Assembly: GCA_963702895.1 (NCBI GenBank) | Contig: OY969767.1 | Location: forward strand, 1,100,866-1,164,865 | From: an uncultured Elusimicrobia bacterium | GTDB taxonomy: Bacteria; Elusimicrobiota; Elusimicrobia; 2-01-FULL-59-12 | Length of the DNA stretch: 64,000 nt | Direction of reading: 5' to 3' | Part shown: one piece after another, positions 1 through 64,000 of the stretch | How positions within the stretch are numbered: position 1 is the first letter of the stretch | How the letters are laid out: the number at the start of each line of letters is the position of its first letter | Position numbers and translations under genes: made by a program | Notes under the pieces: generated by a model | Seen by the model: only the letters and a program-made list of their open reading frames with translations | What the model was told of the DNA's origin: nothing | Databases searched by the model: none

Positions 1-3000
1 GACACTCGCAAAGCGTTTACGGACTTGGTCGCTAAGCGTTTGAAACGTTCACTCACCGTGGAGACACTGGACTTGGCTCGCGAAATCGATTTTGGCCGGT
101 GGGACGGCCTCAGCGAAGAGGAAATTCTCAAGAAGTGGGGCCTGGACGAATTGGAGCGTGCGAAACGCTATCGTTACGAGGTTGACCCGACGGTTGTCTC
201 GGAGGGTGGAACGTCTTACCTGGATTTCTTGACCCACCAGGCAAGCGATCTGTTGACGTACATTAACGAGAAACACGCGGGCAAAACGGTGCTCCTCTTC
301 GCCCATGGAACATTGGGAAGCGCTCTGAGCGTATTGCTGTCATACCCCGAAGTGGTCACAAAAGAAGGTCACATTGACTGGCGGGCAATGAATATTCCAA
401 ACGCCGTGCCCTTTCAATTGCAGCGCTATTCGCGACCCGCCGCGGATTCGGCTACGCCCACCGCGGGCCAGCCCGCTAGCCCTGAGCGGTTCGGCAGGCT
501 CACCGCAAGCGAGCTCGCCCTGAGCGAAGTCGAAGGGAGTCGAAGGGCCGCCGCGCCGGATACGGCGGACACGGAGACAACAGAAACACCGACACGGGGA
601 CGCGGAGAAACACCCATTGAAGTTTCCCCGCGTCACCCCGTCGCCGCGTCTGCGCGTCCGACGTCCGATCCCGCCGCCGCGTCAACGGATCCTGACAGTA
701 TCGGATCCACAGACGCCAATAAGGATCATCGACATCACCCACCCATCGGCAATAACCCGCACGATGTCCCCGCCGCACAGTTCCCTGTTCGACCCGCTTG
801 GGTCTATGAGCCTTCGGTTCCACAGGAAATGAGGTCTGAATTGGAGGATATGCTCCTAAAAGGACCTCATCTGCGATCGGTTCTGGAACGCGCTGCAGAT
901 AAGACGCGGCACCCGGTCACAATTGCATTTCAAGCCTATATGAACATTGCGGCCAGAATGGGATATACCCCCGAAATGGGATATTCCATTATGTTTTCTC
1001 AGGAATGGTTGGACGATAATGAACCAAACGCATTGGGCGCTCTTGAACATGAAGTAGCACACATCGGGGTCTATGTCGACGGCATCGCTAACCTGGAGGA
1101 TGACCGAACTTTTCAGACGAGTATGAGAACCCGTCCTCGCAATGATTTCTCCCATTCCGTATTGCAAGCGCTCTCCGATTTTATTGCAGTTTGCTATCAG
1201 CTCGAGCTAAATTGGGTATCGGCCGCCAGTTATATCCTGGACGTGGTCGTCGCGCTGAATCAAAAGAGTCATGCTCGGTGGGTCAACATGGCGCCCGGGG
1301 AACAGACGCGACAGGCTGCTTTCCAATATGCACTGCACTATCTACGGAGTTTTATGGCTTTTGATCATGAGAACAGGGGCGTTGATCCTGCGACTCGCGA
1401 AACCTTTACATTGGCCTTCAAAGACATTTTAACAACCGAGGAAATGACAGTAATCCGTGAAGCGCTCAACGAATCACTGAGGGGCATTCCCCTCACCCAT
1501 TTGACTCATGCAGACTTTTTTGATGCGTTATGCAATAAACTCTACACGCTCGTAGGCTCACTTGCTAAACATTCTCGCGCTGCCGCGCCGGGCACAGCCG
1601 ACACGGAGACACGGGGACCCCCCGCCACTGAGGCATTGGCGGGTCCGCCAAGAAGTAGTGGCGGAGGAGACACGGGGAATCAAGGAGCAAGCGATGGCCC
1701 CTCCGCTTTTGACGTTTCCCCGCGTCCCCCCCTCCCCGCGTCCCCGCGTCCGACGCCCAAACCCGCCGCCGCGCCGCCGACAGTCGAACCGGCGAATGGG
1801 CGAGCCGGCGATCTGGCGAAAGACCCGCCAAATGGTTCGCCGACACACCCCGTCGCCAAGTCGCTGACTCGACCGTCCGATCCCGCGTCGGGTTCGACTT
1901 CGCTCACCACAGGCCCTGAGCGAGCGGGAGCGAGTCGAAGGGCTCCCGCGCTGGAAAGTGCTGATGTGAGAAATGGTTCAGAAGAATTGGACATTCTAAG
2001 CCCAACAATCGACGCTTTGGTCAATCAATTGTGGAAAAGCATTTCACTCAATGACGCTGTGGGAAGATCACAAGCGCGGCGAGAATTGGAAGCCCTTGGG
2101 TTTAGTGTTCAAATTGGATTTTCACGTGAAATGCATCCATATTCTGATCCACAACATATTGAAGCGCTTACGATTTATCAGACGTTAACGAAAATGGCGA
2201 CTCCTGAGCAGCTCCGCTCCATCCGAGACGTTCTTTCGCATGGGATGCAAAATATCGCCAAATGGGGAGGTGGCAGAGGATTTTTATTAATGCGGCTGAA
2301 TACCGAAGCAAGGGCCTTTCAAATTGTGATGGGAGATTCTGGATTGGGAATCACATATGGCGAGGGGCCTCTGAAAGGCAGCCACGCACCGATTCATGAG
2401 GCGGTAAAACTCGGACAATCGTTCGCTGCTGGAAGCGATGGGGGAAAAGGGCTGGCTTATATGGTGATCGATCTCGACGACGTCTCTGTCACTAGCATCA
2501 CCCCTGAAGACGGAGTTGCCCGCGGCCATTGGTGGAGAAAAGGATGGCAACGAGAACGCAGATTGAAGAGTAATCAAAACTTACCCTCACAGGGATTAAA
2601 GATTGTTGGCCAAAAACTTCTTGGCCCCGCCGCCGCGCCCGCCACTACACCGTTGGCGGGCAAGCCGGGCGCAGCCGACACGGGGATCGATTCACCGCGT
2701 CCCCGCGTCCCCCCTACTCCGCGTCATGATCTCTCCGCGTCACCGCGTCACCACGTCGCCGCGTCTGACTCTGTCACGGAGCCCGCCGCCGCGCCGGAAC
2801 GCTTGCCCTCCCAGTTGAAAGGGAAATGGGCGTGGTTGTCGAATGCCTGGGGGGAAGCGTTCCATTGGCTCCTGGCTCCGGCGTTTGGGTTTCAAGACGC
2901 CCGGATGGTCTGGCAGAAGGACCAGGCTCCTTACGTGCATGTCCCCGGCTTGCCGGCCCGCGGCGTCCGGGCGTTTCTAATGGCGGCCGTGCATCCGCTG

Positions 3001-6000
3001 ATCAATCTTTTCTGGACCCTTTTCCCCTGGCTCATTTGGGACCAGCTGGCGGGTCTTCCTCAAGGCCCTCCGGCCCAGATCCTGATCACCGCGCTGATTC
3101 TTCACGCCGTCCTCAACGCCTACGGTTTTCTGGGCAACCTGATCAGCTCCTACGTTTCCCTGGTCCCATTGACTTTCTATGAGTATGACCGCGCCTCCGA
3201 CCACCGCTTGATCGCCCGGCCCCGTTTCTCTATTTCCGTTCCGCGGTGGGAGGTTAAAGCCAACTCGGACTGGAACCGGATGGTTTACACGCTTTCGCTT
3301 GGGCGTCTTGGCCGCAAACCGGAGGGGGATGACCTTCATTCCGAACTGCCGCGGGGCGCCACCCCGGAAGACCGCGCCGCGTCGCCGCGTCGCCGCGTCC
3401 CCGCGTCTGCGCGTCCGCCGTCCTATCCTGCCTCGACACCTCTTTCGTTCAAGCAGAAACAAGCTTTCATTCTCGCTCACGAGGACCGTCTTGGGGACCT
3501 CAAAAACCCTCGCCATAAGCGCGTCTTGCGCAGATATTTCCTGGAAGGAAAGACGCAGGAGGTCTTGGCAGCCGAATTGGGTCAAGGCCAGAGCTCAGTG
3601 TCTTCATTAATAGCACGGGCTTTCCGAGCGCTTCTTGATTGGGTGTATCCCGATGAAGCGTCAGACCTCAAATTTGTGCGTGATCACGAAGACCGCCTTA
3701 GGGAACTCAACAACCCTCGCTATGAGAGCATTTTGCGCGGGTATTTCCTGGAAGGAAAGACTCACGAGGTCTTGGCAGCTGAATTGGGTATCTCCGTTCG
3801 CTCAGTCTCTGACTCAAAAAGAACAGCCATCCGAGTTTTTCGTGATAAGGTGAACCCTGATGAAGCGTCAGACCGCAAATTTGTGATCGACCACGAGGGC
3901 CTGCTTGGGCAGCTCGCTCCTTCCCAAGTGCGCGCATTGACCGGGTATTTCCTGGAAGGTAAGACCCTGCCAGAATTGGCGCACGCTTACGGCATCACAA
4001 AACAGGCGGTGGCCGAAGCAAAAGACCTCGGCTTGAGACAACTGCGAAGATGGGTTAAAACTCATGAGTCGCTTCTCCAGGCGCTCGTCGAGATGGATGG
4101 GTTGGTCACAGTCACGCGTATCAGCCGCCAGGTCGGGGTGACTGCGCTGAGGGTCAATTCTCATGGGGGTGTCACGGGACTGGTCGCTGAAGCGGCACCG
4201 CTGCGCGCGCTAGCGAGGCTGGAAGCGGGTCCCCTTTTCACAACGAGGCCGAAAAGAGACCTCAGTCTTCGGGACAAGGGAATGACGCGACACCGGCAGG
4301 CGACGGGATTGCCGCCGCCGGCGAAGGAACAAACCAAAGGGAATTCCTTCCAGGAATCTGTGAATGCCCGATTCAAATCGGGAACGAAGTCTGAATTGAC
4401 GGAATTCCTGGGAAGCTTAACGTCTGATCAACGGAATCGATTAACGGATGTTCAGCGCCGTTTGCTTCTTTTTGTCTGGCTTTTCATCGATGACCCTATG
4501 GGCGGAGACCATTACGGAAAAATTGGTGAAAAGCTAATTGATTTCCCGATGCAAACATGGATTCTCGGGGACCAATCCGAGCGCCAATCTGATCCGTGGA
4601 TTGCCATGACCGGGGTGGCAAAAACTCTGCAATCTTTCATCTATGAGCTAAGCTTTCACTGGCAGCGTGGGATCCCCTGGCGCCGAAAAACGATGATTGA
4701 TGCTTTACAAGGTCCCACCACGGACTTGCTGGGCGCCGATACATACCAACGATTGGCCGTCTTAGCGAGGGAGCGTCGCTATCCAAAGAAGGGAAATCGC
4801 AGCACCCGTTTGGCCGGGATAGACTCCGATGACAGGATTGTTGATAGCATCGGTGGCATGGACTGGGCCAGGGGTGAATGGTTCAGCAAATACATTGACA
4901 CGCCGTATTATGATGCTTATGCAGGTCTTATTCTCGCCCCTACCGCTGCGTCGAATGATCCGACAAAAATAAATCCAGCCCAGACCCCGCTAGCGCGCGC
5001 CCTCTGGTTGAAAATCGCCGGGAAAAGCGCGACCAACACCCGGGCGGAATCCTGGTTTACGGCGGTCCTCGAATGGCTTCCCTGGCTGGCGCTGGTGGGG
5101 GCAGCGGCGCTCCAAGCCCTGCATTCGCCGAGTGGTTATTCCTGGCTGCTGATCCCGGTCAGCGCTTCGATCGCGATGATCTTTTTATACGCCCTGCACG
5201 CGTGGGTCCCCCGGTGGGCCCCGCCAGGCGTTGAACGCGTAAAAGTCGGGCGCGAAACATGGCCCCTGGCGGCCGGCTTGTTTGCTGTGGACGTCTTGGC
5301 GGGCTTCTCGGTGGCTTGGGGCGTGGGGTTGGCGGCGGTGCCACTCGTTCTGCTGGGGTGGTTCCTTCACGCCAGGCACGACCGGCGAATCTTCAATCAA
5401 CGGACGACAGGCGACCGCGATTTTGGAAAAACGGGATTGAGATTCTTTGTCCTTGGCCTTGGAACGATCTGGCTTGGACGGCGGTGGCCGCCCGGTAACG
5501 CCAGCTATTCAGATCCTTCCGAAGAGGAAATCGATAAACATCTTGAAGAAGCGTTCGTCTCGATGGGGAACAAGGACGGTGTCGTCATGCTGGATACCGC
5601 GGCCGCCTACGGCCGATCGGAGGAGCGCCTCGGGCGCTTCTTGCTAAAACGTCCCGATCTGGCGCGACGCGCTTTTATCGCCACGAAGTGGGGTGAGGAG
5701 TTTGATCCAGTGACGAACCGATCGTGGAAGGATTTCTCGGTTCAAAATCTGAGGGCCTCTTTCAAGCGGAGCCAGGATCACCTTGGCAAAGTGGACCTGC
5801 TTTACATCCACATGTCCACGGACGCCTCCGCGGATGTCCTGCGCGACGAGGCTGTGCGGCAGGAGATGGAACGTATGAAAATCGATGGGGAGGTGCGGCT
5901 CATCGGCGCATCGATCTCCAATGAAGCGATCCTGGCCGAGGCTATAGAACAAGGCTCACTGAATGGCTTCGATGTGATCCAGATGCCGGCCCCTCTCTTT

Positions 6001-6306
6001 TTGAAGCGGCCCGCTTTGGCTTCGGCCTTACACCAACGTGGCTTCGCCGTTGTTCTTAATTCCCCTGTCCGCAAAGCGGACAATCAGAATCCCGAAAACG
6101 CAATCCGTGAATTGGCCAACCGGCCCGAGGTTTCCATGATTCTCACGGGGACCCGGATGCACCTGGGAGAAACGGTGAGCTACCTGGGCACACCTCCCAG
6201 CGCGCCCAAAGGAAGGCTTCCGCTTTGGCGGCAATGGAAAAACTGGCTGTTTGCGCCGGCGGATAAAAACGCTCGCTTCTCTCATCGGGTCCGGGCTGCC
6301 GCGTAA
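1..6306 (+). CDS. Giant multidomain protein, 5' end outside the window. Contains histidine-phosphatase-like, HExxH, GHKL/anti-sigma-kinase-like, 3x sigma-70 region-4-like HTH, TM segments and a C-terminal aldo/keto reductase.
   Basis: Frame 1 has no stop from base 1 to TAA 6304-6306, while all other frames are fragmented. Motifs seen: EIDFGRWDG and FAHGTLGS (His phosphatase), LEHEVAHIG, HGMQNIAKWGGGRG/MGDSGLGI/GGKGLAYM, YFLEGKT..LAAELG x3, and LGLGTIWLG/DTAAAYGRSEE/LLYIHMS (AKR). Confidence 0.6.
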   Translation, partial: DTRKAFTDLVAKRLKRSLTVETLDLAREIDFGRWDGLSEEEILKKWGLDELERAKRYRYEVDPTVVSEGGTSYLDFLTHQASDLLTYINEKHAGKTVLLFAHGTLGSALSVLLSYPEVVTKEGHIDWRAMNIPNAVPFQLQRYSRPAADSATPTAGQPASPERFGRLTASELALSEVEGSRRAAAPDTADTETTETPTRGRGETPIEVSPRHPVAASARPTSDPAAASTDPDSIGSTDANKDHRHHPPIGNNPHDVPAAQFPVRPAWVYEPSVPQEMRSELEDMLLKGPHLRSVLERAADKTRHPVTIAFQAYMNIAARMGYTPEMGYSIMFSQEWLDDNEPNALGALEHEVAHIGVYVDGIANLEDDRTFQTSMRTRPRNDFSHSVLQALSDFIAVCYQLELNWVSAASYILDVVVALNQKSHARWVNMAPGEQTRQAAFQYALHYLRSFMAFDHENRGVDPATRETFTLAFKDILTTEEMTVIREALNESLRGIPLTHLTHADFFDALCNKLYTLVGSLAKHSRAAAPGTADTETRGPPATEALAGPPRSSGGGDTGNQGASDGPSAFDVSPRPPLPASPRPTPKPAAAPPTVEPANGRAGDLAKDPPNGSPTHPVAKSLTRPSDPASGSTSLTTGPERAGASRRAPALESADVRNGSEELDILSPTIDALVNQLWKSISLNDAVGRSQARRELEALGFSVQIGFSREMHPYSDPQHIEALTIYQTLTKMATPEQLRSIRDVLSHGMQNIAKWGGGRGFLLMRLNTEARAFQIVMGDSGLGITYGEGPLKGSHAPIHEAVKLGQSFAAGSDGGKGLAYMVIDLDDVSVTSITPEDGVARGHWWRKGWQRERRLKSNQNLPSQGLKIVGQKLLGPAAAPATTPLAGKPGAADTGIDSPRPRVPPTPRHDLSASPRHHVAASDSVTEPAAAPERLPSQLKGKWAWLSNAWGEAFHWLLAPAFGFQDARMVWQKDQAPYVHVPGLPARGVRAFLMAAVHPLINLFWTLFPWLIWDQLAGLPQGPPAQILITALILHAVLNAYGFLGNLISSYVSLVPLTFYEYDRASDHRLIARPRFSISVPRWEVKANSDWNRMVYTLSLGRLGRKPEGDDLHSELPRGATPEDRAASPRRRVPASARPPSYPASTPLSFKQKQAFILAHEDRLGDLKNPRHKRVLRRYFLEGKTQEVLAAELGQGQSSVSSLIARAFRALLDWVYPDEASDLKFVRDHEDRLRELNNPRYESILRGYFLEGKTHEVLAAELGISVRSVSDSKRTAIRVFRDKVNPDEASDRKFVIDHEGLLGQLAPSQVRALTGYFLEGKTLPELAHAYGITKQAVAEAKDLGLRQLRRWVKTHESLLQALVEMDGLVTVTRISRQVGVTALRVNSHGGVTGLVAEAAPLRALARLEAGPLFTTRPKRDLSLRDKGMTRHRQATGLPPPAKEQTKGNSFQESVNARFKSGTKSELTEFLGSLTSDQRNRLTDVQRRLLLFVWLFIDDPMGGDHYGKIGEKLIDFPMQTWILGDQSERQSDPWIAMTGVAKTLQSFIYELSFHWQRGIPWRRKTMIDALQGPTTDLLGADTYQRLAVLARERRYPKKGNRSTRLAGIDSDDRIVDSIGGMDWARGEWFSKYIDTPYYDAYAGLILAPTAASNDPTKINPAQTPLARALWLKIAGKSATNTRAESWFTAVLEWLPWLALVGAAALQALHSPSGYSWLLIPVSASIAMIFLYALHAWVPRWAPPGVERVKVGRETWPLAAGLFAVDVLAGFSVAWGVGLAAVPLVLLGWFLHARHDRRIFNQRTTGDRDFGKTGLRFFVLGLGTIWLGRRWPPGNASYSDPSEEEIDKHLEEAFVSMGNKDGVVMLDTAAAYGRSEERLGRFLLKRPDLARRAFIATKWGEEFDPVTNRSWKDFSVQNLRASFKRSQDHLGKVDLLYIHMSTDASADVLRDEAVRQEMERMKIDGEVRLIGASISNEAILAEAIEQGSLNGFDVIQMPAPLFLKRPALASALHQRGFAVVLNSPVRKADNQNPENAIRELANRPEVSMILTGTRMHLGETVSYLGTPPSAPKGRLPLWRQWKNWLFAPADKNARFSHRVRAAA
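557..683. repeat. 8-nt-period inverted tandem-repeat hairpin element (GGRGACRC / CCGCGTCN class), in frame in the giant ORF
   Basis: Left arm is about 7 units (cggatacg gcggacac ggagacaa ... gggacgcg gagaaaca). Loop is cccattgaagttt. Right arm is about 7 units (ccccgcgt caccccgt cgccgcgt ctgcgcgt ...). Translates as TADTETTETPTRGRGE..SPRHPVAASARPTSDP. Confidence 0.7.
1048..1062 (+). other. HExxH motif (HEVAH) within the giant ORF
   Basis: cat gaa gta gca cac is in frame, in the context LGALEHEVAHIGVY. Zincin-like motif only; no further fold evidence. Confidence 0.4.
1598..1755. repeat. Composite 8-nt-period hairpin element (GACACGGR / CCCCGCGT class), in frame in the giant ORF
   Basis: ccgacacg gagacacg gggacccc and ggagacacggggaatc face tttccccgcgtcccccctccccgcgtccccgcgtccgacg. 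An inner inverted repeat ccgccact...agtggcgg is also present. Confidence 0.65.
1791..1864. repeat. 8-nt-period hairpin element (GGCGARNN / NNTCGCC class), in frame in the giant ORF
   Basis: ggcgaatg ggcgagcc ggcgatct ggcgaaag is followed by ...ggttcgcc gacacacc ccgtcgcc aagtcgc. Confidence 0.6.
2239..2470 (+). other. GHKL-type ATPase-like segment (SpoIIAB/RsbW-like) of the giant ORF
   Basis: N-box-like HGMQNIAKW, G1-like MGDSGLGI and G2-like GGKGLAYM occur in the expected order. Confidence 0.45.
2675..2768. repeat. 8-nt-period repeat element with a short left arm and a long CCGCGTCN right arm, in frame in the giant ORF
   Basis: ccgacacggggatc is followed by caccgcgt ccccgcgt ... ctccgcgt caccgcgt caccacgt cgccgcgt. 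Translates as SPRPRVPPTPRHDLSASPRHHVAAS. Confidence 0.65.
3375..3422. repeat. Six tandem 8-nt units (CGCCGCGT type), half-element, in frame in the giant ORF
   Basis: cgccgcgt x3, then ccccgcgt, ctgcgcgt, ccgccgtc. The 48 nt equal 16 codons (ASPRRRVPASARPPS). Confidence 0.75.
3466..4086 (+). repeat. Three tandem 207-nt coding repeats, each a sigma-70 region-4 / LuxR-like HTH module
   Basis: Units start at 3466, 3673 and 3880. Peptide pattern is F(I/V)xDHExxLxxLxxP..LRxYFLEGKTxxxLAxELGxSxxSV...PDEASDxK. DNA-level similarity includes tatttcctggaagg(a/t)aagac in all three. Confidence 0.8.
5430..6303 (+). other. Aldo/keto reductase domain at the C-terminus of the giant ORF
   Basis: GLRFFVLGLGTIWLG, MLDTAAAYGRSEERLGRFL, FIATKWG, DLLYIHMS and IGASISN are typical AKR landmarks. 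Confidence 0.75.
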
Positions 6307-6364
6307 TATCCCCCTCTGAAGCTGATTCAAATCTCAAATGGAGTGATCCTTTGAAGCAGATCCA

Positions 6365-6438
6365 GTGATTAGGCAGGTTCTCCTTGAAAAATTAAGCAGG
6401 TTGGCTGAGAGATTAGGTAGGCTCCTCCCAGAGAAGCG
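6365..6438. repeat. Array A: 3-4 contiguous ~21-nt direct repeats (GATTAGGCAGGTT type) abutting the ORF6N stop codon
   Basis: Units are gtgattaggcaggttctccttga, aaaattaagcaggttggctgag, agattaggtaggctcctcccag. Confidence 0.7.
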
Positions 6439-6951
6439 CTATTCATGCTTGAAGCCTTTGATCCGTAATGGGGCATCCGCCGGCTTTGCCATCAGCCCAC
6501 GGATCGCGTCGAAGACCACTTTAAATTGCGCGTCGTATTTGTTTTCCAGCTCATGCAGCTTGCGGGCCAAGTCTTTGTGAGTGGCCAACATCTCTCTGAT
6601 CCTTACAAAGGCATCCACAACCGCGAGGCTTGCTTTCACGGCGGTCTCACTATTGAGAACGCAAGCCAGCATGATCGCGCCATGCTCCGTGAAAACAAGG
6701 GGCAAATAACGTCGCCCTCCGTGGGCCATTCTTGAGGTCGCATTTTGCGACCTCAAGCGGCGCGCTTCCCCTTCGGCAAGCTGGAACATATATCGAGGCG
6801 GGAACCGGATTCGATTTCGCTTCACCTGTTCATTCAAACGTTTGGTCGTTACTCCATAGAGTTCCGCCAGATCTTCGTCCAGCATCACTTTATATCCACG
6901 AATCAGATAAATATACTGCTCAATCTTGATGCTCGGTACAGGTTTATTCAT
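6439..6951 (-). CDS. ORF6N-domain (KilA-N-related) DNA-binding protein
   Basis: IEQYIYLIRGYKVMLDEDLAELYGVTTKRLNEQVKRNRIRFPPRYMFQL is a textbook ORF6N signature. ATG at 6951 is preceded by GGAGAGGAGG. Confidence 0.85.
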   Translation of the reverse strand: MNKPVPSIKIEQYIYLIRGYKVMLDEDLAELYGVTTKRLNEQVKRNRIRFPPRYMFQLAEGEARRLRSQNATSRMAHGGRRYLPLVFTEHGAIMLACVLNSETAVKASLAVVDAFVRIREMLATHKDLARKLHELENKYDAQFKVVFDAIRGLMAKPADAPLRIKGFKHE

Positions 6952-7116
6952 GGGCTCCTCCTCTCCCTTAGATGGAGAACACCCGAAAATATTCACTGCT
7001 TAGACAAAGAGTTCAGACCCATCCGAGAACCCATTGCGTTTCGCATTTCGCCTTTTACATTCTTCATTTTGACTTGAGACACACCAGCGGTCGCAAGAGA
7101 TGAAGCAGCTTCGTCA

Positions 7117-7414
7117 AAGATTAGGCAGGTTCCCCTGGAAAGATTAAGCAGGTTCACGGAAAGATTGAGACGGCTCCTCGAAGAACGAGACGGTTGGTCG
7201 GGAAAGAAAGAGACGGTTGGCAAAGAGAATGAGACGGCTCCTCGAAGATTAGGTAGGTGACCCCGGAAAGATTAGGCAGGTTGGCCGAAAGATTAGGTAA
7301 GTTCCTCGAAGATTAGGTAAGTTCCCCGCGAAAGATTAGGTAAGTCGACCGAAAGATTAGGTAAGCTGGCGGAAAGATTAGGTAAGTTGACCGAAAGATT
7401 AAGCAGGTCTGTCC
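7117..7414. repeat. Array B: about 14 contiguous 19-23-nt direct repeats, consensus AAGATTAGGTAAGTTsnCCG
   Basis: Units were read one by one. The left units are degenerate (aagattgagacggctcctcg, aagaacgagacggttgg...). The right units are near-perfect. The last unit supplies the final codons and stop of the 7399 ORF. Confidence 0.85.
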
Positions 7415-7749
7415 GCGCCGGACGGCACGGGTTGGTACAGCGTGGCGGGGTCACGGGGATCGCCGGAGCGCTTGATCAGGCCGCGGTCCATGAGGTTGCC
7501 CAGGATTCTTAAGGTGGCCGTGCGCGAAAGGTTTAGCAGCTTTTCCACATCCTCCCGGCGCAGGCCGGCGCTCTGGCGCGCGGCGTCCAGGATCATCTTC
7601 TCGTAGCGTTCCCGTTTGCGGCTGACCCAGCGGTTTTGGGTGGAGGGGGGCAGGGGGTGACGAAGGCGTCGGCGCCGCGGCCTGGCCTTCGCCCTCGAGC
7701 TGTTGTTTGAGCCCCCGTGCGCCTTTTCAAACAGGTCGAACAGATCAGG
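7399..7749 (-). pseudogene. 5'-truncated, frameshifted duplicate of the 3' end (wHTH domain) of gene 9680..10423
   Basis: 7442-7573 differs from 9723-9854 at 4 positions by eye. Upstream homology continues to about 7730 but reads RPRRRRLRHPLPPSTQ where the intact copy reads GESAAPPPSSPTPSTQ (frame change). No TM region or start is present. Confidence 0.7.
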
Positions 7750-7834
7750 TCAAGCAAATCCAGGTTCCAAACACGCTTCATCGCAAAGGATGTGGAAGGC
7801 GAGCGCAGGGTTCTGTTATACAATCATCGTCAAG

Positions 7835-8482
7835 ATGACGCCAAAGGATCGTTACGATGTGTCCGATTTGCCGGAGGCGCAGTTTGAGCCGGGCTCACGA
7901 AGGCAGGTTCTGCGCAATCGTTTAGGCATCAGAACGATTGCCGCCATGGAGAATGCCGAAGAGCTGGCCTTGAAAAAGGCGACAGACATTCTTCTGCATA
8001 CCTACTCAAAGGACCATCGCTTTAAGGCCAATGACATCCGTCATATGCACCGGCTTTGGCTATCGGACATCTACGGCTGGGCAGGCAATTATCGGAGGGT
8101 CAATCTGAGCAAGACGGGATTCATGTTTGCTGTTGCCCAGCACGTTCCCGGATTGATGCAGGAATTTGAAACGACTGCTCTGAAAGAATGCACCCCTTGT
8201 CATCCTGGGGATATTGAGACGATTGCAGAACATTTGGCGAAGGTCCACGTTGAACTCGTGCTGATACACCCCTTCCGGGAAGGAAACGGACGTGTTGCCC
8301 GGCTACTCACGACCTTCATGGCGCTCCAGGCCGATCTGCCGCTCCTGGATTACAGAAGCATTCTGGGGAAATCGACACCCGTTTATTTTGCCGCCATTCA
8401 AGCGGGCATGAAACGAGACTACTTGCCCATGCGGAAAGTGATGAAATCAGTGATTGCGCGTACGCTCAGGCGGCTTTCTTAA
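7835..8482 (+). CDS. Fic/DOC family protein (likely AMPylating toxin)
   Basis: Canonical Fic motif IHPFREGNGRVARLL (HxFx[D/E]GNGRxxR). ATG at 7835; the longer TTG start at 7703 is probably spurious. No internal SxxxE[G/N] inhibitory motif was seen. Confidence 0.85.
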   Translation: MTPKDRYDVSDLPEAQFEPGSRRQVLRNRLGIRTIAAMENAEELALKKATDILLHTYSKDHRFKANDIRHMHRLWLSDIYGWAGNYRRVNLSKTGFMFAVAQHVPGLMQEFETTALKECTPCHPGDIETIAEHLAKVHVELVLIHPFREGNGRVARLLTTFMALQADLPLLDYRSILGKSTPVYFAAIQAGMKRDYLPMRKVMKSVIARTLRRLS

Positions 8483-8636
8483 ACAGGCGTATTTTCTGCT
8501 TTAAGGTGCGGAGCGCCGTGGCAAAAGAACCCGTTTCGACGGCGGTAGAAGAGGCGACGTTCAGCGTGAGCGCCTTTTCGTATTTGCGCCGGTCTCGAAG
8601 GTAGGGGCTCGTCGCCAGCAGTGATTTCTTTTTCAT
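8466..8636 (-). CDS. Small ORF (56 aa), candidate VbhA-like Fic antitoxin, convergent with and overlapping the fic 3' end by 17 nt
   Basis: My own translation is MKKKSLLATSPYLRDRRKYEKALTLNVASSTAVETGSFATALRTLKQKIRLFKKAA. STAVET resembles the alpha-inh motif [S/T]xxxE[G/N], with T instead of G/N. It falls below the 60-aa cutoff of the ORF track. Confidence 0.4.
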   Translation of the reverse strand: MKKKSLLATSPYLRDRRKYEKALTLNVASSTAVETGSFATALRTLKQKIRLFKKAA

Positions 8637-8702
8637 GAAACAAGTCTACCATGATGGCCGCACCAATTCCAGACTTCCCAGCCGTTGCAGAAAGGACCTC
8701 CT

Positions 8703-9449
8703 ATGAAATTCGAGCTTTCTGACGAACAACTGAAAAATCTGCTGGTTCTGGCGTATCTGGGCGAATGGATGGCTAATGCGACCAGGGAAGAGCCGATCAA
8801 AGACTATGAGCAAGCCGCTTCCAGGATTTACGCCCTGGCCCAAGGAACCGCGCTGGAGCGCTACGTGGACTACGATGATCAGTCGCGGCGGTGGTGGCCC
8901 AGCAAGGAGCTGGACGAAGCAGCGGAACCGTTGCGCAGCGATTATGACGATGAGACGTTCTGGGACGAACTGCTGGACCGCCTGATCGACCGGGACCTTG
9001 CCGCAACATACGGGGTTGGGATTTTGGGTTCGAAGGACCGTGATAAATATTGCGCCCTGCGAGAGCCGATCGAGTCACGCTACGGGACGGAGTTTGAACG
9101 CTTTGGGATTGATCGCCTCAAGCTGCCCGAGGGTCTTCCTGAAGAAGACGCTTACTCCCCCTCGCCGGCCCAGGCGACAGCGATGGGCTTGGCGTGGTAC
9201 CGGTCCGATCAATGGGAACAGCTTCGGTCCATCTCCGCGGACCGCGATGAGCTCGAAGAAAGATACGTGGAATGGTTAAAGACCGCTTCTAACCTCTTTT
9301 CCCAGCTCACGCTGCGGGGTCAAGAGATCAAAAAGGTATTAGTGGACGTCAATGATCTCGCCAAATGGTGTAAAGCCAAGGGCCTTCTTGTCGATTCCCA
9401 TTCCCGATCTGCTTTCGTCGCGGACCAGCTCCGAACGACGAAGTCCTGA
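8703..9449 (+). CDS. Acidic hypothetical protein (248 aa), cargo of the Fic cassette
   Basis: Long non-repetitive ORF with ATG at 8703. No motif recognised. Confidence 0.6.
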   Translation: MKFELSDEQLKNLLVLAYLGEWMANATREEPIKDYEQAASRIYALAQGTALERYVDYDDQSRRWWPSKELDEAAEPLRSDYDDETFWDELLDRLIDRDLAATYGVGILGSKDRDKYCALREPIESRYGTEFERFGIDRLKLPEGLPEEDAYSPSPAQATAMGLAWYRSDQWEQLRSISADRDELEERYVEWLKTASNLFSQLTLRGQEIKKVLVDVNDLAKWCKAKGLLVDSHSRSAFVADQLRTTKS

Positions 9450-9526
9450 CAAGCATCCGCTTCCCGGAGGTTGGCAGTACGAATGAGCGCCGAAGGACGC
9501 CAAAGCGACCCGAGGCCGGATTGGCA

Positions 9527-9695
9527 AATAGATTAACCGGGTTCCTCGAAGATCGGGCCGGTTCCCCGAAAGATTAGGCAGGTTGGCCGAAAGATTAGGT
9601 AAGTTCCTCGAAGATTAGGTAAGTTCCCTGCGGAAGATTAGGTAAGTTGGCCGAAAGATTAGGTAAGTTAACCGAAAGATTAGGCAGGCTTGTCC
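9527..9695. repeat. Array C: 8 contiguous ~20-nt direct repeats, same family and order as the right part of array B
   Basis: Units include aagattaggcaggttggccga, aagattaggtaagttcctcg, aagattaggtaagttccctgcgg. The last unit encodes KPA-stop of gene 9680..10423. Confidence 0.85.
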
Positions 9696-10423
9696 GTCGC
9701 AGCCTGCCCGGATTGGTAGAGCGTGGCGGGGTCACGGGGATCGCCGGCGCGCTTGATCAGGCCGCGGTCCATGAGGCTGCCCAGGATCCTTAAGGTGGCC
9801 GTGCGCGAAAGGTTCAGCAGCTTTTCCACATCCTCCCGGCGCAGGCCGGCGCTCTTGCCAGTGGCGTCCAGGACAATCTTCTCGTAGCGTTCCCGCTTCC
9901 GGCTGACCCAGCGGTGTTGGGTGGAGGGGGTAGGGGGTGACGAAGGCGGCGGGGCCGCGGACTCGCCTTTGGCCTCGAGCTGCCGTTCGAGTTCCTGATG
10001 CGCTTTTTCCTCCACGCGGACGCTCAACCACCGGGAGGCACTCGATCCGATGTAGAACCCGAGGACTTCGAAGGCAATCAAGGTAAGTCCCTTGGGGTAG
10101 GCCAGGCGCGCCGGCCAGATCTCGGAGCCGAGCACCGCCACGAGCAGGAAGACCGCCCATAGTCCGACGAACCATTCCCCTTTGAGCCGGAAAGGCGCGG
10201 GTTGCGTCTCTCCTTCGGCCGCCAGTTTCTCCGGATGGAAGCCGATCGTCCACCGGTGGACTTCTTTCCCCCCCACATAAGCCGAAAGCAATGCCAGGTA
10301 GAAGGCGTTGGCGGTGCTGACGTTGATCTGGACATGAGCGGCGGTGGCGAACTCCGCGACCTGCACGCCGAAAAGAGCCAGGGTGTAGAGCGCGCTCAGC
10401 CAGAAAAGAAAGGTCATGCTCAA
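9680..10423 (-). CDS. Membrane protein with about 4 TM helices, a coiled-coil linker and a C-terminal winged-helix (MarR-like) domain
   Basis: Hydrophobic N-terminal half. C-terminus is GLRREDVEKLLNLSRTATLRILGSLMDRGLIKRAGDPRDPATLY. Its ATG overlaps the ogt stop (ATGA). Confidence 0.7.
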   Translation of the reverse strand: MSMTFLFWLSALYTLALFGVQVAEFATAAHVQINVSTANAFYLALLSAYVGGKEVHRWTIGFHPEKLAAEGETQPAPFRLKGEWFVGLWAVFLLVAVLGSEIWPARLAYPKGLTLIAFEVLGFYIGSSASRWLSVRVEEKAHQELERQLEAKGESAAPPPSSPPTPSTQHRWVSRKRERYEKIVLDATGKSAGLRREDVEKLLNLSRTATLRILGSLMDRGLIKRAGDPRDPATLYQSGQAATDKPA

Positions 10424-10764
10424 GGTTTGATCTCCCTGCGGCGATGATGAAAAACGGGGCGCTGATTTTCCCAGCCTTCTGTCCTAAGCAAGGATCTCTT
10501 GGTTCGAATCCCCCCGCGGCCGGAGTAGCCGGTCATCTGGCCGCCCGCGCCCAAGACGCGGTGGCAGGGGATCCGGGGCGCGAAAGGGTTGGCGGCGAGC
10601 GCCCTTCCCACCGCGCGCGCGGCGCCGGGCCGGCCGATCGCGCGCGCGAGCCAGCCATAGGTCCTCGTTTGCCCGCGCGGGATTCTGGCGCAGGCTTTCC
10701 AGACGCTTTGGTAAAAATCCGGGTACTTCTTCATCTGCTCGCGAAGGTCTCGGGCAAGTTTCAC
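10420..10764 (-). CDS. ogt: Methylated-DNA-protein-cysteine methyltransferase (MGMT/Ogt C-terminal domain protein)
   Basis: Active-site PCHRV within RIPCHRVLGAGGQMTGYSG. A GTG start at 10764 lies just after the upstream stop; an alternative ATG is at 10734. Confidence 0.8.
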   Translation of the reverse strand: MKLARDLREQMKKYPDFYQSVWKACARIPRGQTRTYGWLARAIGRPGAARAVGRALAANPFAPRIPCHRVLGAGGQMTGYSGRGGIRTKRSLLRTEGWENQRPVFHHRRREIKP

Positions 10765-10765
10765 G

Positions 10766-12241
10766 CTACTCGTCCTGGCTGTAGTCCAGCGGTCTGATTT
10801 CCAGGGGTCTTCCCAAAGTCGAGATGGGTTTGTCAAAAGTACTCAGGTCGCCGATCACCAGGATCGTCATGCGGTCGGGATGCAGGTAGGTTTTGCCAAC
10901 GCGCTGCAAGTCTTGTCGGGTGACTTGCGCGATTTGCCGGGTGTAAGTCTCCAGATAGTTCTCCGGAAAACCGAAGAACTCGAGGCTCATGCGGTAAGAG
11001 GCGATCTGGGCGCTCGAGGTGAAATTCTCAATAAAGCGGTTGCGGATCGCTTCCTTCGCATCCGAGATTTCCTGGTCTGTAAAGAGAGCGTCCCTGGTTT
11101 CCTGAGAAATCTTGAGGATCGATTGGATGGCCGCCATGGTTTGAGAGCCCCGGGTCTGGCACACCGCGACCACGAGACCTCTCTGTGGAGGCTCCGTATA
11201 ACCGCTGCCCACCGAATAAGCCAGTCCCTGTTCCGTCCGAACCTTACGGAATAGCCTTGAGCCCGCACTGCCGCCCCAGAGCTCGTTAAAAACTTCCCAG
11301 GCGAAATGGTCCGGGCTGTGCCGAATCAGGCCGAAATCGCCGACCCGGATCTGGCTTTGATTGAGAGGCCGCTGGATGTAAAAAACGCGGCGATCACCCA
11401 ACGGAGGCGGTGCTGGAACCGGCGGCCAGGTGGTCTCTGACTTTTCCCATGATCCCAAAGCGTTTTGAAGATGCGCGAGCATCTCCTCCGTCACGAAGTC
11501 TCCCGTGACGGCCATCCACGCGCCATTCGGGCGGAAGTAGCGCTTGTGGGCACCCAGGAGATCGTCGCGTTTGATGTTCTTGATCATGGCGGGCGAGGGG
11601 ATGCGCGCGTAAGGGTGGGCGGATCCATACATCACGCGGCGAAATTCACGGCGACTGACGTCATCAGGGTCATCGTTCATGCGCCGCAAACTTTCCAGGG
11701 CCTTGGCTTTGGTGATCTCGAACTTATCTTTGCGAAATTGTGGATGCAGCAGCAGGTCCTGGTAGAGGCCGAAGATCTCTTTAAAATCTTCTTTGCGGCA
11801 GCTCAGAGTCCCTGATCCATTTTCGAGCCCGATCGAAAATCCGATCGAAGCCGCTTTGCGGTTGAGGGTCTTTTCAATATCTTCCGGTGTGTAAAGCCTG
11901 CTCCCGCCCAAGGCCATGACTTCCCCGTAGAGCGACCCTAAACCAATTTTGTGGAGCGGGTCGGCCTGGGTGCCCCCTTCGACGTACATCTCCAGCTTAA
12001 TCAGCGGCAGCTCATGGTCTTCCAGGAGAAAAAGGACCAGGCCATTGTCCAGCACTTTGCGGACGGGTTTGGGCGGATGGAGCTCCAGTGGCGGGAAAGC
12101 GGGCAAAGGAGGCGGCGACGCGTACAATGCAGGCTGGATAAGGAACATGGCTGCGCCGAGTAGCGCGATAAACCGATTGCCGAACAAGGGTATCGAGGCC
12201 TCTTTTGACGTCACCCCGGCGGAAGCCGGGGTCCAGTTCAT
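10766..12241 (-). CDS. M16 (pitrilysin) family peptidase, non-catalytic-type subunit lacking HxxEH
   Basis: M16 fold-like sequence throughout, but GSLYGEVMALGG occupies the position of the zinc motif. Signal peptide FGNRFIALLGAAMFLIQPALYA. Start is uncertain (ATG 12241 lies inside a REP hairpin; TTG 12187 is plausible). Confidence 0.75.
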   Translation of the reverse strand: MNWTPASAGVTSKEASIPLFGNRFIALLGAAMFLIQPALYASPPPLPAFPPLELHPPKPVRKVLDNGLVLFLLEDHELPLIKLEMYVEGGTQADPLHKIGLGSLYGEVMALGGSRLYTPEDIEKTLNRKAASIGFSIGLENGSGTLSCRKEDFKEIFGLYQDLLLHPQFRKDKFEITKAKALESLRRMNDDPDDVSRREFRRVMYGSAHPYARIPSPAMIKNIKRDDLLGAHKRYFRPNGAWMAVTGDFVTEEMLAHLQNALGSWEKSETTWPPVPAPPPLGDRRVFYIQRPLNQSQIRVGDFGLIRHSPDHFAWEVFNELWGGSAGSRLFRKVRTEQGLAYSVGSGYTEPPQRGLVVAVCQTRGSQTMAAIQSILKISQETRDALFTDQEISDAKEAIRNRFIENFTSSAQIASYRMSLEFFGFPENYLETYTRQIAQVTRQDLQRVGKTYLHPDRMTILVIGDLSTFDKPISTLGRPLEIRPLDYSQDE

Positions 12242-12490
12242 CGACGATGTTCTAGATTCCGGGTCTCCACTTTGACGCGGTGGGCCGTCCGCCACAAGAC
12301 GGGCGGAGAGCGCCTGGTGCGTGGCGCTCGGCCCCCGCCTAACTTCTGGCGAGGCCTCGCCAGCCGTGTGGCGGGCGCCGGGAGTGTGGAGGGCCGGCTT
12401 TCGCCGGAATGACAACCATAAGACCTTCGGAAGGGCTTGTCGACACCCTTTTGGAGATCTGGACCCCGGCTTTCGCCGGGGTGACGACAC
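12211..12490. repeat. Cluster of REP-like GC hairpins (ACCCCGGC-N4-GCCGGGGT family) plus an 18-nt perfect palindrome, between the two M16 genes
   Basis: Hairpins are accccggc ggaa gccggggt (12213-12232), ccggc tttc gccgg aatgac (12394-12413) and accccggc tttc gccggggt (12463-12482). The palindrome is ctggcgagg/cctcgccag (12344-12361). Confidence 0.8.
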
Positions 12491-12552
12491 GAGTGGCCTT
12501 GGGCCCCTGTTTCGCTCACTTTGGGACATTCGCATTCCTGGCACATCGATCC

Positions 12553-14046
12553 TCATGACTTTTTCACCGGTTCGAGGGCCCCCACGGTCAGGTTGTCCTT
12601 CAGAAAATATTTCCGTGCAAAGAGCTGGATGTCTTGGGCGCTCAGCTCTTTAATTTGCTGTTGGAAACGCAAGAGATAACGCCAATCACCAAAAATGGAC
12701 TGGTTGTAAACCAAGGTGCTGGCCATGCCGGAATTGGTTTGCAGGGTTTCCAGAATGCCGACTTCGACGGCCGCTCTCACCTTTTCCAGTTCCCAAGGTT
12801 CCACGGGGTCTTTTTTGAGGCGATTCAGTTCATGCTCGATGGCTTGGGTGACCTGCGCATTGGTATGGGGATGGCGCGCTTGGGCCGAGATCAGGAACAG
12901 CGAGGCATAGCGCTCTCCGGGATAGTCTTGGGCGGTCTCCACGGCGGCGGCGACCTTTTTCTTTTCCACGAGCGCCTTGTAAAAACGAGATGTCGAACCG
13001 GTCCCCAAGAGATAGGAAACGGCATAGGCGATGACCTGGTCTGGATGAGGGTAACCCGGGATGTGGTAGCCGAGAACAACCTGGGGTTGGGCCTCAAAGG
13101 TGACACTCGTTTGCCTTGCTCCGGTTTGTTTCGGTTCCGGGGCGATGTGGCTTGGGGGAGGTCCTGCGACGCGCCAGTTTCCAAAGTACTTTTCCACCAG
13201 CCGGAGGGTGTCCTGAGCTTTCACGTCACCGACGATGCTGATCGTGAGTTGGTCCGGGGTGTAGTGCTTCTGGTAGAAGTCGACCAGGTCCGAAACATAA
13301 AGGTGATCCAGATCGCCCTCCCAGCCGATCGTGGGATTGCGATAGGGGTGCGACTGGTAAGCCACGGAGGTAAAGACCTCAAAGAGTTTACCTTCGGGGT
13401 CCGTGTCGATCCTCATGCGGCGCTCTTCCTTCACGACCTCACGCTCCTGGTAGAACTGCCGGAAAACCGGGTTCTTGAGCCGGTCGGAGTCCAGGATCGC
13501 CCAGAGTTCGATCTTGTTGGACGGCAGATCCACCATGTATTGCGTAAAGTCTCGGGAGGTGCTGGCGTTGAGCACCGAAGCACCCTCGCGCTCATAGAGG
13601 TTCCAGAGTTCGTTATCGACAATATAGGCGCGGGATTTTTCTTCGACGACGCGCAGCTCATCAATGAGGTCGCCAATACGCTTTTGATCGGCCTGATCGT
13701 TCCTCTGCTTTTCTTTGGCGATGGCCAACTGAAGGCGATCCATGTGTGCCAGAAGCGGCGCTTCGGCGGCATAGTTGTGGGTGCCGAGGGTCTTGGTGCC
13801 CTTGAACATCATGTGTTCAAACATGTGCGCGAGGCCCGTCTTGCCCGTCGTTTCATCCACCGATCCCACACGGAACATCATGCGGATCGACACGGTCGGC
13901 GAGAAATGCCGTTCCAGAATGAGCAGCTTGATGCCATTGGACAACGTGTGTTCGACCACCCGTTGCTCGAGTAAGGAGCTTTCGCCAAAAGCGCAAGAGC
14001 TCGCCAGCGCCACGAGCAACAAAGAGAAACACCTTGTCCGCTTCAT
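12553..14046 (-). CDS. M16 family zinc peptidase, catalytic-type
   Basis: HxxEH motif in GLAHMFEHMMFKGT. Signal peptide MKRTRCFSLLLVALASSCAFG. ATG at 14046. Confidence 0.85.
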   Translation of the reverse strand: MKRTRCFSLLLVALASSCAFGESSLLEQRVVEHTLSNGIKLLILERHFSPTVSIRMMFRVGSVDETTGKTGLAHMFEHMMFKGTKTLGTHNYAAEAPLLAHMDRLQLAIAKEKQRNDQADQKRIGDLIDELRVVEEKSRAYIVDNELWNLYEREGASVLNASTSRDFTQYMVDLPSNKIELWAILDSDRLKNPVFRQFYQEREVVKEERRMRIDTDPEGKLFEVFTSVAYQSHPYRNPTIGWEGDLDHLYVSDLVDFYQKHYTPDQLTISIVGDVKAQDTLRLVEKYFGNWRVAGPPPSHIAPEPKQTGARQTSVTFEAQPQVVLGYHIPGYPHPDQVIAYAVSYLLGTGSTSRFYKALVEKKKVAAAVETAQDYPGERYASLFLISAQARHPHTNAQVTQAIEHELNRLKKDPVEPWELEKVRAAVEVGILETLQTNSGMASTLVYNQSIFGDWRYLLRFQQQIKELSAQDIQLFARKYFLKDNLTVGALEPVKKS

Positions 14047-14059
14047 GAATTGGATTGTA

Positions 14060-15370
14060 TCAGTTGTCGGATTTGAGAAACTTCTTGGCGCGCCGTTGCC
14101 GGTGAAAGGTAATAGCAAAGCGGTGGGCTTCGTTGCGCACGCGCTGCACCAGGTGCAGCGCGGCGGAATCCATCGGCAGCCGAACGGGTGGGTCCTGCCC
14201 GGGAAGGAACAATTCCTCTTCCCGTTTGGCGAGCGCCGCCATCGCGGGGACCCGGGAGGACTCCAGGACCGAACGGATGGCTACTTGGGCGGCGCCCAGC
14301 TGGCCTTTGCCTCCGTCGATGAGAATCAGGTCGGGGAGCGTCTTCCCCTCATCCCGGAGGCGCCTGTAGCGCCGCCCCACCACTTCGCCCATGCTCGCGA
14401 AATCATCAATCCCGCTGACCGTTTTGATTTTAAACTTGCGGTACTCGTCTTTCCTGGGTTTGCCAGCCGCAAAGACCACCACGGAAGCGACCGTTTCTGC
14501 GCCTTGAAAGTGAGAGATATCGAAGCATTCGATACGGACGGGCGGGACCTTGAGTTGGAGCGCCTTCTGCAGGTCGGTGATGGCGCGGGACCCGCCGACA
14601 CGCTCGTCCAGATCCACCCGTTCGATCTGCCGGACCGTCACGCGCTCGTCCATGTGCTCGAGCGCGGCGACATTGTCACGGAGTTGGGCCGCGCGCTCGT
14701 AGTCCTGGGCTTGGGAGGCCTCCTGGAGTTCGCGTCGCCACGATTCGGTCAGCTTCCGATAATTTCCGCGGAAGAAGAGTTCTGCCTCCTGGGCGATTCG
14801 CCGGTAAGCCGCGCGCGTGATGCGCCCCACGCAAGGGGCCGGGCATTCGTGGGTGTGATAGTAAAGACACTGTTTGGCCTTTTCCAGCGGAAGCGGATCT
14901 TTCTCGGAGAACGGATAATGACAGGGCCTCAAAGGAAACAGATGCTGCTTCCAGAGGTAGCGGAGAAGCCGGCGCAAAGGCGTGACGTTCGGATAAGGGC
15001 CGAAATAGCGGGAGCCATCACGTTTCACCTGGCGTGTCATGAAGAGCCGAGGGAAGTCTTCATGCCAAGTGATCTTCACATGAGGATAAGACTTATCGTC
15101 TTTCCACATCGTGTTGAAGTGGGGCTGCAGCCTTCGGATGAGCCCCCGCTCCATGATGAGGGCTTCGCGCTCGCTGGCGGCGGGCACATAGTCCACATGG
15201 TGGATCGAGGCGACCAGCGCCGCGATCTTGGCGGTGTGCTGCGTGCGGTTCATGAAGTAGGAGCTCACACGCTTGGCGAGATCGCGCGCCTTGCCAACGT
15301 AGAGGATTTGGCCGGCTTTGTCGCGCATCAGATAGACGCCTGGCGAATGAGGAAGGGCGTAGAGATTCAT
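14060..15370 (-). CDS. uvrC: Excinuclease ABC subunit C, short form lacking the C-terminal (HhH)2 domain
   Basis: GIY-YIG (GVYLMRDKAGQILYVGKA), UVR (YERAAQLRDNVAALEH) and endonuclease domain (RIECFDISHFQG). The protein ends right after AHRFAITFHRQRRAK. Confidence 0.85.
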   Translation of the reverse strand: MNLYALPHSPGVYLMRDKAGQILYVGKARDLAKRVSSYFMNRTQHTAKIAALVASIHHVDYVPAASEREALIMERGLIRRLQPHFNTMWKDDKSYPHVKITWHEDFPRLFMTRQVKRDGSRYFGPYPNVTPLRRLLRYLWKQHLFPLRPCHYPFSEKDPLPLEKAKQCLYYHTHECPAPCVGRITRAAYRRIAQEAELFFRGNYRKLTESWRRELQEASQAQDYERAAQLRDNVAALEHMDERVTVRQIERVDLDERVGGSRAITDLQKALQLKVPPVRIECFDISHFQGAETVASVVVFAAGKPRKDEYRKFKIKTVSGIDDFASMGEVVGRRYRRLRDEGKTLPDLILIDGGKGQLGAAQVAIRSVLESSRVPAMAALAKREEELFLPGQDPPVRLPMDSAALHLVQRVRNEAHRFAITFHRQRRAKKFLKSDN

Positions 15371-15403
15371 CGATTCATTATAAAGGGGGCGGCGCGCGAA
15401 CAA

Positions 15404-16069
15404 TCAGGATTTCTTCGTAATGCGGCGTGCCAGACGCTCGGCGTGCCACAGGAAGAAGGAGCGCAGCGCGGTCAGGCTCAGCGGATCAATCATGCGAGGC
15501 AGCAACGTGACCCCTTTGACTTTAAAAAACGACATCGCCAAACAGTAGTCGTCCAATTCCCTGTATTTGCGGCGTGCCTGAATGATCAGTTTCCGCAGCG
15601 GCATGTGCGTCTGATCGATTCGGTACACATCAACGAAATCCTTGGGTTCGGCACGCTCGGAAAGCGCCGAAAGTTTGTTGCAGGCAATATCGAGCAGATT
15701 GTCCAGGCGAACGCCTGCCGTCTCGAGGGTTTTTCTCACGGGTTTCAGGCGGCCGGGCATGTCGAGAGCGAAATCCATCTCGAGGCGCTTATAGCGAGGA
15801 TGAATCAGGGCGCATTCAAAGAGGGTCTGGAATCGCCTGCCAAAGACGATGCGCGCGCCAAGCCGTCTGGCGATTTTTCTCACAATGGGGGGTACGCGGG
15901 CAACGGCCCCCGGGGTTTGAGTAAAAAAATCGAGGTCGTCGGAATAGCGGTGCTTCAGATAGAAGGCCGATAGGGCGGTGCCGCCTGTCAGGTAGAAATC
16001 ACGCAACAAGGGTTCCCTTCCAAGGAGGCGAAGCGCATGTATTTGAAACGGCGTGAGAATGTCGCCCAT
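15404..16069 (-). CDS. AbiEii/AbiGii-type nucleotidyltransferase (DUF1814) toxin-family protein
   Basis: FYLTGGTALSAFYLKHRYSDDLDFF signature. ATG at 16069; the 104-codon upstream extension is judged spurious. Its stop abuts the uvrC region. Confidence 0.75.
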   Translation of the reverse strand: MGDILTPFQIHALRLLGREPLLRDFYLTGGTALSAFYLKHRYSDDLDFFTQTPGAVARVPPIVRKIARRLGARIVFGRRFQTLFECALIHPRYKRLEMDFALDMPGRLKPVRKTLETAGVRLDNLLDIACNKLSALSERAEPKDFVDVYRIDQTHMPLRKLIIQARRKYRELDDYCLAMSFFKVKGVTLLPRMIDPLSLTALRSFFLWHAERLARRITKKS

Positions 16070-16077
16070 CGTTCGCT

Positions 16078-16293
16078 TCAACGGGAGCGCCCGAGATACC
16101 ACGCCCAGAAAGAGCGAATGGAAAGAGGGAGATTGAGAACGGAAAAGTAGCGACGGATGGTCGGCAGCCCCAGCCCTCGGATGTCGCGATCTCCGCCGCG
16201 GACCAGGACACGAGCCACGTACCATCGACGAAATGCCTCGTCTGGCTTTGCGGGTACCGGATAATCCCAAACCAGGGCGGGATTGATTTTCAT
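16078..16293 (-). CDS. Small partner protein (71 aa) upstream of the AbiEii-like NTase, candidate antitoxin/adaptor
   Basis: Stop lies 8 nt before the NTase start. NPALVWDYP...VARVLVRGGDRD...FWAW resembles small proteins I recall next to DUF1814 genes; this is from memory, not verified. Confidence 0.45.
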   Translation of the reverse strand: MKINPALVWDYPVPAKPDEAFRRWYVARVLVRGGDRDIRGLGLPTIRRYFSVLNLPLSIRSFWAWYLGRSR

Positions 16294-16331
16294 GGATGCT
16301 CATAGTGTAAACCGTCGCAGGAACCGGGTCA

Positions 16332-16361
16332 AGGAGTGTTTTCTCCAGGAGTGTTTTCTCT
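16332..16361. promoter_or_regulatory. Perfect 14/15-nt tandem duplication in a divergent promoter region, candidate operator
   Basis: aggagtgttttctcc aggagtgttttctct lies 39-68 nt upstream of the 16293 start and 27 nt upstream of the 16388 start. Confidence 0.35.
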
Positions 16362-16387
16362 GGAAGCCCGCTGAAGTCCATGGTGAT

Positions 16388-17356
16388 ATGAAAATGGTAT
16401 TCTCATCGCGCATCATGAACGGGCTCCTCCCCAGCGTCCTTCTGCTGCTCGCGATGCTCTTGGTCTTCGCCGCGGGGTCGCGGCTCTGCTCGCCCCGGCA
16501 TTCCAGGATCGGCGGGATCGGCGCTGTCCTTCTGTTTGTCTTCCATCCTCTCCTTTATGCCGCACCCCTGGACGTGTCGCTTTGGGACTGCTTCTTCGTC
16601 ATGCTCTTTACAAGCTCATGGCTGGCCCTGGAACACTGGTCTCAGTTTATGCGGTCCTGGGTGTTGGCCGGTGTTTATGCGTTTGGATTATGGGTGGGGT
16701 CCGCCTATGTCTTGTGGATCCCCGTGGCCATGGTCCCTTGGGTCGTCCTGAGTCGAAGGCCGCGGCAGGCCATCGCGGGTTTTTTCATGATCTTCCTGGG
16801 GGGCATGTTCCTCTTTGGCCTCGGATGGCTCGCCAGCTATGCTCTCAACCCGCTCTTCGACCGGCCCCCCTTCACGCACTGGGTTCGGTGGCACGAACTA
16901 CGATCGACGCCGATCGTCTCACTTCCCTGGGTCCTCTTGACTCTCGCGGCGCTCCTGGACCAGGCTCGGGACACGATTCAAGAGCGGCGCGCGGATGCGG
17001 TCGCCTACATGGCCATTTTGTGTTCGATCACGGTCCTTTTCGGACCGCCTGCGCTGCAGGTTGGCGTGGTGGCCCTGTCTTGTATCCTCATTGTTCGTAT
17101 GTTGGCCAAGCGCGAATTCTTGCTTCAAAGGGCTGTCCGTCGAACGGCGGTGATTTCGGCCCTGATGGTGGTTGGCGTCTCTGCGCTGTGGCCTGGCGAG
17201 TTGTGGGTGTTCATCGCGATGCTAAGCGCAGCGGGGGCGGCCCAACGCTTCCACCGGAGCGCCACCTTCACCTGGCGACTGGCGCTTGAGGCCGCCTGCG
17301 TGGGCGCCTATCTCGCTCGTCCTATCGGAAGCCTCCTCGTACACGCCCTGCATTAG
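16388..17356 (+). CDS. Polytopic integral membrane protein, function unknown
   Basis: About 9 hydrophobic segments. ATG at 16388 (MKMVFSS...). Confidence 0.6.
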   Translation: MKMVFSSRIMNGLLPSVLLLLAMLLVFAAGSRLCSPRHSRIGGIGAVLLFVFHPLLYAAPLDVSLWDCFFVMLFTSSWLALEHWSQFMRSWVLAGVYAFGLWVGSAYVLWIPVAMVPWVVLSRRPRQAIAGFFMIFLGGMFLFGLGWLASYALNPLFDRPPFTHWVRWHELRSTPIVSLPWVLLTLAALLDQARDTIQERRADAVAYMAILCSITVLFGPPALQVGVVALSCILIVRMLAKREFLLQRAVRRTAVISALMVVGVSALWPGELWVFIAMLSAAGAAQRFHRSATFTWRLALEAACVGAYLARPIGSLLVHALH

Positions 17357-17377
17357 CCGGAAATGTTCAGTTATGCC

Positions 17378-17459
17378 GTCACCCCGGCGGTCGTCAGCCG
17401 GGGTCTATCATCGACGTAAAAGACATGATGGATCCCGGCTAACAACACGCCGGGATGAC
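17378..17459. repeat. Two REP-like hairpins of the GTCAYCCCGGC family in opposite orientation
   Basis: gtc accccggc ggtcgtca gccggggt, and atcccggc taacaacac gccgggat gac. Confidence 0.75.
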
Positions 17460-17550
17460 GGCACAAAAAAGTCCCGACGTCTCACTCTGCAAATCACATG
17501 CAACAGAACTTTTCCGGCTAGCCCAAAATCTTAAGTTGCCCATCATCTCC

Positions 17551-17574
17551 CTCTCCCGCCTCACGGCGGGCGAG
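17551..17574. repeat. REP-like hairpin CTCTCCCGCC-TCAC-GGCGGGMGAG; a second copy is at 25843
   Basis: 10-bp stem with 1 mismatch, followed by gggaca as in the 25843 copy. Confidence 0.75.
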
Positions 17575-17610
17575 GGGACAATCATGTCTGGACATCTACG
17601 AAAGTCAGCA

Positions 17611-19266
17611 CTAAGAATAGAAGGGAGCGCGCGCGATCGGCATCCGCCTTCCGGTCCCAAACGCTTTGTTGCTGATCCGGAGTCCCGGAGGGGCTTGCCG
17701 TCGCTTGTATTCACTCGCATCGATGGCCTTTAAGATCTTTTGGACGAGGCTTTTGGCGTATCCCCGGGCAGCGATCTCGTTCACGTCCAGCCCTTCTTCG
17801 ACATAGGCTTCCACGATGGGGTCGAGCACCTCGTAGGGCGGCAGGCTGTCCTGGTCGGTTTGATGGGGACGCAGTTCCGCCGAAGGCGGCTTCGTAAAAC
17901 AGGCTTCCGGGATCCGCTGGCCGCTGCGATTGAGGTAGCGTCCCAGCCGGTAGACCGTGGTCTTGAGCACGTCCGAGATCACCGCGAGCCCGCCATTCAT
18001 GTCGCCATAGAGGGTGCAGTAGCCCATGGAGAGCTCTGATTTATTGCCGGTCGTCAAAAGCAGCATCCCAAATTTGTTGGACAAGGCCATGAGCATCGTC
18101 CCACGGATGCGCGCCTGCAGGTTTTCCTCCGCGACGTTAGGCTTGGCGCCAAGGAAGGCGGGCCTGAGCGACTTCAGGAAGGTGGAAAAGACGGCGTGGA
18201 TGGGAAGGCTCAGCGTCCGAATTCCCAGGCTCTTCGCCAGCTGAAGCGAGTCGACGACGCTCCCTTTCGAGGAATAGGGAGACGGCATGAGCACTCCCAG
18301 GACGTTACGGCTGCCCAGGGCTTCGACGGCGAGCGCGGCGGTGACGCTCGAATCAATGCCTCCGCTCAAGCCGAGAAGGACCTTTCTGAAACCGCATTTT
18401 CTGGCGTAATCGCGCAGTCCCAGAACAAGGGCATCGTGGACATCCTGAATGCTGGGCGGGAAATCGGGGTCCGCGTTCCGAGCGCAAGCCTTCGTGTCGA
18501 TCACGGGGAGGTCCTCCGCGAAGGCTTTGGCCTGGGCCAGGAGGTTGCCTCGAGGGTCGACGGCGAAGCTGCGTCCGTCAAAAATCAATTCGTCGTTGCC
18601 TCCCACTTGGTTCACGAAGAAAAAGGGCTTCTTGAATTTCGCGACATGGTGTCGGACCAGTTCCAGCCGGAGCCTTGATTTGTCATGGTGGAAAGGAGAG
18701 CAGGACAGGTTGATAAACAAATCCACTCCCTTGCGAGCAAGGGCCGCGACAGGGTCCTGCGGGTAGCGCGTCTGAGGCCAAAGGCTCGGGACATGCCACA
18801 TGTCTTCACAGATCTGCACGCCGAGACGGACACCCCGGAAGAAGATCGGTTCGTGGCTTTCGGCCGGAGCGAAATAGCGTGATTCATCAAAAACATCATA
18901 AGCGGGAAGCAGGGTCTTAAAGCGTTTCGCGAGAATTTTCCCGTTCGACAAGAGGGCGGCCGCGTTGTAAAGGACCTTTTTGCCTGGGCGATTGTTCGTA
19001 TCGACATAGCCGACGAGAACGGCCGGATGACGAACGACTTTGGCGAGGTCCTCAAGCGCTTCGAGGTTCTCTTGAATGAAGCTTTTGAGTTCGAGCAAGT
19101 CCCGTGGGGGATACCCCGTGATGCAAAGCTCGGGACAAACCACAAGATCCGCGCCCTTTTTTTGGGCCTGGGCGAGCGCGGCGCGAATTTTGCGAACATT
19201 GCCCTGAATATCTCCCACCACAGGGTTGATTTGGGCGAGCGCGATCTTCATAAAGGGATGAGCCAT
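17611..19266 (-). CDS. nadE: Glutamine-dependent NAD+ synthetase
   Basis: N-terminal nitrilase/CN-hydrolase domain (MKIALAQINPVVGDI). C-terminal synthetase domain with the SGGIDS PP-loop. Confidence 0.9.
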   Translation of the reverse strand: MAHPFMKIALAQINPVVGDIQGNVRKIRAALAQAQKKGADLVVCPELCITGYPPRDLLELKSFIQENLEALEDLAKVVRHPAVLVGYVDTNNRPGKKVLYNAAALLSNGKILAKRFKTLLPAYDVFDESRYFAPAESHEPIFFRGVRLGVQICEDMWHVPSLWPQTRYPQDPVAALARKGVDLFINLSCSPFHHDKSRLRLELVRHHVAKFKKPFFFVNQVGGNDELIFDGRSFAVDPRGNLLAQAKAFAEDLPVIDTKACARNADPDFPPSIQDVHDALVLGLRDYARKCGFRKVLLGLSGGIDSSVTAALAVEALGSRNVLGVLMPSPYSSKGSVVDSLQLAKSLGIRTLSLPIHAVFSTFLKSLRPAFLGAKPNVAEENLQARIRGTMLMALSNKFGMLLLTTGNKSELSMGYCTLYGDMNGGLAVISDVLKTTVYRLGRYLNRSGQRIPEACFTKPPSAELRPHQTDQDSLPPYEVLDPIVEAYVEEGLDVNEIAARGYAKSLVQKILKAIDASEYKRRQAPPGLRISNKAFGTGRRMPIARAPFYS

Positions 19267-19328
19267 TGTACATGTATCGAAATCAAAATTTCTATTGCAA
19301 TGACGCGCAGTTTCCGATAGAAAATATC

Positions 19329-21014
19329 GTGCGTTATTGGATCTGGTGGAACGACTTGCCTCAGGGGCCGTTCGAAATTGATGAGCTCACGTCCCTGAAC
19401 GCTTTCTGTGAAGACATGCTGGTCTGCATGGAAGGCCGCCTGGAATGGATTCCTGCGGGTCGCGTGGCGGACCTCTCTTCCGCGATTGAGCAGGTGCGGG
19501 CCAAGCGCACAGCCCCCAAAGCTCCCCCTCCTTCACCGCCGAGGCGGCCTCCGATTGCGACCCCGCTGCAGGGTGAATTCTTCGGCGAAGCGCCAGCTCA
19601 GCAGTATCTCCTCAAACCGGACGATCAAGAGCGCGGTCCTTATGCGTTTTATCCTGTTACGAGTGAGCCATCGGAAGATGGCTGGGCCTATCGCTATCCT
19701 GGCGTGACCATGCCGATCCATTTTGCCCGACAGCCATCCGCCGCTCCGGCGGTGCTCGATCTCCCTCATCCCGCGCCCGCTCCTGAGCGTATAACGGTTG
19801 TGCCCGTGCCGATCATCAAGGAGTCCCCGGCGCCTAAGATCGCGGAAGTTCAGCCCGTTCCGAAAAAGGAGAATCTCAAAACGCCGATTCCATTAAGCGT
19901 GGTCGAGACGACCCCCGAGCCTCGAGCGGTGCAAGAATCGCCCGTTTTTGTTCTCCCGCCATCCCAAGCTCCAACCTTCGATGAGCCCAGGCCGCAAGAA
20001 AAGAGAATCCGATGGGCACTCTGGGTTCTCACCCCGGTACTTGCGCTGGGGGCCCTCGGAGGGCTGGCCTACTACATGGACCGTGCGACGTCCGAGGAGG
20101 CGATTGAAGAAACCCTTCGGGAGCGCGAGACCAGACCCCCGATTCCGGCCGTGATCCCCACGGTTCCTGCACCCCCGCCGAGTCCGACCAAGAAGGCGGC
20201 ACCCGTGGTCGTGCGTCCTTCCCAGAAGCCGCGTAAGGCCACCGCCCGGAAGGTGAAAGCTGTCCCGCCTCCGCCGGTCAAGACAGCCACACCGGTTTCT
20301 GCGCCGGCTGTCCAAGCGCCTGTCGTGGCGCCCGCCCCGCCCTTGCCAGGCGTCGCGGCAAGTCCGCCGGTCGAAGAAGCGAAAGTGGCCCCTGATCTTT
20401 GGGCGGAGCGTCAGAATGACGCCATCGAGACCGTCATGAATAAATCCATTCCGGGAAGCAAAACCTCCATCAAAGCTCAAGCGCGCGCGATGCTGGACGC
20501 CATGCATCAGCGGGAGCTTCTGCACGCCGCAAAAACGGGCGAACGACTTTATTTGCCGGACAAGATTTCCTGGGCCGCCCTGCGCGAGGAGGGCAGCCAG
20601 TACCGGGTGTATCTCAACTTCATGGCTTGGCAGGCCGGCGGCGAGCGCGTCCAGGCGCGCTCTTATCAGTTTCGTGTCGATCTGAAGAACAAGAACATCC
20701 GGCCTGAGGATGCTTCCACGTTCCAGGACCTCTTCCAGCCGTCGCCGGACTTGAATCTTAAGCACGATCCCATGGCCCTTGATATCGAGTCGATCCTGGG
20801 CGGCGTGGACCATTTCAATAAGCAACGAATGCGCGCGATCATCGTGAAAAACAGCCGGAAAAACAAAACGGAATACTCGGACATTATGAGCTCGCTCTCA
20901 GCGGCCAAAGACAAGATCCACCGGGCTGCCGCGTTCTTCCGTAAGACTTATTCGGATGAGGCCTTGCGCAATGTCGCCAAGGCCTACCAATTCACGGAAC
21001 TGCTCAAGGGCTGA
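19329..21014 (+). CDS. GYF_2 (DUF4339)-type N-terminal domain protein with a proline-rich linker and one TM segment
   Basis: VRYWIWWNDLPQGPFEIDEL parallels the next gene. GTG at 19329 is preferred over ATG 19266. TM segment WALWVLTPVLALGALGGLAYY. Confidence 0.6.
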   Translation: MRYWIWWNDLPQGPFEIDELTSLNAFCEDMLVCMEGRLEWIPAGRVADLSSAIEQVRAKRTAPKAPPPSPPRRPPIATPLQGEFFGEAPAQQYLLKPDDQERGPYAFYPVTSEPSEDGWAYRYPGVTMPIHFARQPSAAPAVLDLPHPAPAPERITVVPVPIIKESPAPKIAEVQPVPKKENLKTPIPLSVVETTPEPRAVQESPVFVLPPSQAPTFDEPRPQEKRIRWALWVLTPVLALGALGGLAYYMDRATSEEAIEETLRERETRPPIPAVIPTVPAPPPSPTKKAAPVVVRPSQKPRKATARKVKAVPPPPVKTATPVSAPAVQAPVVAPAPPLPGVAASPPVEEAKVAPDLWAERQNDAIETVMNKSIPGSKTSIKAQARAMLDAMHQRELLHAAKTGERLYLPDKISWAALREEGSQYRVYLNFMAWQAGGERVQARSYQFRVDLKNKNIRPEDASTFQDLFQPSPDLNLKHDPMALDIESILGGVDHFNKQRMRAIIVKNSRKNKTEYSDIMSSLSAAKDKIHRAAAFFRKTYSDEALRNVAKAYQFTELLKG

Positions 21015-21015
21015 A

Positions 21016-22164
21016 ATGGCACGCTACTGGATGTATCTGGAAGATCATGTGGAAGGCCCTTTTGCCGTCGAGCAACTCATTCGTCAGCGTGGGTTCTCGC
21101 GTCAGACGCTCGTGTGTGTCGAAGACGCCTCCGGACAGCCGCAGAACTGGATCTCCCCCGCGGACATTCCTGAGCTTGCTCATATCTTTAAAGCGATCGA
21201 TGAACACGCCGCGGACGTGCTCCCTTCATCGCCCAAAGCATCCACGAAAAAACTGCCGCAGGCGCGTCGGCCGTTTACGCCCGCGGTCACTCTGAAACGA
21301 TCCAGCCGGTTTAACGCCGTCTTCTGGGGATGGGTCACCCTCTTGGTGCTCTTGGCTGGAGGCGGCGGTATCACCTGGCTGGTCCAATCTCGCCGTGTCG
21401 CGGAACTCGAGGAGCAGCAGCACGTCAAGCGTCTCATTGAAAATGTTCGTCTGTCGGGTTCCAGTTCCTATGGGACCCTGGGCCAGTATCTGCAGGAAAA
21501 AGTCATGGACCCGCGTTGGGAATTTGAAGAGAAGGTTGAAGGCCTCTACAGGGCCTCCGTGTCCTGGTATGGCCAAGGGCCCGCTGGGGCCGCGAGAAGT
21601 CTTGAGGTTTATGCGTTCGAAGTGAACACGCAGGCGCAGATCGTGCGGGCCCTGAACAGTGCTGCCGCGAAGCTGATTTCCGGGTCGCTCGCCGGCCCTC
21701 CCGGTACCAGCAGCCCCAAGAAAGCATCGAAAGTCCAGCCGCCTCCTTCGTTCGAGGAGGCAATCGACCGTCAATTGGACGCCTTGAGCGCGGGTGATTA
21801 TCAGACCGTTTGGGACAGTTTCAGCAAGCGCAAGAAAGCGGAGATGCTCCGCGCCGGCATGAGTCGGGAAGGGTTTATTCGCCTTCAGACGCTGACACAC
21901 CGGCTCGAGTCGGGTGCCCGTACGTCACTGATCAAGACCAAAGAAGAATCTGCCGCCGAACGCCTGGTCCTGCTCAAAGAGAGCTCTCCGGGGAGAGCCG
22001 ATATCTTTATCAAACAGCTTTGGGTCATGGATGGGGGCGATTGGAAGCTCGATGATGAGCAAAAACGCAGCGCTGTGCCCACAGAACCGACGGAAGTGAG
22101 CACGCCCACCCCTGTTCAGAAGGAGCCCGCCACGCGCGTCCTCCTGCCGGGGATGTCGAATTAA
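21016..22164 (+). CDS. GYF_2 (DUF4339)-type N-terminal domain protein with one TM segment, paralogous architecture
   Basis: MARYWMYLEDHVEGPFAVEQLI. ATG lies 1 nt after the previous stop. TM segment VFWGWVTLLVLLAGGGGITWLV. Confidence 0.65.
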   Translation: MARYWMYLEDHVEGPFAVEQLIRQRGFSRQTLVCVEDASGQPQNWISPADIPELAHIFKAIDEHAADVLPSSPKASTKKLPQARRPFTPAVTLKRSSRFNAVFWGWVTLLVLLAGGGGITWLVQSRRVAELEEQQHVKRLIENVRLSGSSSYGTLGQYLQEKVMDPRWEFEEKVEGLYRASVSWYGQGPAGAARSLEVYAFEVNTQAQIVRALNSAAAKLISGSLAGPPGTSSPKKASKVQPPPSFEEAIDRQLDALSAGDYQTVWDSFSKRKKAEMLRAGMSREGFIRLQTLTHRLESGARTSLIKTKEESAAERLVLLKESSPGRADIFIKQLWVMDGGDWKLDDEQKRSAVPTEPTEVSTPTPVQKEPATRVLLPGMSN

Positions 22165-22177
22165 CTTCTCCACCAAA

Positions 22178-23596
22178 ATGCGGTATGATTCCTCCGTGCG
22201 ACCCCCACCGGTCCTCATGAAGATCAAACCTTTTTTTCAAAGCATCCTGGAAAGGAAACGCCCCTATGCCGAGGCGGTCGGCCGGTTTTGGGATGCGCTC
22301 CGCATTCAAGCGAAGCTCTCGGTGATCTTGACCGGCATGATCCTCATCCTGACTTCCTTTTTCTATGCGTTTGCGTTGTACCAGACGACCCGGGAGATCA
22401 AGATCAGCGCCATCCACAAGGGCGAGGCTGTCGCGGAAGCCTTAAAGGATGAGGTGGCTTATGTCCTTTTGTCTGGCAACTTTCCTGCCCTCAATTATTC
22501 TTTCAAACGCCTGTCCTCCACGCGTCATGATATCGCCTATGTTTATCTGCTCAACCCCAACGGTCGGATCCTCTCCCACTCGGATGCGAACTATCTAGGT
22601 CGGTCTTTCAAAGACCGTGCGATTCAAGAGAGCCTTCTTGATCCGAATACGCGAGTGAGATTCCAGCGGACGAGGTCCACCCCCGACGGACGGTTGGTGG
22701 ATCTCTGTGATGTTTCCGTGCCGATCTACTCGCGCGGACATCGTTCAGGGACCTTGCACATCGGTCTTTCCTTGAGCCAATCCCTGGCCGCCAACGCGCC
22801 GCGTATCCGGGCGAAAATCGCTTGGTTTATTATTCCCTTTTCATTCTTTGCGGTGCTTCTGGCCATACGCCTGGCGCACTCCTTCACGAAACCGCTGCAG
22901 GAGTTGGCCCGCGGTGCGACGGAGGTGAGCAAGGGCAACTACGCCGTGAAGCTGTCCCTGGAACGAAAAGATGAGCTGGGAGAAGTGGCTCAAGCTTTTA
23001 ACACCATGGCGGCCAACCTGAAAGAAAACTTTGACAAGGTTTCGGATATGGCCAACCGCGATGGGTTGACCGGCCTCTATAATTCAAGGTTCTTCCGAGA
23101 GGCGCTGGCGCGAGAGCTTGAGCGTGTTAAACGAACGAGCCGCCCCTTCTCACTTTTGCTCATGGACGGAGACAAGTTTAAGCGGATCAATGACCGCTAT
23201 GGCCACCCCACAGGGGACCTGGTCCTGCAACACATCAGCCGGGTCGCGCGCTCGGTGCTGCGCGGGTACGATACCCTCGCGCGCTACGGCGGCGAAGAGT
23301 TTATTGCGATGCTGCCAGACGCGACGGGTTCACAGGCCCTCCTTTTGGCTGAGCGTCTGCGCCAGGCCATCGAACACAAGCCGCTCGTGACAGAAAACGG
23401 TACGATGATTCGTCTCACCATCAGCATCGGTGTGGCACAGGCGAGGGCCCCCTACGAAGGCAAGGAGCTCATCACCCAGGCCGATCAAGCCCTCTATCGG
23501 GCCAAAGAGTCTGGTCGGAACCGGGTCCTCCTTTATAAGGCGATCGACCGTCAGGAGTCTCTTCCGTCCAAATCCCCGGTTCAGACTTATCTATAA
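22178..23596 (+). CDS. Diguanylate cyclase with a membrane sensor region and HAMP domain
   Basis: RYGGEEFIAMLP (GGEEF). HAMP-like LQELARGATEVSKGNYAVKL. Start is 22178 or 22217. Confidence 0.85.
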   Translation: MRYDSSVRPPPVLMKIKPFFQSILERKRPYAEAVGRFWDALRIQAKLSVILTGMILILTSFFYAFALYQTTREIKISAIHKGEAVAEALKDEVAYVLLSGNFPALNYSFKRLSSTRHDIAYVYLLNPNGRILSHSDANYLGRSFKDRAIQESLLDPNTRVRFQRTRSTPDGRLVDLCDVSVPIYSRGHRSGTLHIGLSLSQSLAANAPRIRAKIAWFIIPFSFFAVLLAIRLAHSFTKPLQELARGATEVSKGNYAVKLSLERKDELGEVAQAFNTMAANLKENFDKVSDMANRDGLTGLYNSRFFREALARELERVKRTSRPFSLLLMDGDKFKRINDRYGHPTGDLVLQHISRVARSVLRGYDTLARYGGEEFIAMLPDATGSQALLLAERLRQAIEHKPLVTENGTMIRLTISIGVAQARAPYEGKELITQADQALYRAKESGRNRVLLYKAIDRQESLPSKSPVQTYL

Positions 23597-23625
23597 AATG
23601 TATTGAAATCTGCGGTCCTACGGCT

Positions 23626-24507
23626 ATGCTAGAAGCAATGAGAGATCACTTGATGGTTCGTAAAGGATTTTTGGTCGGCGCCCTCCTCGGGTTCTCGGTC
23701 GCAGGCTCTTTGCTTTGGGGAATACCCGCCGTGGCGACGTTTTTCCCCCACCCTGAAACGGACCCTGTGATTCCTGGCTCTTCGATGATGCCCGTGGTAC
23801 GGGACGCGATGCCGCCGGAGCTCATCTGGTTTTTCATTCAGTACCCCTATCTTTCGGCACAGAGCACATGGCGCGCCAAAAACCATCATACGTTCATCAT
23901 TTCCGACAGCCAGAGGCAAAAGGAGTATGTGGTGAACTTGGGGCAGCGTTATCGGAGGGTCGAGATTTACAGCAAGGGGTCTAAAAAAACCCAAATCCAC
24001 ATCTATAAACCCGGTTCCCGGCGCACGGTCCTTCTCTCGGACGGACTCATCGCCAGCGACGGATCGAGCGTCGAATCCAACCTGTGGATGTGGAAGTCTC
24101 CCTTATGGAACAGGCGCCATCTTCAGATCTACAGCCAAGCCGACCGATGGCTGGATTCCCCCTTTAAACGCTATTCCTGCGCGGGTTTTGTGCACCGCTT
24201 TTTAAAAGACGCCCAAGTCCGTGTGCCTGTGCTTGACGCGTGGGACATGGCACGACTTCCATGGGTGCGGGTGCCGGTCCAGGAGCTTGAACCCGGCGAT
24301 ATCATCACGCTCAAGGCCGCGTCTGCTCAACACCGCCGCTTTTGGGGCCACAGCGTGACCCATGTCGGCGTCTACGTCGGAAACGGAAAATTCATCCACG
24401 CGGCGACCCCTTCCCGAAAATCCAAGCGTTCCTGGATCCGGGTCGCCGAGCTCCAGGACTTCCACCGTCGCCTTGACAAGATCATTCGCCCCCCCGACCT
24501 CCTCTAA
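23626..24507 (+). CDS. NlpC/P60 (C40) family peptidase
   Basis: YSCAGFVHRFL (catalytic Cys) and HVGVYVGNGKFIHA (His). Confidence 0.75.
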   Translation: MLEAMRDHLMVRKGFLVGALLGFSVAGSLLWGIPAVATFFPHPETDPVIPGSSMMPVVRDAMPPELIWFFIQYPYLSAQSTWRAKNHHTFIISDSQRQKEYVVNLGQRYRRVEIYSKGSKKTQIHIYKPGSRRTVLLSDGLIASDGSSVESNLWMWKSPLWNRRHLQIYSQADRWLDSPFKRYSCAGFVHRFLKDAQVRVPVLDAWDMARLPWVRVPVQELEPGDIITLKAASAQHRRFWGHSVTHVGVYVGNGKFIHAATPSRKSKRSWIRVAELQDFHRRLDKIIRPPDLL

Positions 24508-24530
24508 AAACAAACGGCGTACGGCGAAAA

Positions 24531-24566
24531 TAGAGAATAGACAATAGCTCTATTCTCTATTGTCTA
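24531..24566. other. AT-rich imperfect palindrome just downstream of the NlpC/P60 stop
   Basis: tagagaatagacaatag / ctattctctattgtcta, 15/17 complementary by eye. No T-tract follows. Confidence 0.35.
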
Positions 24567-24596
24567 CGTTAGCCCTAAATCTTTGGTTCGGCGTAA

Positions 24597-25842
<1,246 letters not shown>

Positions 25843-25872
25843 CTCTCCCGCCTCACGGCGGGAGAGGGGACA
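25843..25872. repeat. REP-like hairpin CTCTCCCGCC-TCAC-GGCGGGAGAG, perfect 10-bp stem
   Basis: Same element as 17551-17574, including the trailing gggaca. Confidence 0.8.
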
Positions 25873-25923
25873 AGAAAGTGCGGCCGATTCAGACGGCAGG
25901 ACCTCGCCAACGGAAGATTGGGG

Positions 25924-26337
25924 TTAGCCGTTGGGTTTATGGGCGATGACGCGCAGGGAAATCGCTTTAAGCAATTTGTCGTTGGCAAGAATTTCGATGG
26001 AATAATGGCCTTCCGAGGCAAACGGAACGTTAAAGAAACGAAGGGGAAGCATGACCGCCTGTTTCCAGCCAGCGGGAGACCCGGGGGCCTTGGGAACTTT
26101 GAGCTCACCCTTGGCGGACGCGATGTGCTTGCCATCTGCGTCTAAGAGAAGGATCTGGAGCTCATGTCTGCGGTCCAAATCGTTCGGGCTCAGCAGCAGC
26201 CGCACCACCACCGCCAACGCGGGGTGCGTGGCCGGGCATGACGCGACGTTGATGGTGTCAAAGGCCCCCCCCAAGACAAAAAGTTTTCCCATCGCCACAT
26301 CCGCGGCATCGGCAAGAAAAGCGAAATCAAGTTCCAT
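25924..26337 (-). CDS. Hypothetical protein (137 aa), last gene of the ECF-sigma operon
   Basis: Non-repetitive ORF. Its ATG overlaps the upstream stop (TAATG). No motif recognised. Confidence 0.6.
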   Translation of the reverse strand: MELDFAFLADAADVAMGKLFVLGGAFDTINVASCPATHPALAVVVRLLLSPNDLDRRHELQILLLDADGKHIASAKGELKVPKAPGSPAGWKQAVMLPLRFFNVPFASEGHYSIEILANDKLLKAISLRVIAHKPNG

Positions 26338-26753
26338 TAGAGAGGGACTCGTTTCTTCGGTCGTGTGTCGGGGATGGGCCGAGCGTCTTCCGGGATGTTC
26401 GGGTGGCGATCATGAAAGCGCTGGTGCATCTTTTCAAAGGTCGTCAGCTGCTCGGGTGAAAGGATCGCCCGAATCCCCTTGATCGTCTTCCGATGGAGGA
26501 GCGCCAGTTCCCAAGCCACCTCTTCATTGAGCCGTCGTGTCTGAGCGTTGGTCTCTTCGAGAGTCTGCCGGAGGGACTTCTCCTGTTCAGGCGACAGACC
26601 GAGCTTCGCCGACATTCTTTGAATCCGCCGCTCGGAGTAAGTCGATGAGGAAGAGCCAAAAGGACGGTGATGCCGCCGAGGAAAGAGAGACCCGGCAAGA
26701 ACGCCGACCCCCAACATGATCAGGAGCATCACGATCGCTTTTGCTTTACCCAT
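26337..26753 (-). CDS. Periplasmic Spy/CpxP/ZraP-like protein (LTxxQ-type repeats)
   Basis: Signal anchor MGKAKAIVMLLIMLGVGVLAG. LSPEQEKSL and LSPEQLTTF motifs. ATG at 26753. Confidence 0.6.
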   Translation of the reverse strand: MGKAKAIVMLLIMLGVGVLAGSLFPRRHHRPFGSSSSTYSERRIQRMSAKLGLSPEQEKSLRQTLEETNAQTRRLNEEVAWELALLHRKTIKGIRAILSPEQLTTFEKMHQRFHDRHPNIPEDARPIPDTRPKKRVPL

Positions 26754-27096
26754 TGAGATCGAACCCGGAGAGGACGATGGCCGAATCTGGGCCTCCCATC
26801 GATTCTGAACGGACCAACTGGAGGGCCTTTTGCTCGTCCGTAGGACCCTCAAAAGCCGCTTCCGGAGCGATGTTCTCTTGCCGTATAAGATAAAACACAG
26901 CGAGCGCGGCGGCAAGGCTGATCGCGAGGGTCATTCGCCCCATCCAGCGCCACTGCCACCACCCAAGAGAGCCGCGGCGGCTTTCCTCTTCTTCAAGATG
27001 GGTCAGGACCCTCGTCCATAAGTACGGAGGCGCCTTTTCCGCTTGCGGCGGAAACGCCTTGTTTTTGACCTTCAGCCACTCCTGTTCAGTCATCAT
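26746..27096 (-). CDS. Putative anti-sigma factor (single TM)
   Basis: Start overlaps the sigma gene stop (ATGA at 27093-27096). One TM segment, MTLAISLAAALAVFYLI. The call rests on position. Confidence 0.5.
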   Translation of the reverse strand: MMTEQEWLKVKNKAFPPQAEKAPPYLWTRVLTHLEEEESRRGSLGWWQWRWMGRMTLAISLAAALAVFYLIRQENIAPEAAFEGPTDEQKALQLVRSESMGGPDSAIVLSGFDLNG

Positions 27097-27704
27097 CGGT
27101 TTTCTCTCTTCCTTACGACGAGATCCAGATCGATAACGTTCCCATACAGTTGATCATAGGCCTTTTTGAGGGCTTCCCTTGCGCGGTTTAAGCGCGACTT
27201 CACGGTGTTCACCGGGCAGTCCATGATTTGCGCGATTTCCTCATAGGAACGGCCGTCCAGTTCCCGAAGCGTCAGAATCAGCCGTTCAGAAGGCGCCAGC
27301 GCGCCCAGCAGCGCTTGCGATTCGGAGCGCTCCGCCAGCATTAGATCCGGGTGATCGGTGAAAGGGGCTTTGAGCGTATCTTGAAATCGGGTTTCGGAGT
27401 CCTCGCAGAGCGGCTGATCCAAAGAGGTGTGATCATAACGTTTTTTTCGCAGGTGATCCAGACAGTGGTTGGAGGCAATGCGATAGAGCCATGTATAGAA
27501 AGCGGACTGAGATCCAAACGTTTCCAAGGCGAAGTACGCCTTGACGAAGATCTCCTGGAGAAGATCTTCAGCCGTCTGGCGCTGCGTGACCATGGACAGG
27601 ACAAGGCCAAAGAGCCTGTCTTGGTAGGTTTCGACCAGATGGCGGAACGCCTCCTTGTCGCCCTGACGGGCGCGTTGGACAGAAACGCTCTCCTCCAGCC
27701 TCAT
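27093..27704 (-). CDS. ECF (sigma-24/RpoE-type) RNA polymerase sigma factor
   Basis: Region 2 (DLLQEIFVKAYFAL, FYTWLYRIASNHCLDHLRKK) and region 4 (GRSYEEIAQIMDCPVNTVKSRLNRAREAL). Confidence 0.9.
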   Translation of the reverse strand: MRLEESVSVQRARQGDKEAFRHLVETYQDRLFGLVLSMVTQRQTAEDLLQEIFVKAYFALETFGSQSAFYTWLYRIASNHCLDHLRKKRYDHTSLDQPLCEDSETRFQDTLKAPFTDHPDLMLAERSESQALLGALAPSERLILTLRELDGRSYEEIAQIMDCPVNTVKSRLNRAREALKKAYDQLYGNVIDLDLVVRKRENR

Positions 27705-28246
27705 AGGGGCGGCGTGACGCGAGGGATTTCGGAGTTCGGCGGAGCGGCTTCCTCTTTATTGTCTAATTCAATAAATTTCCCGTTCTCGTAAGCGTACGTC
27801 GTTTCGCCCGCCGGGCTCCCCAGGATCATCAGAACATCTTTGCTGACGAGTTTCTCGAGGGCGTCAGGCCCCGTTTCGGGAACGGCCTTCTTCTGTGCCC
27901 AGAGATAGGTCGAGGGGTCCAGTCCCATGGACAAAACGATATGTTCTGCGTAGGTGCCGATATGCTGGAGAAAAATAATGACAATCTGCTCTTCCTGGCC
28001 CATGGCCGTCAGGGCAATCTGAATGGCGTAGTCGCGTTTGCCGTTGCGGTCAAAATCCCCATAGGTGAGGGAGGGCAAGCGGTGGGTCTTTTTCTGGTTG
28101 AACTCCTTTTGGACCGCGGCATTCACCGGGGCGAGTATCCAGCCTGGGTACTCATGATCCAACGTGGTCTTGATTTCAGCCGGCAGAGCGATGGGAACGG
28201 TGGGTGTGACAGCCGCGACATGGGTCCACAAGATCAACAGCCACAT
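27701..28246 (-). CDS. Secreted hypothetical protein, first gene of the ECF operon
   Basis: Signal-like MWLLILWTHVAAV. FG-GAP-like GDFDRNGKRDYAI. Its stop overlaps the sigma start. Confidence 0.55.
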   Translation of the reverse strand: MWLLILWTHVAAVTPTVPIALPAEIKTTLDHEYPGWILAPVNAAVQKEFNQKKTHRLPSLTYGDFDRNGKRDYAIQIALTAMGQEEQIVIIFLQHIGTYAEHIVLSMGLDPSTYLWAQKKAVPETGPDALEKLVSKDVLMILGSPAGETTYAYENGKFIELDNKEEAAPPNSEIPRVTPPL

Positions 28247-28273
28247 GCACGAATTATACGAGAGTTGAAGGGT

Positions 28274-28624
28274 CTAATTCAGGGCCACTTCTCTTCGGAA
28301 GGCCAGTGCATGGACGGCGTATTTGAACATTCGAAGTTCTTCACCATAGAGAGAAAGCCCGGCTTGAATCAACGTGCCGTCGACCGAACAGAAGGTGAGC
28401 GTGAGCTGTTCATAATCTCCGTAGACCGAAAGACTTCCGTCTCGGATGGTCCAAAGACAGGCGGGCCTTGAAAAACTGCGAGCGAGGTTTCGGAGGGACT
28501 CGAAGGACATCCCGACTTTAAAGTGGACAGCATCCTCACCGTCGGATGAGAGGTAGTTCAGCGTTGCCCCCAGCATCGTTTCCTCAAACCAGAGCCCTGA
28601 GGCGATCGTAATGGTTACGTTCAA
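28274..28624 (-). CDS. Hypothetical protein (116 aa)
   Basis: TTG start preceded by AAAGAGGAGGGGG at proper spacing. No motif recognised. Confidence 0.55.
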   Translation of the reverse strand: MNVTITIASGLWFEETMLGATLNYLSSDGEDAVHFKVGMSFESLRNLARSFSRPACLWTIRDGSLSVYGDYEQLTLTFCSVDGTLIQAGLSLYGEELRMFKYAVHALAFRREVALN

Positions 28625-28875
28625 ATCGTTCCCCCTCCTCTTTAAACTCTCTTACCTTGATGGGCAGGATTTGGCAAGACCTTCCAACACCTGCAAACTT
28701 GTCCTAAGAGAGGCACGATTGATGTCGATCCGAACAGAAATAGGTTGATTTCTAGACAATAATCACAACGTGGACTTGAAGAGGTGTGAAGCCCTGCTGG
28801 CGGTTGCGAATCGTCGAAGCGCGCGAAGGTCATGGCTCTGGTGACCATGGTTTTCAGGACTGTTGGATTTGAGCT

Positions 28876-29253
28876 TCAGAAGACTCGAACGGGGGCTGAG
28901 AGCAACCGCTGGACGTTCCTGACGAGATCGATGGGCTCAAAAGGTTTGTCCATATAAAGGCGGACATTCGGCACAAGCTCCATCATGGGTCTTGCTGCGC
29001 CCATGGCGGTGAGAATGAGGACCGGAATCATTCGCATGGCGGGATCCTGAAAGAGGATGCCACTGGCCGTGATCCCATCGACCTCCGGCATCATGAGGTC
29101 AAGAATGATCAGGTCCGGCTTCTCCTGCCTGGCAAGGATCAGACCTTCCTTGCCGTCATAGGCAACATGGGTCTCATGACCGTCTTTCCCCAGAAGATGC
29201 TGAAGAAGGGTCACGATACTTTTATCGTCATCGACAACGAGGACCTTTGCCAT
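28876..29253 (-). CDS. Stand-alone response-regulator receiver (CheY-like)
   Basis: MAKVLVVDDD...DLIILDLMMPEVDG...LTA...K pattern. No output domain. Confidence 0.85.
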   Translation of the reverse strand: MAKVLVVDDDKSIVTLLQHLLGKDGHETHVAYDGKEGLILARQEKPDLIILDLMMPEVDGITASGILFQDPAMRMIPVLILTAMGAARPMMELVPNVRLYMDKPFEPIDLVRNVQRLLSAPVRVF

Positions 29254-29326
29254 ACGTACAAAAGTAGGGCACAAACTGCCAGATTTCAAGGGCTAATTCA
29301 GCCCTTGGGGGTGCCGGGCGAGAGGC

Positions 29327-32300
29327 TTATTTCCGGAGGTAGATCAGCTTAAAAATGGCTTTTTCGCCCAGCGCGCGCGAAATGGCTTCCGTGTAAGCTT
29401 GAGCCTGCAGAGCGTAGGGGTCGGATTCGACGGCCGAACGACCGACGTTTTGGGTCGTTTTGTAGTCCCCCACCACGAGCTGCCCGGATGGGAGGCGGTA
29501 GAGGATATCGAGGGTGCCCCGCATCAGCTGACGTATCGGCGTATCGGCGTGCCGGCGTACCGGAGTAACGTCGTTACCCCGATACTCCGATACCCCGATA
29601 CTCCGATCCTGTTCACTATCATAGAAGAACGGCACCTCCCTCCCTAAAATCTCCGATCCTTTGATCTCCTCGTAGTCCTTCGATCGCATAAAGTCGGCCA
29701 AGAGGCGCTGGGCCTCCTCCACGACGGCGATGATTTCGGGAGGGTTGCTGGTTTTCCGGCCCAGCTTCAGCTCAGGAAAAGGTTCCAACAGGAGGCCTTC
29801 TTGAGCGAAAGAGGTGTTCGCGACTCGGCGTAAGGCCGTTGGCATCGTCTCTTTTTCAGCTTGAAAGTCCCAGGTTTCGAGGAATTGATGGACGAGCGTG
29901 CCCAGCCGTGCGGGATCGATACGGCGAAGCGGAGAATCGGCGAAGCGGCGAGTGGACCACTTCTCTGGCTCGCCGGCTCGCCGGCTCGCCGGCTCAGTCC
30001 ATTGTGTGGGGCTCATCACCCGTAACGTCTTCATCGCTTGTTCATAAGTTTCGGACTGCTCCTGCCACCGCGCGGCGAGTTCGACTGGCTTAATCGCGGC
30101 CAGCCAGGCTGGCTTCGTTGAGTCGGGCGCAGGCAAGGGCGCCTCCTTCGAAGTGATCGTGTGGGCCGTGAGGGTGCTTTCGCCCATACGGATGAGGCCA
30201 TCCCCCAGTTCATCCAGATTGAGTTTCCAGGCACTCGCAAGCTGGTTGAGGAAACTGTCTTTCGCAGGTCGCTTCAAGTGGATGCCTCCGGACAAAATGA
30301 GCCGCTCTTTGGCGCGGGTCATGGCCACATAGAGGATGCGCAAGTCTTCGGCCGCCTCCCGGACCTTGGCGTCTTCCTCCAGCGCCGCGCAGTCGAGGCT
30401 TTCCACATCCTTGTCCAGCGCGATGCCGAGGCGTCCCGTCGCCCAATCGTAATGCACGCGGAGATTATCCTTCCGCCTGTTTCCGCCCTTGCCTCGGTGC
30501 AGACCGGGGAGCCAGACCACAGGAAACTCCAATCCTTTTGCTTTATGCACGGTCAGGAGCCGCACGGCATCATAGGTTTCGTCTGCAAGAGGATACTCCC
30601 CTTCCAACCGGTCGTTTTCCATAAAGCGGTCGATCTTTCCTAACAGACCGCCCAACGTGGTTTCACCTTCCTCCGCAAAGGATTCCATCAGGCGCTTGAG
30701 CTTGAGCAGGTTCGCCATTGTCTGGTCTTGGTGATAGGAACGGGCCGCGAGTTCCATGAGATAGGTGTCTTCATAGACATGGTTCAAAATGGATTTCAGG
30801 GGCTCACGCTGGGCCCTTCTCTGCAAGTTGTTGATCAACTGGAACGTTTTTGCGGCGTGCTGGTCCTCCGGGGGCGCTCTCCATCCGGCCTCTTTGATCG
30901 CTGTGAGCTCAGGGTCTGTAAAGCCCCCCAGCGGCGATCGCAAGAATCCCGCTAAGGCCAGGTGATGGGAAGGGTCCTCGGTCACACGGAGGAGGTTGAG
31001 AACATCGGTCACCTCGGGTGTGCGATAGAAGTAGCGTTCGGCCTCGACCACAAAGGGAATATGGCGCCGGCGAAGCTCCTCGATAAAAGGCAGCATCGCG
31101 GTGGTGGCGCGGAAGATGAGCGCGATGTCCTTAAACCGAAGGCCGTCCGACGTGCGACGTCCGAGGTCCATATCACTTAGGTTTGTACGTGCCTCTTTGA
31201 CGTCGGACGTAGGACGTCGGACGCGGGAATCGATCCACGCCGCGGCGTCCGCCGCTTCTTGTTCGAGAGCTTCCTCGGAGGTTTGTGGTTCGCCGGAAAC
31301 GGCCAGTCGTAATTCCACATCCTGGTGCTCGCTCTCTTTGGCCCGCCGGGGGACGAGGGCTTGATAGGCGGGTGAGATCGGATGCTGTTCCTTCATGAGC
31401 GACGAGAACGTGGTGTTGATCGTGTGGATGATCTGGTCGTGGGAGCGATAACTGTCTTCAAGACTGAGGCGCTGGCCGCCTTGCGCGAGCACCATCTCCG
31501 TGATGCGCTGGTAGGCCGCAATGTCAGCGCCGCGAAAACGGTAGATCGATTGCTTCGGATCACCCACAAGGAAGAGTTTCCCGGGTTCGAGCTTCACTTG
31601 GTCCCAGCGTTTGGCCTGGGTGCCGAGCTGCTCCGAGAGAAAGACCAGGAGCTCGCCCTGAAGCGGGTCGGTGTCCTGGAATTCGTCGACGAAAATCTGC
31701 CGGATCTTGTTCTTTAAAGTCTCCCTGACATGCGCCTCACGCGCCACCAGCTCACGGGCAAGCACGAGGAGCGCGTCATTCGAAAGATGTCCCTCTGCCA
31801 AAATCTTGGCGCGGAAACGCGCGACAAATGGCTTAAGCAATTGGGTCAGGTCGCGAAGCTTGACGTTTTCTTCTGCGCCCTGAAGCGGCAGGCGATCCAA
31901 GGGCACATCAAATTCACACAGGCGCCGCGCGAGTTCTCTGATTTTCCCAAGGGAAACCGTCTGCAAGACGTTGAGCCAATCACTTGCTCGAGGCTCGAGG
32001 CGATGGGCTCCTGACGAATGTGGGGTGTGCTGGCCTGGGGCATGGAGCCTGGAGCTGTCTCGGATTCTGGGGCCTGTGCCCTGGAGTTCGTGCCTCAACC
32101 AGGCAGGCCATTCTTTTTCAAAGAGATCATCGGCCCGTACGCCCTTGTCATCGACTTCCGCGGCGGGACTGATGCCTGCGGCGATGGGAAAACGTTTCAA
32201 CAGGCTGAAGGCGTAAGAATGGATCGTTCCAATCGCGGCGCGGTCGATGGCCTCCAGCGCCTCGCGCGCGCGGGATTTCCGATCGTCCGAGGCATCGCGC

Positions 32301-32494
32301 TCCAGGGTGTTGTGAAGTTCCGCCGCGATGCGCTCTTTCATCTCGCCCGCCGCTTTCTTCGTGAAGGTCAGCGCGACCAGCGTCTCCATCGGCAGGTTTT
32401 TCTGGAACAGAGCCTCTAAAATAGCCTGGACGAGCGTGTGGGTCTTCCCTGTGCCAGCGCTGGCTTCGATGACGATGTTACGGGAGAGATTCAT
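29327..32494 (-). CDS. addA: UvrD-family helicase with a C-terminal PD-(D/E)XK nuclease (AddA-type)
   Basis: Walker A IEASAGTGKTHTL, helicase motifs (FVDEFQDTD, LVGDPKQSIYRFRGA, TVHKAKGLEF) and nuclease RGTLDILY...VVGDYKT. ATG at 32494; the 116-codon extension was rejected. Confidence 0.85.
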   Translation of the reverse strand: MNLSRNIVIEASAGTGKTHTLVQAILEALFQKNLPMETLVALTFTKKAAGEMKERIAAELHNTLERDASDDRKSRAREALEAIDRAAIGTIHSYAFSLLKRFPIAAGISPAAEVDDKGVRADDLFEKEWPAWLRHELQGTGPRIRDSSRLHAPGQHTPHSSGAHRLEPRASDWLNVLQTVSLGKIRELARRLCEFDVPLDRLPLQGAEENVKLRDLTQLLKPFVARFRAKILAEGHLSNDALLVLARELVAREAHVRETLKNKIRQIFVDEFQDTDPLQGELLVFLSEQLGTQAKRWDQVKLEPGKLFLVGDPKQSIYRFRGADIAAYQRITEMVLAQGGQRLSLEDSYRSHDQIIHTINTTFSSLMKEQHPISPAYQALVPRRAKESEHQDVELRLAVSGEPQTSEEALEQEAADAAAWIDSRVRRPTSDVKEARTNLSDMDLGRRTSDGLRFKDIALIFRATTAMLPFIEELRRRHIPFVVEAERYFYRTPEVTDVLNLLRVTEDPSHHLALAGFLRSPLGGFTDPELTAIKEAGWRAPPEDQHAAKTFQLINNLQRRAQREPLKSILNHVYEDTYLMELAARSYHQDQTMANLLKLKRLMESFAEEGETTLGGLLGKIDRFMENDRLEGEYPLADETYDAVRLLTVHKAKGLEFPVVWLPGLHRGKGGNRRKDNLRVHYDWATGRLGIALDKDVESLDCAALEEDAKVREAAEDLRILYVAMTRAKERLILSGGIHLKRPAKDSFLNQLASAWKLNLDELGDGLIRMGESTLTAHTITSKEAPLPAPDSTKPAWLAAIKPVELAARWQEQSETYEQAMKTLRVMSPTQWTEPASRRAGEPEKWSTRRFADSPLRRIDPARLGTLVHQFLETWDFQAEKETMPTALRRVANTSFAQEGLLLEPFPELKLGRKTSNPPEIIAVVEEAQRLLADFMRSKDYEEIKGSEILGREVPFFYDSEQDRSIGVSEYRGNDVTPVRRHADTPIRQLMRGTLDILYRLPSGQLVVGDYKTTQNVGRSAVESDPYALQAQAYTEAISRALGEKAIFKLIYLRK
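29532..29609. repeat. 8-nt-period hairpin element (CGTATCGG / CCGATACN class), in frame in addA (78 nt, 26 codons)
   Basis: cgtatcgg cgtatcgg cgtgccgg cgtaccgg agtaacg | tcgttac cccgatac tccgatac cccgatac tccgatcc. About 7 of 8 positions per unit are complementary between arms. Peptide is GVSEYRGNDVTPVRRHADTPIRQ. Confidence 0.85.
29923..29998. repeat. 8-nt-period hairpin element (GGCGARNN / GGCTCGCC class), in frame in addA
   Basis: ggcgaagc ggagaatc ggcgaagc ggcgagtg, loop gaccacttctct, then ggctcgcc x3 and ggctcagt. Peptide is SRRAGEPEKWSTRRFADSPLRR. Confidence 0.85.
31143..31226. repeat. 8-nt-period hairpin element (GTCCGACG / CGTCGGAC class), in frame in addA (84 nt, 28 codons)
   Basis: ccgtccgacgtgcgacgtccgaggtcc, a 31-nt loop, then cgtcggacgtaggacgtcggacgcgg. 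Peptide is VRRPTSDVKEARTNLSDMDLGRRTSDG. Confidence 0.8.
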
Positions 32495-32922
32495 AGTGAG
32501 GCGGCGCGCGGTTGAAAGAGAAATAAAGCATAAGTCTTGAGTGAAAGCCAGCGAAATCTCGTCCGCCCTTCTGGCGTGAGCGCCCCCCACGAGCCGTGAG
32601 AAGCAGGAAATCTTTAGGGGTAGGTTGTCTCCTCTTTCCCTGGAGCAGGCGCCTGCTCGCTCCAGCGAAATTTCCCCCTCCATGGCCCCAGTCCTGCATG
32701 GCCACGGAGGGTCAGCGTTTTGGCTTCGGGCAGCCTGCGGAACTCCCCGCCAGACGTCTTGGCGGGTCAAACAGTCCTCCGCCACTGGGTCTCTGGCGGA
32801 CGCCAACGTCGTAGTGGCGTCGGCTTGACTCGCCCTCGCCAAAACGCTTGAAATTTCGAGTCGCTCGTCAGGCTCCTGCTCCAGGGAAAGAGGCGCAACT
32901 CCATCTTGATAGCATTAACATC

Positions 32923-33113
32923 TCTTGTCGTGGGGGAGGGAGGCAGCGAACGACTCGCGGACGGCGGCCGGGTGGTGAGCGCGTCCAGCCGAGGATGGTT
33001 GAGCCTCGACCTTTGATGTACAGGAAGGAGGCGAGTTCCGCAGGCTGCGCGAACCACCCAGCCGGGGTGTCCGGGAGCGCCGGAGTGAGTCGCCTCCCTC
33101 CCCCACGGCAAGG
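32923..33113. repeat. 191-bp element bounded by 22-bp terminal inverted repeats (20/22 match): MITE-like element or structured RNA
   Basis: tcttgtcgtgggggagggaggc (32923-32944) versus gcctccctcccccacggcaagg (33092-33113). The core 15 nt are perfect. Internal helices include gggtggt/accaccc, cgagg/cctcg and ggaa/uucc. Confidence 0.6.
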
Positions 33114-33152
33114 ACTCCCGAAGCTTTCCTGCATCGCAAGTCGTGATAGCTG

Positions 33153-33181
33153 TTGACACCCCCGGGACGACCTGTTAGGCT
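33153..33181 (+). promoter_or_regulatory. Sigma-70-like promoter candidate for the moxR operon
   Basis: TTGACA (33153-33158), a 17-nt spacer, then TAGGCT (33176-33181). ATG 33190 lies only 8 nt downstream, so the transcript may be leaderless, or the true start is ATG 33223. Confidence 0.3.
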
Positions 33182-33189
33182 ACCGGTGC

Positions 33190-34152
33190 ATGAGCGCGTT
33201 CCCTATGGGCCAGCCCACCTTGATGAGCCATCCTCTCCGCGCACTCGAAGCGGAGATCGAGAAGGTCTTTGTGGGTAAGACGGAGGTCGTTCAGCGGGCC
33301 ATGGCCACTTTCCTTGCCGGGGGACATCTCCTGATTGAGGACGTCCCTGGCGTGGGAAAAACGACGCTGGCCCTCGGCCTCGCGAAGGCGGCCGGATGCA
33401 GTTTCCAACGGATTCAGTTTACCAGTGATCTGTTGCCCTCCGATATTCTGGGCGTTTCCGTCCTCGACTCGCGCACCCACGACTTTCACTTCAAGCAGGG
33501 CCCCCTCTTTCATCAGGTCGTCCTGGCGGACGAGCTTAATCGCGCGACCCCACGCACGCAAAGCGCTCTACTCGAGGCCATGAACGAAGGCCAGGTGACG
33601 GTCGACAACAATACCTACAGACTCCCGGACCCGTTTTTTGTCGTTGCGACGCAAAACCCGCATGAGCATCACGGCGCTTTTCCGTTGCCGGAGTCACAGC
33701 TCGACCGGTTTATGATGCGCTTGTCCATCGGCTACCCTGACACCCAAAGCGAAAAAAGCATCCTCAGCGAGCGGATGGATATGGACGCCGTGCGCAAGCT
33801 GGAACCGGCTTTGTCCGTACCGACACTTTTGACCTTAAGGGAACAGTCAGCCCAAATCCGCGTGGCTCCCCAGATCGATGACTATGTCCTGGCGCTCGTG
33901 CGCTCGACACGAAGTCTGCCTCGCGTCGAAGTCGGCGTGAGTCCTCGCGGGGCGCTTGCCCTGCGAAAAGCCTCTCAAGCGTACGCACTCATACAAGGCA
34001 GGGATTACGCGACCCCGGATGATGTGAAAGCCTTGGCGGTGGCCGTCTTGTCGCACCGTTTAATCTTCGCCGCGGACCAGCTCTCTTCGAACATGGAAGA
34101 GGCTGAGCGCACCATCGCGTCTCTCTTGCAGAGCGTGCCCGTTCCTCTCTAG
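33190..34152 (+). CDS. MoxR-like AAA+ ATPase
   Basis: GGHLLIEDVPGVGKTTLA (Walker A), VVLADELNRATPRTQSALLEAM (Walker B/sensor), VVATQNP. Confidence 0.9.
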   Translation: MSAFPMGQPTLMSHPLRALEAEIEKVFVGKTEVVQRAMATFLAGGHLLIEDVPGVGKTTLALGLAKAAGCSFQRIQFTSDLLPSDILGVSVLDSRTHDFHFKQGPLFHQVVLADELNRATPRTQSALLEAMNEGQVTVDNNTYRLPDPFFVVATQNPHEHHGAFPLPESQLDRFMMRLSIGYPDTQSEKSILSERMDMDAVRKLEPALSVPTLLTLREQSAQIRVAPQIDDYVLALVRSTRSLPRVEVGVSPRGALALRKASQAYALIQGRDYATPDDVKALAVAVLSHRLIFAADQLSSNMEEAERTIASLLQSVPVPL

Positions 34153-34188
34153 GTCACGAGACAAACCGAAGACGGGGCCACATACCGA

Positions 34189-35277
34189 TTGAGCCATTCC
34201 GACATGCCAGAACGGTTTCCCCAGACCCCTGTCCCCGTGCCCGCGACGTCCTTCGTCGTCGCCTTGCTTCATCTTGCCCGCGCGCCGTGGCGCTGGGCCC
34301 GCTGGATGCTCTACGCCCGCCCGATCCGATTTACACGCTTTGGTTGGTCCTACATTCTCTTTTCACTCGCTGTTGGCGCGGCCGCCATCAATACGGGAAA
34401 CAATCTGCTTTACCTGATGCTGGGTCTTTTGCTCGGGTTCATCATCCTCTCGGGGCTTTTATCCGACAGCTGTTTATGGGGTTTGGGCTGGGAGATACAC
34501 CCATCAGGCGATTTCTATGCCGGACAGCGCGCTGAGCTGGACCTGATGGCTCAGAAAAACGGATTCCCTGGTGTCCTCGTTCAAATGGATTTGAATTGGG
34601 ACCCTGAGGCGACGTCGCGCGCGCTTTTGCCCTATATTGCTCGTCGGGGACGGGCCTTCCAACGACTGGCCTTCGTCCCCCGGAGTCGAGGCATGTTGAA
34701 CCTGAAGGGCATTCGCCTCTCGACGCGTTTTCCGTTTGGCTTGTTTGAAAAATCACATTCGTTCCCCACCCAGAAATCCTGGGTTGTTTATCCTTCTGTA
34801 CAGATGCTCTCGAGGGACATTCTCCGGTCCTCCGGTGTCCTGCAGGCTGACCAGCCGGCGGGAAGGAGGGGACAGGGATCCATACCCTTGGACCTACGGG
34901 AATTTCAAATGGGAGATCCGGGCAAACGAATTCACTGGAAATCGAGCGCCAAAAGAGGGCGGTGGATGGTCTCTGAAATGGAAGAGGAAAGCAACTCCAC
35001 ACGCTGGCTCCATGTCCGGGACTGGCCCCAGGGCGGCGAACTCGAGGACTTTATCTCCTTTGTCGCTTCTTTGCTCTATACGATGCATGCCAACGACGTG
35101 GCGATGGGTTTGAGCGCGCCGGGTGCCGTGTTTCACCCGGAGATCTCACGCGCCCATCTTAAGAATATGCTCACGTATTTGGCACTGGTGGATCCCCTCA
35201 GAGAAGCGACAGTCCCGGACCGGGGCCCCAGAGGGGGCGGACTGGATGCCCTCGCTTTATGGAGGCATCTGCGGTGA
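34189..35277 (+). CDS. DUF58 (vWA-like) domain protein with N-terminal TM segments
   Basis: DLREFQMGDPGKRIHWKSSAKRGRWMVSEMEEE is the DUF58 hallmark. It occupies the classical position after moxR. Confidence 0.8.
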   Translation: MSHSDMPERFPQTPVPVPATSFVVALLHLARAPWRWARWMLYARPIRFTRFGWSYILFSLAVGAAAINTGNNLLYLMLGLLLGFIILSGLLSDSCLWGLGWEIHPSGDFYAGQRAELDLMAQKNGFPGVLVQMDLNWDPEATSRALLPYIARRGRAFQRLAFVPRSRGMLNLKGIRLSTRFPFGLFEKSHSFPTQKSWVVYPSVQMLSRDILRSSGVLQADQPAGRRGQGSIPLDLREFQMGDPGKRIHWKSSAKRGRWMVSEMEEESNSTRWLHVRDWPQGGELEDFISFVASLLYTMHANDVAMGLSAPGAVFHPEISRAHLKNMLTYLALVDPLREATVPDRGPRGGGLDALALWRHLR

Positions 35278-37289
35278 TGGCAAGACCCCTGCTTTTGATC
35301 TGTCGCCTGGCCTCTGCGCTGGGAATTCTTTCTCTCGTTTTAACGGCCGAGATCAGCCTGCCTTACGGATGGCTGAGCGGACTTGCCTGGGCCGCGGGTC
35401 TATTCCTTGATCGCCGACCTTCCTGGCAGGCGAGGTGGCAGGTGATGGAGACGCCGGCCGTGATCGCGATCATCATGGTCTTTCTGCTCGACTTCTTTCG
35501 GTTCGGCGCTTCGATCTTTGTGAGCCTCGCGCATTTTCTGATGCTGTTTCAGGCCATCAAGCTTCTGGGGAGGAAAGGGCGAAAGGACTGCGCGCAGATC
35601 CTCCTCGTCAGCTTTTTCCAGACCCTCTCGTCCTGCACGCTTTCGGTCGGGGCTTGGCAAGCGGGCGTGATGCTGGCGCTTGTTCCGATCGCGACCGCTG
35701 GGCTCTTTTGGCTTCAGGCCAGTCGTGAGGAAGCGCTCTATCCCGATTTCTTTGTGAAAGGTGCCGCGAAGTCGTTCCGCTGGGTCGTGCTGTTCATGAG
35801 TGCGGCCGCCATTCCCATCAATCTGGTCCTTGCAGCGGCTCTCTTTGTGGTTTTTCCCCGCTTAGGCTTTCGCACCTTCGTGGGTGTGGGGATGGGCAAG
35901 AGCGGCTATACCGAGCAGGTCAATCTGACCCTAGGCGGTCGCCTCCATGAGGACAACAGCACGGTGATGTGGTTGGAGATCCTTCCTCCGTCCGATCGCC
36001 CGCGCTGGGGTGGCTACCTCAGGGGCGGGGCGCTCGAGGCCTTTGATGGCAAAGTGTGGAGCCGAAGCGGTTCCTTATCGCAGAAGGCTTTGGTCGCAGG
36101 TTCCGGCGGCTTGATCCGCGCCCCAGGCTTCACGGGGGATGCCATCCACGGGGCCTTGCGCCAGCACGTCACCCTCATCAACACGGCAGGATCCATCCTC
36201 TTTGGCAGTCCCGCCATCATCGAAGTCTCTGCGCCCTTCACCACGCTTCAGTATTACGCCGATGGAAGTTTTCGCTGGACCACGGGCTGGCGAAAGCCAC
36301 TGGCCTACGATATCGTCTCGCAGGAGGCCTCGCGTTCTTCGTCTGTCAGGCAACCCCTGGGCCCCAAAGACCTGCAAGCCAATCTGGATCTGCCCGGTCT
36401 TTCATTTGATAAAACGAAAATCCTCACACGATCAATGGGGGGCACGGGGCCGGCCCGGCTTCGTGCGCAGAGAATCGAGTCTTTTCTGCGGGACAACTTC
36501 ACTTACGCCAAGGACCTGGGTTCATCGACAAGCGCCAATCCCATCGAGGAGTTCCTCTTTGTCACGAAGCGCGGGCCCTGCGGTCATTTCTCCTCAGCCA
36601 TGGCCGTGATGCTGCGCCTGAGCGGCATTCCCGCGCGTGTGGTCTCGGGCTACTACAAAGGATCATGGAACAGCCGGGTCGGGCAGTATGTGATACGGGA
36701 AAAAGACGCCCATGCCTGGGTCGAAGCGTATCTGCCGGGTCAAGGCTGGACGGCGTTTGATCCGACGCCGCGTGTGGAAGGGCCGGTCTCTGCGCAACCC
36801 TGGCTCGTCAGACTTCAGGAGAATTGGGACTACGTCAATTACACGTGGGATAAGCTCGTCATTCAGTACGACCTCTATTCACAGGTGAGGGTGCTGGAGG
36901 ATCTTCAGCGCGGGTCGAACAGGATGAATGAAAAAGCGACCGCCTGGATCAATCAACTCCAGTCCTTGTTCCGGCTCTCTCATCCGCTGGAGAGCGGATT
37001 GCGCGCGAAGAAGCGCTTGCGGTTCTTTCCCCTTCTGGCACTTCTATCGATCGTGGGCCTTCTCACCGCGATCGCTCTCCATTTCTGGAGACGAAGAAAG
37101 GCGATCGATCCTTCGATCGCGTTTTACGTCCAATTTCTTTCGCGCATGGCCCAAAAAGGCTATCCCAAGGCCCCCTACGAGACAGGTCTCGAATACGCGG
37201 CCCGCCTGCCGGATGAGGCTGGCGGTGCCCAAGCCAGGCAACTGACCGATCGTTACTACAAGGCGCGCTATCGCTCCATCCGCGCTTAA
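35259..37289 (+). CDS. Transglutaminase-like protein with a polytopic N-terminal (DUF3488-like) domain
   Basis: GPCGHFSSAMAVMLRLSGIPARVVSGY, DAHAWVEAY and GWTAFDPT (Cys-His-Asp core). Start is 35259 or 35277 (TGATG coupling). Confidence 0.85.
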   Translation: MEASAVMARPLLLICRLASALGILSLVLTAEISLPYGWLSGLAWAAGLFLDRRPSWQARWQVMETPAVIAIIMVFLLDFFRFGASIFVSLAHFLMLFQAIKLLGRKGRKDCAQILLVSFFQTLSSCTLSVGAWQAGVMLALVPIATAGLFWLQASREEALYPDFFVKGAAKSFRWVVLFMSAAAIPINLVLAAALFVVFPRLGFRTFVGVGMGKSGYTEQVNLTLGGRLHEDNSTVMWLEILPPSDRPRWGGYLRGGALEAFDGKVWSRSGSLSQKALVAGSGGLIRAPGFTGDAIHGALRQHVTLINTAGSILFGSPAIIEVSAPFTTLQYYADGSFRWTTGWRKPLAYDIVSQEASRSSSVRQPLGPKDLQANLDLPGLSFDKTKILTRSMGGTGPARLRAQRIESFLRDNFTYAKDLGSSTSANPIEEFLFVTKRGPCGHFSSAMAVMLRLSGIPARVVSGYYKGSWNSRVGQYVIREKDAHAWVEAYLPGQGWTAFDPTPRVEGPVSAQPWLVRLQENWDYVNYTWDKLVIQYDLYSQVRVLEDLQRGSNRMNEKATAWINQLQSLFRLSHPLESGLRAKKRLRFFPLLALLSIVGLLTAIALHFWRRRKAIDPSIAFYVQFLSRMAQKGYPKAPYETGLEYAARLPDEAGGAQARQLTDRYYKARYRSIRA

Positions 37290-40192
37290 GAGCGGGTGTG
37301 GTTCATCTCGAGAGAGAAGGCATCCTCATGCCTCTTCCGGAGGGGGCTCTTTCCATGGCGGATCTGGGTCGGTTTGTGCTCTTTGCGGCAGACATGGGCG
37401 AGCGTGCACCACGAGCAGTAGCCATACCCGTCGCTCGGACGGATGAAAAAGGAGCCTGACTCGATCTCTTGGACCAAAAAGCCTAATCTCTTGCGGAAGG
37501 GCTCGCCGTAGTCCTTCCAGAATTCCGGGCCAATCTCCAGCGGCATTTCGCTTTCTCCTAAACGATAGAACCGTGCTGAGCCGTTGCGAAAGGCCTTGTT
37601 CCCTTGTTTCTTCAACCATGCTTGGGCCAGGAGCACATAGAGAGGCAGTTGGAAGCTTTTGCCCTTCAAGATGGCTGTTTCGACCTTCACGTTTTTCCCA
37701 ATCCCGCCAGAGCCAGTTTTATAGTCTACAACCCGGAAAGCGTTCTCTTTCAGGTCTAAGCGATCAATCCGACCCTGGAGAAACAGCCCATCCACGACTT
37801 CAGCGAGGTTCAGCTCGAAATGGGTCGGCCGAAAGCCGCTTTCTTTCAGCTCGGCCCTATCTTGAGGTATAAAGCTGTGAAGTGTGCTTAGGATGGAGTT
37901 TTGCTCCGCCTGCCAAGCCAGAGGATAGAGCTCGGGATGCTCTTTGGCAAAGAGCTCCAACTCCTTTTCGGCCAATTGATCCATATTGACTTCGTCTGAT
38001 TTCGAATAGCTTTGATAGATAAGCTCAAGTAACTTATGAATGAGTTTTCCACGTCCTGCGAGGCTGAGCACTCCGTCTTCCACATCCCTTTGTTCGGTTT
38101 CGAGCCCCAGAACCTTCCGGCCATAGACCTTGAAGGGACACTCCGCCAAATCCTTTAAGGTGGCGGGGGATAAGCCCTTCGCCAGGAGCTTCCGGGAGAG
38201 CGGGTGGTCTTTCCCGATGAGCCCGTCATAGGCCCCCAGTGCCTTGAAGGATTCCATCTCGCGCTGCGACTGGAGGAGATGGTTCATCATGTCTCGGTCC
38301 CATCCTAAAGCCTCATAGAGGGTGTCGGTTTCACAGTCGTGCCTGTGGAAGGCGAGAGAAACCTCTTTCGGACGAAGCGTCCGGGCCGGGACCTGATGAA
38401 TCTTTTCCAGCCATGTCCGGCGCAAGGATTGGAGCGCCACTTGGTTCTGGCGCAGATAGTCATGGAGGTAAAGCGATAGGACCAGCGCCTTGCCTTCTTC
38501 GTCGGAACGCTGGCAGGAGAGGTGCAAATGGCTCCTGGCCGATTGGATGGCGAGCTCAAAGAGCAATTTTTCTTCCTGGTAGCCGTCCATCTTGCGGCCC
38601 AGCCGGCAGCCGAGCGCTTGTGCGAGGGTCGACCGGGCCGCGTCGGAGAGGAACGGATCTTCACGAATCAGACGCGGGAAGAGTTTCTCATTCAAGCCCA
38701 CAAGGAACACGGCTTCAAAGGAAAGCCCGCGCGCGCTCATGATGTCCATCACTTGAACGCCTGCGACATGGTCGGGGACAAGCGCCAGACGCAAGCCTTC
38801 GAGTTTTTCTTCCAGCACTTCGAGGAAGCGCGCGTAGGGCACTGGCTTCCCCAGCGCGTCGAGCTCGCTCAGGGATTCGACGGCCTCCAAGAGCCCTTCC
38901 CAAAGGCGGATTTCGACGTCCGTGGCGTCTTCTGGGAAATGAATCTTTGAGGAGAGAAGTTCCTTCGCCCGGCGGGTGTGCTCTGACCAGCTCGAAAGGA
39001 TTTCCCCCTCCCTTGTCTCAGCCAAAAGGACCTCCCTTGCCCGCTTGACGAGCGGCCAAGCTCCGACGGGTTCCTCTGCATGGAGGGCATAGGGAATTCG
39101 GTGGTTTTCGAGGATTTCACGCAGGGTGCTCAGGTAAGGGTCTAAAGAGCGGGCGATCACTGCCATGTCGTCATACGGAACCCCCTGCTGGGCGAGTTCA
39201 AGGATCTTTTTTGCGGTGAGCCAGATTTCATCGTGGGTCCCGGAGCAGCTCCAGGCTTCTGTGGTTCGACCCGGCGAACCGGCCCCATCCACCTGTGGAG
39301 TGCTCGATGGTTGGGGCCGTCCCGACGAAATAGATTCATAGGAGGACGGGACGGCGAGTGGGCGAACCGGCGCGGGAATCGATGGGTTGTTTCGCCGGCT
39401 CGCCGGGTCGCCGGCTCGCCGGCTCTGACTTTGAAAGGCTGGATCTTTCAGCAACAGCTCCGCATACCCGTAAGCGGGATGGCCTTCTTCGTAAGGAAAG
39501 TAGATCCTGGCATGGGGATGAGTCGAAAGCGCTCTGACCAGGTCGAGCTGCACGCCGGTGAGATCGTAGAAGCCATAGAGGTAAATCGCCTTCAGTTCTT
39601 GGATCCAGGGGGTCTCGGGGATGGCCGCGGCCGCTCGTCGGATCAAGTCCGCACTCGTTTGCAGGCGGTGGTCGTGGAGGACTTTATAGGTCAGGACATT
39701 GAGTTCCAAAATCGGCACCGCCCCTCCTGCTCCTTCACCGAGGTGACCTTCTCGGGCGACGTTGGCGCAATCGACGACGCGCGCGCCGGAATCCTGAAGG
39801 TCTTTGAGCGTTGCCGCAAGGGCCCCCGCCAGCCCTTTGGGAATCGGTGAGCCCGGATGCACCAGGGCGTCTTTGGAAAGGAAGGGCATCTGTGCCTCGC
39901 CCGAAAGGAAGTCATGCACGATTTCCCGGTAGAGCGTGGGCTCGGTGATCCTGTGCGTGTCCAAGGTGGACTCACTCACCCAAGCACGTTCCGCCAGCGC
40001 AAAAAAGGTCAGGAAATGGATGTTGAGGTACGCATGGCTTTGGGCGAGTCGTCGTTGTAAGCGGTTCAAGATCTGGCCCGAGGGCGATAGAACCAGGACC
40101 CCGCCCAAGGGGTCGGACTTCTTCTGAGCTGCCACATCGCTAAGAAAAGCGTTTTCGAGAGAGGAATAGGTGCCGGTCGTGAGGTGGAACAT
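37286..40192 (-). CDS. addB: AddB-type helicase-nuclease subunit (PD-(D/E)XK nuclease with an Fe-S Cys cluster)
   Basis: C-terminal GRIDRLD...VVDYKTGSG and CSWCTLAHVC. ATG at 40192, 11 nt after the upstream stop; the 140-codon extension overlapping the transporter gene was rejected. Confidence 0.75.
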   Translation of the reverse strand: MFHLTTGTYSSLENAFLSDVAAQKKSDPLGGVLVLSPSGQILNRLQRRLAQSHAYLNIHFLTFFALAERAWVSESTLDTHRITEPTLYREIVHDFLSGEAQMPFLSKDALVHPGSPIPKGLAGALAATLKDLQDSGARVVDCANVAREGHLGEGAGGAVPILELNVLTYKVLHDHRLQTSADLIRRAAAAIPETPWIQELKAIYLYGFYDLTGVQLDLVRALSTHPHARIYFPYEEGHPAYGYAELLLKDPAFQSQSRRAGDPASRRNNPSIPAPVRPLAVPSSYESISSGRPQPSSTPQVDGAGSPGRTTEAWSCSGTHDEIWLTAKKILELAQQGVPYDDMAVIARSLDPYLSTLREILENHRIPYALHAEEPVGAWPLVKRAREVLLAETREGEILSSWSEHTRRAKELLSSKIHFPEDATDVEIRLWEGLLEAVESLSELDALGKPVPYARFLEVLEEKLEGLRLALVPDHVAGVQVMDIMSARGLSFEAVFLVGLNEKLFPRLIREDPFLSDAARSTLAQALGCRLGRKMDGYQEEKLLFELAIQSARSHLHLSCQRSDEEGKALVLSLYLHDYLRQNQVALQSLRRTWLEKIHQVPARTLRPKEVSLAFHRHDCETDTLYEALGWDRDMMNHLLQSQREMESFKALGAYDGLIGKDHPLSRKLLAKGLSPATLKDLAECPFKVYGRKVLGLETEQRDVEDGVLSLAGRGKLIHKLLELIYQSYSKSDEVNMDQLAEKELELFAKEHPELYPLAWQAEQNSILSTLHSFIPQDRAELKESGFRPTHFELNLAEVVDGLFLQGRIDRLDLKENAFRVVDYKTGSGGIGKNVKVETAILKGKSFQLPLYVLLAQAWLKKQGNKAFRNGSARFYRLGESEMPLEIGPEFWKDYGEPFRKRLGFLVQEIESGSFFIRPSDGYGYCSWCTLAHVCRKEHKPTQIRHGKSPLRKRHEDAFSLEMNHTRS
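39353..39428. repeat. 8-nt-period hairpin element (GGCGARNN / GGCTCGCC class), in frame in addB
   Basis: ggcgagtg ggcgaacc ggcgcggg, loop aatcgatgggttgt, then ttcgcc ggctcgcc gggtcgcc ggctcgcc ggctctga. Peptide is SRRAGDPASRRNNPSIPAPVRPLA. Confidence 0.85.
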
Positions 40193-40203
40193 CCCCTGCC
40201 ATT

Positions 40204-41457
40204 CTACATCAAGGCGGTGCCGACCATGAGAAGCGTCAGCACGATCATGACCCCACAGGTGGTGACGGCAATGATGTTGTAGAAGCGGGAATTCACATAG
40301 GCCCCCATGATCTGCTTTTTGTTGATCAAGCGGAGCATGTAGATGAGAATGAAGGGTAGAAGAACGCCTTGGATGACCTGAGACAGCAGCATGATGCGCC
40401 AGAGCGGTATCCGGGGCAAGAGAACGAAGCCGGAGCCTATGACAATCATGGCCCCGAAGAGCGTATAGAATTGAGGGGCTTCTTCGAACGAACGGTCCAC
40501 GCCGGCTTCCCAACCCAAACCTTCGGAGACGTAGAAGGCGGTTGAAAGCGGTAGGACCGCCGCGGCGGCCAGAGAGGCCACCAAGAGGCCGATCCCAAAG
40601 AGGGCAAAACAATATTGTCCCGCGATGGGCTTGAGCGCCATGGCCGCAGACTGGGCATCGTCAATGCGGATGCCGTTTGTGAAGAGCGTCGCCGCGCAAG
40701 TGACCATGATGGAGAACGTGATAATGTTCGTCATGCCGCAGCCCGAGATGACGTCGAGCCGGCACATGGGATACTCCTCTTTGCGGATTCCTTTTTCGAC
40801 CACCGAGCTTTGGAGATAGAACTGCATCCATGGGGTGATGGTCGTTCCCACCAGCCCGATGAGCACGACCACATAATGTTGGTTCCAGGTGATTCCGGAA
40901 GGCAACACCAGCTGCGTCAAGACTTCTTTCCATGGGGGGTGGACCATCCAAGCGGAGATCACATAACTCCCAAAGAAAACAATGGAGACAAGAAAAATCT
41001 TCTCAACATTCCGGTAGCTCCCTTTCGTGACGGTCCACCAGACAAACAGGGCCGCCAGCGGAACGGATACGTAGCGGGAGATATGGAACATCTCAAGACT
41101 GGCTGCGATCCCGGCGAATTCTGAGATGGTGGTCCCGATGTTTCCAATCAGGAGCCCGATCATCACGTAGAAGGTGGCTTTCACGCCGTAGTTTTCGCGG
41201 ATGAGGTCCGCTAATCCCTTGCCTGTGACAGCCCCCATGCGCGCCGCCATTTCTTGGATGACGATGAGGGAGACCGTTAAGGGGAAGATCGTCCACAGCA
41301 TGGTGTAGCCAAAATGCGAGCCCACGACGGAGCACGTCGCAATCCCCCCCGCATCGTTGTCGATAAAGGCCGTGATCAGGCCAGGCCCCATGATCGCTAA
41401 AAAAAGGGCCATGCGCCGGAAGAAAGCGGAGAGTTTGTTGGGTCGCAGGTCGTACAT
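40204..41457 (-). CDS. NRAMP/SLC11-family transporter with a non-canonical metal site (DAGG and TPW), NRMT-like
   Basis: GPGLITAFIDNDAGGIATCS aligns to ..DPGN.. (41344-41355 encodes DAGG). GTTITPWMQFYLQSS aligns to ..MPHNLYLHS.. (40828-40836 encodes TPW). Confidence 0.8.
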   Translation of the reverse strand: MYDLRPNKLSAFFRRMALFLAIMGPGLITAFIDNDAGGIATCSVVGSHFGYTMLWTIFPLTVSLIVIQEMAARMGAVTGKGLADLIRENYGVKATFYVMIGLLIGNIGTTISEFAGIAASLEMFHISRYVSVPLAALFVWWTVTKGSYRNVEKIFLVSIVFFGSYVISAWMVHPPWKEVLTQLVLPSGITWNQHYVVVLIGLVGTTITPWMQFYLQSSVVEKGIRKEEYPMCRLDVISGCGMTNIITFSIMVTCAATLFTNGIRIDDAQSAAMALKPIAGQYCFALFGIGLLVASLAAAAVLPLSTAFYVSEGLGWEAGVDRSFEEAPQFYTLFGAMIVIGSGFVLLPRIPLWRIMLLSQVIQGVLLPFILIYMLRLINKKQIMGAYVNSRFYNIIAVTTCGVMIVLTLLMVGTALM

Positions 41458-41459
41458 GA

Positions 41460-42755
41460 TCAGCCCCCCGCGTGTTTCTTGCCTGAACGCCTGCGCCAGG
41501 CGATGGGGATGACCAGGTGCAAGATATCGTCGACTGTGATAATGCCCTGCAGTTGTTTTTCCTTGTTGACGACCGGAAGGGCAGAGACTTTGTACTTGTC
41601 CATGAGGAAAGCGACTTCTTTGAGCGGGGTGTCGAGATACACGTACACCGGTTTGGGGAACACGGTCTGCTCCACGGGAATCGCGGGATCAGCGGCGATG
41701 AGCCGACGCAGGGTCGTCGTCCCCATGAGTTGCTTGGTTTCGCTCGTGACGTAGAGGTAATAAATGGTTTCAAGCTCAGGTGTCTTTTCCTTAATCAAGG
41801 CCAGGGTCTGCTCGACGGAGAGGTCTTTCGGGATCTCGAGAAATTCGGTGGTCATGATGCCGCCGGCTTCGTCTTCTTCGTAGCCGAGGAGTTTGGAAAG
41901 CTTTTTGGCTTGGTTGGATTCCATCAGGGAGAGGAACTGCTTCGACTGGTTCTCCGGCATCTCGCCGAGCAAGTCGACCGCCTCATCGGCACTCATCCTG
42001 GAAAGGAGCTCGACGGCTTCCCGGGTCTCCAGGTTCTCAAGCAGCTGCTCCTGCTGCTGGAAGTCCAGGCGCTCAAAGAGCCTGGCGCGATGGTGCGGGT
42101 CGGCCGTGCGAAACAAAGCGATCCTTTGATGGATATCCAGACTGACGATGATCTCACCCAGGTCGGCGGGAGGAATCTTCTCCAATTGTTTGGCGGTGAG
42201 GTCCATATGAATGGGGTCGCTGGGGTCGAGCGTGATCGTTTTGACAAATTTCCAACTGACCAGAGTTTCGGTTTCGAGATACGGCGATCGGGGTCGTACC
42301 CACCGCACGAGGCGATCCACCCCGAGCTGCCACCCCAGGCGCCTGACGAGGCCGCGGGTGCCAATATCCACATGCACGACACGCAGGGGCGACACCTGCA
42401 GCATATGGACGTCATTGACCCGGATCACTTTGTGGTTATGGATGTCGACGACTTGTTGGTCGAGAATGTCTTTGCGAATGCGGTAGACGTCGGCATGGAG
42501 TTCCGGGGTAAAAACGAGGCCGGCTGAAAGTCCATTGAACTGGATGCGGCCGTCGGACACCGTCACGTCCTTCGCCGCGAGCTCCGCGTAGCGCTTGTGC
42601 CATGTTCCACGCGAAAGGATGACCTGCGTCACGGGGGGATAAGGATCTTGCGGGTTGATCACGAAGTCATGAAGATGTCCCGCCGCGCGACCGTTGGTGT
42701 CATAAACGGTCTTTCCCATCAGGTCGGCGAAGTACAGGAAAGACGATTCAGGCAT
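41460..42755 (-). CDS. MgtE-like cytosolic module (PRC-barrel-like N-terminus, MgtE_N, CBS pair) without the TM pore domain
   Basis: PADLGEIIVSLD, EAVELLSRMSADEAVDLLGEMP, GGIMTTEFLEI and a CBS pair up to GIITVDDILHLV. The protein then ends with no hydrophobic helices. Its stop lies 2 nt before the transporter start. Confidence 0.75.
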   Translation of the reverse strand: MPESSFLYFADLMGKTVYDTNGRAAGHLHDFVINPQDPYPPVTQVILSRGTWHKRYAELAAKDVTVSDGRIQFNGLSAGLVFTPELHADVYRIRKDILDQQVVDIHNHKVIRVNDVHMLQVSPLRVVHVDIGTRGLVRRLGWQLGVDRLVRWVRPRSPYLETETLVSWKFVKTITLDPSDPIHMDLTAKQLEKIPPADLGEIIVSLDIHQRIALFRTADPHHRARLFERLDFQQQEQLLENLETREAVELLSRMSADEAVDLLGEMPENQSKQFLSLMESNQAKKLSKLLGYEEDEAGGIMTTEFLEIPKDLSVEQTLALIKEKTPELETIYYLYVTSETKQLMGTTTLRRLIAADPAIPVEQTVFPKPVYVYLDTPLKEVAFLMDKYKVSALPVVNKEKQLQGIITVDDILHLVIPIAWRRRSGKKHAGG

Positions 42756-44424
42756 GCCGTGGTTCCTGCTGTTTCTCTCGTCGGATCATAGACCAGAAGG
42801 GGCCCCATTCCTCCATCTGAAGAAGCCTTGCCATCAGCATATAAACGGCCGCGCCGCCGCCAATCGTCAACACAAGACCGAAGGCCCGGATGAAGTATCT
42901 CGTCCCATCCAGCGCCGCGCGCTCCGCCGGAGGAAGCTGCATGACGGCCCAGGCAAAGAGCGCCATCACCGCCGAAGCCGCCAGGGACTTTAGAAGTGTG
43001 CGGAAAATGCGCCGACCGCCGAGGAGGCCGATGCGTCTTCGGAGAAGAAGAAATAGGGCCCCCGCATTCGCCCATGCCGCGATGGAAGTCGCAAGCGCAA
43101 GAGAGGCCACGCCGATTTTGCCGTTGAGGGCGCTCGCCCATTCGGGATGGGAAAGGCTCAGTCGTGAGCGGGCATAGAGGGTCAAGAGATTCAGCACGAT
43201 ATTGAGGACCACGCAAACACTGGCGATGGTGACGGGGGTTCGGGTGGTCTGCTGCGCGTAGAAAGCGGCCGCCAGAATCTTGACGGCGGCATAGGCGAAA
43301 AGCCCCGACGCGAAGGCGGCGAGCGACCAGCTGGTGAGGAGGCTGGCTTCACTCGAGAACTTTCCGTACTGGAACAGAACCTGTGTGATGGGATGGCCCA
43401 GGACCAGGAGCCCGACCGTCGCGGGCACAATCATGAAAAGCGTAAGCCTCAGGGAAAAGTTTAAGATCTCTTTTACTTCGTGCATGTCGCGGCGGGCTGC
43501 AGCGGCGGACATGGACGGGAGCGCCACTTGCGAAAGCGCGATTCCGAAGAGTGCCAGCGGCAGCTGCATCACCCGGTTCGAATAGTAGAGCGCGGTGACC
43601 GACCCGACACTGAGAAAGGTCGCCATCATCGTGACCACAAAGGCGTTCACTTGGTCTGCCGCAACGCCGAGGGTGGCAGGCAGAATGAGTCGTCCTACGC
43701 GACGCACATCCTGGTGGCGGGGGTCCCAGCGCAGGCGTAAAGTCAAGTTCTGTTTCAGCAGGGCTGGCACGAGCACCCAGAACTGACCGAATCCTCCCAC
43801 GGCGACGCTGATCGCAAGCCCCACCACCGCTTGCTGGCCACTGAGGTGAGCGATCCAGAGAAAACCAATGTAGAGTATTTCAGAGACGCTTAAGCAGGCA
43901 GGGGCGAGCGCGGGAAGGAAAAAGGAACGGTAGGTATTCAAGACACCCGTGATCAGCGCCGCCAGGCATATAAAGAGCATGAAGGGGAACATATAGCGCG
44001 TCAAGATCACGGTGAACGCGAATTGTTCGGAGCCTGGTTCGAACCCTCGGGCGATGAGACGGGTCAGTTGTGGCGCAAAAAGGATTCCCAGGATCGTGAT
44101 CGCGGAAAGAAGGACCAGCAACGTTGTGAACATCGTATTGAGAAAACGCTGGGTTTCTTCGTGGGTCTTCGTTTCCGTGTATTCCGAAAAGACCGGCACA
44201 AAGGAGGCCGAAAGCGCGCCTTCCCCCAGAAGCCGTCGGAAGAGGTTGGAAATGCGAAATGCAGTGTAAAACGCGTCAGCGGCGGGACCCGCGCCAAAGA
44301 AAGCGGCGACCAGGGTGTCGCGAACGTAGCCGAGCACGCGGGACAGAAGCGTGGCGCCCGTAAAAATACCCGCGGAGCGGGCGAGATGGTGCTGAGGAGA
44401 GCTCATTGACTTTGCCTGTTTCAA
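42748..44424 (-). CDS. murJ: Lipid II flippase MurJ
   Basis: LSRVLGYVRDTLVAAFFGAGPAADAFYTAFRISNLFRRLLGEGALSASFVPVF, followed by a polytopic protein. Confidence 0.9.
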   Translation of the reverse strand: MKQAKSMSSPQHHLARSAGIFTGATLLSRVLGYVRDTLVAAFFGAGPAADAFYTAFRISNLFRRLLGEGALSASFVPVFSEYTETKTHEETQRFLNTMFTTLLVLLSAITILGILFAPQLTRLIARGFEPGSEQFAFTVILTRYMFPFMLFICLAALITGVLNTYRSFFLPALAPACLSVSEILYIGFLWIAHLSGQQAVVGLAISVAVGGFGQFWVLVPALLKQNLTLRLRWDPRHQDVRRVGRLILPATLGVAADQVNAFVVTMMATFLSVGSVTALYYSNRVMQLPLALFGIALSQVALPSMSAAAARRDMHEVKEILNFSLRLTLFMIVPATVGLLVLGHPITQVLFQYGKFSSEASLLTSWSLAAFASGLFAYAAVKILAAAFYAQQTTRTPVTIASVCVVLNIVLNLLTLYARSRLSLSHPEWASALNGKIGVASLALATSIAAWANAGALFLLLRRRIGLLGGRRIFRTLLKSLAASAVMALFAWAVMQLPPAERAALDGTRYFIRAFGLVLTIGGGAAVYMLMARLLQMEEWGPFWSMIRREKQQEPRHA

Positions 44425-44446
44425 TGGGATACGATACCACTTCCTT

Positions 44447-44737
44447 ATGGCGAAATTAAAGACAGGTCGTCACACTTCAGCACTCAAAGCGCACCGGCAG
44501 TCGGTCCGCCACGCCGAACATAATGTCGGCGTCCGGAGCGCCATTCGCACCCTTGCCCGCAAGGTGGAGTCAGCAGTCGCCGCGAAAGATGCGAAGTCCG
44601 CTAAAAGTCTTCTGGACGAGGCCTTTTCGGCCTGGGACAAGGCTGCCAAGAGCGGTATTGTCCACTGGCGAGCGGCCTCCCGCAAGAAGTCAAGACTGGC
44701 GGCCCGCATAAGCACCCTCGCTCCGGCAAAGGCCTAG
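44447..44737 (+). CDS. rpsT: 30S ribosomal protein S20
   Basis: SALKAHRQSVRHAEHNVGVRSAIRT...KAAKSGIVHWRAASRKKSRLA. Confidence 0.9.
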   Translation: MAKLKTGRHTSALKAHRQSVRHAEHNVGVRSAIRTLARKVESAVAAKDAKSAKSLLDEAFSAWDKAAKSGIVHWRAASRKKSRLAARISTLAPAKA

Positions 44738-45724
44738 CGTCAGAAGCGTTAGGGACATTTCCGGCATTTCCTTCCCCGACTTAATCGATTCTTCGGCTTC
44801 CAAGCAAAGGCTCAGGCTTTCCGTAAGGTCTTCCATACTCCAGCGGGACAATTCCTGAAGAAAACGGTTTTCTTCTCCCTTTCGAATATGAAAACGCATC
44901 GCTAGGACCGCTGCCGGTTCATCGGAGTTTCTGGCGTCAAGCCACTCCCGGAGCGATCGCGAAGCCAGGGCCAGAAGACGCAGGGGCTCTTCCCCGCCTT
45001 CCATCAGCTCATCCAGAACGGCCAGGGCCCTGGAGAGATCCTGTTTGCGGATGGAGGCGATCCATTCGAAAGGTGAGGCGGCCTTGCTGTAGCCGAAAGA
45101 AGCTTGCACATCTTCCAGGTTGATCTCCCGGGCCTCACCGACGTATGTGGCGCATTTGGCGAGCTCATGGTCAAGAAGCCTCAGCCCTTCTCCGGACTGC
45201 TGGATCAACCAGTGGGCAGCCTGCGCATGTAAGTTTTTCTTGTAAAGTTTGGCCCGTTCCGTGAGCCAGCGCTCAGCCTGCGCGGGGAAAAGCGGCCAGA
45301 AGATCACGATCTGCCCGAGCTTTGAAACGGCCTCGATAAGCGGTCGTTGAGCGTCGTCTCGCCTCCATTCCCTTCCCCAGACCAAAAGGCATGGTGTTTC
45401 GCGGTCCAGCGTCGTCAAGGTCTCGGAGAGCCGTTCCTGTTCTTTGGGGGAGAGTTGACTCACATTGTGGATGACCAGGACGCGCCTTGAGCCGAAAAAG
45501 GGAACGGTGTGAGCGGCTTGAAGGATGTCCTCAAGGGGTTGGATCGCGGCGTCGAGTTTATCCAACTGGAGCGGATCGGGACGTCCGCCAAGCCAGTGAT
45601 CGATGGCCTTTTGGATGGCGGCCTCAATTAAGAAATCTTCCTGCCCAGAAAACAGATAGACGGCTTTCCACTGCTGTCTGGCCCATTGACCCCAAAGATC
45701 GTCGGCTTTGATGGGCGCGCCCAT
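44690..45724 (-). CDS. holA: DNA polymerase III delta subunit
   Basis: AVYLFSGQEDFLIEAAIQKA and an overall delta-like helical C-terminus. leuS-lptE-holA synteny. ATG at 45724. Confidence 0.75.
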   Translation of the reverse strand: MGAPIKADDLWGQWARQQWKAVYLFSGQEDFLIEAAIQKAIDHWLGGRPDPLQLDKLDAAIQPLEDILQAAHTVPFFGSRRVLVIHNVSQLSPKEQERLSETLTTLDRETPCLLVWGREWRRDDAQRPLIEAVSKLGQIVIFWPLFPAQAERWLTERAKLYKKNLHAQAAHWLIQQSGEGLRLLDHELAKCATYVGEAREINLEDVQASFGYSKAASPFEWIASIRKQDLSRALAVLDELMEGGEEPLRLLALASRSLREWLDARNSDEPAAVLAMRFHIRKGEENRFLQELSRWSMEDLTESLSLCLEAEESIKSGKEMPEMSLTLLTLGLCRSEGAYAGRQS

Positions 45725-45731
45725 GGAGGAC

Positions 45732-46409
45732 TTAATACGGAATTCGGGTGGGTGAAGGTGCGTTCGGCTGTTGGTTCGGCGGCGGAGGTGGACTGTTGCT
45801 CGGGAACGTCGGCAAGGAGTTGTAATCTTCAGGGCTTGATTTCGGAACGGATCTCTCGGAGGCGCCCGTGACCGTGCCAAAGCCTTCCAAAGTCCGGGTG
45901 CGGATATCTCGGGAAAGCTGGTCCCAGATGGTCTGCCGCGCTTCCTCTTCCGTGAGGGACCCCTCATAGCCGGACGAGGCCACATAATAGCGAAGTTCCC
46001 CGTTCATGTTGGGTTCTGTCCAAAGAGTGAGGTTCTTGATTTTGTCATAAAAGGTTACGTTCGCCAGGATCCACAGTTTGTACTCCGTGGGAACTTGGTT
46101 GGAGTCATAGCTCAAGGGCTCCAGGATATAGCGGGTGATATCGCCGATCACCACGCCGTCGGCCTGGTCTTCGGTCGTGATCTGGTAACGACCATCCCGG
46201 TTGAATTCGGATTGAACGGCCAGTGTCAGTTTGTCTTCAAGACCATACTGCTGGGTGTGATTGGTGAAAGGCCGTACCGCGAGTTTGGCGATGTGCTGCG
46301 GAAGAATCTGAGGAGCCGGGTTGTAGTAATACTTGGAGCAACCGGTCATGACAAAAGTGACGAGCAATGAGCAATGAGCGATGAGGATGATTAGGTGACG
46401 GTTCGGCAA
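45732..46409 (-). CDS. lptE: LPS-assembly lipoprotein LptE-like
   Basis: Lipobox FVMTGC, then VRPFTNHTQQYGLEDKLTLAVQSEFNRDGRY. Located between leuS and holA. A TTG start at 46409 is proposed. Confidence 0.65.
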   Translation of the reverse strand: MPNRHLIILIAHCSLLVTFVMTGCSKYYYNPAPQILPQHIAKLAVRPFTNHTQQYGLEDKLTLAVQSEFNRDGRYQITTEDQADGVVIGDITRYILEPLSYDSNQVPTEYKLWILANVTFYDKIKNLTLWTEPNMNGELRYYVASSGYEGSLTEEEARQTIWDQLSRDIRTRTLEGFGTVTGASERSVPKSSPEDYNSLPTFPSNSPPPPPNQQPNAPSPTRIPY

Positions 46410-46440
46410 TTTAAGCCTAGTGAAATACGGCTCCAAAGCC

Positions 46441-46508
46441 GTCATTCCGGCGAAAGCCGGAATCCATGGTCGTTGACGCTTATGGACCCCGGCTTCCGCC
46501 GGGGTGAC
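46441..46508. repeat. Two REP-like hairpins (GTCATTCCGGC-GAAA-GCCGGAAT and ACCCCGGC-TTCC-GCCGGGGT) in the leuS-lptE spacer
   Basis: Perfect 8-bp stems with tetraloops were read directly. Confidence 0.85.
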
Positions 46509-46555
46509 GTCAGAGGTGTGATTCACTAGTCTCAGTTTTCTCATTGCTCACAACT

Positions 46556-49060
46556 TTATTTGATAACAATATTGACCAGCTTGTCGGGGACGACAATGGT
46601 TTTAACCACTGACTTTCCTGCTATGAGACTCTGAACCTTGGGGTCTGCTAAGGCCTTGCGTTCGATCACATCTTTCGATGTCCCGGGCGCCATCTGCAGT
46701 CGTGAGCGTAGTTTACCATTAATCTGGACGACGATTTCGACGATTTCCGCCGTGAGCCACTGGGCATCGGCCTTCGGCCAGGCTGAGGCCGAACAAAGAC
46801 CCGGTTCGCCGAGGGTTTCCCAGAGTTCTTCCATCAAATGAGGTGCCACGGGGGACAGAAGCTGAAGCACCGCACGGACGGCTTCGCGAGACGTTGGATC
46901 GCCCAACGCGGGGTAGAGATAGAGCTCATTGACCAACTCCATCACAGCGGCAATCGCGGTATTGATCTGGATTTCGACCCCATAATCAGCGGTGACTTTG
47001 TGGATCGCCCAATGCGTCTTTCGCTTAAGGCTCTTTTCTTGATCTGGGGTGGCTGTCCCGGACGAATGGGCTTTGGCCTGCGTGTCCTTCACGAGTCGCC
47101 AAACGCGGTTCAGAAAGCGCCAAGAGCCTTCGACGCCGGCATCGGACCATTCCAGCTGTTTCTCGGGGGGTGAGGCGAACAAGATGAAGAGGCGGGCCGT
47201 GTCCGCTCCGTATTTTGAAATGATGGCGTTCGGGTCAACCACATTCCCCCTGGATTTGGACATCGCGGCGCCTCCCAAGGTCACCATGCCTTGGGCGAGG
47301 AGCCGCTCGAAAGGCTCCTCGGAGCTGACCAACCCCAAGGCCTTCATGGCCTTGTGCCAGAAGCGCGAATAGATGAGATGCATGCAGGCATGTTCAATGC
47401 CGCCGATGTACTGGTTGACGGGCAGCCAGGGATTGACCTCGCCGGGCGAAAAAGGCGCTGCCTGATTTTTAGAGTCTGCATAGCGCGCGAAGTACCAGGA
47501 GGAATCCACAAACGTGTCCATCGTATCGGTTTCTCTTTGGGCTTTTCCGCCACACTTGGGGCAGGTGGTGTTGACAAAGGAGGAAGATTGGGCCAGCGGT
47601 GATTGCCCTGTTCCCGTAAACGCAACCTCGGCAGGAAGGCGTACCGGGAGGTCTTGTTCAGGGACAGGCACAATCCCACAAGAAGCGCAGGTGAGCATGG
47701 GGATGGGCGTGCCCCAATAACGCTGCCTTGACACGAGCCAATCCCGGAGCTTATAGGTGATTGTGGGCTTGCCTTGTCCGCGCGCTTTGAGCCATTCCCC
47801 TACCTTGCGTTTGCCCTCTTGGGACGGCGTGTCGTTAAACTCGCCGGAATTCATCATGACCCCTTCGGCTTCGTAGGCACCCTCCCCCCTTGTGGGGGAG
47901 GAAGGAGGTGGGGGGCCACCCCTATCCCTGCCTTCCCCCATCAAGGGGGAAGGAGTGATCGGTCGGATGACTTGAATGATGGGAATTTTGTATTTCGTGG
48001 CAAACTCAAAATCGCGCTGGTCATGGGCCGGCACGGCCATGATGGCGCCTGTCCCATAGTCCATGACGACATAATCAGCCACCCAGATGGGCACCGGCTT
48101 TTGATTGACGGGGTTCATGGCGTTAACGCCCAGGGAGAAACCGGTTTTCTCATCGGTTTCCTGGCGTTGTCGCCTGCGTTCTCGCTGCCCCCGAAGGAGG
48201 GTCTCTAAGGCCGTGGATTTCCCCGCTTGCGCGGCGAGCTCTTGGGCGAGCGGATGTTCCGGGGAGAGCGCCATGAAGGTCGCTCCGAAGAGCGTGTCCG
48301 GGCGAGTCGTGAAGACGGTGATCGACTCTTTGCGTCCTTGGATCGGAAAGACGACTTCCGCTCCGTCACTTTGGCCGATCCAGTATTGCTGCATGGTGAT
48401 CACTTCATCCGGCCATTTCCCCTTGAGCAGCTCATGGCCCTGGAGCAGCGCTTCGGCGAAGGCCGTAATTTTAATGAACCATTGCTCGAGTTCCTTTTGC
48501 TGGACCACGGAATCGCACCTCCAGCATTGGCCGGAAGCGGACACCTGCTCGTTGGCCAGAACGGTCTGGCAGGAGGGACACCAGTTCACGGAAGCTTTTT
48601 TCTTGTAGACCCAGCTCTTTTCGAAAAACTTAATGAAAAACCACTGGTTCCAGCGGTAGTAATTCTCGTCACAGGTCGCGAGTTCCCTCTCCCAGTCATA
48701 GGAGATGCCCAGGGCCTTGAGTTGATCGCGCATGATGGCGATGTTCTGACGCGTCCATTTCTCAGGATGGACCTTGTTTTTGATGGCGGCGTTTTCGGCC
48801 GGCAGGCCAAAGGCGTCCCAGCCAATGGGGTGCAGAACGTTTTCCCCCTTCATGCGGTGGAAGCGCGCGACGACATCCCCCAGGGTATAGTTGCGGACAT
48901 GTCCCATATGGAGGCTGCCGGAAGGGTAAGGGAACATCTCCAGAGCGTAATAGCGCGGGCGGGGGTCGTTGGCTTTCGCGGCGAAGCACTTCTGCTTCTC
49001 CCATACCGCTTGCCATTTCTTTTCGATGGCCCGGACGTCGTAAGTGTTCTTATGTTCCAT
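46556..49060 (-). CDS. leuS: Leucine-tRNA ligase
   Basis: HMGHVRNY (HIGH), AMSKSRGN (KMSKS), CP1 editing domain and zinc-finger Cys pairs. Confidence 0.95.
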   Translation of the reverse strand: MEHKNTYDVRAIEKKWQAVWEKQKCFAAKANDPRPRYYALEMFPYPSGSLHMGHVRNYTLGDVVARFHRMKGENVLHPIGWDAFGLPAENAAIKNKVHPEKWTRQNIAIMRDQLKALGISYDWERELATCDENYYRWNQWFFIKFFEKSWVYKKKASVNWCPSCQTVLANEQVSASGQCWRCDSVVQQKELEQWFIKITAFAEALLQGHELLKGKWPDEVITMQQYWIGQSDGAEVVFPIQGRKESITVFTTRPDTLFGATFMALSPEHPLAQELAAQAGKSTALETLLRGQRERRRQRQETDEKTGFSLGVNAMNPVNQKPVPIWVADYVVMDYGTGAIMAVPAHDQRDFEFATKYKIPIIQVIRPITPSPLMGEGRDRGGPPPPSSPTRGEGAYEAEGVMMNSGEFNDTPSQEGKRKVGEWLKARGQGKPTITYKLRDWLVSRQRYWGTPIPMLTCASCGIVPVPEQDLPVRLPAEVAFTGTGQSPLAQSSSFVNTTCPKCGGKAQRETDTMDTFVDSSWYFARYADSKNQAAPFSPGEVNPWLPVNQYIGGIEHACMHLIYSRFWHKAMKALGLVSSEEPFERLLAQGMVTLGGAAMSKSRGNVVDPNAIISKYGADTARLFILFASPPEKQLEWSDAGVEGSWRFLNRVWRLVKDTQAKAHSSGTATPDQEKSLKRKTHWAIHKVTADYGVEIQINTAIAAVMELVNELYLYPALGDPTSREAVRAVLQLLSPVAPHLMEELWETLGEPGLCSASAWPKADAQWLTAEIVEIVVQINGKLRSRLQMAPGTSKDVIERKALADPKVQSLIAGKSVVKTIVVPDKLVNIVIK
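47879..47955. repeat. G/C-run palindromic element, in frame in leuS
   Basis: Three hairpins: ctcccccc ttgt gggggag, ggtgg gggg ccacc, and ccttccccc atca agggggaagg. Encodes PSPLMGEGRDRGGPPPPSSPTRGEGA between IPIIQVIRPI and YEAEGVMMNSGEFN. Confidence 0.75.
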
Positions 49061-49540
49061 TTAAGCGCGCTGGAGCAGAAAAAAGGTTTCCTGGTTTCCC
49101 TTGCGACCTTTGAGGGACGAATCACACCGGTCGAGCAGGTTCAAACCGATGCGAGCGAAGAAGTCTTCGGTCCTTTTGAGAATCAACTGCCTCGTGGCCT
49201 CATCCCGCACAAATCCGCCCGGGGCTTCCTTGGGCGTTCCTTCAAACTGTGGCTTGACGAGTGTAAGGATGCGGCCATCATCCGTCAGGCATTCCAGGAT
49301 TGGAGCCATTATTTTAGCAAGTGAAATAAAGGAAAGGTCGACGGTGACCACGTCAGGCTTTTCCGAGAGTTGTGAAAGGTCCATATGGCGGAAGTTCGTG
49401 CGTTCATGAAGTTCGACTCGCGGGTCCTTTCGAAGCCGGTAGTCCAGGAGGCCATAACCGACATCGATCGCGATCACTTTCCTGGCGCCGGCCTGCAGAA
49501 GGCAGTCGGTAAAGCCGCCGGTGGACGATCCGATGTCCAT
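49061..49540 (-). CDS. tlyA: TlyA-like (FtsJ-fold) rRNA 2'-O-methyltransferase; 5' end unresolved
   Basis: DIGSSTGGFTDCLLQAGARKVIAIDVGYG. Homology continues upstream in frame (KFVSRGGHKLSGALRHFGTSIRNKVC, to about 49640), but no ATG/GTG/TTG lies there. Confidence 0.65.
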   Translation of the reverse strand: MDIGSSTGGFTDCLLQAGARKVIAIDVGYGLLDYRLRKDPRVELHERTNFRHMDLSQLSEKPDVVTVDLSFISLAKIMAPILECLTDDGRILTLVKPQFEGTPKEAPGGFVRDEATRQLILKRTEDFFARIGLNLLDRCDSSLKGRKGNQETFFLLQRA

Positions 49541-49722
49541 ACAGACTTTATTTCGAATGGAAGTGCCAAAGTGGCGAAGTGCACCTGAGAGCTTGTGGCC
49601 GCCACGGGAGACGAACTTCTGTCCCCCTGGAGCGGGCGAACTGCCCTGGGCGGCACGTGAGATCAGGTCGGTTGGTTGGTCTCGGCGTGCGATGGACTTT
49701 CTGTTGGGAATCGGAGCCAGGC

Positions 49723-51606
49723 TCAGCTCACAGGTTCAAGAGAAGGCCGTCGGTGCTTGAGGAACTCGAGTGTCGTATGAGCGATCTTCTCAGGGGAGAG
49801 CCCCACCATCTCGCGCAGGACGTTCTGCGGGCCGTGCTCAATAAACTTGTCGGGGATGCCGATGCGATGAATGCGCACGTCTGTTCCTTCCATCGCTTCC
49901 ATGACCGCGCTGCCGAATCCTCCGGGGAGCACATGCTCTTCGATCGTGATGAAGTTCGGGGTCTGCCGGCAGAGCTGCAAGAGAAGGTCTTTATCGAGTG
50001 GTTTGACAAAACGCATGTTGACCACGCCACAGGGGATGCCTTCCTTCTCAATAAGGGTCGCCGCCTTGAGCGCTGGATGCACCATGGCCCCGATGGCCAG
50101 AAGATACACTTCTTGCCCAGGTTTAAGCACGACACCTTGGCCGATGGGAAGGGTCTTCAAGTCCCGGTCCAGAGGCACGCCTTCACCCGGACCGCGAGGG
50201 TAACGGAGGAGACAAGGCATGTTGTGGGAGAGGGCGGTCTTGAGCATATGTTGGAGTTCGTTTTCGTCGGCGGGGGCCATCACGACGAAATTCGGAATGA
50301 TGCGGCTATATGCAAAATCAAGGACGCCATGATGCGTGGGTCCATCTTCACCGACAAGACCAGCCCGGTCTAGGGCCAAGACGACGGGCAGCTTTTGCAG
50401 GGCCACGTCGTGATGCATCTGGTCAAAACCTCGCTGCATGAACGTGGAATAGATGGCGGCGACGGGTCTAAGTCCTTCACAGGCCATGCCAGCGGCAAAA
50501 GTGACCGCATGTTCTTCCGCCAGGCCCACATCAAAAAAGCGCGAGGGGATTTCCTTGCGGAAAAGATCGGTGCCCGTTCCTTCCGGCATCGCGGCGGTGA
50601 TGCAGGTGATGCGCGGGTCTTCTTTGGCGAGCCGGACCAGTGTTTCTCCAAAAACCGTTTGATAAGCCGGAGGAGGCGGTGAGCTGGGCTTGAGCAGCGT
50701 TCCCGTTTTGACATCGAATTTTCCGGGGCCATGCCACGTGTAGGGGTCTCGTTCAGCGTAATCGTAGCCTTTGCCTTTTTTCGTGATGATGTGGAGGAGG
50801 ACCGGGCCCTTGAGTGTTTTGATGTTTTGCAGGACTTCCACCAATTTGTCGACGTCATGGCCATCGACCGGACCAAAGTAGGAAAACCCCAACTCTTCAA
50901 AGAGCATGCCGGGGAAGAGCAGCACGCGCATACGCTTGGCGACACGTAAGAGGCCGGCGCCATAGAACTGGATGCGTTTCAGAAATTTCTCAACTTCCGC
51001 TTCAAGCTTTTTGGCAAGACCTCCCGTGAGGAGCTTGGTCAAGAAAGCGCCGAGCGCGCCGACGCGGTTGGAGATGAACATTTCGTTGTCGTTAAGGACC
51101 ACCAGAAGGTCCGAGCCGACATGGCCGGCATTCTGAAGTCCTTCAAAGGACATACCGCCCGTGATGCAGCCGTCGCTCACGATCGCCACGACGCGGTGGT
51201 CCTGTTTGTTTTGATCGCGGGCCACGGCCATGCCGAGCGCCGCTGAAATCGCGGTGGAGGCGTGGCCCGCGCCAAAGGCATCGTAGGGAGACTCATCGCG
51301 CCTCAGGAAGCCGGAGAGGCCGTTCATCTGCCGGATGGTGTCAAAGCGGTCTTTGCGGCCGGTCAGGAGCTTGTGCCCGTAGGTCTGGTGGCCGGTGTCC
51401 CATACGATTTTGTCTTGGGGCGTGTTAAAAACGTAATGAAGGGCAATGGTGAGTTCTGTGGCACCGAGCGAAGACCCCAGATGGCCGCCTCGCGACGAAA
51501 CAACATCGAGGATTCGGTCGCGCATTTCGCGGGCAAGCTGCGGTAGCTGTTCGCGGCGCAGTTGGCGGACGTCACGTGCGTCTTTGATTTGGTCAAGAAG
51601 TCCCAT
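49723..51606 (-). CDS. dxs: 1-deoxy-D-xylulose-5-phosphate synthase
   Basis: GGHLGSSLGATELTIALHYVF, GHQTYGHKLLTGR, GDGCITGGMSFE-like and PTHHG. ATG at 51606. Confidence 0.95.
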   Translation of the reverse strand: MGLLDQIKDARDVRQLRREQLPQLAREMRDRILDVVSSRGGHLGSSLGATELTIALHYVFNTPQDKIVWDTGHQTYGHKLLTGRKDRFDTIRQMNGLSGFLRRDESPYDAFGAGHASTAISAALGMAVARDQNKQDHRVVAIVSDGCITGGMSFEGLQNAGHVGSDLLVVLNDNEMFISNRVGALGAFLTKLLTGGLAKKLEAEVEKFLKRIQFYGAGLLRVAKRMRVLLFPGMLFEELGFSYFGPVDGHDVDKLVEVLQNIKTLKGPVLLHIITKKGKGYDYAERDPYTWHGPGKFDVKTGTLLKPSSPPPPAYQTVFGETLVRLAKEDPRITCITAAMPEGTGTDLFRKEIPSRFFDVGLAEEHAVTFAAGMACEGLRPVAAIYSTFMQRGFDQMHHDVALQKLPVVLALDRAGLVGEDGPTHHGVLDFAYSRIIPNFVVMAPADENELQHMLKTALSHNMPCLLRYPRGPGEGVPLDRDLKTLPIGQGVVLKPGQEVYLLAIGAMVHPALKAATLIEKEGIPCGVVNMRFVKPLDKDLLLQLCRQTPNFITIEEHVLPGGFGSAVMEAMEGTDVRIHRIGIPDKFIEHGPQNVLREMVGLSPEKIAHTTLEFLKHRRPSLEPVS

Positions 51607-51607
51607 T

Positions 51608-52519
51608 CTAGTGGTCCCTTTCAATGATGTAATTGGCGAGCTGCTTGAGGACCTGGGCGCGTTTCCCAAAGGGCGCCAGGGCCTTCTTCGCGTCTTCGAT
51701 GAGCAGCTGAGCCTTTGTTCTCGACTCTTCCAGGCCATAAAGTGCCGGGAAGGTCAGTTTTTCGTTCTTCGCGTCAGAGCCGCTCTTGCCGAGCTTCGTT
51801 TTGTCCGCCACAACGTCCAAAACATCATCAGCGATCTGAAACGCCAGGCCGATTTTCTCCCCATAGTCGCCCAGGGCGGAGAACTGTCGGGGGGTAGCGC
51901 CGGACAGAGCGGCACCGGCTTGGAGGCTGGCGCGAATCAGCGCGGCGGTCTTATGCCTGTGTATGGCGGAGATCAAAGCGGCCTGGTTCTGGTGCTTCTT
52001 CCACTGGCCGCCGTCGGCCTGGATGTCCATGACCTGCCCGCCCACCATCCCGAAGGTCCCCGCGCCGTGTGCGATCAACTGAACCACAGTCGGGACCAAG
52101 AAGGGCCGCACGCCGCGTATTTTAGCATTTTGGGCGATGAGCTCGAAGGCCTTGGTCAAGAGGGCGTCTCCCGCCAAAATGGCGATCGCTTCCCCATAGA
52201 CTTTATGGTTGGTGGGACGTCCCCGGCGGAGATCATCATCGTCCATGGCGGGGAGGTCGTCATGGACCAGAGAATAGGTGTGGATGAGCTCCATCGCGGC
52301 GGCCGTGGGCAGGGCGATTTCCGGCTTTTTGCCGCATATTTCGGCGCCCATGAGGACGAGCACCGGCCGGAGCCTTTTACCCCCGGCGAAGACGGAATAG
52401 CGCATGGCTTCGTAGATGAGCTCGGGGTTGGACGTGGTCTTGTCCATGTAGTGGTCAAGCGCCTTTTCCACCATTTTTCGGCGCGTTTCGAAATAGCTGT
52501 GCAGCGGCTCCGGCATCAT
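51608..52519 (-). CDS. ispA: Polyprenyl (farnesyl/geranylgeranyl) diphosphate synthase
   Basis: LVHDDLPAMDDDDLRRGRPT and FQIADDVLD (two DDxxD motifs). Confidence 0.9.
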   Translation of the reverse strand: MMPEPLHSYFETRRKMVEKALDHYMDKTTSNPELIYEAMRYSVFAGGKRLRPVLVLMGAEICGKKPEIALPTAAAMELIHTYSLVHDDLPAMDDDDLRRGRPTNHKVYGEAIAILAGDALLTKAFELIAQNAKIRGVRPFLVPTVVQLIAHGAGTFGMVGGQVMDIQADGGQWKKHQNQAALISAIHRHKTAALIRASLQAGAALSGATPRQFSALGDYGEKIGLAFQIADDVLDVVADKTKLGKSGSDAKNEKLTFPALYGLEESRTKAQLLIEDAKKALAPFGKRAQVLKQLANYIIERDH

Positions 52520-52548
52520 AGGGGCGCTATTGTACCTAAATTCTGGTC

Positions 52549-53352
52549 CTACGCTTCAGACAGGGTGTCGGAGAGCGGCACAAGTTCTGAGAAGCGCTGG
52601 ATGGAGCGGGCTCGGCCGGTCAGTTCATCGACATCGAGCACGCAGCCGCACACCAAGGCATCTCCCGCGGCGACCTGGAGGGGTTGATGCAGGCCGGTGG
52701 TGAAGCGCTTCATGGTGCTGTTGATGTCGGCGCCGATGATGCTGTTGAGCGGCCCGCAGGCGCCGATATCGGTGATAAAAGCGGTGCCCCCCGGGAGTAT
52801 TCGATCATCGGCCGTTTGAACGTGGGTGTGCGTCCCAATCGCGGCGCTCGCGCGGCCGTCGATGTGCCAGGCGAGCGCCGCCTTTTCCGATGTGATTTCC
52901 GCGTGCAGATCAACCACGATGACTTTCGTCTCTTCCCTCAGTTTGGCGAGCTCCACGTCCGCGGTCTGAAAAGGGCAATCGGTGAGCGGCATGTAGACCC
53001 GTCCCATGAGTTGGAGGACCGCGACAAAGCTTCCTGACTTGGTTTCATAGACGCCCGAGCCATGGCCGGGGACCTTGGCGGGGTAGTTGGCCGGTCTCAG
53101 GAGCCGCGGGTCCTCGATGATGGCCTGGATTTCTTTGCGGTCGAAAGTGTGGTTGCCCATGGTAATGACATCGACACCTTCTTTCCACATTTCCTCGGCG
53201 TGTTTGGGGGAGAGGCCTTTCCCGTGGGCGGCATTTTCGGCGTTGACAATAATGAAATCCGGATGATGGGCGGCTCGCGCGCGCGGCAATACGGTGTAGA
53301 GCCCCTCGCGGCCTGAACGGCCAATCACATCACCAAAGAAAAGGATTTTCAT
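52549..53352 (-). CDS. YmdB-like metallophosphoesterase (TIGR00282 type)
   Basis: MKILFFGDVIGRSGR, VNAENAAHGKGL and GNHTFD. ATG at 53352. Confidence 0.85.
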   Translation of the reverse strand: MKILFFGDVIGRSGREGLYTVLPRARAAHHPDFIIVNAENAAHGKGLSPKHAEEMWKEGVDVITMGNHTFDRKEIQAIIEDPRLLRPANYPAKVPGHGSGVYETKSGSFVAVLQLMGRVYMPLTDCPFQTADVELAKLREETKVIVVDLHAEITSEKAALAWHIDGRASAAIGTHTHVQTADDRILPGGTAFITDIGACGPLNSIIGADINSTMKRFTTGLHQPLQVAAGDALVCGCVLDVDELTGRARSIQRFSELVPLSDTLSEA

Positions 53353-53356
53353 CAGC

Positions 53357-54019
53357 TTATTTCTTCGCCTTCGATCGCGGCGTTGTGAGAGGTTGTTGTT
53401 CCGTGCGGCCGGCGCCTTTGTCCTGCCCTTCGATGGGAGCGAGTGTCGGGGCAATGATTTGTTTTTCAGTCACGATGAAGTGCATGCGGATGTCATGGGT
53501 TTCCATGGGCAGATCCACGTGCGCGACTTGATTTTCAAAGGCCAGTGCCATGCGCACAGCCTTGGGCATGAAGGGAAGAAGCTTGTCGAAATAGCCCCCT
53601 CCAAACCCAAGCCGAGTCCCAAGGCGATCAAACGCGATCCCAGGGATAAGCGCCAGATCTACCTGCGCCGGGTCCACCAACCTTCTAAACTGTGGGTCCA
53701 CTTGAAGAATCCCGCGGTGCGTGGTGGTGAGTTCTCCAAAGCGCTTGATTTCAGAAATCGGCGTTCCGTGACGTTCCGCATCGTGAATGGGGATCATCAC
53801 ACGCTTACGGAAGCGCAGGGCCTCCTGGATGATCGTATGGGTTTCCACTTCGGATCCGAAGGAGACGTAACAAAGAATGCGCTCGGCCGATTTCCAGGCG
53901 GGGTGCCCCAAGATGCGCTGGCGGATCATGGAGCTGTGCCTGAGCCTCAAGTCCTCTTCGAGGCCATCGCGCTTCTTTAAGAATTCTTTTCGGAGGGTCG
54001 CTTTGTCTGGGATCTCCAT
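53357..54019 (-). CDS. 5-formyltetrahydrofolate cyclo-ligase
   Basis: LRKEFLKKRD..., ILCYVSFGSEVETH, GIAFDRLGTRLGFGGGYFDK. Confidence 0.85.
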   Translation of the reverse strand: MEIPDKATLRKEFLKKRDGLEEDLRLRHSSMIRQRILGHPAWKSAERILCYVSFGSEVETHTIIQEALRFRKRVMIPIHDAERHGTPISEIKRFGELTTTHRGILQVDPQFRRLVDPAQVDLALIPGIAFDRLGTRLGFGGGYFDKLLPFMPKAVRMALAFENQVAHVDLPMETHDIRMHFIVTEKQIIAPTLAPIEGQDKGAGRTEQQPLTTPRSKAKK

Positions 54020-55335
54020 AAGGATAATCGTTTCCTGATCTCCGCTTCATAGCCCAGATCCGTGGGTTCATAAAAACCGGTCGGGTTGGGCCAATAGTTC
54101 TGTGGAACAAAGTGGCCCGGGTAGTCGTGGGGATAGAGATAACCCTGGCCATGGCCGAGCCCCTCCCGGTCGAGCGTCGCATCCTTCAGGTGGTTCGGCA
54201 CTTCACGCATGGTGCCGGATTCTACTTCTTTTAAGGCTTGCTCTCCCGCCAGATAGGCCGCGTTCGATTTTGGAGCGGTGGCAATATAGGTGGCGGCTTG
54301 CGCCAGCGCAATGCGGCCTTCGGGCATGCCCACAAACTCGACCGCAGCCAAGGCCGCGTGCGCCACAAGCAGTGCCCTTGGATCGGCGTTGCCCACATCT
54401 TCCGAAGCCGAGATAATGAGGCGCCGGGCGATAAAGCGTGGGTCGTCACCGGCCTTAAGGAGCCGGGCCATCCAGTAAAGCGCGGCGTCGGGATCTCCCC
54501 CGCGCAGGGACTTGATAAAGGCGGAGGCGATATCGTAATGCTGGTCCCCCGCTTTGTCATGGACCAGGGCGCGCTTTTGGACGCATTCCTCGGCGATTTT
54601 AAGCGTGATGAGCACCCGCCCCGCGGAGTCGGCAGGAGTGGTGAGCCCGGCGAGTTCCAGCGCGTTCAACAGGCGGCGCGCATCACCGCTGGCTTGCTGG
54701 ATCAAGTGAGAGCGAGCCTCGGCTTCGAGCTGGATGCGCAGTTGGCCGAGACCTCGCTCGCGGTCCGATAACGCAGAAGCGAGCACCTTCTCCAGTGCGT
54801 CTTCCGCCAGTGGCTTAAACTCAAAGACCTGAGCGCGCGACGTGAGCGCCGAGTTGACGTAGAAATAGGGGTTTTCCGTGGTCAGGCCGATCAGGGTAAA
54901 GAGCCCCCGCTCAACGTCCGGGAGGAGCGCGTCCTGCTGGGCCCGGTTGAAGCGGTGGATCTCATCGAGGATGAGGAGTGTTTTCTGGCCAGAGCTTTGG
55001 CGTCTTTCCTTGGCGCGGCTCATCACGGTGCGAATGTCTGCGACACCTGCCGTGACAGCGTTCATTTCCTCGACCGCTGCCTGGGTTTTTCGCGCGATGA
55101 GCCTCGCGAGCGCAGACTTGCCGCATCCCGGCGGGCCAAAGAAGATGGCGGAGCTTAAACGGTCCGCCCGCACGGCGCGCCAGAGGAGTTTCCCTTCGCC
55201 GAGCAAATGGTCTTGTCCAGCCCATTCCTCAAGGGTACGAGGCGACATCCGGAGCGCCAGCGGCTCGGTGGTGGCGGCGGCCTCTGCCGGACGGCTAAAG
55301 AGTGACAACGTTGACGAAGACTCTGTTTTTGGCAT
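53977..55335 (-). CDS. rarA: Replication-associated recombination protein A (MgsA/RarA)
   Basis: FFGPPGCGKSALARLIA, LILDEIHRFNRAQQDALLP and MgsA C-terminal YDIASAFIKSLRGGDPDAALYW. ATG at 55335. Confidence 0.9.
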   Translation of the reverse strand: MPKTESSSTLSLFSRPAEAAATTEPLALRMSPRTLEEWAGQDHLLGEGKLLWRAVRADRLSSAIFFGPPGCGKSALARLIARKTQAAVEEMNAVTAGVADIRTVMSRAKERRQSSGQKTLLILDEIHRFNRAQQDALLPDVERGLFTLIGLTTENPYFYVNSALTSRAQVFEFKPLAEDALEKVLASALSDRERGLGQLRIQLEAEARSHLIQQASGDARRLLNALELAGLTTPADSAGRVLITLKIAEECVQKRALVHDKAGDQHYDIASAFIKSLRGGDPDAALYWMARLLKAGDDPRFIARRLIISASEDVGNADPRALLVAHAALAAVEFVGMPEGRIALAQAATYIATAPKSNAAYLAGEQALKEVESGTMREVPNHLKDATLDREGLGHGQGYLYPHDYPGHFVPQNYWPNPTGFYEPTDLGYEAEIRKRLSLWRSQTKRPSEKNS

Positions 55336-55355
55336 AAGACGGATGTGCGCAGTTG

Positions 55356-55646
55356 TTAGAGGCCGGAGGTGGCCTGTTCGAGCATCTTGATCCAATCGGC
55401 AGCTTTGCTTTCCAAATCCTTGGAACTCGAGCCTTTGGCTTCTTGGAGACGAAAGAGCTCATCGGTGATGTTCATGGCAGTCATCACTGAGAGTTTGTAG
55501 GAGTCGATCACCTTTGACCCTTGCTTCATCTCTTGCATCTTTTCTTCCACATATTGGGCAAGACGATTGACGTAAAGCTCATCGCCGGGGTTCGCTTCGA
55601 CAGGGTACTCATGTCCCATGATCTGCACGTACATCACGTTTTTCAT
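55356..55646 (-). CDS. zapA: Cell division protein ZapA
   Basis: VQIMGHEYPVEANPGDELYVNRLAQYVEEKM...SVMTAMNITDELF. Confidence 0.8.
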   Translation of the reverse strand: MKNVMYVQIMGHEYPVEANPGDELYVNRLAQYVEEKMQEMKQGSKVIDSYKLSVMTAMNITDELFRLQEAKGSSSKDLESKAADWIKMLEQATSGL

Positions 55647-55894
55647 GACGACCTCATATGATTCAGAGCTGCCAGGGCCCGTTCCACGCGGTGCGTGGCG
55701 GCATCGTGCTTTTTACGGAGTTGGTCCATATCGGCCATGGCGCGCTGAGCTTTGTGATTTTCGCCGGCGAGCATGGTGACTTGGGATTTTAAGGAGTCGC
55801 GCTCGGTTTTGAGATATTGGTTCTCCCTGCGAAGGGACCCAATCACTTCAACTACTCTTTTTATTTTTGCTTCTAGCTCTTCGGTTTTGCTCAC
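55643..55894 (-). CDS. Coiled-coil ZapB-like cell-division protein
   Basis: 83-aa heptad-rich protein immediately upstream of zapA, overlapping it by 4 nt. Confidence 0.55.
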   Translation of the reverse strand: MSKTEELEAKIKRVVEVIGSLRRENQYLKTERDSLKSQVTMLAGENHKAQRAMADMDQLRKKHDAATHRVERALAALNHMRSS

Positions 55895-55935
55895 GTCGTG
55901 ATCATACTACTTGACCGCCGTCGGGCTCAAGCGCG

Positions 55936-56286
55936 TTAGGCGGCTTTACGGCCTTTGCGAGGGATAATGGCGAGGTCCATGCCAAAAGCACGGAGAATCT
56001 GGTGAAGGCTTGCGATTTCCGGATTGCCTTTGTCGGAGAGAAGGCGATAGAGATGCCCCCGATTCATATGCAGCCGGCGCGAAAGCGCGAGAAGCCCCCC
56101 TTGCGCCTCGGCGACATTGCGCAGTGCGATCAGGAAATGTTTTCTGTCCCCTTCTTCCAGAGCGGCGTTGAGATACGCACAGGCTTCGAGCGGTTCTTTA
56201 AGATCTTTGATCAGTTCATCGTGGTAGCTAACACTCGGTTCCACGTATTCTCCTTTGATAGTCTTCCCAGTATGTTTTGGCTTCAT
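55936..56286 (-). CDS. HigA-family addiction-module antidote protein (HTH)
   Basis: LEACAYLNAALEEGDRKHFLIALRNVAEAQGGLLALSRRLHMNRGHLYRLLSDKGNPEIASL. Start is ATG 56286 or GTG 56244. Confidence 0.8.
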   Translation of the reverse strand: MKPKHTGKTIKGEYVEPSVSYHDELIKDLKEPLEACAYLNAALEEGDRKHFLIALRNVAEAQGGLLALSRRLHMNRGHLYRLLSDKGNPEIASLHQILRAFGMDLAIIPRKGRKAA

Positions 56287-56575
56287 CAATGTCCCTTTGT
56301 TGTGTACTCTTATCGCCACCGATTAAGAGGATTATGAGTGAGAATCCGTCACAGCCAAAATAGATCCTATACCCCGGGCCCCAATTGATTTTAAGTTCTG
56401 AAACCCCCTGGCCTATCGGCCGCCAGTATCCCGGATTGCCTTCGGAGAATCGCTCAAGCCTATTGCGTAAAACAGACCGAGCTTTACGGTCTCTGAGGCC
56501 TCTTAGCCACTCCATGAAAGGCATCCGGCCGCTCGGAAGTGTATAGGGCCTGAGTTCCTTGGGCCCCTCTAGCAT
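56228..56575 (-). CDS. HigB/RelE-type addiction-module killer protein
   Basis: GVSELKINWGPGYRIYFGCDGFSLIILLIGGDKSTQQRDIDEA. Toxin-first order is typical of HigBA. Confidence 0.8.
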   Translation of the reverse strand: MLEGPKELRPYTLPSGRMPFMEWLRGLRDRKARSVLRNRLERFSEGNPGYWRPIGQGVSELKINWGPGYRIYFGCDGFSLIILLIGGDKSTQQRDIDEAKTYWEDYQRRIRGTEC

Positions 56576-56674
56576 GGCCGGCTCTCAGGATTGTACGGTA
56601 TAGCGTGCAGATTTTCAAGGCATGTCCTCATATCCCTTAGATGCAGAAGGGCGATTCATATTCACGCGGTCGTC

Positions 56675-56716
56675 GGAAAAAAAGAATACAGCGGAGACGA
56701 CATATGTCGTCTCCGC
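56675..56716 (-). terminator. Rho-independent terminator downstream of dinB
   Basis: Perfect 13-bp-arm palindrome gcggagacgacat/atgtcgtctccgc (56691-56716), followed on the minus strand by UGUAUUCUUUUUUU. Confidence 0.6.
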
Positions 56717-56724
56717 CGTTTGCC

Positions 56725-57927
56725 TTAGAACTCTTCCAGATCCGGTACCCGCTGAAACGAAATTCGAGTGGGCGCGCCGTGCTGGGAGCTCTCGGGCATT
56801 CCCACCGAAAGCGTCCCTTTGCCGAACTTGGCGTTGATGCGGTCCATGGCCGTTCCCAAGTTTTCGCGCTGAGGATTGACGAGAAGCGAAAGCTGGTGGC
56901 AGCTTGCGGGAATAAGCTCCCGGAACGTGACAGACACGAGAAACGGGATGCCGCTGGGGCGCACTTTCCAGAGCTCCCGCAGCGCAGAGAGCGCGATGAG
57001 CGTGTCTTGCGTTTCTTCCAGGCGTGCTTCCTTTTCCCAGTACATATCCCCCAGATAACGAACCTGGGCCAGAAGGCGTCTCGCGTAGAACCCTTCTTTG
57101 CGCAGGCGAACCGCTGCTTTAACGAGGAGTTTCTTGATCACGCGCCAAGAGCCTTCTTCGGTGCGAAACTCCGGCTCCAGAACATGCTGGTGGCCTAAGC
57201 TCCGGTGGACCGATTCGGCCAGCCGAACGTCTTCCCCGCGCAGCCAGTCATGGAAGCGCCTTCCCACCACTCCTCCCCAGATGCCGGCCATGGCGCTCGA
57301 AGAAAGCTGGCAAAGAGCTTCTACCGTGGAAATGCCGCGTTCCTGGAGACGGCGCCCCATGCGGGGGCCAATCCCTGGGAAGTCCTGCAGCTTGAGCCCG
57401 TAGAGCGCCGCGGGAAGCTCTTCCTTCCGGAGCACGGTCACGCCATTGGGCTTGTTCATGTCCGAGGCGACTTTGGCGAGAAACCGGTTGGGGGCCAGGC
57501 CCACCGAACAGGTCAGGAATTCCCCCACCTGATGCCGGAGCGCGGTTTTAATCTGTTCAACGAGCTGGAGCGCGTTCGGGAGCTCGCGCTGGGAACCGGA
57601 GAGTTCGCCGATCATCTCATCGATGGACATGATGGCGTCGATCGGCAGGTGGGCCCCTACGGCTTCCACGATCGCCTTGTGATAGAGGGTGTAGAGATCG
57701 TGGCGGGCGAGCACAAACGTAATGCCCGGGCAGCGCAGACGGGCCTCGGCGACGGAAGTGCCGGTTTTCACGCCAAACTTTTTGGCCTCGCGGCTGGCGG
57801 CGAGGCAACAGGTGGTCTCCGCGACAAGAGGGATAACCCCTACAGGTTTTCCGCGCAACTCCGGTCGGGCCTGCTGCTCACACGACGCGAAGTAGCTGTC
57901 GAGATCCAAAAAGAACCATCGAATCAT
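56725..57927 (-). CDS. dinB: Y-family DNA polymerase (DinB/Pol IV-like)
   Basis: FFLDLDSYFASCEQ, IMSIDEMIGELSG and FPGIGPRMGRRLQERGISTV. Confidence 0.85.
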   Translation of the reverse strand: MIRWFFLDLDSYFASCEQQARPELRGKPVGVIPLVAETTCCLAASREAKKFGVKTGTSVAEARLRCPGITFVLARHDLYTLYHKAIVEAVGAHLPIDAIMSIDEMIGELSGSQRELPNALQLVEQIKTALRHQVGEFLTCSVGLAPNRFLAKVASDMNKPNGVTVLRKEELPAALYGLKLQDFPGIGPRMGRRLQERGISTVEALCQLSSSAMAGIWGGVVGRRFHDWLRGEDVRLAESVHRSLGHQHVLEPEFRTEEGSWRVIKKLLVKAAVRLRKEGFYARRLLAQVRYLGDMYWEKEARLEETQDTLIALSALRELWKVRPSGIPFLVSVTFRELIPASCHQLSLLVNPQRENLGTAMDRINAKFGKGTLSVGMPESSQHGAPTRISFQRVPDLEEF

Positions 57928-58082
57928 ACATATGAATGATAGCAGATGAAGGGAGCCCGGTCACGGGCTGTGATCGGTTGGGATTTCCCCCCTCCTTCGT
58001 GGAGGACCTTTAGGCCGGGGGGTGTAGGCCTGACGGATTCAAGGGACTTCTGTCAGAGGGAGCGCCGCGCCCTGAGCCGCTC

Positions 58083-58280
58083 TTAGGCCGCAGGCGGCTT
58101 GGGGACAGGCGGTTCGGCGGTGAGCGTGGCGGTGGCCTGTTTTTCCGTGATAATCGCTTTTAACCGAAAGGCCAAGTCGACGGCCCGCCGGAGCGTCTTT
58201 TCGTCTGCGCTCGCCCTTTCACCGGCAATCACGCCAGCTAAAATAGTCGCCGACAACTTCGCTATTTCGTTTTCATCCAT
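58083..58280 (-). CDS. Small hypothetical protein (65 aa)
   Basis: GAGGAGG lies 8 nt upstream of the ATG. No motif recognised. Confidence 0.5.
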   Translation of the reverse strand: MDENEIAKLSATILAGVIAGERASADEKTLRRAVDLAFRLKAIITEKQATATLTAEPPVPKPPAA

Positions 58281-58391
58281 AGAAACACCTCCTCATGTCT
58301 TCCTACACATGATTCATCCATCTCTGGCTATCTGGATAACGGGATCCGCGCGAAGGGCGCAAGGCCTACGCCCAGGCCGTCGATGGAGCGT

Positions 58392-58598
58392 TTAGACCTT
58401 CCGGACATTGGCCGCTTTGGGCCCCTTATCGCTCGACTGCACATCAAACTCGATCCGATCGCCTTCCGCTAAACTTTTCGCACCCTCGCCCTGGATGGCC
58501 GAGGAATGCACAAACACATCCTTCGCGCCATTATCCGGCGTCACAAATCCAAATCCCTTCGCATCGTTGAACCATTTAACTTTGCCTGTCTGACTCAT
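58392..58598 (-). CDS. Cold-shock protein (CspA family)
   Basis: [31 protein letters not shown] (RNP1/RNP2). AAGGAG lies before ATG 58598. Confidence 0.9.
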
Positions 58599-59025
58599 GG
58601 GTTGTTTCTCCTTTGTATTCGATCGTAAAGTGGTAGTAAAGCTTGACCCCGCAGGCCATACGGGGGTCCATGTAGGAGCCCGCCTGGCAAATGGCAAGCC
58701 CCTCATGGGACTCCTTGGATGAATTCACGGCGTCTTGAAGGACTTCGGTCAAATGGAATTGTCCGTTGCCGCATGTACTGGGGCACGGAATTTGGAGTGT
58801 CAAGGGCTCATCAAGATTAAACATACGTGAATCCTGTCCGAGGGGAAGGCCAGAAGGCCCTTCCATGCGGATCGCGAGTTGCAGATGGCTGATCTGTGGA
58901 AATCTCTGACTCAGCGTTTCCGCATGATCCCGTGCGAGTTCGGCTTTTTCGTGACGAACCGCGCGCAGCTCATTTTTACTGGGTCCATGGCGGGCTCGCC
59001 GCTTACGATAGGATTTTGGAGGCAT
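58576..59025 (-). CDS. Hypothetical protein (149 aa) whose 3' end overlaps the csp start by 23 nt
   Basis: Non-repetitive ORF with a basic N-terminus and several Cys residues (CPSTC, CQAG, MAC). No motif recognised. Confidence 0.45.
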
Positions 59026-59040
59026 TCGTGAACGGCCGGC

Positions 59041-59208
59041 TTAGCCGCGCATGGGCACGGGCGGCCTTTTCTTAGATTTCGGAGGCGGGAGGCAGATGCA
59101 GCCCGTAAAGCCGCAGCCGATGCAGCAATAGACTTTCTTTTCGATATGAAAACCCTTGGTGGTGGCCCATCGGGATTTTCGCAACTGGCAGTTCCGACAC
59201 TTTCTCAT
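59041..59208 (-). CDS. Small Cys-rich protein (55 aa), putative metal-binding
   Basis: MRKCRNCQ...KVYCCIGCGFTGCIC: 8 Cys in 55 aa. The start choice is tentative. Confidence 0.35.
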   Translation of the reverse strand: MRKCRNCQLRKSRWATTKGFHIEKKVYCCIGCGFTGCICLPPPKSKKRPPVPMRG

Positions 59209-59442
59209 TGGCCATTGTACCACTTTCTGACGCGCCTCGTCCGAATCAGGCCGGCCGTCACTGGCCGGAGTTTCGTGCTCCGTCGGAAGAGGAAGCCTCC
59301 CTTGAGCCAAAGATGAAGCCTCTCGGCAGAACGATTGAGCAGGGGGCGCAAAAAGATTAGGTGTCTAACGGGGCGGTTGTCACATCGATCTGGACCGGAT
59401 TGTGCGAAACTCGAGAACAAGTCCAAGGTCGCATGCGCCGCC

Positions 59443-60522
59443 TTAACGGGTCGACCGGTTCCAGAGACGTTCGAACTCCCGTTTGAAGCGAGGCGCCTGG
59501 TCATCGAGTACCACGAAGTTCTCATCGTTTCTTTGGGTCGCATTAGACGTCCAGTTAAAGCTCCCCGTGAGGACGTATCGGTCATCAAGAATAAGGAATT
59601 TGTGGTGCAGGATGCCTCCTTTGCTGCCCCGCTGGATGCGTATGGGAATGCCGGCACTGCGCAAAAGATCGCTGACATCACGCTTTCCTGCGGCTTGCGT
59701 TTTGTCGTGGACGACGCGCACCTTCACGCCGCGGAGTTTCGCCTGGACCAGAGCCCTGGCGATCTTTTCATCGGTGAGGCCATAGATGGCGCCGTCAAGC
59801 GACTTTTCGGCTGAGGCAATCCAGGACGTCATGACTTGGTCGCAGTGCCCGAGCGGACTAAAACACGTGTCAAGGGTCCTGGCTGCCAGCGGCAGAGCCA
59901 CCAGGGTCAGCCCCGTGGCGAGAACCAGGCATGCGGCTCTCCTGGCTGTCCGCTTTTTCAACATCCAGAGGGCCAGGACGAGGTAAACCGCGGCCAGCGC
60001 TGCGTAGTTGGAGAGCATGAAGGTTTTGTTACCCCAGGAGGTGCCTTCATAAAACGGTGTCGGGAACGGCCAGAGGTAAGGCGTTGCAAAAAAACGGCTG
60101 GAGTGGGTCGGTATATCGCCCAGGATATGGAGGGCCCAGGCACCCAGCGGCATCAGTGACCGTAACGGAGTAACGGGGTAACGGGGTAACGGAGTCACGT
60201 CATTTTGTAATTGCTCTGACCCCGATACTCCGGTACTCCGATACTCCGATACGGCCCAAAGTACTGCAAAGACGGCGGCCCACACCACCAAGCTGTGCGT
60301 GACATCGTAGGCATGATACACGTACGCGGGGATCGTGCTGGGGTCCGGCGGGCCGTGGCGGCCCTTCGCCCAGCGCTCACCGATATCACCCAAATGGGTC
60401 AGAAAGAAGGGGCCGAAAGATAAGAGGTCCGGTGCCACACCTGCGAGGAACGCCTGCTTCCAGCGCTTCTGGCAGAGTCCGAAGGCGGCCCCACCCCACA
60501 GTCCATGAGCTAGCGTGTCCAT
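59443..60522 (-). CDS. Fusion of a YdjM/DUF457-like membrane hydrolase domain with a PLD-family (Nuc-like, HKD) domain
   Basis: N-terminus MDTLAHGLWGGAAFG plus multiple TM segments. C-terminus GGILHHKFLILDDRYVLTGSFNWTSNATQRNDEN (HxKx4D...N). Confidence 0.75.
   Translation of the reverse strand: MDTLAHGLWGGAAFGLCQKRWKQAFLAGVAPDLLSFGPFFLTHLGDIGERWAKGRHGPPDPSTIPAYVYHAYDVTHSLVVWAAVFAVLWAVSEYRSTGVSGSEQLQNDVTPLPRYPVTPLRSLMPLGAWALHILGDIPTHSSRFFATPYLWPFPTPFYEGTSWGNKTFMLSNYAALAAVYLVLALWMLKKRTARRAACLVLATGLTLVALPLAARTLDTCFSPLGHCDQVMTSWIASAEKSLDGAIYGLTDEKIARALVQAKLRGVKVRVVHDKTQAAGKRDVSDLLRSAGIPIRIQRGSKGGILHHKFLILDDRYVLTGSFNWTSNATQRNDENFVVLDDQAPRFKREFERLWNRSTR
60161..60252. repeat. 8-nt-period hairpin element (GTAACGG / CCGATAC class), in frame in the YdjM-PLD gene
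   Basis: cgtaacgg agtaacgg ggtaacgg ggtaacgg agtcacg, a 20-nt loop, then ccccgatac tccggtac tccgatac tccgatac. Peptide is SEYRSTGVSGSEQLQNDVTPLPRYPVTPLRS. Confidence 0.85.
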
Positions 60523-60528
60523 AGTGCC

Positions 60529-60612
60529 AGTATCGGAGTAACGGGGTATCGGGGTATCGGCGTAACAGCAGGTTGTGTGTAATAGAGCAACAGCGTAACA
60601 GCTGTATCGGAG
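60529..60612. repeat. Intergenic 8-nt tandem units (GTATCGG/GTAACGG/GTAACAG), same orientation
   Basis: gtatcgg agtaacgg ggtatcgg ggtatcgg cgtaacag ... cgtaacag ctgtatcgg. Begins 7 nt upstream of the YdjM-PLD start codon. Confidence 0.8.
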
Positions 60613-60723
60613 TCCTGGGGTGTCCGGGCATTGTAGTGATGGGGAAACGGTGTAACGATATTGGGCAAGGGCTCAGTCCGAAGAAAAATCTGGTTTCCAG
60701 AATTTATCTGGTTGTTGGTGTGA

Positions 60724-60756
60724 CCCCGGTACTCCGCTACTCCCATACACCGATAC
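60724..60756. repeat. Complementary 8-nt units (CCGNTAC), partner arm of 60529-60612 across a ~110-nt spacer
   Basis: ccccggtac tccgctac tcccatac accgatac. Ends 5 nt before the SEC-C gene stop. Confidence 0.7.
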
Positions 60757-60761
60757 TAGCT

Positions 60762-61088
60762 TTAGCCGCCGCCGGTCCGCCGCGACATATTAAACTTCGG
60801 CACGGTGATCTGGGTATGTTTCTGACCGGATGGCTGAGCGCCCTGAGGTGGTTTGTGGGAGGTGCCGGACGGTGGGGCTTTGGCCGCCTCCGCCTTTTCC
60901 TGTTCGGCTTTTGCGGCGGCTGCTTTTTCCCCTTCCTGCCATTTCTTCTCGAGATGGTCATGGGTCACGGCGGCGTCTTTTTCTTCGTGGCACTTCTTAT
61001 ATTTCTTACCCGACTTGCAATGGCAAGGATCGTTTCTCCCCGGCAACTGAGCGGGTGGTGCATACGCGTCTGATTTTTTTCCGAACAT
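60762..61088 (-). CDS. SEC-C motif (metal-binding) domain protein with a low-complexity K/A/E tail
   Basis: GRNDPCHCKSGKKYKKCH. ATG at 61088. Confidence 0.7.
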   Translation of the reverse strand: MFGKKSDAYAPPAQLPGRNDPCHCKSGKKYKKCHEEKDAAVTHDHLEKKWQEGEKAAAAKAEQEKAEAAKAPPSGTSHKPPQGAQPSGQKHTQITVPKFNMSRRTGGG

Positions 61089-61224
61089 CGCTTCCTCCTT
61101 GTTGTCTCCCCGGCGAAAGCCGACCCTCCACACACCCGGCGGTCCGTCCGCCCTGCCGTGTGGCGGACGGGGTCTATCATGATGGATCCCCCGCTGACGG
61201 CCGCGGGGGATGACATCCTGGGGG

Positions 61225-62223
61225 TTAAAGGTTGATTTTACGAATTTTGATGCCGGCCTCTATCAGCAGCTTTTGTGCGGGACCGGCAAGCGGATAGTCC
61301 TGATTATAGACGACCTCGATGACCCCTGCGTTGATGATCATTTTGGTGCACAAGAGACAGGGGCAAAAGGTGGTATAGAGCGTTGATCCTTTGATCGAAA
61401 TTCCATGATAGGCTGCCTGGACGATGGCGTTTTCTTCGCCATGGGAACAGTAACAATCTCCCAAGCCTTGTCCCGAGGGCCCCACGGCATTACAGCGAGG
61501 GCACCCGCCTTCAAAACAGTTCTTCGTATTGCGCGGTGTGCCGTTGTATCCGGTCGAGATGATTCGACCGTCTTTGACGATGAGCGCTGCGACCTTTCGT
61601 TTTAAACAGTTTCCGCGGCTGGCGACATGACGCGCGATATGCATGAAATAACGATCCCAGGACGGGCGCTTCACGTTCTTTAAGACCTGCTTGAGGCGCT
61701 CCGTGAGTGCCTTCTCAAGCTGCCTTAGGGTGCCATTGTTCGTGATCATGGTGTCCGCCAGGCGTTCGCAGGCGTCGAGGGACTGTTTGTGGGGGTCCGT
61801 GTTACTCGCTTCTCGTTTTTCGACCGCCATAAATTCTTTCAGGGTGCGGGGGTCTTGTTCCCGGGCTCTGACTTTGATTCGTTTGAGGCGCAGGTCCGGC
61901 TTGGCGGTGATGGCCCAAAGCGCAAAGTCCGGGCGCTTACGGAAGGCTTCCACTTCCGCGGGATTGCGGAAAGAGTCAACGACATAATTCTGGCTCTCTA
62001 CGAGCTTCTCCAGAATACGTTCGGCCAAAAGAGAAGGACCGTATTGTTCACGCAGTTCATTGCCGACCCGCGTCAGGTGAGCTCGTGTGGGGGTCAGGTG
62101 CTTGCGCTTGAGCTCGTCCCGCAAGACATCCGAAAGAGAGTGATAGTGAAAACCGCGCGATTGCAGGAAGCGGGCGACTTCCCCCTTTCCAGATGCGTTC
62201 TTTCCTGTCAAACCAATGATCAT
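61225..62223 (-). CDS. Fusion of a P-loop nucleotide-kinase-like domain and a dCMP/cytidylate deaminase domain
   Basis: MIIGLTGKNASGKGEVARFL (Walker A-like). Deaminase HGEENAI and FCPCLLC zinc motifs, plus CFEGGCPRC. ATG at 62223; the upstream extension runs through a repeat element. Confidence 0.8.
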   Translation of the reverse strand: MIIGLTGKNASGKGEVARFLQSRGFHYHSLSDVLRDELKRKHLTPTRAHLTRVGNELREQYGPSLLAERILEKLVESQNYVVDSFRNPAEVEAFRKRPDFALWAITAKPDLRLKRIKVRAREQDPRTLKEFMAVEKREASNTDPHKQSLDACERLADTMITNNGTLRQLEKALTERLKQVLKNVKRPSWDRYFMHIARHVASRGNCLKRKVAALIVKDGRIISTGYNGTPRNTKNCFEGGCPRCNAVGPSGQGLGDCYCSHGEENAIVQAAYHGISIKGSTLYTTFCPCLLCTKMIINAGVIEVVYNQDYPLAGPAQKLLIEAGIKIRKINL

Positions 62224-62233
62224 ATGAGGTTGA

Positions 62234-62323
62234 GCCGGCGAGTCGGCGAGTCGGCGAGTCGGCGCAAGAACGATCCAAGCGGTCTCCCACATTCCGCCGG
62301 TTCGCCGGTTCGCCAGTTCACCG
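62234..62323. repeat. 8-nt-period hairpin element (GTCGGCGA / TCGCCGGT class) in the leader between pheT and the kinase-deaminase gene
   Basis: gccggcga gtcggcga gtcggcga gtcggcg, a 29-nt loop, then ccgccggt tcgccggt tcgccagt tcaccg. Confidence 0.85.
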
Positions 62324-62344
62324 TTTCCCTTTGTCTTCGGAACG

Positions 62345-64000
62345 TCATTGCCGGAGCTTCGCCTCACATTTCTTTTCGAGATCGTCAATCATGCGCTGCA
62401 CCATCTTATCAACATCCGCGTCGCTTAAAGTCTTTTCCTTGTTGCGGAAGAGCATGGACACGGTGAGTGATTTCTTGCCAGTCCCAATCTTTTCTCCGCT
62501 AAAGAGATCAATGAGCGCCAAGGACTCCAAGTCCTGGCCTCCGGCCACACGGAGCGTCTTGGCGATCCTCTCATAGGGGCAAGCCTCAGGAACGACCATC
62601 GAAAGATCGCGTTTGACCGGCGGAAAGGGGCTCAGCGCCTTGTATTCGATCTGCTCGGGCTCCGCTTCAAGAAGGGCCTGGACGTCCAGTTCCCCCATCA
62701 CGACACGTTCATCGGTCCCGAGCGCGACGGCGAGCTCTGGATGCAGCTCGCCGAACCACCCCAGGGCGCGTGAACCTCGAAGGATTGTCGTCGAGCGCTT
62801 GGGATGGAAAAGCGGCGATCGAAGGCTGGTCCATTGGACGTTCGAAATGTGAAGCGTCGACAGCAACGACTCGATCGTCCCGGAAAGGTCAAAGAAATCG
62901 GCTGTTTTCTTCTTCCGGCGCCAATGGGCGGATTGAATCTCCCCCGCGATCACAAAAGCCAGTCTTCGCTGTTCCTGGCGTCCTTCCTGGTCATGATAAA
63001 ACACACGGCCCAGCTCGAAAAACTGTGCACCGGCGTTTTGCCGCCGGAAGTTGAGGAGAACGCTTTCCAGAAGCGCAGGCAAGAGGCTTGTCCGCAGCAC
63101 CGCTTGCTCTTGGGAGAGAGGATTGGCGATGGCGATCGCTTTCGAATCGGCTTTGGTGCCGAGAGGTGGCGTAAAAGGTTGGGCTTGTTTGAGGCTTAAA
63201 AAGCTTGTATTGCAGGCTTCCAAATAGCCTAGCCCGGCGAGCCGTGTCGCCAGTTTCCGTTCAAAACTCCAGAACTTGTCGTCGGGGATAGAGGTTTGCC
63301 GGATGAGAGGGCTTTCTGTCGGGATATGCTCATAACCATAGAGGCGCGCGATTTCCTCAAGGAGATCCGCCTCCAGCGTGAGGTCAAAACGCCAGGATGG
63401 AACACTCACATGGAGCTGGGCCGTTCCGATACTGATCACACATCCGAGCTTCCGGAGGAGGTCCGCGGCGACCGACTCGCGGATGTCGAGGCCAAGAAAC
63501 GTCTTGATGCGCGCGGTCCTGAGTTTGATGGAAAGGGGCACCGGAGGCGAAGCGGAAACATCCAGGGGTCTTGTGCCCAGGCCGCCCGCCAAGTCTTGGA
63601 TGAGTTGCGCCGCGCGGCGCGAAGCGAACATCACCATTTCATAATCGCTCCCACGCTCAAACCGGTAGGAACTCTCCGTTTTGATGCCCAGCGTTTTGGA
63701 CGTGCGCCGTACGAGGGCTGGCACAAAAGCGGCGCTTTCAAGAACGATCTCGGTCGTCTCCGCGGAGACGGACGAAATCTCGCCACCGATGATCCCCGCC
63801 AGTGCCGCTGGTTTCTTCTCATCTGCGATGACGAGCATGCTCTCTTCGAGCGGTGTGTTTTTGCCTTCGAGGGTGAGGAGTGTCTCGCCGGCGGCGGCTT
63901 TGCGGACGCGGATTTGCCGTCCTTCCAGGCGCAGCGCATCGAAGACATGCAGGGGTTGGCCCAGCTCATGCATGACATAGTTGGAGATGTCGACGAGATT
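62345..64000 (-). CDS. pheT: Phenylalanine-tRNA ligase beta subunit, 5' part outside the window
   Basis: NLVDISNYVMHELGQPLHVFD (B3/4 domain), B5 domain, and a C-terminal FDX-ACB-like SLTVSMLFRNKEKTLSDADV. The frame is open to base 64000. Confidence 0.9.
   Translation of the reverse strand, partial: NLVDISNYVMHELGQPLHVFDALRLEGRQIRVRKAAAGETLLTLEGKNTPLEESMLVIADEKKPAALAGIIGGEISSVSAETTEIVLESAAFVPALVRRTSKTLGIKTESSYRFERGSDYEMVMFASRRAAQLIQDLAGGLGTRPLDVSASPPVPLSIKLRTARIKTFLGLDIRESVAADLLRKLGCVISIGTAQLHVSVPSWRFDLTLEADLLEEIARLYGYEHIPTESPLIRQTSIPDDKFWSFERKLATRLAGLGYLEACNTSFLSLKQAQPFTPPLGTKADSKAIAIANPLSQEQAVLRTSLLPALLESVLLNFRRQNAGAQFFELGRVFYHDQEGRQEQRRLAFVIAGEIQSAHWRRKKKTADFFDLSGTIESLLSTLHISNVQWTSLRSPLFHPKRSTTILRGSRALGWFGELHPELAVALGTDERVVMGELDVQALLEAEPEQIEYKALSPFPPVKRDLSMVVPEACPYERIAKTLRVAGGQDLESLALIDLFSGEKIGTGKKSLTVSMLFRNKEKTLSDADVDKMVQRMIDDLEKKCEAKLRQ

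What the first reader, a model, noticed from the sequence alone, without database searches (positions are those of the whole stretch)
1..6306. 6.3-kb uninterrupted ORF joining phosphatase, HExxH, anti-sigma-kinase-like ATPase, three sigma region-4 copies, TM segments and an aldo/keto reductase
Frame 1 has no stop from base 1 to 6306. The polypeptide therefore exceeds 2,090 aa and continues upstream of the window. Every other frame over this span breaks into short ORFs. In order, the recognisable modules are as follows. First, a histidine-phosphatase C-terminal half (EIDFGRWDG, FAHGTLGS). Second, an HExxH segment (LEHEVAHIG). Third, a GHKL ATPase resembling SpoIIAB/RsbW serine-kinase anti-sigma factors (HGMQNIAKW, MGDSGLGI, GGKGLAYM). 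Fourth, hydrophobic stretches at about 2830-3180 and 5050-5400. Fifth, three tandem sigma-70 region-4-like HTH units. Sixth, a full AKR domain. An anti-sigma-kinase-like module and multiple sigma r4 decoy-like modules on one membrane-tethered chain suggest a self-contained partner-switching or sigma-mimicry device. I do not recognise this architecture from any described family. The module boundaries coincide with stop-free hairpin repeats, which is reported as a separate finding.
Basis: partly seen in the sequence, partly recalled or inferred. Interest (0 to 1): 0.8.

Follow-up and report, generated by a model that had tools for sequence, protein, structure and literature searches.

The report
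Giant patchwork membrane-tethered multi-enzyme protein
This is a real single bacterial gene of 2,616 codons that joins a phosphatase, a kinase-like ATPase, three DNA-binding units, a reductase and membrane anchors through floppy linkers made from repeat DNA; it belongs to a very rare, undescribed family of giant patchwork proteins, and there is little evidence that it is a self-contained sigma-factor switch.

Summary
The open frame is real. Frame 1 has no stop from base 1 to 6303 (chance about 1e-37), and the complete product is 2,616 aa.

**Modules**
- Profile searches confirm His_Phos_1, three Sigma70_r4 units and an aldo/keto reductase.
- The GHKL guess is confirmed by structure. The AF2 model has pLDDT 81, Foldseek returns only GHKL folds, and SpoIIAB is the best size-normalised match.
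- The HExxH segment is only a motif in an orphan module.

**Linkers and composition**
- Four junctions are P/A/S/T/G-rich linkers encoded by an imperfect palindrome of 8-nt CCGCGTC repeats. The repeat occurs nowhere else in the 64 kb.
- The HExxH, GHKL, r4 and following modules have GC3 below all 31 other genes in the window. The chain is therefore a compositional mosaic.

**Relatives**
- An exhaustive search of 1.84 billion proteins found ten relatives, mostly giant (up to 5,186 aa).
- They share only an N-terminal leader, the GHKL-like module or a novel TM module. The enzyme cargo differs in each.

**Reading**
- Best reading: a membrane-stapled, cytoplasm-facing patchwork protein built by module accretion.
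- The partner-switching reading lacks STAS, PP2C and a full sigma factor, and the GHKL-r4 pairing is not conserved.

Function remains inferred.

The parts
1..450 (+). C-terminal half of a histidine phosphatase (His_Phos_1) module. The domain starts upstream of the window, where its RHG motif lies.
   Evidence: Pfam His_Phos_1 E 4.7e-9 on the window part and E 5.8e-20 on the whole domain taken from P0001. GC3 is 0.64, typical of the genome.
451..780 (+). Linker 1. It is P/A/S/T/G-rich (57%). It is encoded by an imperfect palindrome (core about 534-692: GACACGGGGACGCGGAGAAAC ... GTTTCCCCGCGTCACCCCGTCGCCGCGTC) with 8-nt periodic CCGCGTC units.
   Evidence: (RNA fold z = -2.1). The coding log-likelihood is about 0 in all frames.
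781..1569 (+). Orphan module carrying an HExxH motif (HEVAH at nt 1048-1062). It may be a zincin-like peptidase, but this is unverified.
   Evidence: No homologue in the exhaustive search or in PDB. Only SprT-like at E 0.065. GC3 is 0.50, z = -4.3 against the other genes.
1570..1935 (+). Linker 2. It is 70% P/A/S/T/G and carries the same palindromic/octamer element (core about 1561-1797, 86% identical to linker 1 over 65 nt).
1936..2610 (+). GHKL (Bergerat-fold) ATPase module of HATPase_c_2 / SpoIIAB-RsbW type. It has a family-specific N-terminal helical subdomain.
   Evidence: Alignment A2 has an invariant N-box Asn, DxGxG and GxGL. Pfam HATPase_c_2 matches 4 of 8 family members, and P0008 scores 25.3 bits against a 27.4 cutoff. 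The AF2 model has pLDDT 80.7 and pTM 0.80. Foldseek returns only GHKL proteins, with SpoIIAB 1th8_A at prob 1.00 and TM 0.66. GC3 is 0.44, z = -5.7.
2611..2790 (+). Linker 3, carrying the same repeat element (core about 2638-2796).
2791..3336 (+). TM1 module, a novel conserved polytopic membrane module. Its motifs are GKWAWLSNAWGExxH, HPLIN, LPQGPP, HAVLNAYGF and SDWNR.
   Evidence: It is shared with P0002, P0003, P0005 and P0011 (E 1e-26 to 1e-5; alignment A3). It is C-terminal in P0005 and P0011. No Pfam or PDB hit. The AF2 model has pLDDT 58 and shows three long helices, with no fold match. It is not related to the CPBP modules of relatives (HHalign probability 0.5%).
3337..3447 (+). Linker 4, a run of (CCGCGTCN) units at 3370-3438, translated ASPRRRVPASARPPS.
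3448..4080 (+). Three tandem sigma-70 region-4-type HTH units of 69 aa each (3454-3660, 3661-3867, 3868-4074).
   Evidence: Pfam Sigma70_r4 E 2.5e-18 in 3 stretches. NCBIfam sigma70-ECF E 7.9e-16 and SigB/F/G E 3.7e-7. A 207-nt DNA period. dN/dS between the units is about 0.6, lowest in frame 1. GC3 is 0.56, z = -3.0.
4081..4920 (+). Unannotated soluble module ('post').
   Evidence: No Pfam, PDB or PHROG hit. Frame +1 codes best.
4921..5400 (+). TM2 block with four predicted TM helices (about nt 5056-5367). K/R flanks predict N-in/C-in. It ends in the motif LHARHDRRIF, shared with P0004.
   Evidence: Hydropathy and K/R counts. The 17-aa motif match to P0004 has E 0.012. Not CPBP-like.
5401..6306 (+). 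Aldo/keto reductase module and the stop codon (6304-6306).
   Evidence: Pfam Aldo_ket_red E 1.3e-17, profile positions 2-193 of 291. D/Y/K/H tetrad positions are visible in LDTAAAYG, IATKWG and LLYIHMS (my reading). GC3 is 0.65.

Best explanation
The span is the 3' four-fifths of one genuine 7.8-kb gene. Its 2,616-aa product is a patchwork ('polyvalent-like') protein.

Shown:
- A hydrophobic N-terminal leader, a novel polytopic TM module (TM1) and a second four-helix TM block staple a string of autonomous soluble modules to the membrane.
- In order, the soluble modules are an unknown domain, His_Phos_1 phosphatase, an HExxH orphan, a SpoIIAB-like GHKL ATPase, three sigma-r4 HTH units, an unknown domain and an AKR.
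- The recognisable enzyme modules keep their catalytic motifs.
- Four junctions are disordered P/A/S/T/G-rich linkers translated from a GC-rich palindromic 8-nt-periodic repeat.
- The chain is a compositional mosaic. The leader and TM1 module recur in other giant proteins with entirely different cargo.

Inferred:
- All soluble modules face the cytoplasm. This rests on the positive-inside rule and on the cofactor needs of the ATPase, phosphatase and AKR.
- The protein was built by stepwise in-frame accretion of foreign modules into a conserved membrane chassis.
- It works as a membrane-localised cluster of independently acting regulatory or protein-modifying modules, either as one chain or after cleavage in the exposed linkers.
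For: Single real ORF: 0 stops in 2,101 codons against 76 and 89 in the other frames, P about 1e-37. Frame +1 codes best in every module. There is no excess of internal promoters or terminators, and no start/SD signature at module starts. The database gene call is 2,616 aa on a 2.72-Mb contig.

Integrity across the repeats: P0005 from another organism has both the same leader and the same TM1 module in one protein. The related locus L085 is also one ORF, of 5,186 aa.

Modules.

Family: only ten relatives exist in 1.84e9 representatives, and seven are at least 1,316 aa long. Their cargo includes CheR-type and class I methyltransferases, GNAT, nucleotidyltransferase, Metallophos and Rce1-like TM modules.

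Mosaic: GC3 is 0.44-0.59 for the HExxH, GHKL, r4 and 'post' modules, against 0.60-0.79 for all 31 other genes in the window.

Topology: the hydrophobic pair at aa 1-19 and 85-103 is followed by a basic stretch, and TM2 is predicted N-in/C-in.

Linkers: 57-70% P/A/S/T/G and 7-13% hydrophobic residues. The same octamer tract is translated inside ordinary genes of other genomes.
Against: - No expression, proteomic or read-level data are available.
- Topology comes from a crude hydropathy scan. The number of membrane passes in TM1 is unknown, so the side on which the r4 and AKR half lies is not secure.
- If the leader is a cleaved signal peptide, the first 1,400 residues would lie outside the cell.
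- dN/dS between the r4 units is only about 0.6, which is mild constraint.
- Three soluble modules (N1, HExxH, 'post') have no assignable fold.
- Neither TM block of this protein is a demonstrable protease, so self-processing has no direct support.
- Low GC3 could reflect weak expression rather than foreign origin.
- The source organism is not identified.
Confidence: 0.6

Rival explanations
1. Self-processing polyprotein. The chain is a precursor that is cut in the exposed linkers, by its own HExxH module, by a TM module or by a host protease. This would release the phosphatase, the kinase-like ATPase, the HTH triplet and the AKR as separate proteins. It would also release the r4 HTH units from the membrane so that they can reach DNA.
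For: The linkers are long, disordered and protease-accessible. An HExxH motif sits in an orphan module with a faint SprT-like zincin signal. Relatives embed Rce1/CPBP-type intramembrane protease modules at or near the Pfam threshold. Polyvalent proteins and giant Omnitrophota proteins are thought to be processed by embedded peptidases (PMC5512222; bioRxiv 10.1101/2023.11.21.568195). Modules such as AKR and His_Phos normally act as free proteins.
Against: The HExxH module has no significant family assignment and no homologue. TM1 and TM2 of this protein are not CPBP-like. No conserved cleavage motif has been shown, and there are no protein data.
Confidence: 0.25
2. One reading: a self-contained partner-switching or sigma-mimicry device. 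The SpoIIAB/RsbW-like GHKL module would bind or phosphorylate a partner on the same chain. The three r4 units would act as decoys or clients, and the His_Phos module would be the opposing phosphatase.
For: The GHKL fold is closest to SpoIIAB after size normalisation, and HATPase_c_2 is the best Pfam family for relatives. The r4 units score best with SigB/F/G among specific NCBIfam subfamilies. A phosphatase lies on the same chain.
Against: No STAS domain, no PP2C and no sigma region 2 are detected. In ten relatives the GHKL-like module never co-occurs with r4 or His_Phos at Pfam level, and two relatives are stand-alone GHKL modules. The L085 neighbourhood has no sigma or STAS genes. From my own knowledge, SpoIIAB contacts sigma-F mainly through domain 3.
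Confidence: 0.1
3. Exported multi-effector protein. The N-terminal leader is a Sec signal, and the enzyme modules are delivered to the envelope or to another cell, as in MARTX or polymorphic toxins and in the effector arrays of predatory or episymbiotic bacteria.
For: The N-terminus looks like a signal peptide, and a conserved LVPC follows in both P0001 and P0005. The cargo differs between relatives on a conserved chassis. Many cargo types are protein-modifying enzymes. A candidate toxin/defence pair (ORF6N and Fic) lies immediately downstream.
Against: The ATP- and NADPH-dependent modules (GHKL, AKR) and the DNA-binding HTH units fit the cytoplasm. A second hydrophobic segment followed by a basic stretch suggests a hairpin that returns the chain to the cytoplasm. 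There are no secretion-system domains and no PADLOC or PHROG affinity. The L085 relative sits among housekeeping genes.
Confidence: 0.1
4. Artefact or decaying fusion. Either separate genes were mis-joined at the shared repeats during assembly, or repeat insertion recently fused neighbouring genes into a product that is not functional as a whole.
For: The junctions are repeats. The modules have discordant GC3. The linkers have no coding signal of their own. This exact architecture has no orthologue.
Against: The repeat copies are only 63-86% identical over 65 nt or less, which is too short and divergent to collapse an assembly. Four junctions all keep frame 1, although the linkers carry stops in other frames. 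No module has its own start. Relatives are giant single ORFs too, and P0005 spans from leader to TM1 in one chain. Catalytic motifs are intact.
Confidence: 0.04

Closest known systems
Polyvalent proteins of phages and conjugative elements (Iyer, Burroughs, Anand, de Souza, Aravind 2017; PMC5512222)
   Same: One polypeptide carries many unrelated enzymatic and DNA-binding domains. Domain content varies between relatives. An HExxH/zincin-type module may sit between the other domains, and processing is suspected.
   Different: No phage or conjugative context could be shown (PHROGs and PADLOC negative for the protein; the relative L085 lies between pgpA-like and cinA/recA genes). None of the hallmark domains (SNF2 ATPase, DNA methylase, ArdC-N, ParB) is present. 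This protein has polytopic TM modules, and the word 'transmembrane' does not occur in that paper's main text.
Giant multi-TM proteins of Omnitrophota and other uncultivated bacteria (West-Roberts et al. 2023, bioRxiv 10.1101/2023.11.21.568195)
   Same: Very long single ORFs have many TM segments interspersed with divergent enzyme domains, including metabolic ones. Embedded peptidases may cleave them. They are known mostly from metagenomes.
   Different: This protein is ten-fold smaller (2.6 kaa against more than 10-30 kaa). It has no SecA_DEAD, dockerin or carbohydrate-active domains, and its conserved modules are different (leader, TM1, GHKL-like). No sequence relationship was tested or seen.
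SpoIIAB/RsbW anti-sigma serine kinases (Pfam HATPase_c_2; PDB 1TH8, 6M36)
   Same: The Bergerat fold with N-box, G1 and G2 motifs. SpoIIAB is the best size-normalised structural match, and RsbW is among the weak profile hits.
   Different: The module is embedded in a giant chain and has an extra N-terminal helical subdomain. It is below the Pfam threshold, and it has no STAS partner, no PP2C and no cognate full sigma factor.
Rickettsia palindromic elements and other intragenic MITE-like repeats (Ogata et al. 2000, as reviewed in PMC10969869)
   Same: Palindromic repeat DNA sits in-frame inside a protein-coding gene and is translated as extra, tolerated peptide segments.
   Different: The sequence is different (GC-rich 8-nt periodic CCGCGTC arrays in inverted orientation). 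In this window all four copies lie in one gene, exactly at module junctions, rather than being scattered through unrelated genes. No evidence of transposition, such as target duplications, was obtained.
MARTX and polymorphic toxin polyproteins
   Same: An N-terminal trafficking region plus a variable array of effector modules, released by autoprocessing.
   Different: No RTX or Rhs repeats, no cysteine protease domain and no secretion-system genes are present. The modules are of cytoplasmic type and the predicted topology is cytoplasmic.

Membership tests
GHKL (Bergerat-fold) ATPase superfamily | Bergerat alpha/beta sandwich fold | tested here: met
   The AF2 model has pLDDT 80.7 and pTM 0.80. 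All Foldseek PDB matches with E<=0.001 (13) and the rest of the 50 listed are GHKL proteins: Hsp90 and TRAP1 N-domains, SpoIIAB, GyrB/ParE and a histidine kinase.
GHKL (Bergerat-fold) ATPase superfamily | N-box Asn, G1 (DxGxG) and G2 (GxxGxG-like) nucleotide-binding motifs in that order | tested here: met
   Alignment A2 has invariant N106, G136/G138 (GDSGLG in this protein), G170 and L173.
GHKL (Bergerat-fold) ATPase superfamily | Pfam HATPase_c or HATPase_c_2 score above the gathering threshold | tested here: not met
   This protein's module gets no hit even at E 10. Relatives: 4 of 8 hit HATPase_c_2, best E 2e-4, and P0008 scores 25.3 against a 27.4-bit cutoff.
SpoIIAB/RsbW partner-switching module | STAS-domain anti-anti-sigma substrate (SpoIIAA/RsbV) | tested here: not met
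   No STAS hit in the 2,616-aa protein or in downstream genes. The DNA upstream of the gene is outside the window.
SpoIIAB/RsbW partner-switching module | PP2C-type phosphatase (SpoIIE/RsbU/RsbP) | tested here: not met
   The only phosphatase present is His_Phos_1.
SpoIIAB/RsbW partner-switching module | Cognate sigma factor with regions 2-4 as the client | tested here: not met
   Only region-4 units are present. There is no Sigma70_r2 or r3 hit in the chain or in the window genes scanned.
SpoIIAB/RsbW partner-switching module | Serine kinase activity and ATP-dependent partner exchange | not testable with these tools
   This needs biochemistry.
Sigma-70 family sigma factor | Region 4 HTH | tested here: met
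   Pfam Sigma70_r4 E 2.5e-18 in three stretches, and Sigma70_r4_2 E 6.5e-9.
Sigma-70 family sigma factor | Region 2 (core binding and -10 recognition) | tested here: not met
   There is no r2 hit. The NCBIfam sigma models match only their C-terminal 45-65 positions and score far below their cutoffs.
Polyvalent proteins (PMC5512222) | Multiple unrelated domains (2 to 15) in one polypeptide | tested here: met
   At least nine modules, five of them with assigned folds.
Polyvalent proteins (PMC5512222) | Encoded by a phage, prophage, plasmid or conjugative element | tested here: inconclusive
   PHROGs hits are only generic r4 and AKR matches. ORF6N and Fic genes lie downstream, but no integrase, capsid or transfer genes were seen. 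L085 has a housekeeping context. The upstream flank could not be seen.
Polyvalent proteins (PMC5512222) | Zincin-like MPTase and hallmark domains (SNF2, DNA methylase, ArdC-N, ParB) | tested here: not met
   There is an HExxH motif only, with SprT-like at E 0.065. None of the hallmark domains is present.
CPBP / Rce1-like intramembrane proteases | Pfam Rce1-like match, or profile similarity including the EExxxR, FxxxH and HxxxN motifs | tested here: not met
   TM1 and TM2 of this protein get no hit at E 10. HHalign against the CPBP-like modules of relatives gives probability 0.5% and 0.03%. The relatives' own TM modules do match, at 22.8, 21.5 and 14.9 bits against a 22.4 cutoff.
Aldo/keto reductase | Pfam Aldo_ket_red above threshold, with the catalytic D/Y/K/H tetrad | tested here: met
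   64.2 bits against a cutoff of 24, covering profile positions 2-193 of 291. The tetrad positions were read from the sequence. The C-terminal third is divergent.
Histidine phosphatase branch 1 | Pfam His_Phos_1 above threshold, with the RHG motif and the second catalytic His | tested here: met
   72.2 bits against a cutoff of 21.7. RHGET and FAHGT are both present in P0001.
In-frame palindromic repeat elements (RPE-like) | Palindromic repeat copies translated in-frame within ORFs | tested here: met
   Four copies lie in frame 1 of this ORF. Related octamer tracts are translated inside SNF2-like and ParB-like ORFs in L065.
In-frame palindromic repeat elements (RPE-like) | Dispersal through many unrelated genes of the same genome, or signs of mobility | tested here: inconclusive
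   Within the 64-kb window the repeat occurs only in this gene (13 matches against 0.08 expected). The rest of the genome is not available. In viral contigs the octamer tract is not enriched inside ORFs (24 of 41 sites against 74% of random positions).

The most novel reading that the evidence does not exclude
The GC-rich palindromic octamer-repeat linkers are not passive spacers. They would be the recombination joints of a cassette system, through which foreign modules are spliced in-frame into a conserved membrane chassis (N-terminal leader plus TM1 module). Here the foreign modules would be the low-GC3 HExxH, GHKL-like and r4 units. This would generate lineage-specific 'polyvalent' membrane proteins. 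The evidence does not exclude this reading: repeats lie exactly at the junctions that bracket the compositionally foreign modules, all four copies in 64 kb lie in this one gene, and relatives share the chassis but carry unrelated cargo.
Probability: 0.15. Interest if true: 0.8.

Novelty: new variant of a known kind. Interest (0 to 1): 0.55.

Why it matters
If the chain is made as predicted, it defines a very rare family: ten relatives among 1.84 billion representative proteins. In this family a conserved membrane chassis carries interchangeable enzymatic and DNA-binding cargo. Two of its modules have no entry in Pfam or NCBIfam: the TM1 module and a SpoIIAB-like GHKL module with a helical extension.

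It also gives a clear example outside Rickettsia of palindromic repeat DNA translated in-frame, here placed exactly at domain junctions. That makes the question of whether such repeats help assemble multidomain genes directly testable by comparing sister genomes.

For annotation, it shows that a 'domain salad' ORF of this kind is real rather than an assembly error. It also shows that motif-level guesses can be right for GHKL and unverifiable for HExxH.

Tried and rejected
- **Whole-protein word-indexed search** found only the protein itself. The candidate list was probably swamped by low-complexity linker words.
- **The same search with concatenated unannotated modules** returned nothing, not even the protein itself. 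I treat it as uninformative.
- **The third search, with a two-module profile**, returned only P0002, an Elusimicrobia MAG fragment.
- **Protein-pattern scans** of 185k species genomes and of JGI metagenomes with the TM1 profile found no relatives. The narrowed GHKL profile found one locus, L085.
- **Genome-collection scan for the palindrome core** gave mostly single chance hits. Only two Planctomycetota loci carried clustered octamers.
- **TM1 structure** had low confidence (pLDDT 58) and no fold match, so no function could be assigned.
- **CPBP hypothesis for TM1 and TM2**: rejected.
- **PDB sequence searches** for the HExxH, N1 and 'post' modules found nothing.
- **PADLOC and PHROGs on the protein** showed no defence or phage affinity.
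- **Internal cistrons**: no internal promoter or terminator excess, and no start/SD at module starts. This genome barely uses SD, so the SD test is weak.
- **Linker RNA hairpins**: only linker 1 folds better than shuffles (z = -2.1). The others do not, so a strong conserved RNA structure is not supported.
- **dN/dS between r4 units** (about 0.6) is only weak evidence of constraint.


Full report
**1. The observation**

Translation of frame 1 gives no stop from base 1 to 6303, with the stop at 6304-6306. The ORF list shows nothing longer than 202 aa in any other frame of the span. The other two + frames contain 76 and 89 stops. At that rate (3.9% per codon), an open run of 2,101 codons has a probability of about 10^-36.6.

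A codon-usage log-likelihood trained on Pfam-supported genes of the same window puts frame +1 first in every module. The linker segments score near zero in all six frames.

The database holds the complete gene call: P0001, 2,616 aa, on a 2.72-Mb contig. Window residue 1 is residue 516 of that protein.

**2. Domain assignments**

- Pfam and NCBIfam confirm His_Phos_1. The full domain, including the RHG motif upstream of the window, scores E 5.8e-20.
- They confirm three Sigma70_r4 stretches (E 2.5e-18). The best specific NCBIfam subfamily for these is SigB/F/G, at E 3.7e-7.
- They confirm Aldo_ket_red (E 1.3e-17). It covers profile positions 2-193 of 291.
- There is no direct Pfam hit for the proposed GHKL module or for the HExxH module.

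The GHKL call was nevertheless verified in three steps.
- Relatives of this module were found by an exhaustive HMMER search. Their alignment has an invariant N-box Asn, DxGxG and GxGL in the canonical order.
- Four of eight members touch Pfam HATPase_c_2. One relative reaches 25.3 bits against a cutoff of 27.4. A profile search of PDB gave only weak hits, but the structured ones were coherent: TRAP1/Hsp90, histidine kinases and RsbW at E 0.25-0.5.
- An AlphaFold2 model built on that alignment is confident (pLDDT 80.7, pTM 0.80). Foldseek against the PDB returns only GHKL proteins. SpoIIAB (1th8_A) is the best size-normalised match, with probability 1.00, TM 0.66 on the target and rmsd 4.2 Å.

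The HExxH segment (HEVAH, nt 1048-1062) lies in a 263-aa module that has no homologue in 1.84 billion representatives or in the PDB. Its best family hit is SprT-like at E 0.065. It remains a motif, not an assignment.

**3. Linkers**

Four junctions consist of 37-122 residues with 57-70% P/A/S/T/G and 7-13% hydrophobic residues. They lie at nt 451-780, 1570-1935, 2611-2790 and 3337-3447.

At the DNA level the four share an element. It is an imperfect palindrome, GACACGGGGACGCGGAGAAAC ... GTTTCCCCGCGTCnCCCCGTC. It is built from 8-nt periodic GACGCGGn / nCCGCGTC units and flanked by GCCGCCGCGCC.

The double-octamer pattern occurs 13 times in the window against 0.08 expected, and every match lies in these four linkers. 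The junctions downstream of the r4 units carry no such repeat.

Only linker 1 folds better than shuffled controls (z = -2.1). The others do not. The linkers carry no terminator-like T-tracts.

The same octamer tract is found elsewhere.
- In a Planctomycetota MAG locus (L065) it is translated in-frame, as GETRGRGDAG, inside SNF2-like and ParB-like ORFs.
- It also occurs in 38 GC-rich viral-contig stretches, translated as SPRPRVPAS or TRGRGDAG. There it is not enriched inside ORFs: 24 of 41 sites, against 74% of random positions.

So the repeat family is widespread and tolerated in coding sequence. This resembles the Rickettsia palindromic elements (reviewed in PMC10969869). What is unusual here is that all four copies in the window lie in one gene, exactly at domain junctions.

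**4. Mosaic composition**

GC3 of 31 other ORFs in the window averages 0.684 (sd 0.043, range 0.596-0.794).

| Module | GC3 |
|---|---|
| His_Phos | 0.64 |
| TM1 | 0.74 |
| TM2 | 0.72 |
| AKR | 0.65 |
| HExxH | 0.50 |
| GHKL-like | 0.44 |
| r4 triplet | 0.56 |
| 'post' | 0.59 |

The first four modules fall inside the range of the other genes. The last four fall below every other gene. The repeat linkers bracket three of the four compositionally foreign modules; the 'post' module has no repeat at either junction.

**5. Relatives**

An exhaustive phmmer search with nt 781-3330 against 1.84 billion cluster representatives found only ten other proteins at E <= 0.001. Seven are 1,316-4,816 aa long, and three are contig-end fragments. 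One fragment is completed by the metagenome locus L085 to a single 5,186-aa ORF.

The relatives share only parts of the chain.
- The GHKL-like module is present in six of the ten, twice in one protein and stand-alone in two.
- A novel TM module is shared by four (P0002, P0003, P0005, P0011). Its motifs are GRWAWxSNxWGExxH, HPxIN, LPQGPP, HAxLNAxGF and SDWNR, and it is C-terminal in two relatives.
- The N-terminal leader is shared by one relative: MPKWIVRIVALLLVPCL here against VPKVLARYVALFLVPCL in P0005.

Their other content differs: CheR-type and class I methyltransferases, GNAT, nucleotidyltransferase, Metallophos and Rce1/CPBP-like TM modules. None repeats the domain order seen here.

The one relative with a name comes from an Elusimicrobia MAG. 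The source organism of the window could not be named. It makes little use of Shine-Dalgarno sequences.

L085's giant ORF lies between pgsA/pgpA-like genes and cinA/recA. That is a housekeeping context, with no sigma or STAS partner.

**6. Is it one protein?**

Several results argue against mis-assembly or separate genes.
- The repeat copies are short and only 63-86% identical.
- All junctions keep frame 1, although linkers 1-3 have stops in other frames.
- No module has its own start signal, and there is no excess of internal promoters or terminators.
- P0005 carries leader and TM1 in one chain in another organism.
- Relatives are giant single ORFs too.
- Catalytic motifs of His_Phos, GHKL and AKR are intact.

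Constraint measured between the three r4 units is only mild. dN/dS is about 0.6, and it is lowest in frame 1.

**7. How it probably works**

Hydropathy and K/R counts suggest three things.
- An N-terminal hydrophobic pair (aa 1-19 and 85-103) is followed by a very basic stretch.
- The TM1 region follows. The low-confidence model shows three long helices there.
- A four-helix TM2 block has both ends on the K/R-rich side.

Together with the ATP- and NADPH-dependent and DNA-binding nature of the modules, this favours a cytoplasm-facing string of modules stapled to the membrane at three places.

I commit to the following as the most likely mechanism, at confidence about 0.6 for the whole statement. 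The protein is a membrane-localised patchwork of independently acting regulatory or protein-modifying modules. It was assembled by in-frame accretion of foreign modules into a conserved chassis.

Whether it acts intact or after cleavage in the linkers is open. The self-processing variant (0.25) rests on the HExxH motif and on the CPBP-like modules of relatives. TM1 and TM2 of this protein are not CPBP-like, and the HExxH module is unassigned.

**8.

The fold and motif guesses for GHKL and r4 were right. The r4 units do resemble the SigB/F/G group. The defining parts of a partner-switching module are nevertheless missing: a STAS antagonist, a PP2C phosphatase and a full sigma client. The GHKL-like module travels with quite different partners in all relatives. 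I give this reading about 0.1.

**9. Comparison with known systems and novelty**

- The closest concepts are the polyvalent proteins of phages and conjugative elements (PMC5512222) and the giant multi-TM proteins of Omnitrophota (bioRxiv 10.1101/2023.11.21.568195). This protein shares the principle: many unrelated modules on one chain, variable content, and possible embedded peptidases. It does not share their context, hallmark domains or size.
- The TM1 module and this GHKL subfamily have no entry in Pfam or NCBIfam.
- The repeat linkers are RPE-like in principle but different in sequence and placement.
- I rate it a new variant of a known kind.
- Interest is moderate (0.55). The family is rare and the junction-specific translated palindromes are striking. 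However, giant 'domain salad' proteins are not unprecedented in uncultivated bacteria, and the function is not established.
- The most novel reading not excluded is that the repeats are recombination joints for in-frame module shuffling. I give it probability about 0.15.

Noticed in passing
window 6439-8482: An ORF6N-domain gene (6439-6996, minus strand; PADLOC PDC-S05, E 8e-51) and a Fic/DOC gene (7703-8482; PADLOC PDC-S04 E 1.5e-70, SoFic-like E 8e-13) lie immediately downstream of the giant ORF. Both are candidate defence or toxin genes.
   Followed up: partly
window 7350-7711 and 9631-9991: A direct repeat of about 360 nt (85-90% identical, 2,281 nt apart) brackets the Fic gene and ORF 8685-9449. 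It duplicates the 3' end of the TM/MarR-like ORF 9680-10423 (minus strand), leaving a truncated copy at 7399-7596. It looks like the scar of an insertion or duplication.
   Followed up: partly
window 6367-6432, 7116-7409, 9540-9688: Intergenic arrays of a roughly 21-nt unit (AAGATTAGGTAAGTTnnCCGA, also seen with a 64-nt super-period; up to 7 copies). The first array starts 60 nt after the giant ORF's stop. They may be iterons or regulator-binding sites.
   Followed up: no
L065 3387-5057 and 6615-7943 (Planctomycetota MAG DASPJR010000233.1): The same 8-nt periodic CCCCGCGT tracts occur in-frame inside an SNF2-like helicase ORF (twice) and a ParB-like ORF. Both lie in what looks like a prophage or mobile region with DNA methyltransferases.
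   Followed up: partly
L086-L123 (IMG/VR contigs): Triple CCGCGTCN octamers occur in 38 viral-contig stretches (mean GC 0.62). They are translated as SPRPRVPAS or TRGRGDAG depending on the strand. One contig (L122) carries four copies in a single 924-codon open frame.
   Followed up: partly
L085 971-16531: A 5,186-aa single ORF lies between pgsA/pgpA-like genes and cinA/recA. It has two GHKL-type blocks, two Rce1/CPBP-like TM modules, a GNAT and a Metallophos domain. About half of it has no Pfam match at all.
   Followed up: partly
window 3448-4080: The best PDB sequence match of the r4 triplet is 8vd6_A, deposited as 'CAP REPEAT' (E 3e-4). That protein is a tandem array of short HTH-like repeats, which hints that tandem r4-like HTH arrays exist as a structural class.
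   Followed up: no
window, whole: Upstream regions of ATG-start ORFs almost never contain a Shine-Dalgarno-like motif (1 of 14). No tRNA gene and no Rfam family were found in 64 kb.
   Followed up: no
P0001 aa 320-440 (upstream of the window): The segment between the N1 module and the phosphatase reads ...EASPAPAAAPDSAASHRPARGG...SPSPVPSLSRSG.... It resembles the repeat-derived linkers, so a fifth repeat-type linker probably lies just upstream of the window. Only the protein sequence is available.
   Followed up: no

Follow-up and report, generated by a model that had tools for sequence, protein, structure and literature searches.

Repeats comparable to those considered here have already been described, namely the STRR sequences and GGGNATC heptamers, the paired octanucleotides of Geobacter, and the intragenic REP and RPE palindromes. 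The STRR of cyanobacteria were reportedly described by Mazel and colleagues in 1990. Among eukaryotes, the Drosophila foldback (FB) transposons carry long inverted arms of short tandem repeats, unequal and variable in length, around a middle that is variable or absent; these elements are kilobase-sized and transposase-linked.

In Xanthomonas and Nostoc, GGGNATC and GGGGA(C/T)T repeats occur as convergent pairs (Rehm et al. 2015, PMC4692102); the pair type of such G-rich heptamer repeats is preserved between species, lengths vary, and 7-11% of copies are intragenic (PMC4692102). In Geobacter metallireducens, tandem octanucleotide sites come in pairs, "even within genes", with the class 1 unit GTTGCTYN and the class 2 unit TCTCCGTS[Y] (Aklujkar et al. 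2009, PMC2700814), which were read as sites for an IHF/HU-type regulator and have the IS110-family elements ISGme8/9 at a fixed distance (PMC2700814). Intragenic palindromes are known as the Rickettsia palindromic elements and the GTAG/CGTC-tagged REPs (Di Nocera et al. 2013, PMC3733652), which have a fixed consensus, stems of 8-13 bp, loops of 2-20 nt and a terminal GTAG or CGTC tag (PMC3733652).

In the window analyzed here, a 64-kb stretch of a 2.72-Mb Elusimicrobiota genome, the spacers of a giant open reading frame (ORF) are copies of a widespread, poorly understood hairpin DNA repeat made of tandem 8-base units and translated as floppy peptide. It is more likely that these elements settled in the linkers than that they created the gene fusions.

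Arrays of 8-nt units in the giant ORF

The giant ORF encodes P0001, a mosaic protein of 2,616 residues whose C-terminal part lies in the window (Table 1). Its parts are, in order, His_Phos_1, module A, module B, module C, three Sigma70_r4 domains, an unknown region, a membrane segment and Aldo_ket_red, the domains being Pfam matches in frame 1 and the module limits being set by homology. Module A is an orphan with a HEVAH motif; homologs were found both for module B, which is anti-sigma-kinase-like, and for module C, a membrane module. No ortholog or close relative of the whole fused ORF was found in the collections searched.

The original prediction held that at least five stretches of this ORF (557-683, 1598-1755, 1791-1864, 2675-2768 and 3375-3422) are arrays of 8-nt units, translated in frame and lying between domains, and on these points it was right. 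All five show period 8, which modules and shuffled sequences lack, the quoted peptides are recovered in frame 1, and the positions are the borders of homology-defined modules, with every copy at a border and none inside a module. Self-identity at lag 8 is 0.45-0.80 in the five stretches versus 0.23 in the intervening modules, and by Tandem Repeats Finder there are arrays of period 8 at 628-658, 1600-1618, 1717-1751, 1785-1820, 2692-2765 and 3375-3420, with unit-to-unit matches of 63-85%. When regions are called from 32-nt windows with a lag-8 identity of at least 70%, the 64-kb window contains 17, compared with 0-1 in each of 20 local shuffles, and the lag-identity scan found no regions in the window at lags 5, 6, 9, 10 or 11. 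The heptamer CCGCGTC is similarly concentrated, with 17 of its 21 occurrences in the window falling within 557-3422, all on the + strand. The five stretches have a G+C content of about 70%, compared with 43-54% in the modules, and G+C-rich sequence of Pro/Ala/Arg-rich composition can imitate repeats; nevertheless, the loss of the lag-8 signal at neighboring lags and in shuffles, together with the presence of the same units in isolate genomes of several phyla, makes chance low complexity or a compositional or assembly artefact extremely improbable.

It had also been proposed that most of the elements are opposed arms around a short loop, which is so for E1 (585-665) and for the element at 1781-1900, but not for E2, whose arms are about 95 nt apart, nor for E3 and E4. 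The E1 DNA folds with z = -2.8 as a whole element and z = -4.0 in its core (585-665). The two halves of E2 were folded separately and neither is significant, and the inter-arm stretch of this element contains a further small hairpin (1621-1665). No significant fold was obtained for E3, which has a very short left arm, or for E4. Beyond the octamers, E1, E2 and E3 have stretches of 23-65 nt in common (repeat families D2, D5 and D7), the E2 copy of D2 matching E1 at 86%, and all three are bracketed by a 9-12-nt direct repeat, GCCGCCGCG(CCG). E1 is flanked on both sides by GCCGCCGCG (AAA codons) and E2 on both sides by GCYGCCGCGCCG. The E3 array has 9.2 copies of its period-8 unit according to Tandem Repeats Finder, and E4 begins inside the codons for ...EDRAAS, immediately after module C. 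No other match to the E1 peptide was found among 5.8 billion proteins.

No stop codon occurs in any of the + frames of the C-type array, and three of its units make eight codons, so that the C arm reads as low-complexity Pro/Arg/Ser/Ala and the G arm as Asp/Thr/Gly/Arg/Glu. The elements of the giant ORF have no stops in frames 1 and 2; out-of-frame stops lie some 3-250 nt downstream in all cases except frame 3 of E3, whose next stop comes 380 nt past the element.

A second short motif, also noted originally, is real as well: CCTGAGCG occurs at 481, 519 and 1915, and GTCGAAGGG at 529, 539 and 1934, these being three of the four copies of GTCGAAGGG in the window. The copy at 1893-1950 is itself a small palindrome. 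In other genomes, CCTGAGC..GTCGAAGGG also adjoins an octamer array at locus L075 and is present twice at L117.

Table 1. Repeat elements of the window and the mosaic ORF that contains E1 to E4
Feature	Position	Strand	Composition and context	Fold z
Mosaic ORF P0001	1..6306	+	C-terminal 2,101 codons; no stop in frame 1	
Second motif	481..556	+	CCTGAGCG (481, 519) and 2 x AGTCGAAGGG (528-547); abuts E1	
E1 foldback	547..690		Left arm (GACRCGGN)n, loop AAACACCCATTGAAGTTT, right arm (NCCGCGTC)n	
E2	1579..1780		Same cassette as E1; left arm 1598-1620, right arm 1712-1756	
E2b foldback	1781..1900		Second unit family; (NNGGCGAN)4, loop, (TCGCCNNN)n	-2.8
Second-motif palindrome	1890..1950		TTCGACTTCGCTCA ... 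CCCTGAGCGAGCGGGAGCGAGTCGAAGGGC; inverted pair I24 and direct family D11	
E3	2628..2800		AAAP bracket, small hairpin 2638-2660, short left arm GACACGGGGA, about 9 right-arm units (NCCGCGTC)	
E4	3364..3440	+	C-type (right arm) only; 5-6 CCGCGTC units, 84% matches	
Family-3 foldback	29526..29614		(TCGGNGTA)n/(TACNCCGA)n; in frame, loop of AddA nuclease domain; adds about 30 aa	
Family-2 foldback	29912..30003		In frame, AddA linker ahead of nuclease domain	
Heptamer foldback	31136..31233		GTCCGAC/GTCGGAC; in frame in AddA	
Family-2 foldback	39340..39432		In frame, variable loop of AddB	-3.7
Family-3 foldback	60147..60261		In frame, YdjM membrane domain of YdjM/PLD ORF	-4.1
Family-3 arms	60524..60758		Arms separated by about 150 nt; ahead of likely YdjM/PLD ORF start (60522); probably intergenic	
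Family-2 foldback	62223..62332		Between pheT end (62345) and likely start (about 62223) of next co-directional gene	

Foldbacks elsewhere in the window and in other genomes

Beyond the giant ORF, the window holds about six further foldbacks with 8-nt arms: two in AddA, one in AddB, one in the YdjM/PLD gene and two between genes, the intergenic placement of the one at 62223-62332 resting on an inferred start at MIIGLTGKN. About 10 of the 12 elements in the window (about 9 of the 11 with 8-nt arms) lie in ORFs and are translated, and in all arm pairs the G arm comes first. Family 1 is limited to the giant ORF within this 64-kb portion of the genome. The segment added to the AddA nuclease loop is missing from the closest AddA relatives (P0018-P0020), and P0021, P0022 and P0024 have other repeat-like inserts at that loop. 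An array similar to the AddA heptamer foldback is found at an apparently corresponding place in L122. No convincing bracketing direct repeat was seen at the AddA, AddB and YdjM copies, and the sole transposase in the window, of the IS110 family (24795-25817), has no octamer array adjoining it.

This distribution speaks against the idea that the elements are a gene-joining device specific to the giant ORF. Elements of this kind, the GGCGAGCC/GGTTCGCC class among them, also lie in frame in loops or linkers of AddA, AddB and YdjM/PLD, and they occur in two intergenic spacers of the window and within Pfam domains of unrelated enzymes from other phyla. Arrays with at least three CCGCGTCN units were found at no fewer than 120 loci in cyanobacteria, Acidobacteriota, Chloroflexi, Planctomycetota and actinomycetes, where they commonly lie in frame within conserved enzymes; in-frame copies fall within the AMP-binding, PPDK_N and CHAT envelopes of Pfam and in the stretch that separates PGM_PMM I from PGM_PMM II. 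The G-rich arm is 5' in nearly all paired arrays: among the 120 loci, neighboring arrays run G-then-C in 31 cases and C-then-G in one. Arms consist of 2-9 tandem units around loops of about 0 to 600 nt that are not conserved between copies, and many arrays, like E4, are single and unpaired. Cyanobacterial loci have octamer arrays with (GGGGACT)n arrays immediately next to them.

At sites shared between related genomes, the unit sequence changes jointly in the two arms. The AddB element belongs to family 2 in the window and to family 1 in L121, starting at the same codon, and at AddA site e1 the GGTA/TACC units of L122 correspond to GGTC/GACC units in L123, with both arms changed. Such same-site elements could represent repeated independent insertions instead of inherited copies. 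Arms that stay complementary through a change of unit might also be expected if the hairpins have a selected function in the nucleic acid, on mRNA or DNA, by pausing ribosomes between modules so that each domain folds on its own, protecting the message or acting as slippage-prone switches that cut the product short behind a chosen module. The fold energies of several in-gene foldbacks, far better than those of shuffled sequences (z = -3.7 to -5.5), are consistent with this, as are a unit length that is not a multiple of three and the proximity of out-of-frame stops (about 3-250 nt, apart from frame 3 of E3). We nonetheless consider such a function improbable, as E3 and E4 lack a significant fold and conversion between inverted repeats explains the co-variation of the arms equally well; moreover, the arrays are imperfect (63-85% matches), so slippage should be slow. 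Because the arms change together at sites common to several genomes, such sites lend themselves well to asking whether a hairpin in coding sequence is under selection or simply corrects itself.

Origin of the linker elements

Modules B and C are found in other mosaic proteins of Elusimicrobiota and Omnitrophota (0.7-5 kaa), fused to different neighbors, and none of these relatives has an octamer-coded peptide or hexapeptide anywhere. The original prediction that the elements joined formerly separate genes is therefore not supported as stated. Since relatives fuse modules B and C elsewhere without such peptides, the elements most likely settled in linkers able to tolerate them and multiplied by copying inside the gene. 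We lean, with modest confidence, toward the reading that they are dispersed small foldback repeats that colonized the linkers of the giant ORF, multiplied there by copying within the gene, and serve as passive spacers.

The general form of the repeat would be 5'-(G-rich unit)n, variable loop, (complementary C-rich unit)n-3', with units of 7-8 nt. Foldbacks of this form may act as neutral or selfish DNA similar in type to REP, MITE or STRR sequences, arising or inserting anywhere, their arms being lengthened and shortened by slippage and kept complementary either by conversion between arms or by selection on the hairpin. The copies surviving within genes would be those that preserve the frame in tolerant loops or linkers. 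In the giant ORF, a single cassette, reading AAAP, GTADTET..., loop, ...SPRxPVAAS...P, AAA, may have entered the Ala/Pro-rich linkers between modules and then been copied from junction to junction, in which case the elements would be passive spacers, and the modular architecture would be a trait of the protein family and not their product. Neither a mobilizing enzyme nor a consistent target-site duplication was found, and the loops show no conservation among copies; mobility is therefore something that we infer.

The placement of the elements exclusively at module borders in the giant ORF is also what a fusion model predicts. Under this model the modules were once terminal or belonged to separate genes in the same direction, with ...R-AAA-stop at the end of each and an intergenic foldback behind it. 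They might have been fused through the element when the stop was lost and the repeat, poor in stop codons, was read through, or by recombination between foldbacks at different genes; because adding or removing one 8-nt unit moves the reading frame by one, slippage might put any downstream ORF in frame. The junctions carry tails that would fit such a history. R-AAA precedes E1 and E2, P-AAA precedes E3 and a weaker RAA precedes E4 (RAAA-P, PAAA-P and RAA-S with the residue that follows), and P0001 itself ends in RVRAAA-stop, the DNA reading GCTGCCGCG|CCG at 1579 and GCTGCCGCG|TAA at 6295. Three of the junctions examined (four with the weaker RAA before E4) look like they retain old C-terminal tails. 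P0012 (KAA*) and P0002 (SAA*) terminate shortly after module C, where P0001 runs on into E4, the elements are free of stops in frames 1 and 2, and the foldback at 62223-62332 does separate two co-directional genes. However, AAA stands on both sides of E1, E2 and E3, which is easier to explain by duplication of a target or copying of a cassette than by one former C-terminus, and no module opens after a junction with the N-terminal signal-like sequence of the family. In P0003 and P0004, module C is fused to a methyltransferase with neither an AA tail nor a repeat, and similar elements lie inside single-domain genes where no fusion has occurred. On balance we regard fusion through the elements as doubtful, although, as the junctions keep these apparent old tails, a closer relative would allow one to test how stop-free repeats contribute to the fusing of genes.

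A more elaborate reading, which we offer as a long shot, is that the 8-nt arrays are frame-tuning adaptors of a modular protein family, in which slippage by single units, in arrays poor in stop codons, would reversibly join downstream modules or cut them off, with the AAAP-foldback-AAA cassette as a recombination site for shuffling between genes that end in ...AAA-stop. If true, the giant genes of Elusimicrobiota and Omnitrophota would have a built-in means of gene fusion, fission and domain shuffling.

Comparison with described repeats

Short-period foldback repeats have so far been described mainly as intergenic oddities of cyanobacteria, Xanthomonas and Geobacter. The present results extend them to several further phyla and show that, in the window's Elusimicrobiota clade, they are routinely translated within genes. 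For annotators, this means that "disordered linkers" rich in Pro/Arg/Ser or Asp/Thr/Gly/Arg and periodic over eight residues are a signature of the DNA and not a motif of the protein.

The Geobacter sites resemble those described here in having three to four tandem 8-nt units per strand, paired at a variable distance, and judging by the published consensus, with no direct sequence comparison, the class 2 unit resembles the GACACGGAGA units of E1. Unlike the Geobacter sites, the present elements show no link to IS110, the window's own copy lying apart from any octamer array. An 8-nt unit inside an ORF, not a multiple of three, is reminiscent of phase-variable simple sequence repeats, but the tracts here are imperfect, with unit matches of 63-85%. 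As in a MITE there are terminal inverted repeats, the arms being inverted arrays, even if many arrays, E4 included, stand alone; unlike in a MITE, size and loops vary, and the one transposase in the 64-kb window, of the IS110 family, has no array beside it. The likeness to FB transposons is a structural analogy alone, as neither kilobase size nor a transposase link was found here.

With the STRR and GGGNATC repeats the elements share head-to-tail units of 7-8 nt in many dispersed copies, opposite-strand pairs in one (convergent) orientation, and a pair type that is kept between related genomes as lengths vary, and a minority of the STRR and GGGNATC copies are likewise inside genes. They differ in having units of 8 nt in the window, with several unit families in one genome, and in their location, STRR-like repeats being mostly intergenic and under-represented in ORFs (PMC4692102), whereas about 10 of the 12 elements here are in ORFs. 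STRR-like repeats carry four or more regular G-tracts, with the potential for a quadruplex, and favor four units (PMC4692102). By inspection, there are four G4 tracts in the complement of the E2 right arm and none such in E4 or in the family 2 and family 3 units; because the G-tracts look irregular, a quadruplex is probably not a general property of these elements.

The REP and RPE palindromes differ from the present elements in structure, as the arms here have a variable number of tandem units, the loops are unconserved and a terminal tag is absent. In their effect on genes, however, the two are alike, both being small palindromes in frame in known genes that add 20-30 aa, apparently without inactivating them, and that often lie in DNA repair genes: uvrA and uvrB in the one case, and AddA, AddB and a UvrA-like ORF in the other.

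The giant ORF and the repeats between its modules

In frame 1 of the forward strand, bases 1-6306 of the window form an open frame, which corresponds to the C-terminal 2,101 codons of P0001, a mosaic protein of 2,616 aa whose gene lies on a 2.72-Mb contig. Pfam matches in this frame are to His_Phos_1 at the start, to three Sigma70_r4 domains in the middle and to an aldo/keto reductase near the end, and HMMER identified two more modules with homologs, B and C, in residues 751-1645 of P0001. This region was searched against 1.84 billion representatives and returned just 11 distant partial relatives, and no ortholog of the giant ORF besides P0001 was found in an index of 5.8 billion proteins, in the GTDB species genomes or in the JGI metagenome contigs. 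Modules B and C have their relatives in MAGs of Elusimicrobia and Omnitrophota, and both also occur in other mosaic proteins of 0.7-5 kaa, beside different neighbours. Several of these relatives have a signal-like N-terminus resembling that of P0001, and their last residues are AA or AAA. None of the mosaic relatives with module B or C contains a hexapeptide encodable by an array of CCGCGTCN units, which argues that the mosaic architecture is a family trait for which the repeats are not needed.

P0001, P0002, P0005, P0009 and P0012 belong to an Elusimicrobiota/Omnitrophota family of giant mosaic proteins, with unrelated enzyme and regulator modules inside. The signal-like N-terminus (e.g. MPKWIVRIVALLLVPCLAGD and VPKVLARYVALFLVPCLLADP) is common to the family, and the C-termini read SAA, KAA or AAA; no other long ORF of the window ends in AA, and the AA end is reminiscent of a tag for degradation or sorting. 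E1 is followed, at window 709-771 (P0001 aa 752-772), by the conserved linker peptide TDANKDHR(R/H)HP..G.NP.DVP, which is found twice at module borders of P0009, a 1,147-aa HAD-domain relative (aa 320-351 and 595-620); its role may be in processing or docking. Further giant mosaic ORFs lie near the syntenic AddAB block in related genomes. In the context of P0026 and at 21405-23138 of L121, a contig of a relative, they include a protein of 3,002 aa with Beta_elim_lyase and Guanylate_kin matches and one of at least 944 aa with an aminotransferase domain.

The stretches between the modules of the giant ORF are about 70% G+C, as against 43-54% in the modules themselves. The original prediction placed 8-nt tandem repeats in these linkers, and Tandem Repeats Finder indeed reports period-8 arrays in every stretch, with a lag-8 self-identity of 0.45-0.80 compared with 0.23 in the modules. 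Strong lag-8 periodicity is seen in 17 regions of the whole window, compared with 0-1 in 20 local shuffles, and at lags 5, 6, 9, 10 and 11 no such region is found across the window. CCGCGTC heptamers have 17 of their 21 window copies within 557-3422. Left arms are built as (GACRCGGN)n and right arms as the complementary (NCCGCGTC)n, while the unit of E2b differs, (NNGGCGAN)n being paired with (TCGCCNNN)n. The further claim that the elements form hairpins is borne out by E1 (core z = -4.0) and by E2b (z = -2.8) but not by E3 or E4; the left arm of E3 is very short, E4 is a right arm alone, and E2 has about 95 nt between its arms. Scanned against Rfam and for tRNAs, the window gave no matches.

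Beyond the octamers, E1, E2 and E3 have in common a 23-nt stretch at the left end, a 65-nt stretch at the right end and a GCCGCCGCG(CCG) that brackets each element. The linker peptide of E1 matched no other protein among 5.8 billion, a search to which only in-frame copies are visible, copies in other frames or between genes being invisible to it; this counts against in-frame cassettes of the E1 type elsewhere. The shared stretches and the unmatched peptide together point to a single cassette, probably copied within the giant ORF. A second short motif, CCTGAGCG ... GTCGAAGGG, likewise exists as predicted, adjoining elements on either side (window 481-556 and 1890-1950), and three of the four window copies of GTCGAAGGG belong to these sites. 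The string CCTGAGC(N)GTCGAAGGG, translated as LSEVEG, or as PFDKLR from the opposite strand, also stands beside octamer arrays in unrelated genomes (60-95 of locus L075 and 4490-4590 of locus L117), and looks to be a second REP-like seed of wide distribution.

Positions of the repeat elements (window coordinates) and of modules B and C (P0001 residues)
Feature	Position	Setting or description	Basis
E1	547-690	G+C-rich stretch between modules	
E2	1579-1780	G+C-rich stretch between modules	
E2b	1781-1900	G+C-rich stretch between modules	
E3	2628-2800	G+C-rich stretch between modules	
E4	3364-3440	G+C-rich stretch between modules	
Family 2 foldback	29912-30003	in frame, AddA linker preceding nuclease domain	
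Family 2 foldback	39340-39432	in frame, AddB loop	
Family 2 foldback	62223-62332	apparently between pheT and next gene	
Family 3 (TCGGNGTA)n foldback	29526-29614	in frame, loop of AddA nuclease domain	
Family 3 (TCGGNGTA)n foldback	60147-60261	in frame, within YdjM domain of YdjM/PLD ORF	
Family 3 (TCGGNGTA)n foldback	60524-60758	upstream of YdjM/PLD ORF	
Heptamer foldback	31136-31233	in frame, AddA	
Module B	residues ~1157-1386	resembles anti-sigma Ser/Thr kinase	HMMER homologs
Module C	residues ~1449-1632	membrane module	HMMER homologs

Foldbacks elsewhere in the window and in relatives

Elements with 8-nt arms are not peculiar to the giant ORF, and in every foldback pair of the window the G-rich arm comes first. 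No convincing target-site duplications were found around the AddA, AddB and YdjM copies. In the predicted stems (e.g. window 60145-60262 and 29520-29622), seven positions of each 8-nt unit are paired and the variable position is unpaired, giving a palindrome interrupted at regular intervals and not a perfect one. The LptE ORF contains a short array of heptamers, (GAGCAAT)n (window 46352-46388).

Since alignment to the solved B. subtilis AddA is too weak in the nuclease domain for placing inserts, close homologs were used to place them. The named AddA homologs are nearly all from Elusimicrobiota and, taken together with the relatives of modules B and C, assign the window to that phylum. In L121, the closest available contig, AddA is 62-67% identical and gene order is partly shared. 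The element in the AddA nuclease loop is missing from L121 and from the two next-closest homologs, and other relatives have different repeat-like inserts there. In AddB, a foldback of family 1 (the E1-type unit) in L121 begins after the same codon as does the window's foldback of family 2 (the E2b unit). L121 again has a different octamer family at the linker site of AddA, where two more distant contigs, L122 and L123, have heptamer foldbacks with identical borders; a compensated unit change at this site, GGTA/TACC versus GGTC/GACC (L122, L123), extends over several units and both arms. By these comparisons, certain tolerant positions keep, or repeatedly acquire, an element whose units turn over while its two arms remain complementary.

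An AT-rich foldback, AATAGAGAATAGACAATAG/CTCTATTCTCTATTGTCTA, directly follows the NlpC/P60 gene, and hairpins of the GGGAGAGGG/CCCTCACCC type stand on both sides of an IS110-family transposase (24795-25817); window 24514-24570, 24590-24690 and 25840-25870 cover the foldback and these hairpins. A link between arrays and IS110 elements, suggested by ISGme8 in Geobacter, was rejected, as no array lies beside the window's IS110 element. ORF6N and Fic/DOC genes adjoin the giant ORF and a gene for an AbiEii-type nucleotidyltransferase toxin adjoins uvrC (window 6439-8482 and 15404-16381); all probably belong to toxin-antitoxin or defence systems.

Origin of the giant-ORF elements

We lean, by a modest degree, toward the reading that a genome-wide kind of foldback repeat settled in the linkers of the giant ORF and spread between them. 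The linkers would be the only places in the giant ORF tolerant of such repeats, the cassette would have moved from one linker to another within the gene, and the elements would now serve as passive spacers.

The original prediction had instead proposed that the repeats joined formerly separate genes, a fusion through the element that we consider rather unlikely. It would fit the junctions, which read R-AAA-P before E1 and E2, P-AAA-P before E3 and, more weakly, RAA-S before E4, P0001 itself ending in RVRAAA-stop; in the DNA, GCTGCCGCG is followed by CCG at the module A junction and by TAA at the true end. It would also fit two relatives that terminate (KAA-stop and SAA-stop) soon after module C, where P0001 enters E4. 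Frames 1 and 2 of the elements contain no stops, and because gain or loss of one unit shifts the frame by one, an intergenic foldback might in principle join two ORFs into one. However, E1-E3 each have AAA to their left and right, no downstream module has kept the N-terminal signal of the family, and in P0003 and P0004 module C is fused onward with neither tail nor repeat.

Arrays in other organisms and known repeat systems

Octamer elements are not peculiar to the organism of the window. When one genome per bacterial species was scanned for three CCGCGTCN units in a row, at least 120 loci were obtained, those among the matches listed being from Nostocales and other cyanobacteria, Acidobacteriota, Chloroflexi, Planctomycetota, Streptomyces and Nocardia. 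Among these at least 120 loci, where two arrays are no more than 700 nt apart the G-arm precedes the C-arm in 31 cases and follows it in one; the loops show no conservation, the two arms of a pair are unequal, and many arrays stand alone. Arrays acting like Chi sites and facing a breakable loop would account for the fixed polarity, as would telomere-like 3' addition to both broken ends, although both ideas are speculation. Many copies are in frame in ordinary enzymes, translated as ...DAGTRGRGD... or ...SASPRPRVPASP...; in-frame copies lie inside the domain envelopes of AMP-binding, PPDK_N and CHAT, others sit between domains I and II of PGM_PMM, and a histidine kinase and a UvrA-like ORF also have them. 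Cyanobacterial octamer arrays pass straight into (GGGGACT)n, the classical STRR heptamer.

Neither the DNA strings of the repeats nor the peptides they encode turned up in literature searches. As the unit contains CGTC, we considered a CGTC-tagged REP, which was rejected on the architecture of stem, loop and tag; G-quadruplex formation is by inspection unlikely as a unifying property, because many units have no G-tracts.

Rehm et al. (PMC4692102) described GGGNATC and GGGGA(C/T)T heptamers, often in convergent pairs, with the pair type kept from one species to another and 7-11% of the copies lying inside genes. Paired tandem octanucleotide sites of variable spacing, occurring 'even within genes' and in some cases adjoined by IS110-family elements, were reported in Geobacter metallireducens by Aklujkar et al. 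(PMC2700814), and Di Nocera et al. (PMC3733652) found in-frame REPs and RPEs within genes, those for repair in particular. Although the window elements fall outside the fixed-consensus definition of REP/RPE, and do not share the mostly intergenic placement of the heptamers, they behave like all three.

Follow-up and report, generated by a model that had tools for sequence, protein, structure and literature searches.

The 64-kb stretch of DNA analysed here (the window) contains three head-to-tail arrays of a ~21-base repeat, whose conserved partner is a minus-strand gene (9680..10423) encoding a 247-aa protein, P0001, with a predicted membrane domain of four transmembrane helices (4TM) and a C-terminal winged helix (wHTH). 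This gene-array layout is kept in all seven related loci with readable DNA. On the sequence evidence, the arrays could well be a binding platform, laid out beside its own gene, for a membrane-tethered winged helix, a reading that we favour while granting it somewhat less than an even chance. In this reading the layout is iteron- or centromere-like, yet it would be a member of neither family. A multimeric protein-binding platform stays the best reading because the tie between gene and array is conserved and the motif is found nowhere else in these loci or in the window. Thus, of the iteron-type multimeric sites proposed in the initial annotation, the multimeric platform is retained as the best reading, while the strict iteron is not.

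The three arrays lie where they had first been described. The 15-nt core AAGATTAGGYARGTT, searched with up to three mismatches, gives 23 matches in the window against 2.5 expected from shuffles, and 20 of these 23 fall in arrays A, B and C, always on the + strand. Of the exact 9-mer AAGATTAGG there are 15 copies where 0.27 would be expected, 14 of them within arrays B and C. Each unit is made of this core and a spacer of 5, 6 or 8 nt, and the resulting lengths of 20, 21 and 23 nt together form a 64-nt higher-order repeat, as detected by TRF. Array A (6365..6432, minus strand) has 3 units, each with 2 mismatches to the core, and a possible degenerate fourth unit overlapping the stop of an ORF6N gene. 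Array B (7097..7418, minus strand) has about 15 units, the distal ones including GAGACGG variants, with four AAGANNGAGACGGYT variant units at 7161-7244. Array C (9529..9699, minus strand) has 8 units, with lengths of 21, 21, 23, 20, 21, 21 and 20 nt plus a terminal unit, and the first of them holds the TAA stop of the 4TM-wHTH gene. B starts ~20 nt further left than had been thought. Variation in the core is restricted to three transition sites within the window, and a 10-11-bp half-site periodicity is weak.

As had been noted, each array adjoins or overlaps the stop codon of a minus-strand gene; within the 64 kb there are no others. The TAA stops of the wHTH reading frames (7399-7401 and 9680-9682) lie within the gene-proximal core, so that the terminal unit of B and C itself encodes the last residues, RPA* or KPA*, in agreement with the initial annotation; the ORF6N stop (6439-6441) is 15 nt from the nearest core of array A. 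Co-orientation with the gene, position at the stop codon and a C>G, pyrimidine-rich sense strand are features that fit a role at the RNA level, as a 3'-UTR, equally well. On the other hand, a supposed solitary core copy at 59353 does not convincingly belong to the repeat family by sequence: it is an exact 9-10-mer that the 15-mer search misses, it has one weak partner 22 nt away, and a single 9-mer match is weakly surprising alone (0.27 expected).

In P0001 a Pro/Ser-rich linker joins the four N-terminal transmembrane helices to a MarR-like winged helix at the C-terminus. Pfam places MarR_2 at residues 183-231 with an E-value of 3.5e-5, which is below the cut-off, and the AF2 model shows helices at 3-26, 35-60, 82-102 and 111-151 followed by the wHTH, whose fold is predicted with confidence at a pLDDT of 85-91. 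The best Foldseek PDB matches of this wHTH are DNA-bound MarR-family proteins, at an E-value of about 2e-3 and a TM-score (normalised to the target) of about 0.4. MarR-type domains are normally dimeric and bind palindromes; in P0001 the membrane domain stands in place of the MarR N-terminal dimerisation helices. As a counterpoint to MarR-like binding, the sites in the arrays are direct repeats, not inverted ones. There are 16 homologues with 42-82% identity to P0001, and a wider search found 393 relatives, among which distant ones with the same 4TM domain bear classical HTHs of the HTH_24, IclR, DeoR and MarR_2 types. No Pfam family covers the membrane domain and no source gives a name to any member, and the 4TM-wHTH genes, as modelled, form a small undescribed family in which a putative membrane anchor is fused to a predicted winged-helix DNA-binding domain.

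DNA could be read for six homologue loci (L053 to L058), making seven related loci with the window, and the proteins of the six are 42-73% identical. In all six, a co-oriented tandem array begins 0-30 nt past the stop codon, so that the proposed tie to the winged-helix gene is borne out: each homologue has an array of its own. Array periods are 19-23 nt in five of the six, the anchors in L053 being 12-22 nt apart, and in five further loci without DNA a gene-free stretch of 150-270 nt follows the gene. The seven readable loci are few and related, so that such constant linkage partly reflects common descent. The motif itself is specific: weight matrices built for each locus find it inside the arrays only, in the window and the homologue loci alike, and TRF run leniently with the same settings over ~91 kb (window plus loci) returned two unrelated arrays of period 17-25 and no more.

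The arrays are also constrained in sequence. Orthologous arrays align at 0.70 (window and L055) and 0.67 (L054 and L057), far above shuffles, whereas the third codon positions of the adjacent genes have an identity of 0.46-0.50, and sequence beyond the array does not align between orthologous loci. Between L054 and L057, orthologous conservation extends to the distal end of the array but not into the adjoining flank. At 52% protein identity, unit consensuses still agree at 15 of 21 positions (shuffle p = 3e-4), and both the spacer classes and a terminal motif, ATCTC-CGTCR, recur across genomes. The unit sequence has drifted in step with the protein. A recognition helix of the form SR[TA]A[TS]LRI pairs with the unit CTGCY-TAATCT and K[IV][TS]A..AL with TCCTNNCGGWTCT, a pairing that is confounded by phylogeny. 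Unit number, which the initial annotation had proposed to compare among related genomes, does vary, the homologue loci having from 3 to at least 11 units, with two of their contigs ending inside the array.

In the favoured platform reading, the 4TM-wHTH protein would insert in the membrane with both ends in the cytoplasm, as its charged loops and four helices suggest. The C-terminal winged helix, the last part to be synthesised, would bind the repeats adjoining the gene under expression, and many copies of the protein could line up on one face of the DNA because one unit corresponds to about two helical turns and the 64-bp superunit to about six. The outcome would be a membrane-tethered nucleoprotein block on its own locus, which may act on the adjacent DNA: it might anchor the locus, insulate or block the transcription that leaves the gene, or titrate the protein. 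The factor that would read the repeats may be this wHTH or another one. The neighbours of the gene include an MGMT-like DNA-binding domain, M16 peptidases, an aminotransferase, a methyltransferase, a CT398-like protein and toxin-antitoxin genes, and they vary between loci, so that no regulated target is apparent. Among known proteins, ToxR, TcpP and CadC likewise have a winged-helix DNA-binding domain at the cytoplasmic face of the membrane, if the topology proposed here is right, but theirs is an N-terminal OmpR-type wHTH that is followed by a single transmembrane helix and a periplasmic sensor and that binds promoters, whereas the wHTH described here is C-terminal after four helices and its candidate sites lie in the 3' flank of its own gene.

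The alternative that survives best, although we consider it unlikely, is that the array acts as RNA, an unstructured pyrimidine-rich 3'-UTR of the 4TM-wHTH mRNA. This 3'-UTR could either be a Rho-loading (rut-like) terminator or offer multiple sites to an RNA-binding protein; if that protein were the winged helix itself, the mRNA would be held at the membrane. In composition and lack of structure the arrays fit rut regions, being C>G unstructured RNA over at least 70 nt right behind a stop codon. All ten arrays run in the direction of the gene from its stop or just past it, with no intrinsic terminator between, and in every locus the sense strand is 55-71% pyrimidine with a C/G ratio of 1.4-2.1, where the genes have a C/G of ~1.0. 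Predicted folding is no better than in shuffles for either strand (z = -0.34 and +1.69), the sense RNA being thus no more structured than chance, and the top PDB sequence matches include the RNA-binding winged helix of eS25, a match that is not significant (E 0.04). However, a generic rut site would work without a conserved 15-nt core, recurring spacer classes or gene-specific conservation; rut regions, unlike the arrays, have no tandem repeats with such a core and are not specific to a gene family, and no other gene in the 64 kb carries such a tail. Moreover, arrays A, B and the second array of L057 (L057') are maintained though they lie away from an intact family gene, and no known RNA family or motif matches: there is no Rfam hit for the arrays, and the units of the window, L055 and L056 have no GGA motif of the kind bound by CsrA (as in CsrB/RsmZ-type sponges) on either strand.

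It is less probable still that the arrays are mainly recombination substrates, a landing pad at which cassettes are gained and lost between repeat units, a role that could work alongside protein binding. Cassettes bracketed by arrays are found in two genomes. In L057, phd-yoeB lies between the gene and the second array, which has the same terminal motif. In the window, a Fic-domain gene (7835..8482, plus strand) and a second gene (8703..9449, plus strand, 248 aa) form the cassette between arrays C and B. The Fic gene has an HPFREGNGR motif and matches Pfam Fic at 1.2e-17 and PADLOC PDC-S04 at 8e-71, while the NCBIfam Fic models stay below their cut-offs; it is a defence- or toxin-type cassette. 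The 248-aa gene has no Pfam or NCBIfam match, its C-terminal 83 aa matching phrog_4753. Between B and A stands an ORF6N (KilA-N-like) gene (6439..6951, minus strand, 170 aa from its ATG), with matches to Pfam ORF6N (1.8e-31), to the candidate defence family PDC-S05 of PADLOC (1e-50) and to a PHROG anti-repressor (5.8e-25). The initial annotation took the ORF6N protein as a partner of the arrays, an assignment that is not upheld, the gene being lower in GC, matching PDC-S05 and sitting between two array pieces. GC is 0.45-0.50 across 6700-7300, against 0.58-0.67 in the flanks, and this minimum covers the ORF6N start, the region upstream of it and array B. The ORF6N gene looks like an insertion, and array A probably represents the distal remnant of an array broken up by the ORF6N cassette.

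Array B is itself preceded by a second copy of the last 330 nt of the 4TM-wHTH gene (7399..7728, minus strand), seen both in an alignment with 9680-10010 and by tblastn. It is a partial duplicate, the upstream part of which is frameshifted while a 65-codon wHTH ORF with a new ATG is intact (7399-7596). The proximal 9 units of B are paralogous to array C, with 148 of 171 aligned positions identical and a one-unit indel between the two. Three arrays are present in the window because the module was apparently duplicated in part and split by defence-type cassettes: the 3' half of the module and its array would have been duplicated around the Fic and 248-aa cassette, giving C and B, and the ORF6N cassette would have divided an older array into B and A. 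The duplication layout is that expected for single-crossover integration of a circle carrying the 3' part of the gene and an array. The cassettes are lower in GC, and other homologues have toxin-antitoxin or defence-type genes as neighbours (PIN-Phd, HicB-like, AAA_14/DUF4143, Macro). Nevertheless, no integrase or transposase is found near any locus, L054, L055, L056 and L058 have a single array with no bracketing partner, and a hotspot role alone leaves the conservation of the core unexplained.

A selectively neutral minisatellite, seeded from the last codons of the gene, expanded by replication slippage and carried with the gene, is a somewhat poorer candidate. In both the window and L058 the first unit does overlap the final codons of the gene together with its stop, unit number is variable (3, about 15 and 8 in the window, as well as among the homologue loci), and one unit gained or lost separates B from C. 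Mycobacterial MIRU-type minisatellites are comparable as intergenic tandem repeats whose first unit overlaps the stop of the upstream gene, but they are 40-100 bp long, dispersed at many loci and tied to no one gene family, while the repeat here is ~21 nt and found only beside the 4TM-wHTH family gene. Against neutrality, cores can still be recognised between loci whose proteins share 50% identity, a distance at which synonymous sites are saturated, the distal end of the array outlasts the adjacent flank in L054 and L057, and substitutions in the window cores keep to the three transition sites.

That the arrays are genuine plasmid-type iterons or the partition centromere of an integrated or former replicon is very improbable. 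Direct repeats of ~21 bp immediately 3' of a winged-helix gene do reproduce the layout of P1 repA-incA, mini-F repE-incC and F sopB-sopC. Plasmid iterons (P1, mini-F, R6K, pPS10) are direct repeats of ~19-22 bp with roughly two-turn spacing that directly follow the gene of a winged-helix DNA-binding protein and titrate or pair this protein, made beside them; against an iteron definition of 17-22-bp direct repeats phased at ~21-22 bp, the units here are of 20, 21 and 23 nt in 3 to 15 copies. Partition centromeres (F sopC after sopB, R1 parC with ParR, pBtoxis tubC with TubR) are also rows of direct repeats beside the gene for a DNA-binding protein, which coats them into a higher-order complex, and TubR is a winged-helix protein that binds direct repeats. 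In contrast to both, the setting here is chromosomal, on a 2.72 Mb contig with housekeeping neighbours, and the protein has a four-helix membrane anchor, instead of a motor, and a single MarR-like wHTH in place of a Rep_3 or WH1-WH2 initiator. No Rep_3, ParA, ParM or TubZ gene occurs in any of the seven loci; Pfam and NCBIfam reveal no Rep family, the sole match being a sub-threshold MarR_2 on one wHTH. Neither a DnaA-box cluster nor an AT-rich unwinding element was found at the arrays, DnaA-box-like 9-mers being scattered, with the two nearest within the duplicated wHTH coding sequence, and protein and array have no match in 72,556 plasmids or in viral contigs. CRISPR arrays, whose repeats alternate with unique spacers of about 26-72 nt beside cas genes or a leader, were rejected, the gaps between cores being 5-8 nt in three recurring classes with no cas genes seen, and the earlier view of the arrays as non-coding and as neither terminators nor CRISPRs is maintained.

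Coding heptad repeats, with a sense frame N-L-P-N-L-S-[AV] reached by frameshifting or readthrough, have next to no probability, since units of 20, 22 and 23 nt are mixed with those of 21 nt in all loci, so that no frame runs through more than one to three of them (in the window, 20- and 23-nt units break the frames on both strands), TAA or TAG occurs in two of three + frames of every core, as had been observed, and the longest such ORFs have 46-53 aa; the same frame does give L[LP][ND]LS[AV] in the window, L055 and L057, with the two most variable core positions as synonymous Leu changes, but this likeness follows automatically from DNA conservation.

A more far-reaching version of the platform reading, which we regard as speculative and on balance doubtful, is that gene and array form a self-contained locus-to-membrane module whose repeat rows double as landing pads for defence or toxin-antitoxin cassettes. 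The winged helix would emerge as the ribosome reaches the stop codon embedded in the first repeat and would coat the adjacent ~21-bp array, thereby pinning this stretch of chromosome to the membrane. To our knowledge, no such mechanism, in which a physical tether between DNA and membrane is encoded alongside the site that it binds, has been described for bacterial chromosomes. The association with such cassettes points to an integration hotspot in this lineage that the module would either mark or bring about. Since the contigs of L056 and L058 end inside the array, within ~50-85 nt of the stop codon, and most other homologue contigs are of 0.9-2 kb, the module is probably under-represented in metagenome assemblies. 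If the winged helix binds its own 3' array, the family would represent a compact and tractable case of a membrane protein encoded beside its multi-site DNA target, a chromosomal, motor-less relative of the iteron- and centromere-style arrangement of a gene plus adjacent repeat array, and it would give access to an old question, namely whether particular chromosomal loci are attached to the membrane in bacteria, and by what means.

The three head-to-tail runs of ~21-nt direct repeats described in the initial annotation are present in the sequence between 6000 and 10200. With up to three mismatches allowed, the 15-nt core AAGATTAGGYARGTT has 23 matches in the 64 kb of the window against 2.5 expected from dinucleotide shuffles, and 20 of them, all on the plus strand, lie inside arrays A, B and C. 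The 9-mer AAGATTAGG is found in 15 exact copies against 0.27 expected, 14 of which belong to arrays B and C. When units are delimited at their cores, array A (6365-6432) contains 3 units, array B (7097-7418) about 15, including four AAGANNGAGACGGYT variants at 7161-7244, and array C (9529-9699) 8. Each unit consists of the core followed by one of three spacer classes, CCTCG, GGCCGA or CCCNGSGA, giving units of 20, 21 and 23 nt, respectively, and these three lengths add up to the 64-nt higher-order period detected by TRF. Nearly all differences among core copies of the window are transitions at three positions, and TAATCT is nearly invariant. A half-site periodicity of 10-11 bp was sought in the arrays, with weak autocorrelation as the only outcome. 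The TAA stops at 7399-7401 and 9680-9682 fall within the gene-proximal core of arrays B and C, and the ORF6N stop (6439-6441) lies 15 nt from the closest core of array A. The resemblance of AAGCTGCTGAACCTTTCG in the wHTH coding segment (9809 and 7528) to an array unit was discarded as background, given its 10.3 bits and the 12-14 bits reached by unrelated window sites.

Elsewhere in the window, 59285-59375 may represent a degenerate, co-oriented remnant of the array repeat, at a statistically borderline level. This stretch lies past the end (59443) of a minus-strand gene, ~70-150 nt downstream, and includes an exact AAGATTAGG at 59353 and a weak second unit 22 nt away (59331), with two weak matrix matches. 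The nearby 17-mer CCGTCACTGGCCGGAGT (59255-59271) is identical to part of the post-stop region of the homologue locus L054, with a blastn-short E of 0.033 that is no better than chance matches. The window also contains many ~80-110-nt elements of another kind, in which a pair of inverted arrays, each with 4-5 tandem copies of a 7-8-nt repeat, flanks a loop of 13-30 nt, such as (GTAACGGR)x4 ... (CYCCGRTA)x4. They are located at 60162-60252, 29532-29607, 29922-29995, 31144-31223 and 62232-62327, and further ones at 60530-60564/60726-60757, 1717-1820, 2692-2772, 3375-3420 and 39392-39425. Several lie within long ORFs and are read through in frame, with the result that unrelated proteins carry similar peptides ('...GVSEYRGNDVTPVRRHADTPIR...' in the UvrD/AddA-like ORF 29327-32842 and '...VSEYRSTGVSGSEQLQNDVTPLPRYPVTPLRS...' in the PLD-like ORF 59443-60522, both on the minus strand), and in this they recall the Rickettsia palindromic elements.

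Read along the minus strand, the locus runs from the 4TM-wHTH gene (10423-9680), which encodes 247 aa comprising four predicted TM helices, a linker rich in Pro and Ser, and a winged helix at the C-terminus, to array C, a 248-aa gene (8703-9449) and a Fic gene (7835-8482), both on the opposite strand, then a partial copy of the winged-helix gene (7728-7399) adjoining array B, array B itself, the ORF6N gene (6951-6439) and array A, beyond which a convergent long ORF ends at 6306. This ORF (25-6306; 2093 codons) has a histidine phosphatase-like start and an aldo/keto reductase-like end and may be a fusion or a string of separate genes read as one; at 3477-3885 it holds a 207-nt tandem duplication (2 copies, 77% match) encoding repeated '...RYFLEGKT.EVLAAELG...' helix-turn-helix-like modules. 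The region 7215-7730 is a duplicate of 9527-10010, and array C agrees with the proximal part of array B at 148 of 171 aligned positions, one 21-nt unit being present in only one of the two. The winged-helix copy at array B carries an upstream frameshift and retains an intact 65-codon wHTH ORF (7399-7596, minus strand) with a newly created ATG. Over a 47-codon core, the two copies differ by 3 synonymous and 2 non-synonymous changes, both tails being heavily diverged. The product of this ORF could be a soluble winged helix competing for the arrays, or the ORF could have arisen by gene conversion or be a pseudogene in decay. The source DNA has 57.5% GC, and the same 2.72-Mb contig encodes a second full-length paralogue with 82% identity. 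A CT398-like gene (CT398_CC plus Zn_ribbon_9) is located 0.1-3 kb from the 4TM-wHTH gene in three of the six homologue loci (L054, 9090-9818; L056, 836-1552; L058, 253-969) and is absent from the window, which suggests that the window's copy is a non-syntenic paralogue.

A search of 5.8 billion proteins retrieved 16 relatives of the 4TM-wHTH protein at 42-82% identity, none of them named in any source, and a repeat search using their alignment returned the same 17 proteins. DNA was available for six homologue loci (L053-L058), which together with the window make seven related loci. In all six, a tandem array starts 0-30 nt past the stop of the family gene and in the gene's own orientation, with periods of 19-23 nt in L054-L058 and AAGCTRCC anchors spaced 12-22 nt in L053. 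The array of L055 (73% identity) consists of seven ACCTGCTTAATCTT units of the same family as the window array and is followed, ~60 nt past its end, by a tRNA-Ala(GGC) gene (2383-2458); the window has no tRNA gene. Units of L058 and L056 are of the A[AC][CG]CTGCTCAYTTTT type, and those of L054 and L057 are TTCCTTTCGGWTCTT and CTCCTRYCGGATCTC. The sequences of L056 and L058 break off within the array, ~50-85 nt past the stop, a pattern to be expected if such repeats interrupt assembly. Moreover, L057 carries a second array (1145-1285; 5 units) with the orientation and terminal motif GGATCTCCGTCGATAGCA of its main array; a phd-yoeB pair and the 4TM-wHTH gene follow ~480 nt further downstream. 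At five further loci known from gene maps, 150-270 nt without a called gene follow the family gene. Under the same lenient TRF settings, the ~91 kb of window and homologue loci contain no more than two other arrays with a period of 17-25, neither of them related, and scans of this DNA with locus-specific weight matrices did not find the motif outside the arrays. Taken together, the comparison across relatives indicates that the arrays belong to the 4TM-wHTH gene. The multimeric binding sites proposed in the initial annotation are thus partly supported: they keep the winged-helix gene as candidate partner, on the strength of this linkage in every readable homologue locus, and lose ORF6N.

AlphaFold2, run on a 16-sequence alignment, predicts with moderate confidence four long N-terminal helices (3-26, 35-60, 82-102 and 111-151) and, with pLDDT 85-91, a winged helix at residues 168-238. 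The best Foldseek matches in the PDB are MarR-family regulators, several of them DNA-bound, with weak scores (E about 2e-3); sequence profiles gave only a sub-threshold MarR_2 match, and a sequence-profile search of the PDB returned nothing significant. Since there are four helices, both termini would lie on one side of the membrane, and the lysine-/arginine-rich 60-82 loop, plus the post-TM4 segment, suggests that this side is the cytoplasm. The membrane domain is the best-conserved part of the protein and matched no Pfam family. Among 1.84 billion representatives, a profile search yielded 393 relatives, many of which combine the 4TM domain with other classical DNA-binding HTHs (HTH_24, IclR, DeoR), and some of which consist of the 4TM domain alone.

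Array sequence is under constraint rather than drifting. Orthologues at 73-74% protein identity are identical at 0.46-0.50 of third codon positions; array alignments reach identities of 0.70 (window/L055) and 0.67 (L054/L057), scoring two to three times as high as the best shuffle, and in L054/L057 the DNA directly past the arrays does not align. Because tandem repetition inflates such scores, unit consensuses were compared as well. In the register anchored at the stop codon, those of the window and L057 (52% protein identity), chosen by hand as for all loci, agree at 15 of 21 positions (shuffle p = 3e-4), and significant unit similarity forms a chain L056-L058-L055-window-L057-L054. Spacer classes also recur between genomes, CGAGG being shared by the window, L055 and L056, and TCGGCC by the window and L057, and the terminal motif ATCTC-CGTCR is common to array ends in L054, L057 (twice) and L055.

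Other readings have been weighed against protein binding. One that we consider rather unlikely is an RNA-level role, in which the transcribed array would serve as a Rho-loading site or an RNA-protein platform. It would account for arrays that are strictly co-oriented with the gene and positioned at its stop, and for a sense strand that is richer in C than in G (1.4-2.1), pyrimidine-rich and unstructured; a generic rut site is disfavoured by the conservation of the core, the recurrence of the spacers and the specificity for one gene. Less probable still, and compatible with protein binding, is a recombination landing pad. The window's Fic and ORF6N match the PADLOC candidate systems PDC-S04 (8e-71) and PDC-S05 (1e-50), both cassettes have a lower GC, and the layout of the B/C duplication matches that expected of a single-crossover integration of a circle carrying the 3' part of the gene, an array and the Fic cassette. 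In the same direction point the second array of L057, with its shared terminal motif upstream of phd-yoeB and the family gene, and the PIN-Phd, HicB-like, AAA_14/DUF4143 and Macro genes adjoining other homologues. A neutral minisatellite is improbable and fits the data poorly. True iterons or a centromere would be more improbable again: the strict iteron reading is not borne out, as the window and homologue loci have no Rep_3 initiator, origin features are lacking, DnaA-box-like 9-mers are not clustered at the arrays, and neither protein nor array matched plasmids. Coding repeats are scarcely credible, since 20-, 22- and 23-nt units are mixed with 21-nt units at every locus, so that a frame stays open for a few units at most; the L[LP][ND]LS[AV] peptide read in one sense frame at several loci reflects the conservation of the array DNA.

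Several further identities were rejected or set aside. Neither strand folds better than shuffles (z = -0.34 sense, +1.69 antisense), and Rfam gave no family at the gathering threshold and just a meaningless mir-320 match at E <= 1. The 5-8-nt 'spacers' of a putative CRISPR are repeated themselves. The pyrimidine-rich resemblance to an anti-Shine-Dalgarno sequence (CCUCCU in L057, AACCUGC in the window) varies from locus to locus without consistency, and the window contains no 16S rRNA gene. Searches in and beside the arrays revealed neither intrinsic terminators nor sigma-70-like promoters, and no relative was found in viral contigs. Exact-pattern scans for two or three consecutive cores, in collections without the source genome, returned 32 loci in GTDB genomes, 20 in JGI metagenomes and 0 in IMG/VR; none is related to the 21-nt arrays, and all are satellites of 10-24-nt period that contain AAGATTAGG by chance. 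Similarly, intergenic hexamer/12-mer runs (AAGATT/AGGATT)n in Verrucomicrobiota, Planctomycetota and Lentisphaerota (matched loci L001, L003, L004, L006, L012, L013, L015, L016, L025, L026, L029 and L031) have the 9-mer alone in common with the arrays and are unrelated to them. They often come with a paired inverted run (e.g., L012, L001, L025) and would thus form long low-complexity hairpins.

In P1 repA-incA, mini-F repE-incC and F sopB-sopC, a gene is directly followed by direct repeats, and such repeats are coated by the winged-helix protein TubR. The likeness to the first three lies in a winged-helix gene with ~21-bp direct repeats immediately after it; unlike iteron and centromere systems, the module described here has no Rep_3 initiator, origin features, partition NTPase or plasmid. 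Membrane-anchored regulators, ToxR and CadC among them, likewise have a tethered winged helix, in a different architecture, and they bind promoters. Arrays of direct repeats paired with the gene for the protein presumed to bind them are a known type of arrangement, and the module is placed with them. This gene-array module itself appears to be undescribed, no account of it having emerged from a limited literature search that is weak evidence of absence.

Our tentative preference, which may well hold, is that the array would act as a platform with many sites for the membrane-tethered winged helix. As the row of sites starts at the stop codon of the gene and the DNA-binding domain is the last part to be translated, the wHTH would, on co-translational insertion of the membrane protein, emerge beside its candidate target array. 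Such emergence would favour binding to the adjacent DNA, leading to a membrane-attached nucleoprotein block. A unit corresponds to about two helical turns and the 64-bp superunit to about six, so that successive sites would lie on the same face of the DNA. Recognition-helix variants group with unit variants, in few related loci and inseparably from phylogeny. Possible uses of the resulting complex would include anchoring, a transcriptional roadblock or insulation, or titration.
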